Shown here in pieces: positions 1 to 64,000 of a stretch of DNA of 64,000 nt. The stretch is taken from positions 149,048,001-149,112,000 of the forward strand of contig OZ024740.1 of assembly GCA_964016885.1 (NCBI GenBank), given 5' to 3'. The notes under the pieces are model-generated. The model made no database searches, had not been told where the DNA came from, and saw only the letters and a list, made by a program, of their open reading frames with translations. The position numbers were made by a program, and so were the translations under genes. Position 1 is the stretch's first letter. Every line of letters starts with the position of its first letter. Origin of the DNA: Eledone cirrhosa. Taxonomy: Eukaryota.

Positions 1-265
1 TTGAAGGATGCAGAGTTACCTAGGGTTTTCTGCCCTTCGAACTCTCCTATACCATCAGAATCTCCCCGGAAAACGTCATAGAATTTTTACAACCAGGTGT
101 TAATCAGTAAATTTACCTTAAGCACACACAGTATACGTAGACCGACAAAACTCCATGCTTCCACACTGTTGTTGGATCTCAAATCCGCTCGTAGCCTCTG
201 GATGTTTCTTTCCCAAGCTAACTATTATTGAACCTACATGATTTTTTTTTTCTAAAACTATTTTA

Positions 266-267
<2 letters not shown>

Positions 268-296
<29 letters not shown>

Positions 297-402
297 CTTC
301 TTCTTCTTCTTCTTCTTCTTCTTCTTCTTCTTCTTCTTCTTCTTCTTCTTCTTCTTCTTCTTCTTCTTCTTCTACTTCTTCTTCTTTTTCTTCTTCTTCT
401 TC
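268..402. repeat. (TTC)n microsatellite
   Basis: Pure TTC run; explains the poly-Glu ORF at 118-408. Confidence 0.97.
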
Positions 403-764
403 GCCCACTCATTCTTGGGAAAGTAGTGGGGTCTGAGTCTTAAACATGCTCTCCAGTGGGTCCCAGCAGATATACAACCATCTCCAATTGATGCAGCTGG
501 ACTCCCGTGGTGTTATTTATAAAATCTGTCCGATTGCGTGACAAATGTACGAACGTATCCGTGAATAGATGTAATTAAACTTAACTAATATTACTTAGTA
601 CTAAATACTACATCAAACGCAAATAGGATCTGTTCTATAACAACGATTTACTAAGTATATTCACAATTTGTTTCTATGTATTTGTTTTTTTAATTGTGTG
701 TCTCAATCTTTATAGAAATGGGTATTGCATATTATTATTAAAGTTAGTTCAATGTTTCTGTCAG

Positions 765-883
765 ATTATTTTCAGAAGAGGATCCCCAGTGGATAGGAGC
801 TTGGTGGTTATCATTTTTAGTTTCAGCAGTGATAGCTCTCTTAATTGTTCCATTAATGATGGCTTACAAGAAAGAACTGCCGG
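765..883 (+). CDS. SLCO: OATP/SLCO organic anion transporter, internal exon (first visible here)
   Basis: Encodes EEDPQWIGAWWLSFLVSAVIALLIVPLMMAYKKELP, containing the OATP signature D-x-[RQ]-W-[IV]-GAWW; acceptor AG 763-764 (exact acceptor uncertain), donor GTATGT at 884, phase 1. Confidence 0.88.
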
Positions 884-1613
884 GTATGTTTATCGTTTGG
901 TTTTTATGCTTATTTTCTGTTCATTGAGTTCTCAGAATATAAATTTCGCGCACTAATAACAGAATTTTTTAAATAATGATATCTCAAAATGTAGAGTATA
1001 ACTATATTTCAATTATGGTTTTTCAATGAACTTTGGAGTTAATTTATCCATTATTTTCCACATCGTATCATTTGCGTTAACATATCACCGGACAACATTT
1101 CCAACACAATGAGGATTATATAATTAAATGTGAAAATATGTAATCATTAGTATTGAGTTTCGAAATAACTAAGGATAGAGTTTTATCAGAATATGCTATA
1201 ATAAATTAGATAAATTTGCCTAGCTTTTGAAATACCTTTGTAAATGTAATAATTTATAAGGTGCACAGATGATGCATAATCATTATAAATTTCCCTATTA
1301 AAATGTTTCGCACCAATGATTTAATGTCAGAAAGTAACAGGTTATATTTAATACAGTTAAAAGCAGTTTGTGAATTTAACTAGTAACACTATTTGTTTCA
1401 ATACCATTTTAACTAACTTAGAATATTAATTGAAATTTCGTAAATCTAAGTAAGTTATTCTGAATTATGAAATATGAGCAGAATTTATACACATAGAAAT
1501 AGCTACTTTTATATTTTATCTGAATTAAATGTGTGCGATACTAAAGATCCGAAGCTGCACTATTGCCATGTTCGAGACACATAATTCTTCTTGGATCATT
1601 CCAACAAGCTGTA

Positions 1614-2001
1614 AATAAGTAAATAAGTATCACTGTAAATAAGTATCATTGCATATTGTTCGCACCTTTAAGGATAGAATTTTACAACTAAAGATGTATA
1701 CATCCAGCCACATTTTGAACAAAAAATATCATGCGTATGCTCTAATTAGAAAGGTTTTACCAGTGTGGTAAACATTTGAAACACCGTTTAGTTGTAAACA
1801 CATTTGAAACACTCTTTAGTTGTAAAATTCTATCCTTAAAGGTGCGAACACTATGCAATGATACTTATTTACAGTGATATTTATTTACTTATTGAGTGTT
1901 TCAAATGTGTTTACAACTAAACGGTGTTTCAAATGGTAAAACCTTTCTAATTAGAGAATACGCATGATATTTTTGTTCAAAATGTGGCTGGATGTATACA
2001 T
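1614..2001. repeat. interleaved inverted repeat A-B-A'-B'
   Basis: 1614-1693 is the reverse complement of ~1814-1893; 1694-1814 is the reverse complement of ~1893-2001. Confidence 0.85.
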
Positions 2002-3062
2002 GGGACATTACTTTCTGTGTAAAACAATTTTACAATAAAATAAAGAAAGTCTAAACGTTATTTATCAACATTCTAATAAAATCAGCATAGATCTATAAGA
2101 ACACTGTAAATATTTCGCAAAATGTTGTGACAAATTATTTGACAAATGGGAGCGATATTTGTTTGAGCCAGGGATGATACAGCAAGGATAAATGTTACTT
2201 TCTATAATTATTTTATGTCCTCCTTAAGACAGCATGATACCAGAAAAAATGTTTTAATTATTTGAAGTTAATGTCGTTAATGTTTCATAAATATTTTGAA
2301 TTGTAGCATTGCAAGACTGTTACGAGAATGCTTTTCAGTTTTCTCTTGCCTACTACACTCGTAAAATTTTATTCGCTTCAGTCAGGAATGTATATTTCTA
2401 TCTCGATGATTTATTTGCACTTTGTTGAGAGATAATGACCTAGTGTCGCATTAAAAAGAAAGAGATTTCCGCAATTGCTCATGAAATATTACTAATCCTA
2501 ATATTTAGAGATAATGCAGCGATTTGAAATTACTATTGTTTATAGGTATAATGAAGACAGTTTTGGGAAGGTTATGTGAAGTTGTTTAAAGTTTGCTAGC
2601 TACGAGTATGCCTTTTAAATTGTTAAATTGTTAAACTATGTTAACAATTTCTTGTAGATGTTTCGAAGACCTTTACTATATAAAAGAGAATGACTAAGCT
2701 ATGTGGATTCATGCATATAAGTAACAGATGATTTCAGAGTATGCTTAAAAGTGATGTTCTAGTAACTCGTTGATATAAATGAGTAAGAGTTTGCAAAGAT
2801 GAATTCTCGAATAATTTATTTTTTCGTGACGAGAACAGTGCATGTAATATATAGCTAACATTTCTAACTGAACAGCGAAAGGTTATTCTTCGTGGCATTT
2901 GAAGGCATCCAAGTGGCGCTTAGTAGTATCAAACTGGGATACGGTTTAGGTCTATCATACAATACACAGGTCCAAACCATCCGTCTAGCTTCGGCATAGT
3001 TCCTATCATTCAAATTTTACACAGATGGCTTTGACCTCCGTTCAATATTTCTCCTTTATCAG

Positions 3063-3320
3063 TCTCTAAAAAAATAGAAAATAGCTGTTCAGAGGTGCAC
3101 CAAAATACTTCTCAGAAGCGGTTAGCTCAATTTGGTTTTGGATCCAAAGTAAAAGATCTCCCAGTCACAGCATATCTTCTCTTGTGGAACCCAAGTTTCT
3201 TATTCGTGACTCTAACGTTTACTACTGAAGCAGCATTATTACATGGTGTTACAACATTTTTGCCAAAGTATCTTGAAAGTCAATACCAGCGAACACCATC
3301 ACAGGCCTCTTTACTCACAG
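3063..3320 (+). CDS. SLCO: OATP/SLCO exon
   Basis: AG 3061-3062, GTACGT at 3321; phase 1 in and out; ...KDLPVTAYLLLWNPSF...TFLPKYLESQYQRTPSQASLLTG is typical OATP sequence. Confidence 0.92.
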
Positions 3321-3977
3321 GTACGTAATTTTAATTGTGCTAACAAAGGCAAGACATTTTATATTAGTGTACATTATTATCTATTTAGAATTTAAAGAAT
3401 TCAATCAAGCGCATATTTGGAAGACCCGTGAAATTTGGTTCTTTTTATTAACAATTTCTTTTGAAATAACTTATATGGAGAGATTTAGACAAGAGTCTGT
3501 GAAATACCGTTTTAATTATCATTAATCAAATTTTGAAATATACCATGATTCAAATGGATAATCAAAACCATTTTACTGCTTTTTCAATATACTAAAATAT
3601 ATATCTTTCTTATGGAGTTACATTGCTTTAAAACTTTACAACTATGATCAAAATATCAGATCTAATGCTTTAATAAATTATTGGAAATTTTAGGTGTACG
3701 TTTTCATAAACAGACATCGAATATTTATGCAAGTATTTGAAATATAAAGCATACAATTTTTTACTAAATATGAATCGTTGACATAACATCTTTTAATTTC
3801 AAGAAGAAGAATATGTTAAAACATCCCATATCCCTAGCCTTGATTTGCAATACACATCACTTCAAACCCACAAAATACAAGACAAAAATAAACATTGATT
3901 AAAATATCATTTCCCTGTGTGAATTCTGATTGATACTAATTTATGGCTATATTTAATATTCCTATACCTTTCTGTAG

Positions 3978-4176
3978 GAATAATTGCAGTTCCGGGTGGA
4001 GCAGGAGGTCAACTATTAGGAGGTTATATTTGCAAAAGATTTGGTTTAAAAATTAACCAAATGACACGTCTGGCTATTGTATGTTTTGTTGTTTCATTGA
4101 CTACTTGGAGTGTTGTTTGGATAAAATGTGATGGCAGCATTTTGGCAGATATTGTAGAGAAAAATGAAAATAGAAG
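3978..4176 (+). CDS. SLCO: OATP/SLCO exon
   Basis: AG 3976-3977, GTGAGT at 4177; GIIAVPGGAGGQLLGGYICKRFGLK...WIKCD; phase 1 in, phase 2 out. Confidence 0.92.
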
Positions 4177-4599
4177 GTGAGTCTTTTTAATATGAATAGA
4201 CAGAGTTTTAGTAATTTCTGTTTATACAAAATAACATTTTTAAAATGTTCAATTCATAATCACTGCATTATTTTCATTTCTTTGATCAGATAATCGTTTT
4301 GATATCAACGATATACGACGAGCTTCACATATATAGAGAGTTCTTTGTTTAAAATAAACCAACGATCAAACTTTATAGAGTGGAATATTTGTTGAGAGGA
4401 CAATAAAAGCTCAAGGATAGAGATATTTCAATTCGCAACATACATGGATGGAACTAAACACTAAGGTTTTATTCAGATACTTAGACGTTTAGATCAACCT
4501 CTTGTAAAACATATTCTTACAAAGAGAATCAGATTTCATTACGGAATAAACAGAAGATATCTGCATTTGTTTTTGAAAAGAAAAAGGTTCCCATACTTT

Positions 4600-5693
4600 A
4601 AGGGAACACGTTTCTCCCTAGCAAAGCAGTGTAAATGAAGGCGGTCGAACAAGACGTGGTCCCAGAACTTGAGCAGCCTCTGGCCGACTGGACAGATGAA
4701 AGCCTCTCTGTCTCCCAGAAAACAAATGTCCAACATGACAGGGACGATATCAAGTGCAGGTTTTCATTCAGGCAGATGGAGTCTGGGTTGGATGAACACC
4801 ACCTTGTCTGTTTCCGATCTGCTTCCAAACGGTAGTGCGAGGATCAATTCGGTCCCCTCCTCATCAACCGATACCCTTCTTGATGACGAGTGACGAGTGG
4901 CCCAACGCCTCGGCCTACGCATGTGTGGACCAAACAAATGCTATTGTGGGGCTGTCGTTGAAAAGTATGGCCTGCACCCAGTGTCATGCCAACAGAGCAC
5001 AGACTGGTTCCCCCGAAATGCCGTTCTCAACGACATATTGAGGAGCTTGGATGCAGCTGGCTTCCCATCACAGCTGGAGCCACCAGGCCTCGACCACGAA
5101 GACTGCAAGCGCCCCGACGGTATTACCCGCTTCCAATTTAGTTGCTTCGGACACAAAACCCGGTACTGCGGCTCGTAATGCAGAGGACAGGTAGACAAGT
5201 AAATACCGGGGATTGTCCGGCCGCTTCCTCTTCGCTCCGTTCCCTGTCGAGACCTCAGCAGTCCTCGGACCCCGTACTGCCGAACTCATCCGCAACATCG
5301 GAACGTCAGCATCCCGTTTGAGGAAGGAGCCCCACGAGGTGGGGTGGCTGTTGCAGCGGATATCGCGAGCCATCGTCAGTGGAAATGACTTTGTAGCTTT
5401 GTCCGAGGGACGTAGCCCAAACATTGCCCCGCCTAGGCACAAAACCCATCACCCTCTCCCTTTCTTTCCCCTTTTCTTCTGTGGCTCAAGAGTCCTTGCT
5501 TTTGCTCTCCTTTTCTTCTTATTTATGGCATTTATAGTTCTTTCCTCTACTTTTCCATAGAGCCAGATCTGCCCTTCTTTACCCCTTCCCATTTTTGTAA
5601 TTACTTAATTTTGTTTTTATCTTTCTTTTTCATATTTCTGTCATTTTATATCTTCTTTATTTGTAATGTTATTTATATAACTGAATAATAAAA
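4600..5693 (+). mobile_element. degenerate 3' fragment of a CRE-clade (RLE) non-LTR retrotransposon
   Basis: Frameshifted peptides RLGLRMC..C.CG...H..SC, RNAVLND, EPPGL..ED.KRPDGIT, F.PFPVET...G, LQRISRAIVSGN match the CRE-type zinc finger and RLE C-terminus; GC-rich island with T-rich 3' UTR ending AATAATAAAA. Confidence 0.75.
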
Positions 5694-6460
5694 CCCTTTT
5701 ATATCGATTTTACGAAATGTAAAAAGAGAAAATAAGGATCACACAATAGACAAGTTTTCCAGTGGTCTACGATTTTTATTTCACAACTGATGAAGTTTCT
5801 GTTTTGGCATTTCGCATGTTAAAAAACAGACACATAGTATTATATAAAAAAAGGTGGGGTGGTTTGATATGAATGTTTTTAATCAACAGGGTTGACCTAA
5901 CAAATTCAGATAATTTTATGATGAATAAACTGCACAGTATAAACAATTTCAGAAAATACGTAGATAATAATTCATATTCTAATACTAAAGAAAAGATTAT
6001 TATTGTGAAATGAAGGCAAGATATGAGTGATTTTCAGGAACAATATATCGGTGGCCAAAATTAATTATAGTTGTTAATTTCAGTGTAGATTACATAGATA
6101 CCAAATGAACCCAAACAATTTAGCTTTGGTTTTTTATCTATTTCAAAGTCTTTAAATAACTGACTTTCAAGCCTTACAGCAAGTTCTTTGCAGCCTAAGA
6201 ATGAAAAACAATTGTGAATCCAATATCCTCATTACTGGTATAAGCGTTCAAAAATTCATTAACCCCTTTCCTTTAAAATAGAACCGTAATATGTCCTTTT
6301 GATGCTTGAAGCATTTGTAAGAATATGGTGCCCGCCTTCCATATATAAAGTCAGCAAAAGACCTGGCGGCAGGAGAAATGATAGACATATTGAATATAAA
6401 TAAAATTTATTACATGAAAAAAAAATTTGAAATAACTTAGTACACACATATATATATATA

Positions 6461-6661
6461 TAACAAAGGAATTGTGGTAAGGAACCAAATGGACCATAAC
6501 GCACCAGAGTACTCAATAGTTAGGGCAGTAGAGTGGGAAATAGGAAAAAGTATGACCCCGACGGCAGAGCTCAAGCCGTTTCGACGGCTATTTCTGGTGT
6601 CAGTCCAGAAATAGCCGTCGAAACGGCTTGAGCTCTGCTGTTGGGGTCATACTTTTTCCTA
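6461..6661. mobile_element. palindromic (TA)n-associated repeat family P, copy 1
   Basis: GTGGTAAGGAACCA..GGACCATAACGCACC head followed by a long hairpin; homologous to 13105, 61216 and 63696. Confidence 0.8.
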
Positions 6662-6832
<171 letters not shown>

Positions 6833-7025
6833 GGAACCCCTATGTAAATCGGGAAGTGACCACTGTTAAAAAAGGGAACTTAATACGTTATTAGAATATA
6901 GGCATATTTTATAAAAGGAATGACTTCTTGAGGATTAAGGCTGTTTCATTTGTAAGAAATCACCAAGAATGTCATGATGATTTCTAACGAATGAAACATC
7001 TCTAGACTTGTAGAGGTCATTTCTA

Positions 7026-7062
<37 letters not shown>

Positions 7063-7301
7063 TATATATTATCACCCAAATTTTGGAGCCTTCATTGAAC
7101 TGCCCTATATATTCCAACAATGAAGAAGATCCGACAATGGAAAATCTCCTTAGTGTCCTTCTTCCTTTGATGCCCTAAGCATGTGCTTATTATTCTTAAT
7201 AGTTAATCCAGTATTGTATTAATATATATAAGTTTTATTTCGTACTAGAAGAGAAAAACAATAATGTACTATTAACTAAATATATTCATTTTATTTTTCA
7301 G

Positions 7302-7458
7302 GTATCAATTTAATTTCTCTCATCTGGATTTCACAGCTGCTTGCAACATCGACTGCTATTGTAGCACAGCATTTTATCAACCAGTCTGTGGTTCAAACAA
7401 AAAACTCTACTTCAGCCCCTGTCATGCAGGTTGTGTTGAGCACAACGTGCATAATCAA
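7302..7458 (+). CDS. SLCO: OATP/SLCO exon, Kazal-like extracellular domain
   Basis: AG 7300-7301, GTATGT at 7459; CNIDCYCSTAFYQPVCGSNKKLYFSPCHAGC is the OATP Kazal motif; phase 2 in, phase 0 out. Confidence 0.94.
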
Positions 7459-7842
7459 GTATGTGTTGTAAATAAACCTTTACGAAAATGTTGTACTTAA
7501 AAGAATGTATTTAACGTTAAATATAATTGAAAAATTAACATTTAAAAATGTAACCAATATATATAAGTAATTAATTGTTTCTACTATTGGCACAAGGCCA
7601 GCAATTACCCTTTCCGACGACAACTAGATTAAAAAAAAAAAAATTGGAAGCATTTAGTTGTCATCTTTACAGCTTCTTTTCAAATTTATTTCATTTTATA
7701 AATTGCAGAACAGCTTCAAACACTGAAGTTATATTGGTTAACTTTTATATCGATATGTTAGAGGGCCTTACATTCTATAGAGCGTATTATATTCTCTATA
7801 ACAGCAAAATGTGTTTTACATATGATTGATTTCTCGTTGCAG

Positions 7843-8015
7843 AGTTATTCGAACTGTTCCTGTATAGATGATATTGAACAACCAGGGTACGCTACGAAAG
7901 GAACGTGCAAGTATCATGAATATTGTTATCAACTATTCATTTTCCTACCCTTGTTAATGATTACATTTTTTCTAACGTTTGTTGCGCGGACTCCCCTTGT
8001 TGCTGTTGTACTTAG
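7843..8015 (+). CDS. SLCO: OATP/SLCO exon
   Basis: AG 7841-7842, GTAAGT at 8016; SYSNCSCI...ATKGTC...VAVVLR; phase 0 in, phase 2 out. Confidence 0.93.
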
Positions 8016-8556
8016 GTAAGTATCTTTTTGTCATTGTTATAAAATATCCTCTGATTGATGTAATATAATTCTAAAAGTTAGTCAATCTAGAAGCATAATG
8101 TTTCCATTTATAAGCACTTGTAATAGTATTTTGATTATTTCTTTAAAATTACAACAACTTGTAAACACTTAAGAGTGAAATGTTAGGAAGCTGTTAGGAG
8201 AGGAAATGGTCTTATGTGATAGTTATAATATAATCTTAATATAAAAAAAAGTAAAATCATTACAAACGACTAGTAAAACTATGGGCGTACATTTACAACC
8301 TCAATTTCACCGAAAGAGGTTACATGCATTATCGGGTTCGAAGAGAGAAGTTTAAGGTAGAGTACAAATAGTTGTTGTAGAATCGTCATTCTATTTAAAA
8401 TTATTCATATTATTCATAAATGAATAAATTCCGAGAGCGACACAAGTTTGAATAGACGGGTGCGGCAATGAATGCGAAGGTAAACATGAGAAAGAGATAG
8501 AGAGGCGGGGAGAGAGAAGGGGAGATTAATAGATAGATGGATAGAATATATATAAG

Positions 8557-8751
8557 GGCGGTGGATTGGCAGTATCGGCAGAGGGTCGGACGTCATGCTT
8601 TGACGCATAGAGTTACGGCCCTTGCCATTCTGATTTCAAATCCCGCCGAGGTTAACTTTGCCTTTCATTCTTACGGGGTCGATAAAATAAAGTACCAGTA
8701 ATACACTGGTTTATTGCTGGCCTTGTGCCAAAAGTAGAAACAATTATTATT
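8557..8751 (+). mobile_element. tRNA-derived SINE, near full length
   Basis: Box-B-like TTCAAATCCC, central GCCTTTCAT.CTTACGGGGTCGATAAAATAAAGTACC (resembles a Meta-type SINE domain), tail GCCTTGTGCCAAAAGTAGAAACAA(TTA)n; more than 10 related copies in the window. Confidence 0.85.
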
Positions 8752-8790
8752 TATATATGTGTGTGGCTGTGTCTGTGTATATATATATAT

Positions 8791-11680
8791 ATATATGTGA
8801 ATATAGACATAGAATATTCGAAAATATTCTGTATGTTTATAATAAACATTTTGAAGACCTAATCGCTATAGAATAGAATACGTCACGTATTACAATTAGA
8901 TTCTCGATAAAAGCAAGGGAAGTAATCTACGCGTTTCATTCTTGTTAGAAATCATCAGGACTACATATCCAGTGCTTTTATCGAGAATGACACAGCTAGA
9001 GACTTATAGAATACTTAGCTGTGTACAGGAACTGGTTTGAAAGAGCGGTTGCCGGTCCGGCAGAAATTAGAAATTGGAATAAATGCTCTGAAATAGCGAT
9101 ATATATGTGAATATAGACATAGAATATTCGAAAATATTCTGTATGTTTATAATAAACATTTTGAAGACCTAATCGCTATAGAATAGAATACGTCACGTAT
9201 TACAATTAGATTCTCGATAAAAGCAAGGGAAGTAATCTACGCGTTTCATTCTTGTTAGAAATCATCAGGACTACATATCCAGTGCTTTTATCGAGAATGA
9301 CACAGCTAGAGACTTATAGAATACTTAGCTGTGTACAGGAACTGGTTTGAAAGAGCGGTTGCCGGTCCGGCAGAAATTAGAAATTGGAATAAATGCTCTG
9401 AAATAGCGATATATATGTGAATATAGACATAGAATATTCGAAAATATTCTGTATGTTTATAATAAACATTTTGAAGACCTAATCGCTATAGAATAGAATA
9501 CGTCACGTATTACAATTAGATTCTCGATAAAAGCAAGGGAAGTAATCTACGCGTTTCATTCTTGTTAGAAATCATCAGGACTACATATCCAGTGCTTTTA
9601 TCGAGAATGACACAGCTAGAGACTTATAGAATACTTAGCTGTGTACAGGAACTGGTTTGAAAGAGCGGTTGCCGGTCCGGCAGAAATTAGAAATTGGAAT
9701 AAATGCTCTGAAATAGCGATATATATGTGAATATAGACATAGAATATTCGAAAATATTCTGTATGTTTATAATAAACATTTTGAAGACCTAATCGCTATA
9801 GAATAGAATACGTCACGTATTACAATTAGATTCTCGATAAAAGCAAGGGAAGTAATCTACGCGTTTCATTCTTGTTAGAAATCATCAGGACTACATATCC
9901 AGTGCTTTTATCGAGAATGACACAGCTAGAGACTTATAGAATACTTAGCTGTGTACAGGAACTGGTTTGAAAGAGCGGTTGCCGGTCCGGCAGAAATTAG
10001 AAATTGGAATAAATGCTCTGAAATAGCGATATATATGTGAATATAGACATAGAATATTCGAAAATATTCTGTATGTTTATAATAAACATTTTGAAGACCT
10101 AATCGCTATAGAATAGAATACGTCACGTATTACAATTAGATTCTCGATAAAAGCAAGGGAAGTAATCTACGCGTTTCATTCTTGTTAGAAATCATCAGGA
10201 CTACATATCCAGTGCTTTTATCGAGAATGACACAGCTAGAGACTTATAGAATACTTAGCTGTGTACAGGAACTGGTTTGAAAGAGCGGTTGCCGGTCCGG
10301 CAGAAATTAGAAATTGGAATAAATGCTCTGAAATAGCGATATATATGTGAATATAGACATAGAATATTCGAAAATATTCTGTATGTTTATAATAAACATT
10401 TTGAAGACCTAATCGCTATAGAATAGAATACGTCACGTATTACAATTAGATTCTCGATAAAAGCAAGGGAAGTAATCTACGCGTTTCATTCTTGTTAGAA
10501 ATCATCAGGACTACATATCCAGTGCTTTTATCGAGAATGACACAGCTAGAGACTTATAGAATACTTAGCTGTGTACAGGAACTGGTTTGAAAGAGCGGTT
10601 GCCGGTCCGGCAGAAATTAGAAATTGGAATAAATGCTCTGAAATAGCGATATATATGTGAATATAGACATAGAATATTCGAAAATATTCTGTATGTTTAT
10701 AATAAACATTTTGAAGACCTAATCGCTATAGAATAGAATACGTCACGTATTACAATTAGATTCTCGATAAAAGCAAGGGAAGTAATCTACGCGTTTCATT
10801 CTTGTTAGAAATCATCAGGACTACATATCCAGTGCTTTTATCGAGAATGACACAGCTAGAGACTTATAGAATACTTAGCTGTGTACAGGAACTGGTTTGA
10901 AAGAGCGGTTGCCGGTCCGGCAGAAATTAGAAATTGGAATAAATGCTCTGAAATAGCGATATATATGTGAATATAGACATAGAATATTCGAAAATATTCT
11001 GTATGTTTATAATAAACATTTTGAAGACCTAATCGCTATAGAATAGAATACGTCACGTATTACAATTAGATTCTCGATAAAAGCAAGGGAAGTAATCTAC
11101 GCGTTTCATTCTTGTTAGAAATCATCAGGACTACATATCCAGTGCTTTTATCGAGAATGACACAGCTAGAGACTTATAGAATACTTAGCTGTGTACAGGA
11201 ACTGGTTTGAAAGAGCGGTTGCCGGTCCGGCAGAAATTAGAAATTGGAATAAATGCTCTGAAATAGCGATATATATGTGAATATAGACATAGAATATTCG
11301 AAAATATTCTGTATGTTTATAATAAACATTTTGAAGACCTAATCGCTATAGAATAGAATACGTCACGTATTACAATTAGATTCTCGATAAAAGCAAGGGA
11401 AGTAATCTACGCGTTTCATTCTTGTTAGAAATCATCAGGACTACATATCCAGTGCTTTTATCGAGAATGACACAGCTAGAGACTTATAGAATACTTAGCT
11501 GTGTACAGGAACTGGTTTGAAAGAGCGGTTGCCGGTCCGGCAGAAATTAGAAATTGGAATAAATGCTCTGAAATAGCGATATATATGTGAATATAGACAT
11601 AGAATATTCGAAAATATTCTGTATGTTTATAATAAACATTTTGAAGACCTAATCGCTATAGAATAGAATACGTCACGTAT
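8791..11680 (-). repeat. tandem array of ~9.3 identical 310-bp hammerhead-containing units (retrozyme / Penelope pLTR-like)
   Basis: Units start at 8791, 9101, 9411, 9721, 10031, 10341, 10651, 10961, 11271 and 11581 (partial); (TA)n on both flanks. Confidence 0.97.
8900..8988 (-). ncRNA. minimal type I hammerhead ribozyme (recurs every 310 bp, 9 copies)
   Basis: Minus strand: GTAGTC-CTGATGA-tTTCTaacaAGAAt-GAAAC-gc-GTA-GATTAC; stem I extended by the 16-bp pair ATTCTCGATAAAAGCA/TGCTTTTATCGAGAAT; palindromic stem III ACGCGT. Confidence 0.85.
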
Positions 11681-11845
11681 ATATATATAGAAATGGCTTC
11701 TACAGGACTAGAACTGTTTCATTCTCCTGTAGAAGCCATTTCTATATTAAATATTTATACTCTGCTATGTATTGAGTACCTTACTTACTGTGGTTACCCC
11801 CGATTGAACCCGGGATAAACTTATATATATATATATATATATAAG

Positions 11846-12186
11846 AGGAATTCCAACTTTGTCTGATTTACTCGTTTTATCTACAATCCTTTAAAATTTA
11901 TAATGGTATTAGAATGAAATAGTATGGTGGAATATTAAATGTTAAGTGTTAATTGAACAAGTACTTTCATGCTTTCGCAATCTTCAGGTTCATATTGTGT
12001 GGTGACAGTCAAGTTTTCAATTTTCTGAAAATTGCAAACTTGAACCTGAAGATTGCGAAAGCATGAAAGTACTTGTTCAATTAACACTTAACATTTAATA
12101 TTCTACTACACTATTTCATTCTAATACCATTATAAATTTTAAAGGATTGTAAATAAAACGAGTAAATCAGACAAAGTTGGAATTCC
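11846..12186. repeat. long inverted repeat (~147-bp arms) carrying a hammerhead in each arm
   Basis: 11846-11992 is the reverse complement of 12041-12186 with few mismatches; (TA)n nearby on both sides. Confidence 0.92.
12040..12080 (+). ncRNA. minimal type I hammerhead ribozyme
   Basis: TTGAAC-CTGAAGA-tTGCgaaaGCAt-GAAAG-ta-CTT-GTTCAA; palindromic stem III AGTACT; mirror copy on - at 11954-11992. Confidence 0.8.
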
Positions 12187-12231
12187 TTTTATTAATATAA
12201 TCTTCTATACACAATCATACACACCCGTGTA

Positions 12232-12323
<92 letters not shown>

Positions 12324-12390
12324 AAGATATGTAAGGTTAAAATTTGTTTGTGGGAATCAATGTGTAAACAAAGTAATGTTATTATTCTTT

Positions 12391-12578
12391 TTGGCAGTAT
12401 CGGTAGATGGTCGAACACCATGCTTTGACGCATAGGGTTACGGCCCTTGCCATTCTGAGTTAAAATGCCGCCGGGGTTAAATTTGCCTTTCATCCTTACG
12501 GGGTCGATGAAATAAAGTACCAGTAACGCACTGGAATAATTGCTGGCCTTGTGCCAAAAGTAGAAACAATTATTATTT
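12391..12578 (+). mobile_element. tRNA-derived SINE copy
   Basis: Homologous to 8557-8751. Confidence 0.85.
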
Positions 12579-12797
12579 TATTTTATTTATCCTCGCTCAT
12601 TTTTGCTTACTTTACTATCTTGTCTCTCTCACGCCTATCTTAACTACTTCATTTCTATTAGTGTAAAACAGTTGCCTTTAGGTCTGAGTAGATATCGGTA
12701 GGAAAATCGTTAGTGCAAGATATAGCGACTTCACCTCGAAGTATGAACTATTTCTGATGAAGGGCAGTATTTTATCTATTGCTTGCGATTGAGCATA

Positions 12798-12979
12798 ATA
12801 ATTGTTTCTACTTTTGGCACAAGGCCAGCAATTATCCGGGGTATTACTGGTACTTTATTTTATCGACTCCGTAAGGATGAAAGGCAAAGTTAAGCTCTGC
12901 AGGATTTGAACTCAGAATGGCAAGGGCCGTAACTCTACGCGTCAAAGCATGGCATCCGACCCTTTACCGATACTGCCAA
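12798..12979 (-). mobile_element. tRNA-derived SINE copy
   Basis: Reverse complement of the same family; forms an inverted pair with 12391-12578. Confidence 0.85.
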
Positions 12980-13066
12980 TATGCAATCAGCGCTCGTAGA
13001 CTGATTAATTTTTTCTCCTCTAACCTCTACTTTATGCCTAGTCGTTTATTTTCCCTAGTATTATAC

Positions 13067-13104
<38 letters not shown>

Positions 13105-13106
<2 letters not shown>

Positions 13107-13293
13107 CGGAGGAAATGTGGTAAGGAACCAGGTGGACCATAACGCACCAAAGTACTCAATACTTAGGGTAGTAGAGTGGGTAATAGGAACGAGTAGGACC
13201 CCGACGGCTGAGCTCAAGCCGTTTCGACGGCTAATTCTGGACTCAATTAGCCGTCGAGACGGCTTGAGCTCAGCCGTCGGGGTCCTACTCGTT

Positions 13294-13297
<4 letters not shown>
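13105..13297. mobile_element. palindromic (TA)n-associated repeat family P, copy 2
   Basis: Same head; ~55-bp-arm hairpin 13183-13297; (TA)n on both sides. Confidence 0.85.
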
Positions 13298-13352
<55 letters not shown>

Positions 13353-13689
13353 AGAGAGAGAGAGAGAGAGAGAGGGGGGTGATATTGGAAATAGCACTGA
13401 AAATATATTTCAGGGTCTGTTTTTCTTTTTTCCATTTCTTTGATTCGTCAAAGTGGCATTGTTGAAAAAATGAGAGGGACAATTCTTTTTAAAAAAAGAG
13501 TTTTATAATGTATATAAAGTATATAAAGTATTACCGGTTTCGATGTATTAGCAAAATTCATCTTATCAAATGTTGAGTATTACAAGTAAAAAGAATTAAT
13601 AAGGATTAAAAACTAAAAATTAAAGATTTAAAATTAAGTGTTGAGGTAAGTTTTTTCATCTTCCTTGTTGAGAAGGAGACTGTAATAAA

Positions 13690-13926
13690 AGCACTCAGTC
13701 CACACTGTAAAGTGGTTGCGTAGGAGACACGGTTAAAATATCCCAGTCCACACTGTAAATGTGGTTGGTGTTAGGAAGGGTATCCAGCCGTAGAAAACCC
13801 GCCAGAGTCAGTTCCGTACGAGCGAGACACGCCTCCCGACCAATCCCGCATTAAATTGAACAAAACCCTCTAACCCATGCTAACTTGGAAGATGGAGGTT
13901 AAAGGATGATAATGATGATGCTGATG

Positions 13927-13930
<4 letters not shown>
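13690..13930 (+). mobile_element. 3' part of a second SINE/LINE-like repeat with (TGA)n tail
   Basis: Internal duplication CAGTCCACACTGTAAA; ends AACCCATGCTA..TGGAAGATGGAGGTTAAA then (GAT)n; related stub at ~19910-19945. Confidence 0.5.
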
Positions 13931-13982
<52 letters not shown>

Positions 13983-14252
13983 CTTCAAAATATATTTTGA
14001 AGTAATATTAATAACTCCAGAAAACCTCCCAGTTGAGTGCTTCTAATCTATCGTAAAACCTTATTCATTGATTAATCAATGAACCTTGTTAAACTTTTGG
14101 TCATATATATATATATACAGATAAATCCACCAATTAATGGTAGGGTCTAAGCCGTATGAAGAACTCAATGTAATCCTTATGTAGAAGATGTCGTGAAGCA
14201 AAGTTTAAAATACAAAATGTCAACGATATAATTCATTGGAAGCAAAGTCAAA

Positions 14253-14641
14253 ATAATACAAATAGTGAAAACAATGAAATTAAACAAAATACGGGTAATT
14301 CATAGTAAAACTCATTATTTTACGATCGTTTCTGGGGGGTAGTTCTCGATATGTTCATTCTATTAGTGATCTATGTAAAATATATTACAAATTATCAAAG
14401 TAAGAAAATATACATACGTCTTCTCTACCCGCCGTTTCCACAAATAATATTTCTGAAGACGCCGGGTAGAGAAGACGTATGTATATTTTCTTACTTTGGT
14501 AATTTGTAATATATTTTACATAGATCACTAATAAAATGAACATACGGGGAATTACCCCCCAGAAACGATCGTAAAATAATGAGTTTTACTATGAATTAAC
14601 CGTATTTTGTTTAATTTCATTGTTTTTACTATTTGTATTAT
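14253..14641. repeat. long inverted repeat (~180-bp arms) next to (TA)n
   Basis: 14253-14433 is the reverse complement of 14462-14641. Confidence 0.9.
14448..14578 (+). ncRNA. candidate type I hammerhead with ~100-nt stem II insertion
   Basis: TATTT-CTGAAGA (14453) ... GAAAC-gatc-GTA-AAATA (14562-14578); palindromic stem III ACGATCGT. Confidence 0.55.
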
Positions 14642-14668
14642 ATATATATATATACTTGTATATATCAA

Positions 14669-14952
14669 ATAATTGTTTCTACTTTTGGCACAAGGCCAGC
14701 AAATACCCAGTGCATTACTGGTACTTTATTTTATCTGACCGTAAGGATGAAAGATAAAGTTAACCTCGACGGGATTTGAACTCAGACCGTAAAGGGACGT
14801 AATATGCTAGAAAGCATGGCGTCCAACCCTCTACCGATACTGCCAAAATAATTGTTCTACTTTTTGGCACAAGGCCAGCAATTATCCCAGTGTATTACTG
14901 GTACTTTATTTTATCGACCCCGTAAGGATGAAAGACAAATTTAACCTCGGCG
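14669..14952 (-). mobile_element. two head-to-tail SINE copies
   Basis: 14669-14845 near complete; 14848-14952 5'-truncated. Confidence 0.85.
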
Positions 14953-14994
14953 AATGGTAGTTAAGACGGGGTTAGATCACTATAATTGTTTATT

Positions 14995-15045
14995 GCATTA
15001 TATATATTTCTGTTGCATGGTTATTCATGTGACTTCATCAGATGC
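14995..15045 (-). ncRNA. degenerate type I hammerhead candidate
   Basis: Minus strand: GCAT-CTGATGA-agtcaCATGaataacCATGcaaca-GAAA-tatata-TA-ATGC; stem II is imperfect. Confidence 0.4.
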
Positions 15046-15426
15046 TTACGCAATCATTGGTGCAGTTATGCGGTCATTGTGATATGCCGGTAGCCATACA
15101 CATTCATCCAGTGGTGAAGTAGTTCGGTATATGAATTTTCCCTATGTTAGGTTTTAGAAGTTTAAGTATTAGTTTTCTGACTGATTATTGTAGTCTTTAA
15201 ATATTTTCTAGTTTCTGACTGGCCAGTCGCTACTCTCAGCATGTGGTCTATCTTTTCATCCACATTCTTTAGTTTTTTCGTTTTCGGACAGGCGTCGTTA
15301 CGTCTGGTGATATATGCAGTTAGAGTTTGTGTGCGTGTGTTGTGTGTGTGTGTGTAGGTGTGTGTGTGTATGTGCGTGTGTGTGTGTATCTATATATGCT
15401 ACTTAACAATTGTTTGCTCTTAACAG

Positions 15427-15491
15427 GTGCATACCAGATAATCAAAAGACATTCGGCTTAGGTGTCAATCATTTTATACGGCGTTTAGTGG
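15427..15491 (+). CDS. SLCO: OATP/SLCO 65-nt exon
   Basis: AG 15425-15426, GTAAGT at 15492; (R)CIPDNQKTFGLGVNHFIRRLV(G); phases match both neighbouring exons. Confidence 0.92.
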
Positions 15492-15659
15492 GTAAGTATT
15501 TCTTGTGATATATTTTTAAGTATAACGTTGTATGTGTGTATATATGTGTGCGCGTGCGTGTGTGTGTCTGAGTGTGTGTCTCTGCGCGCACGCGTGTGTG
15601 TGTATGTGTGTGTGTAGTCAACTATATACGTTCGCACGTTAAATTGCTCGTCTTTTCAA

Positions 15660-16039
15660 ATAATTGTTTCTACTTTATGCACAAGGACAGCAATTACCCA
15701 ATGCATTCCTGGTACTTTATTTTATCGACCCCGTAAGGATAAAAGGCAAAGTCAACCTCGGCGGGATTGACTTTGCCTTTCATCCTTACATAATGATCGA
15801 ATACCAGCACACTTCAGTAAACAAAGTATAGAGATACGGAAAGCAATTAAAACCTGACATTAGTCGGGTATGGTGGCATGTATGTGAGTCGGCAATATTA
15901 ATGATATGCTGCAAACAACATTTTTATGTTTTCTGTTCAGCTGATTTTTAATAATTGTTTCTACTTTAGGCACAAGGCCAGCAATAACCTAGTGCATTAC
16001 TGGTACTTTATTTTATCGACCCCGTAAGGATGAAAGGCA
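15660..16039 (-). mobile_element. two truncated SINE copies (15660-15790 with a short inverted segment; 15951-16039)
   Basis: Same SINE tail and central domain. Confidence 0.8.
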
Positions 16040-16199
16040 TAATGTTTACTATTAGTTTCCTTTCTCTATTATAGAGTTATTTTGTGTTACGTTTCTTTAA
16101 TGTAGCGATTGTCAAGGGGACACAACTCCGGTTACTTGCTGTTTTATTGTTTCCCCTTAGCTGATATGTTTCCACAATTGTTTAATTGTTTATGCAAGA

Positions 16200-16853
16200 A
16201 TTGTGTTTTCCTGAAATAATTCAGTATCACGGAGCCCTGTTCACGAGTGATGGAAGACAGGAAGCTGAATTAAGTACAAGAATTGCAGGAGCTTGTGCAG
16301 TAATGCGCCAGCTTCAACATTCGGTAATCAGAAGAAAGGAGGTAGGTGTAAAAGCTCAACTCGCTATCTTCAATTCGGTATTCGTGCCAACCCTTAACTA
16401 TGGTAATGAATCTTGGGTAATGACCGAAAGAATACGATCACGAATTGAAGCGACCGAAATGGGGTTCCCCCGAAGTCTCTTTGGCGTAACCTTACCTGAT
16501 AGAATGCATAGCTCGGAGATCAGAGAGTCGCTTCAGGTAGAGCCGCTACTTCGCCGAATTGAGAGATCACAGTTAGAATGTCCCAGGAAAGAATCGCTGG
16601 ACAGATTGTACGGATAAAACTAACCGCCAGGAGACCCAGGGGTAGCCCCCGAGCATATATGGGTGGATAACATCCATGAGCTTGGCTTGTCTCGCTTAAG
16701 GATCCAGCCGGATCAATCGGAAACGATTACTTCTGACAAAACCCACTGGAAGATGTGCTTGGAGATAATGACCCCACAATCCTCCCATGAATAATTAGAG
16801 CCAAGAACAAAGAAGAAGAAGAAGAAGAAGAAGAAGAAGAAGAAGAAGAAGAA
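16200..16853 (+). mobile_element. 3' fragment of an RTE-clade LINE with (GAA)n tail
   Basis: ELSTRIAGACAVMRQL...IFNSVFVPTLNYGNESWVMTERIRSRIEATEMGF matches the RTE post-RT region; (GAA)n at 16812-16853. Confidence 0.8.
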
Positions 16854-18194
16854 CTAATCAAGTGATAAATGTTTTTAACTAAGGCCTTTCAGTTGAAAGC
16901 TACCCTGTTTAGAATGTTTGAATTCATCATAATCATCATCAAATGCCTTTTATGCAAATTATATTTTCATATTTTGAAGGAATTATTACATCCTTGTGTT
17001 AATTTCTAATGTAGTTAATCATTTGCCTGTTCTAGCAAACACAGTTATTTCTACTACGTCCATTCTATTTGCTGCCCAGATGGCTGCAAACTCCAGTTTG
17101 ATATATCAATTACATATTAACTTCATATAATTTATGTACATTAATTTCTATTTCTGTTATTTCCAATTCTAGCACTCAAATATATTGCAATGATGGCAAA
17201 TTTTACACAATGTTTTCAGTCGAAAATAACAATAATTTGTCCCAAACTGCTTAATATGTAGCGTCATTGAGTGTTGAAATCCCAAAGTATTTAATGCCTT
17301 TGGATGAAATTGTACTAGATAGTTGTCTCTCAACCAATATTTCTTCGCAACTATATTATATTTAATTATAAATTCGCTATTTTTATAGACAAACCATACA
17401 GCCTTATCATGCCTTATGTTCCTTCTGAATCAGACCCACTATTTTTGCTGATTAAATGTGCTACATGTTTGCTATTTACTCTACATAATACTATTTTATA
17501 TAATAATACTCTACATAAGAATAATCTACGTAAGAATACTTCTTTACAAAAGAATAATTCACCAGTTATGATATATTTAGCTGTAGTCAGTTCTTAAAGC
17601 ATATTCTTCTACTGCAAAGATAGATTTCGTCAGTTTCCTGCTCTGTCAATTCTATTATATTTTCATCTCTGTCCACTAAGCAAAAATTCTATCCATGTAG
17701 TTTTTCTGCCTGATTTATAATTTTATCTGTATTTTCAAGAGAATTCTTCTGAGTACTTCAAATGTTATATATCTTTCAGTTTTAGTTATATGTTCATTAG
17801 TCGCTTTTAAGTGCATACATCTACTGATCTCACTGTAGAATACTACGATATCGTCATTTTTTTAAGTTATTTAAAATGGAGTGATTATGTCACGCTTTGG
17901 GGTTGAATTACAAAAATCGGGGCAAAATTCCCCGTTAAAAGTTTGTTGTTTGTATGTGTGTATGTGTGTGCGTGTGCGTATGTCTGTGTGTTGTGTGCGT
18001 GTGTACGTGTGTGTGTGGGGGGGGGGGGGGGGGGGGGACATGCAAATGCATGTGTGTGTGAGTGCGTATCGCTTGTGTAAAACTTGAGGAGTGTGTAAAT
18101 ATATATAGCCGAGTAAATGTATATATGTATATGGGAGCATTCAGGTGTATGTTGAATAACATTTCGTATTTGTGTTTTTCATATATTTATTCAG

Positions 18195-18478
18195 GTTCTT
18201 TACCAGGTCCTTTGCTATTCGGAAAAGCACTAGACCAATCCTGTCGAATATGGAAGCACGACAAAAACAATGACTCATCCTGTTGGCTATATAATTCCTT
18301 TGACCTATCCTTCAATTTTTTCCTCCTTTTTATCATTCTTCGAATTTTATCAATATCATTTTTAGTTTTTGCCAGTTGCCTTTACAAACCACCAAGTAAC
18401 ATAAATACCTTAAACCGCCATCATAAAGCTTACGACAATCCAATTGTTAGCCAGCAAGATGAAGTAACTGCACTATGA
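18195..18478 (+). CDS. SLCO: OATP/SLCO terminal coding exon
   Basis: AG 18193-18194; GSLPGPLLFGKALDQSCRIW...SCWLYN is the conserved OATP C-terminal motif; TGA 18476-18478. Confidence 0.93.
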
Positions 18479-18536
18479 AATTACTTATTACATCAACAAA
18501 AGTCTGTTAATCAAGAAATAATAGTAGAAAAGCGGG

Positions 18537-18542
18537 AATAAA
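18537..18542 (+). promoter_or_regulatory. candidate polyadenylation signal of the SLCO gene
   Basis: AATAAA ~60 nt after the stop codon; such hexamers are common by chance in AT-rich DNA. Confidence 0.3.
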
Positions 18543-21144
18543 AGATATGAATATTTTGTATTGAAACATCTCTTACCATTAAACTACATTAGATTTTTGA
18601 CATTTGTTCAGAGTTCATTTTTTAAATTATATAATTTCAATATGAAATTTATGATATTTGTAGTCATTGTTCTATTTTTGTTTGTTTGTTATTTTATTTA
18701 TTTATTTTAATGGCTTAGTCAGAGGAGGGAAGGTTGGAGCCATGGCATTTTTCAGGCTTCCGAGACTAGTGTGAGGAAATGACAGAAGGAGTTAGCATCA
18801 GACTGAATTCTGTTAAAAACACCAAAGGGCCAGGAGGTAGTGTTAAACCGATCGATTAACTGTATTACACACAAATCCAATGTTTCGAATACTCAAACTG
18901 CAATGAATTATAGTTATTCGAATGAGAAAACTCCATTGAACGTGAGAGAAAACGCAATTAAAAGATAACACCATAGGAAAAGATATAACAACATTAAATT
19001 TGACGGACTGATAAATTGAAATTACAAAAATGAACGTTTCGAATTTAACCATTAGATGGAAAACTACTGAACGAGATCACATGTAAAATCACATTATAAA
19101 CCTCATAATAATGAATAGGAATAGAGAAAGTCTATTATATTGACCCAATGATTTGATTGGTACCGTGTTTATCGACCTTAGAAAGATGATTCGCAAAGTT
19201 GACCTCAGCGAGATTTGAACTGAGAACGTAAATAGATGGAACATTTACCAACGCTCAAACAACTCTGTCTATCCACGACCAAATATTATTCATATTGAAG
19301 ACTGAAAAAAAGTAATGATTGGATGTATAATGATTACAATAATTTGCTTGATCAGACGGAATAGAAGAGACAACATATCCCCTGACCACGACATGAAGAA
19401 GATTACTGACAGATTTAAATCTGAAACTAATGCATTTTACTTGTTCAATGCCTTCTTTGAATATGAAAGAATAATCACAAATACAGACTGAATTTCGGTA
19501 ATAAAGTAGTGTATATAGATCATTGCTGGAGGATACATTAATGATGATAGAAAGGCAATTCTCCAAGTAATATATAGAATATGAATTCTATAAAAAAATG
19601 ACTCGGGGTATTTTTATGTTTCTGAACATCTAGAAAGATAACGAAGTAACATTAACGTAGTGATTCATAAAATATCAGGTTTAAATACTTGTAGATTTGT
19701 TACTGAGTGGAAATATTGGTAGAAACAGTGCTTTAGTTGAGAGGATGATGAAATGAAAGAAGACTTTAATGATTGGTCAAGAAGTTACTATGGATTAGCC
19801 CCAAAGTCCATACGATTTCAACATCCATTATTAAATATGTTCCAGTTATGACAAACCAACTAATATGCAGCCATTAATTGCAAACAAATATAATTTGGTA
19901 GAATGTACTACCCAGCTAGCGTGGAAAATGGACGTTAAACGATGTTGTACACTGTTTTTCTAAGGGTTTTAGTGACACATGCACACGCGTGTAGACAAAA
20001 AGATACTCTCGGCCCACCCAATTCTATTTAGGAAATCATCGGGGATGTGGTAATTGAAAAAAGAGAAGTCTGCTACTGCACTAGGCCGGTACTTTAATTA
20101 TCGACCCTGGAAGGCTGAAATACAAAATGACGTCGGCGGGATTTAAACATACTAGCAGAAAAACTAAACTTCGGGTGGTTTTCTGCTAGTATGTGTAGTG
20201 TGCATATTGATATTATACGCAAGTATACATGCATGTCGATATGATACATCAAATAAAATCGTAATTGACAATATACACAGAAATTGAACGAAGACTGCGT
20301 TACACTGTCTTATGTAATCAGTAACATAATCCATGATACATTAAAAAAAGACGACATTATATATAAATTGCATTAGGAGAAAATTAGTGACGGAAATATA
20401 TGAATGTTTATTTAAGCGATCGCTCACCGGAAGTGTTGACATTTGAAAATGTTAAAGAAGTGAATCTTTAAATAAGTAATAAAATATATTTAATGAACAG
20501 CCACGAAATCTAGTAGATAAATTATGTAATATTCATTCATTATTTATTCAAAGTAATCCAACTTATTTTACAAACGGGATAAAAAAAATATATTCTGGAT
20601 GCAGTCCCGCACTCCTCCCTTTATTATAGTTTAGATATATCCAACGTTCTACGCACTATCTAGGACTACATAACTCAACATTTTAAAAGACGGTAATGCG
20701 TAACCACGAATGCTACCTCTCACTAGATCGTGCCGAGGAAGTGATATGAGTAGAGCCAAAATCAACGAATAGTTTGGAGCATTCACACTAGTGTTAATAA
20801 TATTCTGTTTTACATTTACTTCAATTTAAGTGAGTGTATCCCATAAATAATAAGCTTCCTATAACTATGCGCATATTATTTCTTACATTTAATGATGTCT
20901 ACTGGTGTTTAATTAAGATTCTGAAAGTGTGCCGCGAGAGATTTAAAAATACAATATTACAAACTAGGCAGTATTTACTTGATTTCTCTATGAAAGAATA
21001 AAATGGTCAGTTCATATCACATAATTTGAAACAAGGTTTGGTATTTATGGAGCATTTACACACACAAATGCATACATACATATACACACGTACACACACA
21101 AACACAGACACATACATATATATATAGAGAGAGATATAGATATA

Positions 21145-21195
21145 TTTCTTTATTTGCCACAAGGGCGCACAAGAAAAGGGGACAATACAAAGACA
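21145..21195 (-). mobile_element. 3' terminal stub related to the Tx1-like family
   Basis: TTTCTTTATTTGCCACAAGGG...GGACAATACA resembles the 3' end at 27723-27785. Confidence 0.5.
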
Positions 21196-21232
21196 CAAGC
21201 AGATAGATAGATAGATGGATAATTCTATAGAA

Positions 21233-21337
<105 letters not shown>

Positions 21338-21365
21338 TAGCTTCGAGCATAGCTGTATATAGATA

Positions 21366-21826
21366 TGTATTGGAATTTCGTATTTCTTTAGAAATACGGT
21401 ACGTTGATAAATACACATTTAGAAAGCTGTAGCCATGCAAAAACACCAGCGGCTATCGCCACCTGGCGGTATCCACCAGAAGCAAGGAGAGCAATCGTTG
21501 ATGCGCATGTCGAACTGAACTGGTTCTCGTCAGTACGTTCCCTCCCACTTTTACAAATGATGGACTTATACAGCTTCCTATGCAAATGAGATTAATCATC
21601 TCATTTACACAGACGAGAAAACTATATATTCCCGCCTGTCTTCAAAGTCCAGCAGTCGCAAGCGGTGGGAAGGACCGTCCTGGCGAGAACCGGTTCAGTT
21701 CGAAATGCGCATCGACGATTGTCTCCATTGCTTCTGATGTCACTGATGTTTTTGTATAGCTCCTGCTTACTAAATGCTTATTTATAAACATACCGTATTT
21801 CTTTAGAAATACAATATTCCAATACA
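21366..21826. mobile_element. MITE-like element with ~200-bp imperfect terminal inverted repeats
   Basis: TGTATTGGAAT...ATTCCAATACA termini; 21366-21566 is inverted relative to 21646-21826; no credible ORF. Confidence 0.7.
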
Positions 21827-21877
21827 CCCACCCACACACATATATATATATATATATATATAGGTGTGTGATGTGTG

Positions 21878-21961
<84 letters not shown>

Positions 21962-22052
21962 TTTCTATAGAACAAGAACCGTTTCATTCATTTGAAATCA
22001 TCATAAATTCGGTCAATTTCACTATTAATATATTTCTTTGGGAAGCGAAACA

Positions 22053-22102
<50 letters not shown>

Positions 22103-22104
<2 letters not shown>

Positions 22105-22460
22105 GATTGAGCAAGTATAAGGACCTGGAGATAGAAATTGGAAAAATGTGGAAATTGAGAACTAAAACAATACCAGTGGTTGTAGGCGGTCTGGGAATGA
22201 TACCTAAGGGGTCTAATGATTACTTATCGCAAATCCCAGGAAACCCGCGTATAGGAGTAATACAAAAGATAGTACTAATGTGAACTGCCCATATACTAAG
22301 GAAGATTCTGTCAATATAAGTACATCACAAGTCTAAACACTAAAGATGCATGTGTGAATATGTATGTTCTTTCTTGAACATGGCGGATCTTGTTGTCTCT
22401 TGAGGTCACTGGTTGTGACTTGGTGATAACTCGTATGAACATAAAGCAAGATAAATGCAA
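22103..22460 (+). mobile_element. R4/Dong-like family B, 3' fragment (B2)
   Basis: Near-identical to 37167-37519; (AAT)n on both sides. Confidence 0.92.
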
Positions 22461-22483
22461 CTATAATAATAATAATAATAATA

Positions 22484-22943
22484 CAGAGGCGGTGATAGAA
22501 AACGATCAGGTGAAGGTGCTGTGGGATTTTAGGATACAGGATGACAAGAAACTGGAACACAATAGACCTGACCTGGTGGTTGTGGACAAAGAAAAAAGAT
22601 CGTGCCTGATTGTGGATGTGGCCTGCCCATTCGACACGAGAGTGCAAGAGAAGGAGAGGGAGAAAATTAACCGATACCAGGACTTAAAGTGGGAGGTAAA
22701 AAGGATTTGGAACGGCCATGAAGTCAAAGTGATCCCGATTGTCATAGGCGCACTAGGGACTATCTCAAAAAGTTTCCAGGGATGGTTAAAGAAAATTGGC
22801 CCCTTCACGCTTTTTGGAACGCTTCAAAAGGCATGCTTGCTGAGAACAGCAAGAACCCTCCGATACGTCCTGAATATCTGTGGCTTGATATTCATTTCAA
22901 CAAACTTTCCAGTTAACTAACATCAATGACTGAGAATCAAAGA
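22484..22943 (+). mobile_element. R4/Dong-like family A, 5'-truncated copy A1 (~0.46 kb)
   Basis: RLE domain LWDF..RPDLVVVD...IVDVACPFD...K; same 3' UTR as the other A copies; (AAT)n flanks. Confidence 0.92.
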
Positions 22944-22954
22944 GTAATAACAAC

Positions 22955-23010
<56 letters not shown>

Positions 23011-23012
<2 letters not shown>

Positions 23013-24415
23013 GTGAAGTCATTGTGATGAAGAGGGGTAGGTTGAGCAGAAGTAACGGGATCCAGATACCAACAGGTGAGATGATAAAGGAAATTGACTC
23101 TGAGGAAGGATACAAGTATTTGGGCGTTCTGGAGGCTGATGGCATAAAGAACAAAAAAATGAAGGAATTGTTAAGAACTGAATACATTCGAAGAGTAAGG
23201 AGCGTATTGAAGTCACATCTGAACAGCAGAAATGCCATAAGCGCAGTAAATTCCCGAGCTGTGTCTATTATTAGGTACAGTGCGGGAATTCTGAGATGGA
23301 ATGTTGCTGAACAAAAAGAAATGGATAGGAAGACTAGGAAGCTATTGACTATCTACAACATGTTCCACAAGAGGAGTGATGTCGATAGACTCTACCTAAG
23401 GAGATCTGAGGGTGGAAGAGGTCTTATCAGCATAGAGGACTGTGTTCAGATGGAGAAAAACAACCTATACAAATACGTGACCTATAGTAAGGAGCCAATG
23501 CTCAGAACTGTACTGAAGGAGGGGACAGTAGGCCAGGGGATGTCCAAGGAGGAAATAACATCAAGGAGGAAGAGCAGCCTTAAGGGAAAATCCCTTCATA
23601 GTACCTTCTTTGAGAAAACTGAATTTAGAGATCCACAGACATGGAACTGGTTGAGAAGAGGAGACCTCAAAAAGGCTACAGAAGGAATGCTAATGGCTGC
23701 GCAGGAGCAGGCCCTCAAAACGAAGTGGTTGAAGCACCATATCTACAAGGAGGAGGCTAGCCCACTGTGCAGGATCTGTGGAGAGAGAGAGGAGACTGTG
23801 GCTCACATTGTGTCCGAGTGTAAACACCTAGCCCAGACCCACTATAAGGGCTGGAGACACGATGTGATGGGCAGGGTGATCCACTGGCACCTGTGCAAAG
23901 TAAACAATCTACCACATTCTGAGAAATGGTATGAGCATAGGCCAGAGGCGGTGATGGAGAACAGTCAGGTGAAGGTACTGTGGGATTTTAGGATACAGAC
24001 GGACAAAAAACTGGAACACAATAGACCTGACCTGGTGGTTATGGACAAAGAAAAAAGATCGTGCCTGATTGTGGATGTGGCCTGCCCGTTCGACACGAGA
24101 GTGCAAGAGAAGGAGAGGGAGAAAATTAACCGATACCAGGACCTAAAGTGGGAGGTGAAAAGGATTTGGAACTGCCATGAAGTCAAAGTGATCCCGATTG
24201 TCATAGGCGCACTGGGGACTATCTCCAAAGGTTTCCAGGGATGGTTAAAGAAAATCGGCCCCTTCACGCTTTTTGGAACGCTTCAAAAGGCATGGTTGCT
24301 TGGAACAGCAAGAACCCTCCGATACGTCCTGAATATCTGAGGCTGCAGGTAGTGGCTTGATATTCAATCCAACGGACTTTCCAGTTAACCAACATCAATG
24401 ACTGAGATTCAAGGA
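23011..24415 (+). mobile_element. R4/Dong-like family A, 5'-truncated copy A2 (~1.4 kb)
   Basis: Open 438-aa frame: YKYLG thumb region, CRICGEREETVAHIVSEC CCHC finger, RHD, PD..D..K endonuclease; (AAT)n flanks. Confidence 0.95.
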
Positions 24416-24448
24416 ATAACAATAACAATAATAATAATAATAATAATA

Positions 24449-25961
24449 CATGGACGATCTTAAGCTCTTCGAGAAGAGTGAGAAGGAGTTGGATGCGCTT
24501 GTTGACACTGTCTGTATTTTCAGCAGTGATATATGTATGCAGTTTGGTATTAGTAAGTGTGGAGTCATTGTGATGAGGAGGGGTAGGTTGAGCAGAAGTA
24601 ACGGAATCCAGATACCAACAGGTGAGATGATAAAGGAAATTGACTCTGAGGAAGGATACAAGTATTTGGGCGTTCTGGAGGCTGATGGCATAAAGAACAA
24701 AAAAATGAAGGAATTGTTAAGAACTGAATACATTCGGAGAGTAAGGGGCGTATTGAAGTCACATCTGAACAGCAGAAATGCCATAAGCGCAGTAAATTCC
24801 CGAGTTGTGTCTATTATTAGGTACAGTGCGGGAATTCTGAGATGGAATGTTGCTGAACAAAAAGAAATGTATAGGAAGACTAGGAAGCTATTGACTATCT
24901 ACAACATGTTCCACAAGAGGAGTGATGTCGATAGACTCTACCTAAGGAGATCTGAGGGTGGAAGAGGTCTTATCAGCATAGAGGACTGTGTTCAGATGGA
25001 GAAAAACAACCTACACAAATACGTGACTGATAGTAAGGAGCCAATGCTCAGAACTGTACTGAAGGAGGGGACAATAGGCCAGGGGATGTCCAAGGAGGAA
25101 ATAACATCAAGGAGAAAGAGCAGCCTTCAGGGAAAATCCCTTCATAGTACCTTCTTTGAGAAAACTGAATTTAGAGATCCACAGACATGGAACTGGTTGA
25201 GAAGAGGAGACCTCAAAAAGGCTACAGAAGGAATGTTAATGGCTGCGCAGGAGCAGGCCCTCAAAACGAAGTGGTTGAAGCACCATATTTACAAGGAGGA
25301 GGCTAGCCCACTGTGCAGGATCTGTGGATAGAGAGAGGAGACTGTGGCTCACATTGTATCCGAGTGTAAACACCTAGCCCAGACCCACTATAAGGGCTGG
25401 AGACATGATGTGATGGGCAGGGTGATCCACTGGCACCTGTGCAAAGTAAACAATTTACCACATTCTGAGAAATGGTATGAGCATAAGCCAGAGGCGGTGA
25501 TGGAGAACGATCAGGTGAAGGTGCTGTGGGATTTTAGGATACAGACGGACAAGAAACTGGAACACAATAGACCTGACCTGGTGGTTGTGGACAAAGAAAA
25601 AAGATCGTGTCTGATTGTGGATGTGGCCTGCCCATTCGACACGAGAGTGCAAGAGAAGGAGAGGGAGAAAATTAACCGATACCAGGACTTAAAGTGGGAG
25701 GTAAAAAGGATTTGGAACGGCCATGAAGTCAAAGTGATCCCGATTGTCATAGGTGCACTGGGGACTATCTCCAAAAGTTTCCAGGGATGGTTAAAGAAAA
25801 TCGGCCCCTTCACGCTTTTTGGAACGCTTCAAAAGGCATGCTTGCTGGGAACAGCAAGAACCCTCCGATACGTCCTGAATATCTGAGGCTGCAGGTAGTG
25901 GCTTGATATTCATTCCAACGGACTTTCCAGTTAACTAACATCAATGACTGAGATTCAAGGA
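24449..25961 (+). mobile_element. R4/Dong-like family A, 5'-truncated copy A3 (~1.5 kb)
   Basis: Starts at the RT MDDLKLF motif; premature TAG at 25329-25331; (AAT)n flanks. Confidence 0.95.
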
Positions 25962-25987
25962 ATAATAACAATAATAATAATACATTA

Positions 25988-27670
25988 TTGACATCAACTG
26001 GAGAATCCTTGTGAAGCGTGAAGATCAAGAGAGGTATCTTCCAGGGAGATAGCCTGTCCCCTCTGTTGTTTGTCCTTGCCCTGATGCCCCTGACCAGTGT
26101 ACTGCGAAATGTGAGAGCAGGATACAGGTTGGGAAAGGGAGGGCTTACCATCAGTCACCTCCTCTTCATGGACGATCTTAAGCTCTTCGGGAAGAGTGAG
26201 AAGGAGTTGGATGTGCTTGTTGACACTGTCCGTATTTTCAGCAATGATATATGTATGCAATTTGGTATTAGTAAGTGTGAATTCATTGTGATGAAGAGGG
26301 GTAAGTTGAGCAGAAGTAACGGAATCCAGGTACCAACAGGTAAGATGATAAAGGAAATTGACTCTGAAGAAGGATACAAGTATTTGGGCGTTCTGGAGGC
26401 AGATGGCATAAAGAACAAAAAAATGAAGGAATTGTTAAGAACTGAATACATTCGGAGAGAAAGGAGCGTATTGAAGTCACATCTGAACAGCAGAAATGCC
26501 ATAAGCGCAGTAAATTCCCGAGCTGTGTCTATTATTAGGTACAGTGCGGGAATTCTGAGATGGAATGTTGCTGAACAAAACGAAATGTATAGGAAGACTA
26601 GGAAGCTATTGACTATCTACAACATGTTCCACAAGAGGAGTGATGTCGATAGACTCTACCTAAGGAGATCTGAGGGTGGAAGAGGTCTTATCAGCATAGA
26701 GGACTGTGTTCAGATGGAGAAAAACAACCTACACAAATACGTGACTGATAGTAAGGAGCCAATGCTCAGAACTGTACTGAAGGAGGGGACAATAGACCAG
26801 GGGATGTCCAAGGAGGAAATAACATCAAGGAGAAAGAGCAGCCTTCAGGAAAAATCCCTTCATAGTACCTTCTTTGAGAAAACTGAATTTAGAGATCCAC
26901 AGACATGGAACTGGTTGAGAAGAGGAGACCTTAAAAAGGCTACAGAAGGAATGTTAATGGCTGCGCAGGAGCAGGCCCTCAAAACGAAGTGGTTGAAACA
27001 CCATATTTACAAGGAGGAGGCTAGCCCACTGTGCAGGATCTGTGGAGAGAGAGAGGAGACTGTGGCTTACATTGTATCCGAGTGTAAACACCTAGCCCAG
27101 ACCCACTATAAGGGCTGGAGACATGATGTGGGTGATCCACTGGCACCTGTGCAAAGTAAACAATTTACCACATTCTGAGAAATGGTATGAACATAAGCCA
27201 GAGGCGGTGATGGAGAACGATCAGGTGAAGGTGCTGTGGGATTTTAGGATACAGACGGACAAGAAACTGGAACACAATAGACCTGACCTGGTGGTTGTGG
27301 ACAAAGAAAAAAGATCGTGTCTGATTGTGGATGTGGCCTGCCCATTCGACACGAGAGTGCAAGAGAAGGAGAGGGAGAAAATTAACCGATACCAGGACTT
27401 AAAGTGGGAGGTAAAAAGGATTTGGAACTGCCATGAAGTCAAGGTGATCCCGATTGTCATAGGCGCACTGGGGACTATCTCCAAAAGTTTCCAGGGATGG
27501 TTAAAGAAAATCGGCCCTTCACGCTTTTTGGAACGCTTCAAAAGGCATGCTTGCTGGGAACAGCAAGAACCCTCCGATACGTCCTGAATATCTGAGGCTG
27601 CAGGTAGTGGCTTGATATTCATTCCAACGGACTTTCCAGTTAACTAACATCAATGACTGAGATTCAAGGA
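25988..27670 (+). mobile_element. R4/Dong-like family A, 5'-truncated copy A4 (~1.7 kb)
   Basis: RT motifs RGIFQGDSLSPLLF and FMDD; frameshifts near 27130 and 27517; (AAT)n flanks. Confidence 0.95.
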
Positions 27671-27682
27671 ATAATAATAATA

Positions 27683-27721
<39 letters not shown>

Positions 27722-27963
27722 TTTTCTTTATTAACCACAAGGGTTCACATAAAGTAGACATTAAGGACAGTACAGGACAATACAGGACGGTACAAATGGG
27801 CATTTCTGCGTGTAAAAAAACAGAGGTTGAAATAAAATAGCAAAGAAAAATTCCCCAATAGGGGGGAGACTTCCGAGGGACATTTGTGGAGAAAGCCCAT
27901 TAAAAGACCACAGTGGCCCTGACCACCAGGGCAAGTGCCCTCTCCCAGTTTTCCACCTTTAAT

Positions 27964-30900
27964 TTACAGACACATACTCAGAGAAGGCCCATTCATTCGG
28001 GCCATACTTGCTTCTCTCACCCTTCTTTCAACAAAATGCTGGGAAGGGAGCACTTCCCTCTCTACCCTGATTTTCCTTTTTAAATGAAATTTGAAAAAGT
28101 TAATCAGGGCTTCACCGAAGAGGTAAGTGCTCGTCTTCAGCCCTTTCAAACGTGTCCACCATACTATCTCTTTCGCCATGGCCACCAGACAGATAAAAAC
28201 TGCCTGCCCTTCCTGGCTAAAGGAAGGGGGCGGGGCAATCCTCACGATGGACTCAGCTGATAGCTGGATAGGTCCTGCACGTGACAGCAGGTGTTCGACA
28301 TAAACCCACAAGTCAGCAATGCTCGGACACTGGACGAGTGCGTGCAGGACGGTTTCGTCGCCCTGTGCGCATCTCGGACATGCCCGGCTGACGGCACCTC
28401 CATGCCTGTAGAGTTTATACCGAACTGGCAAAGCTCCTCGGTAGCACTGCCAGGCCAGGGATTTCTGGAAGTTGTCTATAGGCCCCGGCCCGAAAGTCCT
28501 TCCGAAGAGATTGGCTAGTTGATTTTCGTCGACGCCTAGAGTTTCTCCAAGTACGTCGTCGCTCTTCCCCTCCACTAATCCCCTATAGAACGCCAAGGTG
28601 GAGTTTCCACCGATCACATTGCCCGATTGGTCGAGGGCTGTGTGTGCCTGAAGACATTCCAGTCTCCAAGCGCTCCCTCTCGGTCTTCGCTTGACCCAGG
28701 ACTGCAGCTCCGTCAAGGAGACGAGCTGGGGAAAAACGCGTCTTGCAAACGGCGACCACACCTGATCACCGTCGAGGAAGAGGTGGAGATGTCGTAGCCT
28801 GAGCGCGTGTCTGCGCATCATCAGCCACGGCATGCCCAGCCCTCCACGTAGCGGGTGTTGACAGCAGATGGACCGCCTGACCATCGGAGCGCGTCCCTTC
28901 CACAAGAAGCGAAAGAGCAAACGCTCCAGCGCAGTCAGGCGAGGCTAAGGACAAGGTACGACGGTCAGGCGGTAGTAGATGACGGATGCGATGTACGCAT
29001 TCGCCACCTCCGCTCGACCTTTCAGGGATAGCTTCCTCTCGGCCCATTTCTGGGTGAGAGAAGCCACCCTGCTCGTCACCTCGTCCCAGTTTTTGTCCGT
29101 CTGGAGGTCTGGACCGAACCAGACCCCTAGCAATTTAACCGGTCCGTCCGTCCAGCGCCCGACGACGCTGTTGGACGGCATGGACCTGCCTCTCCAGGTG
29201 CCGAGCTGCAGGCCCACTGACTTTTCCTGGTTGATCATTGCTCCTGTCACCGCTTCGTATTCTCTTAGTGTAGTGCCGATCGCCTCGATGTGTTTGGCGT
29301 TCGACACCTCTACAGTGACATCGTCGGCATATGCTGACACGGATCTTCCGCATCCTAGTTCGCGCGGGACCCCCCTCAACGTCTCCAGTTTGTGCAGTAA
29401 TGGCTCGAGAGTCAATACGTACAATAGGGACGAGAGGGGACATCCTTGGCGGACCGAGCGCATGATGTTGAACGGTTCCGAAAGGTGACCGTTCACTCTC
29501 ACTACAGAGCAGATGTCGCTGTGCATGGCAGCGATCCAGCCTCTGAAGACGGGCCCAAAGCCAGCCGCCCTCAGGACTGCCGCTAGGTAACGATGGTCGA
29601 CCCTATCGAAGGCTTTCGACTGATCTAAATTGATCAAAGACCCACCCGTGCCAGGTTCCCTAGCTACCCTCTCTACTATGTATCGCATGAGGTGGAGGTT
29701 GTCGTGGATGGATCTGTCGGGAATGGCGCATGTCTGTGCCTCTCCCACCAAACCACCAACGACAAGCGCCAACCTCTTTGCTAGCACCTTGGCCAAAATC
29801 TTGAACTCTGTGTTTAGCAGAGTTGTGGGCCTAAGATTATCTATGTTATCCCCCTTGTTCGGATCCTTTCTCAGCAGCGCCACCGCTCCTCGGCTCACAG
29901 AGCTGGGAATTCTCCCGTTCTGTTGCCAGTTGCAGTAGACGTCCGCCAAGAGGCCTCCGAACAAGTTTGGCATTTGTACGTAAAGTTCATAGGGCAGACC
30001 ATCCAAACCAGGCGATTTACCCCTTGTGCAACTAGTCATTGCATCCCGTACTTCAGCGGTTGTTATCGGCTTTTCGCAACACTCCGCCTCAGTGGCCGAA
30101 AGCCGCGGCAGTCCGTCGAGGTAGACACTAAAGTCCATCCCTCGATCCGGCCCGCCACTGCCCCCGAACAGTTGAGCGAAGTGTCGCTGAAAAGCTTCAC
30201 ACATTTGCCCGGGATCGAGTAGCATGCGCCCGTCGTGGTCCACCTAAGACCGGATCGTGGCTTTGTTGCCACGACGCGCCTCCGCCACTCTGGCCCATTG
30301 AACGGATTTCGTCCCCTCGTGTCTGAGAGCACGCACCCTAGCTCTGACAACGCAGCCTTCGTGCTTTGCATTGAAGAATTGGTCAAGGGCCAATTTCGCC
30401 GCAAGTACGTCGGTCGCGATGCCTTTGCTAAGCGCCTCATCTAATTTTCTAACTAGTTCTCCCTCTGCTCTATTTTTCTCTATTGCTAAAGTCTTACTAA
30501 ACCTAATGGACTCTATTCTAATTGCTCTTTTCAGAGCAAACCACCACTTGTTTTTGACGATGGCCCCCGTCAACGCCCGCTTAACTAGTTCGCTAATCCG
30601 GTCTCTGTAGGCCTTGCGCGCTGGTAAGGATGCGTTTAGCTTCCAGTAGCCGGGTCCTCGTCTATGAAGCCTATCTAAGTCAAGCACACAGATCACGAAT
30701 TTGTGGTCCGTGTAGCTGACTATCTTGAATTGTGGACAGCCTATGCTAGACCTATCTATTTCCCTACAAAATACTCTATCTAGATATGATCTGGATGACC
30801 TTATGCGATTTGTCCAAGTCCACATTGGTACATTCGGGAAATCCATTCGGTACCTGTCAGACAGTTCAAAACGTCTGAGCAGGTTGGTGAGACTCTTGCA

Positions 30901-31383
30901 CCCTCCTTCTCTATCCACTAATCCCACACAATCCCAGCGTGCATCTAAGATCCCGTTCCAGTCGCCCACTAACACTAAAGAGCGGGACGTTCCAAGAAAG
31001 GTCTCCAGACGCCGGAAGAAATCAGGCCGCCCTGCTCCTGTCGGGGCATAGACGGCCACTAACCTGAAAGCTTGCCCGTCTCCGCTGGTCACGTCCAGCA
31101 CCACCAACTTACCTTCTGGGTCCAGGAAGATGGCCCGTATGGCAAGATCCAAACCTCTCCGAAAAAGCACAGCAACTCCTCCCCCCGATCCCGGACGGCT
31201 GGGAGATGCGTACACATCGTAGCCGCCGAAGATCGGTGCGAAAGCCTGTGCCTCGGAGATTCTGGTCTCGCTGATGGCCACTACATCTATGTTTAGTGAC
31301 CTGAGGTCGTTGAGCAGGTGGCCCTGCTTCCATGACGACCCCAAGCCACGTGCATTTATGCTGCCTATTCTGAGTGAGGTCAT
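27964..31383 (-). pseudogene. C1 ORF2 (APE endonuclease, reverse transcriptase, CCHC finger) with two in-frame TAG stops
   Basis: SINARGL, VYAP, GDWN, SYLDR, TDH (APE); KSPGLDG, LDQSKAFDRV, RQGCPLS, AYADD (RT); CPRC..ETVLH..QC. The three ORFs share one frame, broken by stops at 30244 and 28945. Confidence 0.92.
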
Positions 31384-31417
31384 GTTGAAAAGGAGTGGAA
31401 AAGATGGGAAAGACCAC

Positions 31418-33402
31418 TTACCTTACTTTTCGTAGGGGAAGGACGGCTTTTCCATCCTTTTCACTGCTTGTGGCCTCCTCAGGAAGGATGTCCTTATAAA
31501 TCCTCCTGGAGAGTGCTTGTCGGAAGTCTCCGATGTCTTTGGGGAATTTTTGTTTTAGTGTTACGTACGTTTTCTGTGTGATGCGAGTGATTTGTAAGTG
31601 TGGAGGTGGTGTGAATTTTGGGGTTGTTGTGTAGTCTTTTTCTGTGATGCTGGTGTTGTGTTGGATGTAGTGTAATAATTGCTTGTTGTTCAAATTTAAT
31701 GCTGTGTAGTGTGTATCGTTTTGGTTGTTTTGTTTTCTTTGCGTTTGTTGTGGGCTTGTTTCTGTTTCGCATTTTGGTGACTTTTGTGGTGTAGGTGATG
31801 GTGGTGTTGGAGTTAATGATGGTGATGGTGTTGGTGTTTGGGTTGATGGGGTTGGTGATGCTGGTGTGGATGGTGGCATATCTGTCCTAACTTTTTTGTT
31901 TCTTAGTTTATTTGTTTCCCTCTGTATTTTGTTTTTGGAGGGGGAAGGAAGAGAATTTTTTCTTTTTTGGTTTCTTTTTTTTTTCCCGGATATCGTTTCC
32001 CACTCCTCGTCGTCACAATCTGTCTCCAGTTGTGATAGGCCGGGGAGTGGAAAATCCTCCACAGCCGTTAGTTTTGGTTGTGGTGTGGTGGATGGTGTAG
32101 GCGCTGGTGCTAGTTCTGAAGCCTTGGGTGGTGGTGGTGTTGGTTTTGCTGGTGGTGGTAGTGGTGTTGGTTTTGCTACTGTTGCTGGGGTTGTTGCTGT
32201 TATAGTTGCTTCTGTTGTTGCTGCTACAGTTGTTGCTGCCATCTCTGCTACTGGTGGTGTTGATGGTTGTGTCACTGGGGTGGGTAGGAGAGGTGGCCTC
32301 AACCTTTTAGCCTGAGGGCAGAAAGCCCTTAGGTGGCTTCCTTCACCACAAACGACACACCTAGGTCTTCTGCCCTCGACAATTACCGTGGGGTGGCTGC
32401 CGTCAGTGAGGTCTATTACCTCTGGGATCTCCTCAATGCTTTTTGGGTCCGCTTGGATCAGGAGCTCCATCCCAGATCCGGACCAGTTTTCCTGCTTTTC
32501 TTTTGCTACTGCTATTATTTTCGTGTTGGCTTCGATGCCGGCGAGGACAGCCGCTATTAGCCAGGGAATTTCGATGGCCGGTGGAACGTGGGTCACCCTG
32601 ACCTTTACGAGTCTCTGGCCACAATAGCTTGGGACGAGTGTGAGGTCGTCACTTTTTAATGGGGCCATGGAGTGTTCTCTAGCCTCCTCTGGTGTTTCAA
32701 AGAACACATCCACGGTTCCATACTTTTGCCCACGTCTGATGTGGGTTTTTCTTGCCCACACATGTCCCAAAGCTTTTTGGATTTGGGACTCGGATGCCCG
32801 TTCCACTCGGCGCGATTTTACATTTATTGTTCTATACGACACGGTGCACAGGCGCCGATGCTCCATTTTATTAGGTGGGGGGTGAGGCTGACCCTGTACC
32901 CATCTTTCTTTACCATTTGTTTGGTATTTTCTAAATCTTCTTGAGTTACCGTGAACGCTTCGAATTGTTTTGCTACGATGGCGAAACTGAGGGTCGGTTT
33001 TATAATGTCATTGTTGTTGTTGTTGCTAGCGTTAATATTAATTTTATTTTCAGTTGTGGTGGTGGTGACGTCAGTCGTCTTTGGTGGGGAAGAGTCCATT
33101 TTGCTTGATTTCATTTCGACGTCACGAGTTACTTTATTTTTTTCTTCTTTTGTTTCTGTTGTCGCGGTGGTGGTGGTGGTGGTGGTTGTCGCGGTGGTGG
33201 TGGTGGTGGAGGGTTTAACACCTGCAGTCATTGGTAATGGCGGGAAATGAATGTCTGCCTGAGACAAATTTAAAATATTGCTACTGCTTATATTTTTTTT
33301 TGTGTTGGCAAACGTAGTAACATTTACAATGGTGGTGTCGGTGTGAGGTGTTATTTTGTGAGGAAGGCTTTCAGCTGCTTCGTGCAGAGGGGAATTAGCC
33401 AT
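31418..33402 (-). pseudogene. C1 ORF1 (gag-like, CCHC zinc knuckle), split into two frames
   Basis: CVVCGEGSHLRAFC knuckle, Pro/Thr-rich linker, basic KKKRNQKRK; frame break near 32830-32990. Confidence 0.8.
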
Positions 33403-33656
33403 TTTTTTTCAAAGAAATTTTTGGATAATAATAAAAGTTAAAATTTTGGGCACAAGGCCCCAATCTTTTTGGGTGTCCTTTTCGGAAAACAATGTATGTG
33501 TGCTTATAAACAGTTAACAATAAAATTTTCCATAAATGGCAATTTTTAACAAACGGAAATAACAAACCTTTGCGGAGCTCACGATGATAAGATTTACTAC
33601 GTAGGTCGCCAATAATAATAATAATAATATAATAATAATAATAAGAAGAAGAAGAA

Positions 33657-36600
33657 GTGTTAATATAGAAGTGGTAACACGAAATGATTACCCCTTGGCG
33701 GATAAGGATAAAACGCGACAAAATAAAGTAGATGTCTAATGATGAAATCTCATACCGGATCGGCCGTCACCCGGGTAAAAAAGGGCCGCGTCCCTCAGAG
33801 AGGAACCAGACTGGGGTCGAAAAATCAGCTAATGGTTCAAACCTTCCCATCACTTCGGAGCTGGAGACCTCCCATAACCGGAATACTCCTATTGTTGGCC
33901 CTCCATGCTCACCACCAAGAAATCCAAAGAAAAAGAGAGAAAAATGGTCAAGGGAAGATAATAAAGAAGTCCTTGAGGCTTTCTACACTGCCATGTACTA
34001 CCCATCAAATACATCGAATACAGAACAAACATATATCAACTGGAAAAAGAAACATCCCGAAAACAGAGGCTATATTGACAGTAACAAACTAGCCAATATA
34101 CGAAGAAATATTGTAAGAAAAAAGTTACTAACTGATATAGAAATTGATCAGATCAAGCTAGTAGCACAAAGTCAGCGAAGGGAAAATGAAGCATGTGTCA
34201 GTGAAAACGAGGTAAACTGTAACACCTCGAATCCCAGGATTGGGGCGGAATCACTGGCAACAGAACAAATTAAAGAAAGGAGCGAAAAAGTGGAGGGAGT
34301 GCATGCTCAGGATGAAACTCCAAATGAAAATAATGAGATCGTAAATGATAAAGAAATGAATGAGAATGAACTTGCCAACTTGAAGGATGAAATTATGATC
34401 GAATGGATGAAAATGAAAGAATCTGACATGGGGCAACGAGACACCCTCCCTAAGATCCAGAACTCCAAACAGAACCAAAAGATAATACACAAGACTAACA
34501 TAATTCTCAAAAACATTATCATCACAAACAAACTAAACATTACTGACTTAAATCATCTCTATTATGCATCGGCTAAAGTCACCACTCACTTATGTGGAGT
34601 GAAGATGAAAAAACAAAGGAATTCCCACAAGAAATCTACTTGACAAGATAACATCAATCGCCAAATAAACCTCTCCGATCTGACATAGAAATTTTAACAA
34701 ACTATAAAGTAGGTGAATATGTTAAACAAACTAAACTTAGAAAATTGAAAAGAAAGTACAGTATAAGATCAACATGTGACATAGACATGCTGATAGAAAC
34801 AATCAAGCAAAAAGTGTCGGCCAAAGCTGCTCGTATAAGGCGCTTTGAAAAACGATCTAGATTCTATAAGGACAATAATATGTTCAAAAACAACCAAAGA
34901 AACTTCTACAGAAAAATTGGTAAGTCAACAATAACTGCTAAATCAATACCACCCAAGGAGGAAGTGCAAGAATTCTGGGAAAAGATCTGGGCCGAAGAAA
35001 AAGTTCATAACATACATGCCCCATGGATAGACAGACAAATGAAAGAAACAGCTCACCTTGAAGAACAAACATGGGAAAATATAACAGTTGAACAGCTGCG
35101 CTTGGCTCTAAGAAAAACCAGCAAATGGAAATCCCCAGGAAAAGACAAAATACAAAACTTTTGGATAAATGCCTTCACAGAGTCTCATGAGCTGTTAGCC
35201 CAACTTTACAATGAAATAGTTAAGGAGCCAGAAAAGATACCATCATGGCTAGTTAACGGCATTACATTCCTGCTACCGAAGAATGATGAGACAAACAATC
35301 CCAAAAATTACAGACCGATAACCTGCTTGACCACAATGTATAAAATTTTAACATCAGTCCTAACTGAATACACATATGACCACCTGATAACAAATGACCT
35401 ATTTCCCATTGAGCAGAAAGGGTGTAAACGAGGCTCATATGGCTGTAAGGATCAGCTTCTGGTTAACAAAATGATACTGGAAGATTGTCATAATAGACAC
35501 AAAAATCTATCGATTGCTTGGATAGATTATAAAAAAGCATTTGATAGTTTGCCACACAGTTGGATTGAAATATGTTTAGAGATTTTCAAAATATCTCCCG
35601 TTGTCAGGAGGTTTTTGTCATTCAGTATGAGGACATGGAGAACGACACTCCTTTTGAATATTGAAACAAAATCACTGGAAGCTGGAGAAGTTAACACTAA
35701 TTGTGGAATTTTTCAGGGTGACTCTTTATCACCGCTTTTATTCTGCATCGCACTTATACCATTAAGTAAAATGCTCAATGAAACAAAACATGGATATAGA
35801 GTCTATGACAAAACCATTAATCACCTGTTCTACATGGATGACCTGAAACTATTTACAAAAAATGATGAACAATTGCAAGGGCTATTATCCACTGTGAAGC
35901 AGTTCAGTGATGACATTAAAATGGAGTTTGGACTGGATAAATGCGCCAAAGCAACGTTCACCAGAGGAAAGCTGCTGAAGAGTTCAGACATTAATCTTTA
36001 TCGGGGGAACGTGATAAGAGAGCTTGATCAAGAAAAAACTTACGAATATCTAGGTGTTTGTGAAGGAGACGGAATCAAGCACTCGACAATGAGGGAAAGG
36101 ATAAGGAAGGAATGTTATCGCAGAGTCAGAGCAATCTTAAGAACGGAATTGAATGCAAGGAATAGGATCGATGCCATAAACACGCTGGCCATACCAGTAG
36201 TAACCTACAGTTACAATGTCATCAACTGGTCAAGCACAGAGATCCGTAGGCTCGATACAAAAATCCGAAAATTCTTAACCATGCACAGAATGCATCACCC
36301 TAAGGCAGACATAGATAGAATATATCTCCCTAGGAAAGAAGGAGGACGTGGGTTAATCCAGTTAGACATTGCGTTGAAAACTGCAACAATTGGATTATCC
36401 ACATATCTAAGGGAATCACATGATTGGATGATCAAACTCGTTTTGAAACACGAAAGCACCAAAAGATCATATTCCATTACAAAAGATGCACAAAGATACA
36501 GTAATGGACTACAAATTTCAGAAGTCCCATTTACTGCTGAAATGGAAAACACAGAAAAAGCAAAGCAGGTAAAAGTAACTGCAAAGAAAGAACTGCTACA

Positions 36601-37518
36601 GAAACTGGCTAAGAAATGGCAAGAAAAGCCTCTGTGTGGAAAATACCCAGAGCGAGCTAACAATCCTGATGTTGACAAAACTTTAACCCATCAGTGGTTG
36701 GCATCCTCTGGACTGAAATCGGAGACTGAAGGACTGATTATATCCGCACAAGATCAGTGTCAGCCAACAAAAAATTACCAAGCCAACATAATAAAAATGG
36801 GTGCAGCCCATTATGCCGTGTATGCAAAAAACAACCAGAGACCATTGACCATATAATTTCAATGTGCAGTCCTATAGCTCCAACCGAATACCTAAACAGG
36901 CATGACAGAGCTGCACAATACATACATTGGATAATGTGTAAGCATTTTGACCTGCCCCATCAAAAGAATTGGTGGGAGCATCAACCACCTCCCATACTTG
37001 AAAAAGATCACATCTCAATCTTGTGGAACTTTAGCATCCAAACAGACCGAAAAATAGATGCAAATAGACCTGATATAATACTGAAGGACTTTAAAAAGAG
37101 GGTATGCCTGCTAATTGATATGTCTGTTCCAATAGACAAGAATGTATCTATAAAAACATTTGAAAAATTGAGCAAGTATAAGGACCTGGAGATAGAAATT
37201 GGAAAAATGTGGAAATTGAGAACTAAAACAATACCAGTGGTTGTAGGCGCTCTGGGAATGATACCTAAGGGGTCTAACGACTACTTATCGCAAATCCCAG
37301 GAAACCCGCGTATAGGAGTAATACAAAAGATAGTACTAATGTGAACTGCCCATATACTAAGGAAGATCCTGTCAATATAAGTACATCACAAGTCTAAACA
37401 CTAAGGATGCATGTGAGTATGTATGTTCTTTCTTGAACATGGCGGACCTTGTTGTCTCTTGAGGTCACTGGTTGTGACTTGGTGATAACTCGTATGAACA
37501 TAAAGCAAGATAAATGCA

Positions 37519-37519
<1 letters not shown>
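33657..37519 (+). mobile_element. R4/Dong-like family B, near full-length copy B1
   Basis: Fragmented ORF 33732-37380: N-terminal WSREDNKEVLEAFY, RT (WKSPGKD, NYRPITCL, WIDYKKAFDS, GIFQGDSLSP, YMDD), CCHC finger, RHD, RPD..D RLE; preceded by (AAT)n(AAG)n and followed by (AAT)n. Confidence 0.94.
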
Positions 37520-37551
<32 letters not shown>

Positions 37552-37553
<2 letters not shown>

Positions 37554-37672
37554 TTTCTTTATTAACCACAAGGGTTTACATAAAGTAGACATTAAGGACA
37601 GTGCGGGACAATAAGGACGGTACAAATGGGCATTTCTGCGGGTAAAAAACAAAAACAGAGGATGTAACAAAA
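37552..37672 (-). mobile_element. Tx1-like family C, 3' stub (C3)
   Basis: Homologous to 27721-27830 and 53988-54110; (AAT)n on both sides. Confidence 0.88.
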
Positions 37673-37682
37673 AATAACAATG

Positions 37683-37715
<33 letters not shown>

Positions 37716-38579
37716 TTTAAACCATTTGTGAAATAACAACTCTTAGTACAAATGCTACGTAAAGCACCCGGCTTGAGCCCCAAAAAATTCGGACCCAAAA
37801 TATATTGTTATAAGGCTCAAATATTCAAATATTCAACTTTGTATTGTACACTGTATATCCAAAAAAAAAAAATGGCTATAAATGGAAGAAGAACCCCTCC
37901 CCTCCTCTCCTCTGGCTACACTATATAGGACAGCTAAACTCACCAACACCAGAAACTAGATACACCACCCACCCCATCATCTGTGTACACTAAACACAAC
38001 AGCCAGATAACGACACATTTTCACCTTCACCGCCACCGCTCACTGCGGCCATCATTACCACCACTGTCCCATCACCGCCGCCACCACCCCTTGACTCCGC
38101 TACAGCACCATCACTACAGTAATACGGTCACATCACCGCCACCACTGCCTCGGTATCGACATCACCACCACCACTGTCTCAGTATCGCTAACGCCGCCAG
38201 TCTCCCACTTCCCTGCTGGCTGCTACTTCCACATTATAGAATTCCTACTACTAATAAAGAGGAAGGCATCAAAATATATAGATAGACCCAAAAGAAAAAA
38301 GAAAAAACAAACAACAAAACCAAAGCAGCACAGCAACAACAGCAAAAAACGAGAAAAACAAACAGAGAAAAACAAAAACAAAAAAAAGAAACCCCCAAAA
38401 CGTAAAGAAAATAAGAATGAAGAGAGAAGCAGGTGGACGGACAGAGAAGAGGGGGGAAAAAGTAAAACTTAAAAAACTAAAACTAAGTCAGACATTCGAA
38501 CACTACATTACAATGAAACTTATGCTTATTCATTTTGGGGGCCCTTTCTGCCTGTGTGTTTGTTTGTTTATGTGTGTTC

Positions 38580-41500
38580 GTATACAGCGTGGTGATGATG
38601 CCACACAAGGGCCAAGTGGGATGGCGGATCCACAGATGGCTATGTAAACATACATTCGCCAATCCTCGATAAGAGTGTTTAAATATCGAACATAAACAGT
38701 TCGAATAACGGTGAAATGGAGACTAGAACGTCATGTGACAGACTCTCACCCAACAGGTGCACCCTGGCTCAGCAGCAGGAACCTGACTGTCAACCAAATA
38801 CTGCTGATGTTGGAGGAAGGAGAAGAAGGAAAGGGGCCAGAACCAACTGGACGAAAGAATTGAATAGAACTGTTATGCAATGCTACCTGAAAAGTAACCC
38901 CAAGGAGAGGGGCTACAGGAGACGGATGCATAACATCTGGAACGAGATTGGTTTATTTAAATTAGATGAACAAAAATTGGCCGGGCAGGCTCGGGTAATA
39001 AGAACTAATGGGTGGATAAGCGAGCTGGAACTGGAGGAACTGAGCAGAGAGAATGGCTTGGAGATGGCGGGTGTAGTATGCCAGACAAGCGAGCCGGTGG
39101 GAAATGAAGGTGAGGAGGTCCTGAGAACGGAGGAACCACCCGAAGCAGACAATGATCTGAGTACTGAGATAAATAATACCTGGAACAGAGATACGGCCAC
39201 TGAGGAGATGAATGCTGACGGGCTAGGACAAGATTCGGTTGACATCCTAAATTTAGTGGTAGATGAATTGATAGTGGGAGACCTATGAACCTAAGATTTG
39301 TAGACAGGAAAAAGTTAAAAGAAACAACAGCTAAGGTAAACAAAGTCATCCCATACCTTGAGGCGAGGAGCCTTCACCAGTGCAACAATATCCTCAGAGC
39401 AACAGCAAATACGGTGAGGAAACTACTTGGTATAAAAGCGAGAGGAAACAACAGACAAGAAAGAGCAGAGCCGTGGTGGAAGAAGCGACTGAGTGGGCAA
39501 ATCGGGGAAATGAGAAATGACATAGGAAAGCTTGAGTCACTACTGAATGGGACACTAAAAAACATAGGCACTAAAAATAGACTGGAAATAAAATACAAAA
39601 CTAGGAGTAAAAAGCTAAATATTATCATAGAGGAATTGAAGCAACGCATTGTAGCAAAGAGTGCAAAAATCAGGCGATACGAGAACAGAGTCAGTCAGTA
39701 TAAACAGAACCGCATGTTCGACAACAACCAGAAGATGCTGTTTGGACAGCTTGAGGGCAAAGAAAGATGCAACGACTTGATACCTGGGGCGGAGCAAACT
39801 AAAACATTCTGGAGAGGAATATGGGAGCAGGATGTTAGACACAATGCCCAGGCAGGGTGGATTGAGACAGTACAGAGGGAGATCGGTGAGCAGGCACAGC
39901 AACAGTTGAAACTCTTAAGGGGCAAGCCAAAAAACTAACCAACTGGAAATCACCAGGCCCAGATGGTGTGCAGGGGTATTGGATTAAACATCTAACATCC
40001 CTCCACCCGAAGCTGACGGCCATGTTCAATGACTGCTTGGTGTCGGGTGAGGTGCCAGAGTGGTTGACAAAAGGTACCACAGTTCTGATAATGAAAGACC
40101 GAATCAAGGGTAATGATGCTACCAACTATAGACCTATCACATGTCTGCCCGTAATGTGGAAACTGTTGACGAGCATTGTGTCTGAGGAAATCTACCATCA
40201 CCTCCACACAAACAACTTGTTACCGGACGAACAGAAAGGATGCCGAAAGAAGTCACGTGGTACAAAGGACCAGTTGCTTATTGATAAGATGGTAATGGGG
40301 AATTGCAGGAGGAGATACACTGATCTTGCCATGGGATGGATAGACTACAGAAAGGCATTTGACATGGTGCCTCATTCCTGGATCACCAAAAGCCTGGAGA
40401 TCTTCAGGGTGGCAGATAACATCAGACAGTTGCTGGGCAGGAGTATGGGGTCCTGGGAGACAGAGTTGGAGAGTAAGGAGCGTATTGAAGTCACATCTGA
40501 ACAGCAGAAATGCCATAAGCGCAGTAAATTCCCGAGCTGTGTCTATTATTAGGTACAGTGCGGGAATTCTGAGATGGAATGTTGCTGAACAGAAAGAAAT
40601 GGATAGGAAGACTAGGAAGCTATTGACTATCTACAACATGTTCCACAAGAGGAGTGATGTCGATAGACTCTACCTAAGGAGATCTGAGGGTGGAAGAGGT
40701 CTTATCAGCATAGAGGACTGTGTTCAGATGGAGAAAAACAACCTATACAAATACGTGACCTATAGTAAGGAGCCAATGCTCAGAACTGTACTGAAGGAGG
40801 GGACAGTAGGCCAGGGGATGTCCAGGGAGGAAATAACATCAAGGAGGAAGAGCAGCCTTAAGGGAAAATCCCTTCATAGTACCTTCTTTGAGAAAACTGA
40901 ATTTAGAGATCCACAGACATCGAACTGGTTGAGAAGAGGAGACCTCAAAAAGGCTACAGAAGGAATGCTAATGGCTGCGCAGGAGCAGGCCCTCAAAACG
41001 AAGTGGTTGAAGCACCATATCTACAAGGAGGAGGCTAGCCCACTGTGCAGGATCTGTGGAGAGAGAGAGGAGACTGTGGCTCACATTGTGTCCGAGTGTA
41101 AACACCTAGCCCAGACCCACTATAAGGGCTGGAGACACGATGTGATGGGCAGGGTGATCCACTGGCACCTGTGCAAAGTAAACAATCTACCACATTCTGA
41201 GAAATGGTATGAGCATAGGCCAGAGGCGGTGATGGAGAACAATCAGGTGAAGGTGCTGTGGGATTTTAGGATACAGACGGACAAAAAACTGGAACACAAT
41301 AGACCTGACCTGGTGGTTGTGGACAAAGAAAAAAGAACGTGCCTGATTGTGGATGTGGCCTGCCCGTTCGACACGAGAGTGCAAGAGAAGGAGAGGGAGA
41401 AAATTAACCGATACCAGGACCTAAAGTGGGAGGTGAAAAGGATTTGGAACTGCCATGAAGTCAAAGTGATCCCGATTGTCATAGGCGCACTGGGGACTAT

Positions 41501-41693
41501 CTCCAAAAGTTTCCAGGGATGGTTAAAGAAAATCGGCCCCTTCACGCTTTTTGGAACGCTTCAAAAGGCATGCTTGCTTGGAACAGCAAGAACCCTCCGA
41601 TACGTCCTGAATATCTGAGGCTGCAGGTAGTGGCTTGATATTCAATCCAACGGACTTTCCAGTTAACCAACATCAATGACTGAGATTCAAGGA
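38580..41693 (+). mobile_element. R4/Dong-like family A, long copy A5 with internal RT deletion
   Basis: ORF pieces from 38716 (WTKELNRTVMQCY; WKSPGPD; NYRPITCL; WIDYRKAFDMV) jump at ~40468 to RVRSVLKSHL; 3' half nearly identical to A2; long (AAT)n(AAG)n tail. 5' boundary approximate. Confidence 0.92.
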
Positions 41694-41849
<156 letters not shown>

Positions 41850-41961
41850 ACTCACCAACCATCTACCATCCTATATAACCTATCACATTTACCTGCTTGT
41901 CAATTTGTCTGTCGATCCTACCATCTATGGATCCGTCTATCTAGTTGTCCATCTCTCTCTC

Positions 41962-41999
<38 letters not shown>

Positions 42000-42014
42000 C
42001 CTCCCTCTCTCTCG

Positions 42015-42046
<32 letters not shown>

Positions 42047-42815
42047 CTACCTATCTATATATAATATATATTTAATTTTTACTTGCATTAATCTCCAGAT
42101 TCTAGCTATTGGCCAGTTAATTTTATTGCCTGGCTTTGGTCTACTCTATTGACTGCCGAATAGTTTTGTTATATTTAACCACTCTGTCGAGAGATTCATT
42201 CGATTTGTGATATTTTGCATTTTCGCAATATTATACACAAAAGAATTCAATCGCCTAATATAGGTGTTGCCTCCCTTGCTGAACCCCACGTGGGGTCAGT
42301 TACAGACACATCTATGTAGACTTTCGAACTGAATCCCGTTGACAACGCGTACTCCTAGTTCAGTCAGGATACAAGAAACTTAACATACTTTATGTAAGTG
42401 GACAGTAAATGACTTATGGAGCCGCAGAAACCCCAACACTGGATTTTACCATCATTCCAGGGGTCCGGGTTGAGTCTCAAACATTTATATTTTCATATAT
42501 TTTTATATCTGTATATCTGTTTGACCCGAAATAGGAGATCGAATCTTCGCTGTGTGGATGATTAGTTTAACCACCATCTCAGTGTGTTTGGCCTTTAACG
42601 TAAGTTGTAAGCTCCAATTCATTTGAATTATAGAGCGCTTGCGTCATAACTCGAAAGTGTTTCTCGTTAATTCATGGGCTGAAATTCGATTTTCGCTAAT
42701 TTTTACTTATATATATATATATATATATATATATGGTTGGAAAATCACTGACGAAGGACTATTTTTATCATATGTAACCCATGTGCAACCACGCAGTATT
42801 CTTCTTTCTTCTCAT

Positions 42816-42859
<44 letters not shown>

Positions 42860-43037
42860 TAACTGAACAAAAAAGAAAAACGAACACAGACACATACATA
42901 TATGTGTTCAAATCGTAATGGACCAGAATCGCTAAGGTGAAAAGAATACTAACTAGAGACAATAGGGTTTGCTAGATTCAATTTAAGAATAAATCAAGAA
43001 AAATAAATACAAACCAGAATTCTGGTAACTACCGATT

Positions 43038-43115
43038 ACCCGGACAGTTTTGATAGAACTGTTTCGCAATATTATTTGTGAAGGGGAATACCAAAGTCCT
43101 AGCTCATCAGCGGGT
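43038..43115 (-). ncRNA. type I hammerhead ribozyme
   Basis: Minus strand: ACCCG-CTGATGA-GC(34 nt)GC-GAAAC-AGTTctatcaaAACT-GTC-CGGGT; complete core with GUC cleavage triplet. Confidence 0.85.
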
Positions 43116-43550
43116 GAAGAATTATTAGTATCCTGATCACTTCTAAATATAATAAAAAACTGGATAGTGTGTGTATATGTAACGCACATGGTTCCCGAAC
43201 TTAGCGTGTCTCGCAGATTCACGCCACTAAAAATAGTAGCCTGGTTTACTCGACATTTGAATTAGCTCGACGAATTAACGGAGCCGAATATATTAAAGGC
43301 ATGTATTGAGTTAGAATCTCAAAATAGTTTCATTACAGTAAATTAGCTCTAGGAAAGAGGTTTTTCCGAACCGTATAGTATAACTGAACAAAAAAGAAAA
43401 ACGAACACAGACATATACATATATGTGTTCAAATCGTAATGGACCAGAATCGCTAAGGTGAAAAGAATACTAACTACATACAATAGGGTTTGCTAGACTC
43501 AATTTAAGAATAAATCAAGAAAAACAAACCAGAATTGTGGTAACTAGCGA

Positions 43551-43632
43551 TCACCCGGACAGTTTTGATAGAACTGTTTCGCAATATTATTTGTGAACAG
43601 GAATACCAAAATCATAGCTCATCAGCGGGTGA
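43551..43632 (-). ncRNA. type I hammerhead ribozyme (second copy)
   Basis: Same fold with a perfect 7-bp stem I TCACCCG/CGGGTGA. Confidence 0.85.
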
Positions 43633-43999
43633 AGAATTATTAGTATCCTGATCACTTCTAAATATAATAAAAACAAAACTGGTTCCCGAACTTAGCGTAT
43701 ATATATATATATATATATCTTTCTATCTATCTACATACCTATCTAACTATCGATTGATCTATTCTTCCATCTATACATCTATGTCTGTTTTTTTTTTTGC
43801 CTTTTTGTCTGTTTTTATGACTAGATATTTATCAATTCATCTGTCTATTTATTTATCTCTATGTTTCTCTCTGTATTTATGTGTTGTTTGTTCATGTCTG
43901 TGTGTGTGTGTGTGTGTGTGCATACGTGAGTATATATGTATTTGTGTATTTTATTAAGAGTTGGAGCTTCCTGAATTGAAACGCTCTATTGACAATATC

Positions 44000-45360
44000 G
44001 AAGGTTTTGTTAGATCAACGAAAACATAGACAATATCCATATTCTACTCATAGCACTTCCCCTGAATCTGGTTTGCCGTGAAAATAATATCCATTGTTCC
44101 TCTACCCAAACGGAAACGACACTGAAATTCCAGAAGGACGCCAACTATCAGAGAATTATTTAGGCGTATAATAAGAGTACTTGGCAGAAACATGCCGATA
44201 GCTGACAGTAGAGCAATACCTTTATAGTTGCTATAGTTCATACTGATTCCTATACCTTTTTAAAGAGGTAACATAATTATATATTTCTAAACCTTAAGAA
44301 GAGAATATCTCCGTGGAAAATTTATGATACGACTGCCGCAAAAACATAAGACATTTGTGCAAATTTCATCTTTACCAGAAGCCTTATCAAAATTCAGTTA
44401 CTTATTTCCTATTGCTGTCAGATCTCTTATGGTTGTATCGTCTATGGAATTGATGACAAAGCTTTCTTTAAGTGTGTCAATTACTACAGCAACCACAACA
44501 AACTCACATGGTTTAAGTGTTCAGAAAAATGCTCAATCCAGCAGCCGGCTATCTCCGTTGGTTTAGTGAATAAATCCAAACCAGCGATAGAAGGAAAAGA
44601 GCTAATGTTAAACTTTCATACCGATATGTTACTATCATTATCGTCAGCGGCAGCATGAATGTTACCAGCATGTTCCTTCCACTAAACATTTGTCTGAATC
44701 TTCGCTGCAAATAAGATTATATATTCTTCTAATGAACACGCACTAAATTCCTCGGCTCGTCTGATAATCCTTGTGTAAGGATGCACTGTGGGCATTGTGT
44801 TTCGCAGATGAGTCTCCCGATTCCGGAATCATTTTATTCAAACAAGTCCCTTATACTGGCTATTGTATACACCAGTGGTTCAAAAACACATTCGGAAACC
44901 TTGTCTTGAAACGTTTCCCATGTTTTCAGATATTGCATGCTGGATAGATGATTCTGAATATACTTCCTCAAAGCACATTGTATATCTTGTGGATATTTAA
45001 GTACTGAGAAATCTTAAATAGCCCTGTTCTTTTTCTCACTCTAATTACTACTTTATTCAAGCTGACCATTACTTTCCACTCGAGTCTCTGAACAAACTGG
45101 TATATTATATTGGCTCAGTTCCCGTGCAACAAATAGAGTACGTTGTTCAGTTCGTTGTCCATGTGTTTCCATACATTCCTAAGTTCCAGCAAAACTTTTT
45201 TCATTTTCCTTTGTTTGCGAGCGTAAATTGGCCGTCCGTCATTCACTCCAAACTATCCAGACAGAAAAAGTAAAAGAATATTTAGCTCGCCTTTTCTAAA
45301 GCATCTCTTGTTTCCGGCTGAGTAATGCCCTCCTCAAATGGGTTGCCCAGAGTTGCAGTA
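44000..45360 (-). mobile_element. old degenerate RTE-clade LINE fragment
   Basis: NYKGIALLS...QCRFRLGRGTMDIIF..QIQGKC.E RT motif at 44044-44241; decayed upstream part, boundaries approximate. Confidence 0.65.
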
Positions 45361-45373
45361 ATTATCTGTAGAT

Positions 45374-46200
45374 GTGTTAAGCTTCACAAGAGCTTTTGAC
45401 AACGTGAAACTACCCAGCTTGTGGCAACACTTAAACAAGAACACAATTAATAAAAAATACATCAACCTACTGAAAGGAACTACATGCTATATAGACATCT
45501 TGAAGGGAGTTAAGCAGGAGGATGTAGTATCAGCACTTCTTTTCTGTATAGTTATAGCTGCACTTATCTACCAAACTGAAGAAGAATGCTCTTCTAGCTA
45601 TCAAATAGAAGGTAAAATCCTATCAAATCCTAGCTATGCAGACGATCTGGCGATCATAAGTTACTCTAGAACTGATCTGCAAGACTTTCTGAATGTACTG
45701 GCCAAGCATTCGCTGGAGGCTGGCTTACACATCAACATCTCCAAAACAAAGTGTATGACAACTGATAAAAACAATGCCAATCTACAACTCACAATCTACA
45801 AACAGCAAATTGCTCAAGCTACGGAGTTTGTATATCTCCGTCACAAACTATCATCAAACAACAATGGAATGGTTGCTGTGCAGTATCGCATCGCTCTAGG
45901 CTGGGTAGCTTTCAACAAGAACAAGGAAGTACTAACATCAAAACGAGTTTCCTATCATTAGAAGGCTAAGATCTTTGATACTTACATCCTACCAGTTGTG
46001 TTATATGGTCTTGACTGTGTTAATTGGACAAGGTCACTTTAGAAGCTCTTTACATTCCAGAACCACATCATGAGACTTATGACTGGCAAGCGACTCAGCG
46101 ACCGTATCTGTATCAGTGAGCTGTTCAACATTACCAAACTTAGACCAATAACGTCAATTGTCGTGTCAAGAGTATTCAAACTACACGGTCATATAAAAAC
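45374..46200 (+). mobile_element. degenerate LINE reverse-transcriptase fragment
   Basis: AFDNV, KGVKQED..S..LF, YADDL, GLHINISKTKCM, EFVYL. Confidence 0.8.
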
Positions 46201-46989
46201 GTCTTGCATACTAGTTGTTTTCTGTAATATCTGGAGCAAAAGTGAGTGACGTTGACGAAAACTGTCGATAAAAGCTGGAGGAGCTCTGAAAAACAAGAAC
46301 AGCCTGTCGTTTTGTCGACGTGCTCTGTGACCATGAATGTTGGCGCTCTGTCAAGGTTAAATGCGCCAAGGCATTAAAAAGTCGAGAGCCTGCTGTTGCT
46401 CTGTGACTGGAATCGAGACTGGAATCCCTGCAGTGTTTTGCCCTATGCTCTAGTGATTCGGTTAATTCACCGTCTGATTTGAATTAGTCAACAATACGTA
46501 GCAGGTTCTAAAATGTTAGTATTTTCTTTCAGTTTTATACGTGGTACATCCAATAATTTTGCTATAGTAAAAACGCAAAAAAAAAAAAATGAATAGATAT
46601 GTTTTAGGTGAATGTGCGAAAGCATGTTCTTTTTGTTATGCAACCATATGCTTGGAATATACTATTGTTTAGTTTAGTCTATGTCTTAATTAATTTTCAT
46701 TTTCAATGCGATTGTAGTAAGGAAGGTTCAAACCGAAACCTTGATGTTTCGAAGCCATTCTACAAGACCGCTTTCAGCAAACCATTTTTATTTTCATAAA
46801 AGCAGGGTTTAGCGACACACCTGTTACAAGATTAATAAATTAACAGACATTATACATTTGTTGATACGTCTACCAGAAAATAAATTCTTCTAGATTGATT
46901 TTAAGTTAAATAAGTCTGAATTGTATGTTTGGCACTGGCAACGGATATAATATTGCCTTTATCGTACGCATTGCATTATCAACGTTCTA

Positions 46990-47491
46990 AATAATAATTG
47001 TTTCTACTTTTGGCACAAGGCCAGCAATCATCTCAGTGTATTACTGGTACTTTATTTTATCGACCCCGTAAGGATGAAAGGGAAAGTTAAGCTCGGCGGG
47101 ATTTGAACTCAGATCGTAAAGGCCCGTAACTCCATGCTGCAAACCATGGCGTCCGACCCTCTAATGATACTGCCAATCCACAATAATAATTGTTTCTACT
47201 TTAGGCACAAGGCCAGCAATTACCCAGTGCATTACTGGTACTTTATTTTATCGACCCCGTAAGGATGAAAGGCAAAGTCAACCTCGGCGTGATTTGAACT
47301 CAGATCGTAAATCCACAATAATAATTGTTTCTACTTTTGGCACAAGGCCAGCAATTACCCAGTACATTACTGGTACTTTATTTTATCGACCCCGTAAGGA
47401 TGAAAGGCAAAGTTGACCTCGGCGGGATTTGAACTCAGAATGGAAAGGGCCGTAAATCCACAATAATAATTGTTTCTACTTTAGGCACAAG
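46990..47491 (-). mobile_element. head-to-tail array of four SINE units
   Basis: AATAATAATTGTTTCTACTT recurs at ~46990, 47182, 47317 and 47462; units joined by ATCCAC. Confidence 0.9.
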
Positions 47492-49791
47492 TAATGATAA
47501 TTAATAAGCAATTATCTTATTTTACTTATACGACCATTTTTCATATAAATAATCAATTTTCTTAACACACAAGCTATTTCAACTGGTTGGTAGTTTTAAC
47601 ACCCTCATTGAATAGCAATAGAAGAGTCTGCAAGAATTTATTCCCATCTTCATTGCGAAGCTGAATATAATATCATACTTCTCTGGGAATCTTTAGTGCA
47701 ATGTTTATGTACAATGTTTATGTACAATTGATTTCATGTGTTAATTTTACTATCGTTTAAAGTTTCAATATGTTTTGATGGTGAAATTGTACTGCCTCTT
47801 TCTGACGGTCGGAATATATGCGTATGATGCAACAGTTTTATCTTAAAGGAATTTTCAGTAAGGCCTCTCAAGCTTTTTGTTTTAGTGCTATCTGAAATGA
47901 GGCGTTAGAGCAACAAAATAATGCTTTAGAAAGACAGACACCAATGAGATGGCAGTTATAAGCAGAATACATACAAGTGAAGAGTCTGCTTGTTTCTAAT
48001 GGAAAGATTTCTTCTGTTTATATTGACGATGGAAGTATCAAACTATTTTGGTTGAATATAGATCATATTAAAGATACTTTCTTTTACTAAACTCCTCATG
48101 ATACCTATGGTCTTCGTGAAACTGTTTATTTATAAACTTTAGCGAAATCTTGATAACTTTGGAACGAACATTTTAATCATAGAAATTATTACGTAATATA
48201 AAATATGGTGTATATATATTTGATTTTATGAATATTAGAATTTTCTGTGTCAATGTAGCTTTCAAACTGTGAAAACACTGTTTGTAATGATATGCTGCGT
48301 GGTTGAATGTTTTCACCCAAGAGAATAAGCTGGCTATGAGCTATATTGTGGTGGTTGAAATTGATATTGTTTTACTGCAATTTCTCATAAGATTTATTAT
48401 ACCGGCAGCAATTCCATCCATCAATCCGTCTATTTTCCCTGAACTGATGATTAATTCGCAAGGGCTTTTAAACCTGAAAGTGCACATCTCTTTCCGTGTC
48501 TGAGTACATTCAATTACTCTCAGAGAAAGAGGTGGGTATGTGAAAAAGATAGTGCTAAAGAGACTGGAAGAGGGACGATCGGGCCCAGGACTAGGCTGAT
48601 GCCTTATTCATCGATCTCAAAAATATGAAAGTCAAAGTTGACATTAAAGAAACTATTTAGCAGCACTTAAGACATAGAAATTATCTATGCTAAGATTCTG
48701 ATGTACTTTGATCTTTAAGTATTAACGATGTAATATATTAACTCAACCCATAAAGCATCCATTTTGTGGCTATTGATACTTTTCAAAATGCGTAGTATAT
48801 TATCTGGAAATACTTTGAACTCTGATGAATAGTATCTCTTACGAAGTAAGCTAAAAGAAGGCAATCACTAATTCGCAAGAACCAGTTCAACCGTACGTCT
48901 AAGGGTCAAACCTATCATTACTGAACACGGCGTTTAATGCTCAAAGGAGCATCATAAAATACCAACAATTTCCTAGCATTCATGATAATATAATATCCGA
49001 ATCTTTTTTGGAGTAAATCCTCTTTTAGAACGGTGTCAATTTACAAAGGTGCTGACTTTCTGTTTTACTGAACCGCCTAATAAGTGATTATTAAGTGAAA
49101 ACGGGATGGAGTGTTATCCTTCCTGTAAAGCACGTTTTACTGAAATAACATTACTGACCTTATGTAACTCTCATTTCTCTGGTCAGCATTCAGGGTTGGC
49201 AAGTGAAATACTCTAAGTGAAAACAATATTTTAAATGTACTAAATGCAAAGCCACTGTTAGACATTAAATTTATGTAAATCCTATGTAAAGTGTTTGCCT
49301 TGTATATTATATTTTTAAAATATTGGTGTTTTTTTTATCAGAATTATTTTTCTTGTCAACTCTGAATGCAGATCAATAAATCCAGACAAAAGTGAATTAG
49401 ATGGGGTCAATAAAGTCATTTTAGTATATCTGTATATAGACCTTTCTTTGCATTTTATTTTCTGGAAAATAATTATTTTCCAAAATGATGCGTTGTGTTC
49501 TTGGACAAAACACCTCATTTCGTGTTGCCCCATTCAACACAATTAACACGTAGTACCAGCAGTCACCTGATACCAATGAAACCGGAAAAGGCAACGGCCG
49601 ACGAGCCTGTAGGCTTGGGATAGACATGAACTCTTTTTAATTATATGTATTATCTATATCATATAGATATACATACATATATATATATATATATTACTTT
49701 CACCCACGCACGCACACACACACACGCACGCACGCACACACACACACACACACACACATACATACACATATATATATATACATATAGGAGA

Positions 49792-49910
<119 letters not shown>

Positions 49911-50814
49911 TGCTGTGATTGTTTTGTTTAATGAATTTCAATATACGAGGTAATTTTATTTGAGAGGAAACAGCTAATAATTCTGCTTGATGTAAACATA
50001 ACTGTGTGTTATGTTGAAGGAAAAAAAAGTATAAATGTTTTTTAATTTTTTGAAATTTGCAGTAAATTCAAAATATATAAATAAATATTGCTTACATAAG
50101 GTATTCAGAAAATTTTGCAAAATGATATGCAACCTCATAAAAAATAGAATTGCTATATTCTTATAATATTTACGTATTTTTCATGAATTTTTTTATGCTG
50201 AGTCAATAAATTAAAATGTAAAAAATATACGATTTATGTAATAGATTTAAAATGCATTTTATTTTCTTATAACTTGTCTTATTTTGATGGCTCTGGGAAA
50301 ATATATAATGAAATATATACTTATCATATATTTCCTTAGTCGCAAATACTTTGTCCAAAATTCCATGTGATCATTTCTAATCAAAGTGGCATTTATATTT
50401 TATTCACAAGAAATATATAATTGCGGTAGGGTCTATAATGAGTATCATTATCAGGTTTCTTTTTCTTTACATACATCTTTTGACTAGTAATCTATTTCTT
50501 TGTGACATTTAGAAAACATAGAAAATAACAATATTCTGTTTTCGCAATGTAATAAGAAGATACAAACCTAAAATTAAATTGTTAGTAACTAATTCTTCAT
50601 TGACAAGCATCTTATAGGCAATAGACATACACGTTTTTCTGTGAATTCTGAATCAATAACGTGATGACTGAAAGAAGCAACAAAAATTACTATAATTTAG
50701 AGAAGCCGTAACAAATAGATATCAAATAATATTTTGAGAAATACTTACATCCCCGCCGGAATTGTATCAAAGAAATGGGTGATTATATTATTTAAAAACT
50801 TCCTACCAATATTT

Positions 50815-50965
50815 GCTTTGCGACATAGAGTTGCGGCCCTTTACGGTCTGAGTTCAAATCCCGCCGAGGTTAACTTTGCCTTTCATTCTTACGGGATCGA
50901 TAAAATAAAGTACCAGTAATGTACTGGGTAATTGCTTGCCTAGTACCAAATGTAGAAACAATTAT
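50815..50965 (+). mobile_element. tRNA-derived SINE copy
   Basis: GAGTTCAAATCCCGCCGAGG...GTAGAAACAATTATT. Confidence 0.85.
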
Positions 50966-51286
50966 TTATTAACCATAAGAAATATCGAAGTTAAATGAGT
51001 TTTGAATTCATCTTATTCAATACCTATTGTGAAATATACCTAACGTATCATAAATTTACGCAAAATTTTGTCAAACTGACATCAGGAAAGATTTTATTTT
51101 ATTTATTATATCGCATTTTATATCACTATCTCATGCATTTCTAATTGCGAAAATTACAGAAAGAAGTGTCTGTGACAAAGAAAATTTTGCAACGGACTTC
51201 GTCTGAAAGCACCATTTTGTATTGTTTCCACACCAATATTTCGATTCTTCGTCGACATATATTGGTGATACACACACACACGCATA

Positions 51287-51328
<42 letters not shown>

Positions 51329-51333
<5 letters not shown>

Positions 51334-51780
51334 TAGGGGTTGTATATGAATATGAAAGCATGTACGATATGTATATTATAACGTACATAGGAGATTATCG
51401 CTATAATTTATTAAAGCTGTGATCATGCCACAGTTATAGGCAGTAGCGAGGGGATTGCCAGACAGCTGTTTTGAGAGTTTTATACGTCACCTGTGACATT
51501 TACCTCTAACCACTGATGTCTACAGTGTAAGCGAATAAACAACACCAGCTGATGTTTCAGACGCAAAGAACATATGGGCTTTAGTTCATTTTTGTCTCAG
51601 TATCGAGTGAGTAAATATTATCGATAACGGATAAAAATCCAGAAATAGCTCTCTGATATTCTCATTCCTGCTTAGGTAGCTATAATAGGATCACAGCTTT
51701 AAAACAATTCATAGTGAGAATTTGGTATTTTTATTATACACAAACATATCGTGTATGCTTTCATATACAACCATATGATA
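51329..51780. mobile_element. MITE-like inverted-repeat element; extra right arm at 51995-52080
   Basis: TATCATA..GGTTGTATATGAA..AAGCAT...AAAGCTGTGATC versus GATCACAGCTTT...ATGCTTTCATATACAACCATATGATA. Confidence 0.65.
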
Positions 51781-52969
51781 AACAATACTCTCTTAGTGCC
51801 GCTTCTAATTAGCTCTAAACAATCAAGATCGTACTATATGCAAATTAGTATTTCCGGCCAATGTTTTATTTTCAACATATGCAAATGAGCATCTTCAGCC
51901 ATATATACTTTAGCTTATTTTCATCTCAGTAACAAGTGAATAAATGTCAGCGATGACGGAAATAGCTGACTAATGTTCTCAACGTTGCTGAAATAGCTGT
52001 GATAGGATCACAGCTGTAAAAAATTCATATTGTATTTTTATTATACATAAGCATATCACATATGCTTTCATATACAACTTTATAAAGAATCTTTTTATTT
52101 GCTCACCCCAAACAAAGCAACAAAACCACCAATATGCAAAGGATACCGAGAAGGAAGGACAAGACAGAGATGATATAATTCAAGGAGAGAGAGAAGATGA
52201 CACTTGATATTGCTTTCGAATGTTTGCAAATTGTTGAGGTCAGAAAAGCAATAAACTGAAAAAGAATTCCATAGGTGAGATCTTTAATTTCTTTTCTTCC
52301 ATTTTGTCATTCTGGCATTTTGTCATTCTTTGTCACCTTTCCAACTTTTCATTTTTCCATTTTTTATTTCCCTTCTCCATTTTTCATTTTTTCAGCTTTT
52401 TCATTTTGTCCTTACTTCCTTTATTCCGCATACCTTATCACTTATATTTGCCTAACACCCACACCGCTCCCCCGCCACCACTACCATCATCATGTATAAT
52501 TCTATAATATTGATATTTCCATAATCTTTGGAAATTCTAGTTATATCTCAATAAGTTAAATTCATGTATCTTATATATTTCACTTATCTACATAACACCA
52601 ATACCAACACACCACCACTCATTCATCAACCTATCATAGCTTCTATAATTATATACCCCTAATCTTCATCGTACATCATTCTTTAATTTGTAAACTACAT
52701 CGCTTTATATTCTTTAATCATTCCCACGACACTAACACCACTGCCGCCACCTCCACTATCCTCACCATCCTCTCCCCCTCCATCGCTGCAGTACCCATAC
52801 ACTCACCAACTACTCACATATTTGTATGCATGAATTGGAACTTGTATGTATATGTGTATGCCTGTGCCTAGGCATGCATCTATTTACACATTTGCGTGTA
52901 ATTTATGTGTATATATGTACGTATGTGTATGTATGTCTATATATATGTACATACGTATATATCTATATC

Positions 52970-53085
<116 letters not shown>

Positions 53086-53127
53086 CGAAACATAAGTCAA
53101 TTGCATGAACTCATAATCCTTTATTTA

Positions 53128-53179
53128 TGCTATATATATTTCGATAGTAGCCATTGAATGGCTATGACCTCATCAGGCA
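53128..53179 (-). ncRNA. type I hammerhead candidate
   Basis: Minus strand: TGC-CTGATGA-ggtcaTAGCCATtcaATGGCTActatc-GAAA-tatata-TA-GCA, between (TA)n tracts; stem I only 3 bp. Confidence 0.55.
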
Positions 53180-53672
53180 GTTAGTCAGTTCTTAGATATG
53201 CCAGCTCTGTGTTTTTGGTGTTGATGGTTTCAGAGCCTATATATATATATATAATGTTATGTAATAAACAACATAAGATAATTATTTCATTTACCAGTGG
53301 TTTCTTGAAAGCAACCAAAATTGCTTTCATTCATCAAAATGAAAAAATCCTGTCCTGGTGTCTTTATTGACAGTGGATTTGAAAAAGAAAAATATAAGAG
53401 ATATGAAAGTGAGGCTAGAGGAAAAAAAAAGAGGGGGGAGGAGAATAGTAAATAAGAATATATAACAACACACACGTATACACACACACGCACACACACA
53501 CACTCACATATACACACATATATACATATATATATACATATATATATACACATATACACGAACATATACACATATAATATACACAGAGACTCATATACAC
53601 ACACACATACATGTATATATATATATCCATACATAAAAACACCAACACATATATATACATGCACACACATAC

Positions 53673-53703
<31 letters not shown>

Positions 53704-53952
53704 CATATATATACATACACACACATACACACACACATACATACACACATATATACACACATGCATACGTACTCACATGTAAAAGGATACTTATACACAC
53801 ACACAAATAAGAATAAATAATCATAATAGGCCGTCACATACAAATAAGCAAATAAAAAATAAGGATTAACAAAATAAAAAATAAAAAATATTATTAAGTT
53901 GAGAGCGATACAAGGGGGCAAAATTTAAAATAAAAATAAAAATAAAAATAAG

Positions 53953-53988
<36 letters not shown>

Positions 53989-54241
53989 GATTTCTTTATT
54001 AACCACAAGGGTTTACATAAAGTAGACATTAAGGACAGTACAGGACAATACAGCGCGGTACAAATGGGCATTTCTGCGTGTAAAAAAACAAGAAACAGAG
54101 GATGTAATAATAGGACAATGAAAAAATTCCCCAGTAGGGGGGAGACTTCCGAGGGACATTCGTGGAGAAAGCCCATTAAAAAGTCACAGTGACCCTGACC
54201 ACCAGGGCAAGTGCCCTCTCTCAGTTTTCCACCTTTAATTT

Positions 54242-57200
54242 ACAGACACATACTCGGGCCATTCTTGCCTCTCCCACCCATCTTTCAACAAAATACTGGG
54301 AAGAGAGCACTTCCCTTTATACCCTGATTTTCCTTTTCAAATGAAATTTTAAAAAGTTAATCAGGGCATCACTGAAGAGGTAAATGCTCGTCTTCAGCCC
54401 TTTCAAACGTGTCCACCATACTATCTCTTTCGCCATGGCCACCAGACAGATAAAAACTGCCTGCCCTTCCCGGCTAAAGGAAGAGGGCGGGGCATTCCTC
54501 ACGATGGACTCAGCTGATAGCTGGATCTGTCCCACACGCGACAGCAGGTGTTCGACATAAACCCACAAGTCAGCAATGCTCGGACACTGGACGAGTGCGT
54601 GCAGGACGGTTTCGTCGCCCTGTGCGCATCTCGGACATGCCCGGCTGACGGCACCTTCATGCCTGTAGAGTTTATCCCGAACTGGCAAAGCTCCTCGGTA
54701 GCACTGCCAGGCCAGGGATTTCTGGAAGTTGTCCATAGGCTCCGGCCCGAAAGTTCTTCTGAAGAGATTGGCTAGTTGATTTTCGTCGTCGCCTAGAGTT
54801 TACCCAAGTACATCGTCGCTCTTCCCCTCCACTAATCATCTATAGAATGCCAAGGTGGAGTTTCCACCGATCACATTGCCAGATTGGTCGAGGGCTGTGA
54901 GCGCCTGAAGAGATTCCAGTCTCCAAGCGCTCCCTCTCGGTCTTCGCTTGACCGAGGACTGCAGCTCCGTCAAGGAGACGAGCTGGGGAAAGACGCGTCT
55001 AGCAAACGGAGACCACACCTGATCACCGTCGAGGAAGAGGTGGAGATGTCGTAGCCTGAGCGCGTGTCTGTGCATCATCAGCCACGACATTCCCAGCCCT
55101 CCACGTAGCGGGTGTTGACAGCAGATGGACCGCCTGACCATCGGAGCGCGTCCCTTCCACAAAAAGCGAAAGAGCAAACGCTCCAGCGCAGTCAGGCGGG
55201 GCTTAGAACAAGGTACGACGGTCAGGGGGTAGTAGATGACCGACGCGATATACGCGTTAGCCACCTCCGCTCGACCTTTCAGCGATAGCTTCCTCTCGGC
55301 CCATTTCTGGGTGAGAGAAGCCACCCTGCTCGTCACCTCGTCCCAGTTTTTGTCCGTCTGGAGATCCCGACCGAACCAGACCCCGAGCAATTTAACTGGT
55401 CCATCCGTCCAGCGCCCGACGACGCTGTTGGACGGCATGGACCTGCCTCTCCAGGTGCCGAGCTGCAGGCCCACTGACTTTTCCTGGTTGATCATTGGTC
55501 CTGTCACCGCTTCGTATTCTTTTAGTGTAGTGCCCATCGCCTCGATGTGTTTGGCGTTCGACACCACTACGGTGACATCGTCCGCATATGCTGACACAGA
55601 TCTTCCGCATCCTAGTTCGCGCGGGACCCCCCTCAACGTCTCCAGTTTGTGCAGTAATGGCTCGAGAGTCAATACGTACAACAGGGAACATCCTTGGCGG
55701 ACAGAGCGCATGATGTTGAACGGTTCCGAAAGGTGACCGTTCACTCTCACCACAGAGCAGATGTTGCTGTGCATGGCAGCGATCCAGCCTCTGAAGACGG
55801 GCCCAAAGCCAGCCGCCCTCAGGACTGCCGCTAGGTAACGATGGTCGACCCTATCGAAAGCTTTCGACTGATCTAAATTGATCAAGGACCCAGCCGTGCC
55901 AGCTTCCCTAGCTACCTTCTCTACGATGTATCGCATGAGGTGGAGGTTGTCGTGGATGGATCTGTCAGGAATGGCGCATGTCTGCGCCTCTCCCACCAGA
56001 CCATCAACGACAAGCGCCAACCTCTTTGCTCGCACCTTGGCCCAAATCTTGAACTCTGTGTTTAGCAGAGTTATGGGCCTAAAATTATCTATGTTAACCC
56101 CCTTGTTCGGATCCTTTCTCAGCAGCGCCGCAGCTCCTCGGCTCACAGAGCTGGGAAAGCTCCAGTTTTGTTGCCAGTTGCAGTAGACGTCCGCCAAGAA
56201 GCCTCCGAACAAGTCTGGCATCTGTACGAAAAGTTCATAGGGCAGACCATCCAAACCCGGCGATTTACCCCTTGTGCAGCTAGTGATTGCATCCCGTACT
56301 TCAGCGTCTGTTATCGGCTTTTCGCAACACTCCGCCTCAGTGGCCGAGAGCCGCGGCAGTCCGTCGAGGTAGACACTAAAGTCCATCCCTCGATTCGGCC
56401 CGCCGCTGCCCCCGAACAACTGAGCGAAGTCTCGCTGAAAAGCTTCACACATTTGCCCGGGATCGAGTAGCATGCGCCCGTCGTGGTCCACCAAAGACCG
56501 GATCGTGGCTTTGTTGCCACGACGCGCCTCCGCCACTCGGGCCCATTGAACGGCTTTCGTTCCCTCGTGTCTGAGATCACACACCCTAGCTCTGACAACT
56601 CAGCCTTCGTGCTTCGCATTGAAGAATTGGTCAAGGGCCAATTTCGCCGCAAGTACGTCGGTCGCGATGCCTTTGCTAAGCGCCTCGTCTAATTTTCTAA
56701 CTAATTCGCCATCTGCTCTATTTTTCTCTATTGCTAAAGCCTTACTAAACCTAATGGACTCTATTCTAATTGCTCTTTTCAGAGCAAACCACCACTTGTT
56801 GTTGACGATGGCCCCCGTCAACGCCCGCTTAACTAGTTCGCTAATCCGGTCTCTGTAGGCCTTGTGCGCTGGTAAGGACGCGTTTAGCTTCCAGTAGCCG
56901 GGTCCTCGTCTATGAAGCCTATCTAAGTCAAGCACACAGATCACTAATTTGTGGTCCGTGTAGCTGACTCTCTTGAATTGTGGACAGCCTATGCTAGACC
57001 TATCTATTTCTCTACAAAATACTCTATCTAGATATGATCTGGATGACCCTATGCGATTTGTGTAAGTCCACATTGGCACATTCGGGAAATCCAATCGGTA
57101 TCTGTCAGACAGTTCAAAACGCCTGAGCAGGTTGGTGAGGGTCTTGCACCCTCCTCCCCTATCCGCTAATCCCACACAGTCCCAGCGTGCATCTAAGATC

Positions 57201-57631
57201 CCGTTCCAGTCGCCCACTAACACTAAAGAGCGGGACGTTCCAAGAAAGGTCTCCAGACGCCGGAAGAAATCAGGCCGCCCTGCTCCTGTCGGGGCATAGA
57301 CAGCCACTAGCCTGAAAGCTTGCCCGTCTCCGCTGGTCACGTGTAGCACCACCAACTTACCTTCTGGGTCCAGGAAGATGGCCCGTATGGCGAAATCCAA
57401 ACCTCTCCGAAAAAGCACAGCAACTCCTCCCCCCGATCCCGGACGGCCGGGAGATGCGTACACATCGTAGCCGCCGAAGATCGCTGCGAAGGCCCGTGCT
57501 TCGGAGATTCTGGTCTCGCTGATGGCCACTACATCTATGTTTAGTGACCTGAGGTCGTTGAGCAGGTGGCCCTGACTCCATGACGACCCCAAGCCACGCG
57601 CATTTATGCTGCCTATTCTGAGTGAGGTCAT
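54242..57631 (-). pseudogene. C2 ORF2 (APE-RT-zinc finger) with in-frame stops
   Basis: Stops at 56600, 54836 and 54317, at different positions from those in C1; AYADD intact. Confidence 0.9.
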
Positions 57632-57662
57632 GTTGAAATGGAGTGGAAAATATGGGAAAGAC

Positions 57663-59502
57663 TTACCTTACTTCTCGTAGAGGAAGGATGGTTTGTCCAT
57701 CCTTTTCACTGCATGTGGCCTCCTCCTGAAGGATGTCCTTATAAATCCTCCGGAGAGTGTTTGTCGGAAGTCTCCGATGTCTTTGGGGAATTTGTGTTTC
57801 AGTGTCGTGTACGTTTTCTGTGTGATGCGAGTGATTTGTATGTGTGGAGGTGATGTGAACTTTTGAGTTGTTGTGTAGTCTTTTTCTGTGATGCTGGTGT
57901 TGTGTTTCATGGTGTTGTTCAAATTTAATGCTGTGTAGTGTGTATCGTTTCGGTTGCTTTGTTTTGTTTGCGTTTGTTGTGGGTTTGTTTCTGTTTCGCA
58001 TTTTGGTGACTTTTGAGTGTTGGTGATGGTGGTGTTGGGGTTAATGATGGTGATGGTGTTGGTGTTTGTGGTGATGGGGTTGGTGATGCTGGTGTGGATG
58101 GTGGCATATCTGTCTTAACTTTCTTGTTCGATAATTTATTTGTTTCCCTCTGTATTTTGTTTTTGGAGGGGGAAGGAAGAGAATTTTTTCTTTTTTGGTT
58201 TCTTTTTTTTTTCTTTTTTCCTGATACCGTTTCCCACTCCTCGTCGTCGCAATCTGTCTCCAGTTGCGATAAGCCGGGGAGTGGAAAATCCTCCACAGGC
58301 GTTGGTTTTGCTACTGTTGCTGGGTTTGTTGCTGTTACAGTTGCTTCTGTTGTTTCTGCTACAGTTGTTGCTGCTATTTCTGCTGCTGGTGTTGTTGATG
58401 GTTGAGTCACTGGAGTGGGTAAGACAGGTGGCCTCAACCTTTTAGCCTGAGGGCAGAAAGCCCTTAGGTGGGTTCCTTCATCACAAACGACATACCTAGG
58501 TCTTCTGCCCTCGACGATTACGGTGAGGTGGCTGCCGTCAGTGAGGTCTATTACTTCTGGGATCTCCTCAATGCTTTTATGGTCCGTTTGGATCAGGAGC
58601 TCCATCCCAGATCCGGACCAGTTCTCCTTCTTTTCTTTTGCTATTTCTATTATTTTGGTGTTGGCCTCGATGCCGGCGAGGACGGCAGCCATTAGCCAAG
58701 GAATTTCGATGGCCGGTGGAAAGTGGGTCACCCTGATCTTCACAAGTCTCTGGCCACAATAGCTTGGGATGAGTGTGAAGTCGTCACTTCTTAATGAGGC
58801 CATGGAGTGTTCTCTGGCCTCCTGTGGTGTTTCAAAGAACACGTCCACGGTTCCATACTTCTGCCCACGTCTGATGTGGGTTTTCTTTGCCCACACATGT
58901 CCCAAAGCTTTTTGGATTTGGGACTCAGATGCCCGTTCCACTCGGCGCGATTTTATGTTTATTGTCCGATAAGACACGGTGCATAGGCGATGTGCTCCAT
59001 TTTATTAGGTGGGGGGTGAGGCTGACCCTGTACCCATCTTTCTTTACCATTCCTTTGGCTTCGTCTAATTCTTCCTGAGTTACCTGGATCGCTTCGCTCG
59101 TTTTTGCTACTCTGGCAAAACTCAGGGTAGTTTTCTTAATTTCATTGTTGCTGTTGTTATTATCGTTATTTTTGCTATTGTTAATTTTAGTTTGAGTTGT
59201 GGTGGTGGTGGCGTCAGTGGTGTTCGGTGTGGAAGAGTTCATTTTGGTTGAATTCATTTCGATATCATGAGTTAATTTATTCTTTTCTTTTGTTTCTGTT
59301 GTCGCTGTGGTGGTGGTGGGGGTGGGGTTGTCGCGGTGGTGGTGGTGGTGGTTGCGGGTTTAACACCTGCAGTCATTGGAGACAAATTTAAAATATTGCT
59401 ACTGCTTACAATTCCAGTGTTGGCAAACGTAGCAATATTTACAATGGTGGTGTCGGTGTGAGGTGGTGGATTGTGAGGAAGGAGTGACTCTGAGTAATTC
59501 AT
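57663..59502 (-). pseudogene. C2 ORF1, frameshifted
   Basis: Homologous to C1 ORF1; knuckle mutated to YVVCDEGTHLRAFC. Confidence 0.8.
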
Positions 59503-59717
59503 TATTTTTCAAAGAAAGATTTTTGTTTGATAATTATAAAAAGTTTAAAGTTTGGGCTCAAGGCCTCAATATTTTTTAGTGTACTTTTCAGAAATCAATG
59601 TATGTGCACTTATATAGAGTTAACAATAACAATTTTCCATGAATGGCAATTTTAAATAAGTGAAAATAACAAACCTTTGCGGAGCTCACGATGATACGAT
59701 TTACTACGGTGGTCGCC

Positions 59718-59757
<40 letters not shown>

Positions 59758-60305
59758 GACCAAACGCACGTGGTAAGCAAATGCACAAAAAAAACTAAAT
59801 ATATATATATAATAATATAATATATAAAAAAATGGCAACTAAATTTATAAAACCATATTTATTTCATTATACATATTTCAAGGACACCAAAGCAAATTAT
59901 GGTGCGCTTTAAAATATAATATAGATCAGTTTTATAAACAAATATTGACATACCCTTAAAGAATGCCACCATGTCGGTTGGAAGCTCCCGGATAGATATA
60001 AAAATATATATATATATACACACCCATACACATATATATGTGTACATACACACACACACATATATATACATATACACACACACACATACGCATACATATA
60101 AATATACAAGCACACCCCATACATATAAACACAGCACAAAAGAGTATATACATACAAATACATATACACGCACACATAAATGCATACAATCACATACACA
60201 TATATAGTATAAACATTTCTTAAAGATAAAAACATAAATATAAAAACTATAAAGTTACATATACACATTCGCATAAGTACGCACACACACGCACATAGAC
60301 ACACA

Positions 60306-60390
<85 letters not shown>

Positions 60391-60487
60391 AAATACATTT
60401 ATATATATATATATACGCACCTACACACACACATATATATATACATATATATATATACACGCACACATATACATATATATATACGTA

Positions 60488-60720
60488 CATGGTGGCTGCC
60501 AACTCGTTTTCGAGTACGGCCACTACTTTATATCCATGTAGGAGAACCCCTACTGATGCGCTGAACGAGTGTGACTTTTTAGTCCAGCCAGCCACTTGAA
60601 AACTCTGGTACAAACATGACACCTGTGACAATTATTGACACATAGTGCTGGGCCCATGGTACCATGTGACGACAAGTGCAGAGAGATCTCCAGATATAAA
60701 GCAATGCCTGTGCCGTACAT
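60488..60720 (-). mobile_element. probable 3' end of an RTE-like LINE
   Basis: [23 protein letters not shown]2H2-like terminus plus short UTR, set among microsatellites. Confidence 0.45.
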
Positions 60721-61177
60721 ATACGTACGTACATACATACATACATACATACATACATACATACATACATACATACATACATACATACATACATACATAC
60801 ATACATACACACATATACACACACATATATATATGTGTATTGTAGGATGAGTATTTAGACTTTATTTTATTCTGAATTAAGGCTCTATTGATTTTTCCAT
60901 GGATTTCACAAAATTCTGTGGATAAGTCAATGTCTTGATTTTTTAAAAGTTGAGTTTGAATTATTTTCCCACATCATACGTTAACTATTTTTCCATTTTG
61001 ACGTTATAGTCACTTATATATTATGAAATACAGTTGGCTTCACGCTCACAATAATTTCTATACTTTCATTTATATATATATATATATATATACATAAAAG
61101 AAATACATACAAATTTATTTTCAATTTTATGCATAAATACATATATATATATATACACACATATATACACGTGTATG

Positions 61178-61215
<38 letters not shown>

Positions 61216-61217
<2 letters not shown>

Positions 61218-61401
61218 GGAACAAGTAAGACCCCGACGGCTGAGCTCAAGCCGTTTCGACGGCTAATTCTGGACTTGAGCTTGAAACGGCTTGAGCTCAG
61301 CTGTCGGGGTCTTACTTGTTCCTATTATCCACTCTACTACCCTAAGTATTGAGTACTTTGGTGCGTTATGGTCCACCTGGTTCCTTACCACATTTCCTTC
61401 G

Positions 61402-61404
<3 letters not shown>
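61216..61404. mobile_element. palindromic (TA)n-associated repeat family P, copy 3 (reverse orientation)
   Basis: Reverse complement of the 13105 copy; (TA)n on both flanks. Confidence 0.85.
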
Positions 61405-61441
<37 letters not shown>

Positions 61442-61448
<7 letters not shown>

Positions 61449-62468
61449 GAAACACACAGATACATGCGGACACACACATATATACATGAATGCATCCGCA
61501 CCCAACTGTGAGTTAAGGGTGCCAACTTCACCGATGTTGCTCAATGAATGACCGGGACAGACCAATTCAGTTTGAACTAGACTGAACCAGTATCAGAGTT
61601 AAAAATACATTATGAAGAGAGAAGAAACATTTAGATATAATTAGTAATAAAATGTATCATACCTAAACTGTTCCTAAATTCCTCGACTACGTAGTTTCGT
61701 GGCATAAACAAAAACAATATATCAAAGATATCAGACCTCGCAAGGACTCTATATCTTTGATATATTGTTTTTGTTTATGCCACGAAACTACATAGTCGAG
61801 GAATTTAGGAACAGTTTAGGTATGATACATTTTATTACTAATTATATCTAAATGTTTCTTCTCTCTTCATAATGTATTTTTAACTCTGATACTGGTTCAG
61901 TCTAGTTCAAACTGAATTGGTCTGTCCCGGTCATTCATTAAGCAACATCGGTGAAGTTGGCACCCTTAACTCACAGTTGGGTGCGGATGCATTCATGTAT
62001 ATATGTGTGTGTCCGCATGTATCTGTGTGTTTCTAAATATATTAATAACTCCCTCTGGTCGAGCAATCTTTGAAGTGTGGGGACAACTGGAAAGCTTCCA
62101 TTACTCATACTTCTCGCCTTCTTCACTACCTCTTCTGCGGCCTCGATATGAATACCCCCTCCGCCTCCGTGGTATTTTCTTCGTGGTTATAGGAGGCTTA
62201 GCTCTGTTTCTCGACCGTTATATCGCGTGACTATCTCCCCCTCCGCCTTTTGGGATTCTTTCTCACGTCGTGTAGACGCGTTCTTGAGACTAGTAAAATG
62301 AGGTATCCTCTTGATAAGTCGGCAGACCTCGCAAGGACTCTATATCTTTGATATATTGTTTTTGTTTATGCCACGAAACTACGTAGTCGAGGAATTTAGG
62401 AACAGTTTAGGTATGATACATTTTATTACTAATTATATCTAAATGTTTCTTCTCTCTTCATAATGTAT
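61442..62468 (+). repeat. inverted plus partial tandem repeat (591-bp period) with a decayed hammerhead
   Basis: 61442-61731 is inverted relative to 61751-62042; CAGACCTCGCAAGG at 61732 and 62323; (TA)n flanks. Confidence 0.9.
62306..62393 (+). ncRNA. type I hammerhead with mutated core
   Basis: TCCTC-TTGATAA (CTGATGA with two changes)-GTcGGCA...TGCCAC-GAAAC-tacgta-GTC-GAGGA; all three stems present. Confidence 0.6.
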
Positions 62469-62484
62469 ATATATATATATATAT

Positions 62485-63527
62485 AAATGGAATAGAATGA
62501 AACGAAATTTCATTTCTCACTCTTAGTACGGCAGTTACTTAAATGTAAGTATGCATGTATGTATACGTATATGTATACAGACGTACAGTAGTATGTATAT
62601 ATATACATACATGCACACATATATATATGCACGTATCGGTTTACGAACATTTATTATAATGCTCGGTTTGTTTGTAAACAAACAAACAGCCCGAATTAAG
62701 CTGTACAGTGTTTAGGCAACCACGTCACCTTTTTGTTCAACACTGACACAGGAACGATGTACTAGTTTCAAGGTTATTAGCTATCGTCAGCATCGCATAC
62801 CTTCCTGCCAGATGGTTGAACGACTGAAAGTATATACTTTCCTTATGCATATTAACGGCTGAGCAGCCTAATTTGCATGTCGAGTGAGTTTAGTCGGCCG
62901 GGCGCACTGAAAACGATAAATGGAATAGAATGAAACGAAATTTCATTTCTCACTCTTAGTACGGCAGTTACTTAAGTGTAAGTATGCATGTATGTATACG
63001 TACATACATATATGTATACAGACGTACAGTAGTATGTATATATGTACATACATGCACATATATATATATATGCACGTATCGGTTTACGAACATTTATTAT
63101 AATGCTCGGTTTGTTTATAAACAAACAAACAGCCCGAATTACGCCGTACAGTGTTGCGCCCGGTCGACTAAACTCACTCGATATGCAAATTAGGTGGCTC
63201 AGCCGTTAATATGCATAAGGAAAATATATACTTTCAGACATTCAACCATCTGACCGGAAGGTATACGATGCTGATGATAGCTAATAAGCTTGAAACTAGT
63301 ACATCGTTCCTGTGTCAGTGTTGAACAAAAACATGACGTGGTTGCCTAAACACTGTACGGCGTAACTCGGGCTGTTTGTTTGTTTACAAACAAACCGAGC
63401 ATTATAATAAATGTTCGGTAAACCGATACGTGCATATATATATATGTGTGCATGTATGTATATATATACATACTACTGTACGTCTGTATACATATATGTA
63501 TGTACGTATACATACATGCATACTTAC

Positions 63528-63531
<4 letters not shown>
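62485..63531. repeat. partial tandem (433-bp period) plus inverted copy of a hammerhead-containing unit; further copy from ~63900
   Basis: AAATGGAATAGAATGAAACG at 62485 and 62918; 63155-63531 is the reverse complement of ~62540-62905; (TA)n flanks. Confidence 0.9.
63265..63307 (+). ncRNA. minimal type I hammerhead ribozyme
   Basis: ACGATG-CTGATGA-tAGCTaataAGCTt-GAAAC-ta-GTA-CATCGT; palindromic stem III ACTAGT; variant on - at 62755-62795 (CTGACGA). Confidence 0.87.
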
Positions 63532-63625
<94 letters not shown>

Positions 63626-63644
63626 ATATATATATATATGTATG

Positions 63645-63695
<51 letters not shown>

Positions 63696-63696
<1 letters not shown>

Positions 63697-63874
63697 ACGA
63701 AGGAAATGTGGTAAGGAACCAGATGGACCGTAACGCACCAAAGTACTCAATACTTAGTGTAGTAGAGTGAGTAATAGGAACGAGTAGGACTCCGACGGCT
63801 GAGCTCAAGCCGGTTTGATGGCTAATTCTGGACTAGTCCAGAATTAGCCGTCGAAACGGCTTGAGCTCGTTCCT
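63696..63874. mobile_element. palindromic (TA)n-associated repeat family P, copy 4
   Basis: Same head; hairpin centred on GGACTAGTCC. Confidence 0.85.
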
Positions 63875-64000
63875 ATATATATATATATATATATATAAGT
63901 TGTAATAGAATGAAAACGGAATTTCATTTCTCACTCTTAGTACGGCACTTACTTAAGTGTAAGTATGTATGTACACGTACATACATATATGTGTACAGAC

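Follow-up and report, generated by a model that had tools for sequence, protein, structure and literature searches.

A young retrozyme family in Eledone cirrhosa with the insertion anatomy of Penelope-like elements

An intron of an SLCO/OATP transporter gene in Eledone cirrhosa contains an array of identical 310-bp units, each full unit bearing a hammerhead ribozyme, and the family to which this array belongs is an animal non-LTR retrozyme, a published kind of element. We propose that the family is probably non-autonomous, borrowing the reverse transcriptase (RT) and GIY-YIG endonuclease of a Penelope-like element (PLE), with ribozyme-cut 310-nt circles as the template. The evidence that we offer consists of ends bearing PLE signatures, a haplotype bottleneck of a single unit and a ribozyme core under selection. 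The youth and abundance of the family allow two questions about animal retrozymes to be approached from genome sequence, namely the identity of the enzyme that mobilizes them and the use of circles as template. Coordinates refer to the window, the whole 64,000-nt stretch analysed (assembly GCA_964016885.1, contig OZ024740.1, positions 149,048,001 to 149,112,000), and unit positions are numbered from the predicted cut site. Family names (R, S, a, c) and end names (tail, no-tail) were coined in this analysis.

The array in the window and its hammerhead

In the assembled sequence, a 310-bp period without a mismatch extends over 8789..11680 on the minus strand and comprises 9.33 copies with 100% matches. 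An earlier, sequence-only reading had described nine identical 310-bp units beginning at 8791; the units and their identity stood, but the true start is 2 bp away, at 8789. With 106/310 G+C (34%), the unit falls within the limits that define retrozymes (150-450 bp, GC <50%). The longest stop-free stretch in the six frames of the tandem unit was 59 aa, in line with the earlier statement that the array has no ORF, and the RT plus GIY-YIG ORF of an autonomous PLE is absent from the unit, while such ORFs occur elsewhere in the genome. No LTR arrangement is evident, as arrays start at random unit positions. The (TA)n flanks noted earlier were found at 8778-8796 on the left and 11678-11689 on the right, where the target duplication merges into (TA)n.

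The 5' end of the array is truncated at unit position 38 (11680), and its 3' end is the family's 'no-tail' site (8789..8803, minus strand; unit positions ~125-139), whose AT likeness to the target hides the exact point and at which reverse transcription of this arm would have started. Each unit also contains a 'tail' segment (unit positions 140-165; 9073..9098, minus strand); the other 3' end of the family, at unit position 165, is not the one used by the window insertion. With its inverted arm absent, the array represents the less common, single-armed form.

Nine CUGAUGA cores are present on the minus strand at 8958+310k, the last starting at 11438, as expected from the earlier description of a minus-strand type I hammerhead in every full unit. 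The first of these type I hammerheads with extended stem I spans 8900..8988 on the minus strand and recurs every 310 bp; its core occupies 8958-8928, stem I pairs 8964-8959 with 8927-8922, and the extended stem pairs 8988-8973 with 8915-8900. In the predicted circular fold, the 6 bp of stem I displayed pair probabilities of 0.85-1.0, and the 4-bp stem II, closed by a U.U mismatch, was weak (~0.15). Both the long extended stem I (z -4.7, 0/200 shuffles as stable) and the palindromic stem III (6 nt) that had been proposed earlier were recovered. The cleavage triplet is GUA, and applying the hammerhead consensus to the sequence places the predicted cut after it, between 8928 and 8927 on the minus strand (unit position 310|1) and every 310 bp thereafter, in agreement with the earlier placement. 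A type I descriptor gave 1 match on the sense unit, 0 on the antisense unit and 0/5000 in dinucleotide shuffles. The Rfam hammerhead models, to which the sequence-only reading had looked for confirmation, gave no match at the gathering score; the sole hammerhead match was to HH9, at 19.2 bits vs 52 (E 0.066).

The array had been placed inside a transporter intron, and we could identify this as an SLCO/OATP intron on the plus strand (8016..15426, with GT..AG ends), the exons ending at 8015 and resuming at 15427. The best named relative of the last SLCO exon was an Argonauta protein (68% identity). Because the SLCO gene is on the plus strand and the ribozymes are on the minus strand, the latter are antisense to SLCO pre-mRNA.

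Perfect identity of all nine units is what might be expected if the assembler had expanded a repeat. We find this explanation barely credible, since other loci have haplotypes and lengths of their own, and a public sequencing run (X2) covers the single-copy flank at depth 6-11 without differences, with a summed unit depth of 2.6-5.2e5. As that flank is covered without differences, X2 derives from the same species and is not independent support. In all, 20 public runs filed under 17 organism codes contain 76-100% of the unit's words. Horizontal transfer was rejected for three of the 4 runs that were mapped (X1, X3 and X10): they contain the unit at depth 10-34 together with the high-copy repeat beside it, and lack the exons, as expected of trace carry-over of DNA from this species. 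These three runs, filed under other organisms, serve as a warning for claims of horizontal transfer drawn from run indexes. The 340-nt contigs of the unit-bearing runs were likewise rejected as circular RNA, being collapsed tandem units, and metagenome contigs yielded 0 matches to the unit. No RNA run is among those listed with the unit, which has no bearing on whether the family is expressed.

Genomic family and insertion anatomy

An exact 31-mer of the core had 4,587 matches in the 3.0-Gb genome and its degenerate form had 16,981, compared to 0 for reversed-pattern controls; a further 891 units carry C or G at free position 7 (genome-wide pattern). Junctions running from the element into (TA)n numbered 1034 for the tail end and 1242 for the no-tail end genome-wide, so that the dispersed (TA)n copies expected of a retrozyme do exist. 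On C1 0-218 Mb, 81 + 100 ends resolved into 127 insertions. Scaling from this interval, we estimate a genome total of ~1,600 insertions, a lower bound that misses variant ends; the core patterns amount to ~17,900 hammerhead units. The recent origin suggested earlier is borne out by the within-array divergence (at most 5e-4) and by a young burst throughout the genome. In this cephalopod genome, the very recent insertions of the family amount to ~5.5 Mb (0.18%).

Insertion anatomy was examined at 78 loci (the window, 9 found via the core match and 68 via the tail junction), a sample in which single-armed no-tail insertions are under-represented. The 3' ends fell at two sites only, ~125-139 and 165 (26-40 nt apart), and the 5' ends were spread over the unit. 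Among the first 10 insertions retrieved with the core pattern, 8 consisted of two inverted arms joined 5' to 5', 1 was single-armed and 1 was cut by a gap. Divergent pairs of ends on C1 0-218 Mb combined a tail with a no-tail end in 54/54 cases, compared to about half if the ends were independent. Typable two-armed loci did so in 67/67, a set that overlaps the C1 pairs and was mostly chosen by tail end; 4 more loci were incomplete or complex. Arms had a median length of 3-4 units and a maximum of 27, and their junctions often involved a few shared bases or used the unit's own hairpins. Entry into ATAT/TATA was observed for 142/148 3' ends. The insertion at L034, in a non-TA target outside a microsatellite, has a 15-bp target duplication, beyond the 4 bp that visible duplications of non-LTR retrozymes should exceed; in (TA)n, duplications blend into the repeat.

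Judged by sequence anatomy, these insertions appear to have been made by PLE machinery. PLEs are described as inserting into (TA)n in partial tandems, with a 5'-truncated copy in inverted orientation and a tail of 30-40 bp at one end (PMC8557442), and the Poseidon PLE protein of the green anole as nicking and extending both strands in vitro, with two internal start sites that bound the tail (PMC11167929). As far as these two accounts go, the Eledone family has in common with EN+ PLEs the partial tandems, the inverted 5'-truncated copy, the tail at one end, AT-rich/(TA)n targets, the two internal start sites and a hammerhead ~125-165 nt upstream of the ends. Unlike EN+ PLEs, the 310-bp unit is non-coding and circularly permuted, and it is repeated for up to 27 laps.

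The route that we favour would begin with transcription of an array, whereupon hammerheads acting in pairs would complete stem III through their palindromic sequence and thereby release 310-nt monomers from the transcript. As shown for other animal retrozymes, the monomers would then be closed into circles, in which the lone hammerhead, with almost no stem III, would stay uncut. A PLE protein would nick (TA)n DNA and reverse transcription would begin inside the RNA, at ~125-139 or 165, as the anatomy of the ends suggests; the enzyme would lap the same unit several times and stop at random. In most cases extension takes place on both target strands, each from a different one of the two sites but with a common haplotype; the resulting products meet at their 5' ends, often where a few bases match, and thus form two inverted arms. 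The window array would be the single-armed outcome of this route.

L1-style twin priming, in which the first arm would halt at the second start site, was rejected: tail-arm 5' ends at 120-140 were only mildly enriched (8/70 vs ~5 expected), and there was no excess of no-tail-arm 5' ends at 160-175 (4/68). No pile-up of 5' ends was found at the cut site, most apparent cases running past it. Since covariation in the fold of the end region was slight (4/37 pairs), we claim no structure for that region. At one locus, 272 bp of unrelated GC-rich sequence was captured between the two arms (L037:3099-3370).

An older relative, family R (L072:2433-2870 and L135-L164; 229 matches), is 66-82% identical to the unit around the whole circle and is itself a circularly permuted retrozyme. 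It displays the same two 3' ends and inverted arms, its arms being shorter than 2 units in the loci read, and no tandem spacing was found among the 100 matches listed. Its hammerhead retains the U.U mismatch, its stems differ in sequence yet pair, and its stem III is 3 bp. A 4.2-kb spacing on C11 proved to be two separate insertions.

Haplotypes, template and ribozyme selection

The 70 insertions covered at least 2x at every position resolved into 30 haplotypes with tree-like nesting. A random pair of insertions shares a haplotype with probability 0.08; both arms of one insertion agreed in 52/56. Most haplotypes (20/30) were seen once, yet these fill whole insertions of up to ~24 units. Because a new change fills all laps and both arms at once, a single-unit template is needed. 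The most likely reading of these sequences is that arrays are already complete when they insert, both target strands having been extended on a single unit cut by its ribozyme, which was most likely circular.

Changes within arrays were infrequent, at no more than 5e-4 with junction artefacts counted in, and were distributed symmetrically between the strands (C>T 15, G>A 11); 85 substitutions were confined to a single lap vs ~10 that were repeated. It follows from the latter ratio that arrays were at full length before they mutated. This runs counter to the alternative that short PLE-type insertions later grew in place into minisatellites by unequal exchange (10.64898/2026.07.22.740005), as do the low within-array divergence and the lack of tandem spacing in the older family R, with its short arms, in the matches and loci described above. 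Private changes at irregular laps in L035+36, L037, L106 and L169 do point to some local duplication or conversion, but as a general origin of the arrays we regard growth in place as very improbable.

We next consider the ribozyme itself. Array-wide substitutions in the hammerhead were tolerated, i.e. fell at a free position or kept the pair, in 9/9 cases, compared to 30/129 of the possible ones (p 2e-6), whereas only 2/14 single-unit hammerhead substitutions were tolerated (Fisher p 7e-5 vs array-wide). Mutants of the catalytic-core residue G5 were found in 20 units genome-wide, 18 of them isolated plus one adjacent pair, and in no array; in contrast, variants at free position 7 fill whole arrays among the 100 of 891 matches viewed. 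This pattern of substitutions suggests that the ribozyme core is under purifying selection and that the bottleneck is filtered by the ribozyme. The bottleneck and the selection on the core lend indirect support to a rolling-circle reading. Among 687 crossings of the predicted cut site, single-lap changes at positions 309-2 numbered 4 (683/687 clean). A ribozyme-cut monomer read round repeatedly fits the bottleneck, the selection and the clean crossings alike; the simplest form of such a template is a covalent circle, as put forward in PMC7229834.

The same PLE priming could act on a cut but unligated monomer with its ends held by stem I, the enzyme jumping the nick on each lap in place of following a covalent circle. 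The high predicted pairing of positions 1-6 with 274-279 (0.85-1.0) would keep the ends of such a monomer adjacent, 2/3 indel events that fill an array map to +2 relative to the cut, changes at +1 occur in 3 laps, and DRT2 is described as a repeat-making reverse transcriptase that re-uses one region of its RNA template (PMC12039810). Set against this are the 683/687 crossings without a single-lap change, the lack of piled 5' ends at the cut, and the circles reported as the main form in three other animal retrozymes (PMC7229834), and we consider an unligated monomer unlikely.

Exceptions to the single-unit pattern also exist. In 7/81 arm groups (L035+36, L037, L106, L114, L119, L169 and L183), a private change is repeated over several laps or in both arms, and for this reason a single monomer circle cannot explain these groups. 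Both arms of L183 switch from haplotype 284A/294T to 287A after lap 2 from their own 3' ends, L119 has a lap-1 change common to both arms, and one arm of L114 changes midway. At these three loci, either the template must have been a multimer, or the arms must have switched template together or undergone conversion afterwards. Their arms, which read an ordered mixed template, favour a model in which the PLE machinery copies long uncut multimeric array transcripts and monomers matter rarely, founding new haplotypes. Published in vitro work on the anole PLE, as far as consulted, points the same way: the protein took unprocessed, uncut RNA and the hammerhead was dispensable (PMC11167929), which counts against a ribozyme-cut template and differs from the purifying selection on the hammerhead seen here. 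Likewise, 8/9 Xenopus dimers are reported to be without cleavage in vitro (10.64898/2026.07.22.740005), a result that counts against our best explanation. However, the 20/30 single-occurrence haplotypes nonetheless fill whole insertions, single-unit changes are mostly confined to one arm, and copying with 5' truncation alone would shorten arrays every round. As a general mechanism the multimer model thus seems quite unlikely, although this route may account for perhaps ~a tenth of insertions.

Returning to the ribozyme-cut circle, a weak palindromic helix III is described as allowing multimers to cleave while sparing monomer circles (PMC4209133). The weak palindromic stem III of the unit may explain the long arms here vs the short arms of family R, with its 3-bp stem III; age explains the difference equally well.

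Among array-wide substitutions, A>G accounted for 9/27, compared to 8/85 of single-unit ones (p 0.005, post hoc); 8/9 of these array-wide changes lie in predicted stems, and three sites recur on several backgrounds. Cephalopods are heavy RNA editors. It is conceivable, if doubtful, that a circular RNA evolves here in a viroid-like manner yet is inherited through the host genome, a PLE protein dimer using a single circle as rolling-circle template for both target strands, with A-to-I edits in the circle's long stems becoming fixed DNA haplotypes. For the twin rolling-circle part taken by itself, in which both arms are copied from one circle, we hold the chances to be about even. Selection for G.U-tolerated changes explains the A>G pattern equally well, template switching also explains it, and editing is not established.

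Partner elements, published systems and neighbouring insertions

The genome contains 10,597 GIY-YIG candidates, and two long RT plus C-terminal GIY-YIG ORFs (938 and ~1,000 aa) are open. A cysteine motif resembling that described for Neptune and Nematis (PMC8557442) precedes the nuclease. Autonomous PLE families a and c have the same two-site 3' ends, after a hammerhead-like motif. When 44 GIY-YIG loci out of the 10,597 candidates were searched by BLAST with the unit and with an end-region covariance model, no partner PLE resembling the unit in sequence or by the model was revealed, and only family R was recovered; nor was a pLTR homolog of the unit found among these 44 loci. Family c (window 11845-12240; L124, L125, L128 and L133), whose copies are 90-99% alike, has a hammerhead with the U.U mismatch and a palindromic stem III as well as tail/no-tail ends; its youth and layout make it a candidate partner, although its sequence does not resemble that of the unit. 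In the 3' UTR of family a (L121, L122, L126, L129, L130 and L134), an apparent hammerhead variant with U3-A8 replacing C3-G8 and a palindromic stem III was recognized by eye.

The closest published systems are the animal non-LTR retrozymes of coral, mussel and axolotl (Cervera and de la Pena 2020, PMC7229834), which, as presented there, are likewise non-coding tandem units of 150-450 bp with GC <50%, one type I hammerhead per unit and thousands of motifs. The hammerhead of the 310-bp unit resembles two axolotl ribozymes at once, sharing a weak palindromic helix III with HHR_Amex1 and the U.U at the base of stem II with HHR_Amex2. Expression and circles were demonstrated in that study, whereas the Eledone family is known here from genome sequence. 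The main text of that paper makes no mention of a tail, inverted arms, microsatellite targets, cephalopods or octopus. Retrozyme repeats are said in PMC7761336, in the part consulted, to show no motif indicating a partner, which is treated there as unknown. A 2026 preprint (10.64898/2026.07.22.740005) reaches the same conclusion as ours, linking retrozymes to PLEs; in the text available it draws on vertebrate co-occurrence and pLTR homology and has arrays arise via local amplification, whereas our argument rests on insertion anatomy and has arrays arrive ready-made. That text makes no mention of a tail, target site, cephalopods or molluscs. Non-autonomous Chlamys elements such as MRC1 offer a further comparison: in the account of PMC8557442, canonical hammerheads are reported to be missing from the Chlamys clade, in which non-autonomous members share 3'-end similarity with their partners, whereas the 310-bp unit has no such partner among the 44 loci. 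In the literature covered, mostly open-access main texts, we found no cephalopod retrozyme and no tail or inversion signatures in retrozymes. The 310-nt unit provides a minimal substrate with two mapped start sites for in vitro tests of PLE transposition.

Several other insertions are present in the window. The array sits in (TA)n at the end of a short inverted insertion of the hammerhead-bearing family S (11690..11823). In this family (also L126, L130, L132 and L192), the hammerhead lies at the 3' end of a longer element, with a stem II nearly as in the 310-bp unit and a stem III of 4 bp, and the copies are mostly tiny inverted insertions in (TA)n. Beyond it, at 11845..12240, a short two-armed inverted insertion of the 3' end of family c carries its own hammerheads, with the no-tail end on the left and the tail end on the right. 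Two hammerhead-like motifs with a long stem III, at 43110 and 43625 on the minus strand and 515 bp apart, possibly belong to another tandem of the retrozyme or PLE kind. Further motifs resembling type I hammerheads, with a palindromic stem III, were observed at 62790 (minus), 63271 (plus), 53176 (minus) and 15041 (minus); two of these use TATATA, and one divergent pair is present. Judging from translations, 22300-41600 and 54300-59000 hold a nest of LINE-like ORFs, several of them fragmented, among them an APE-RT element and, next to (AAT)n, an RT that carries a restriction-like nuclease at its C terminus.
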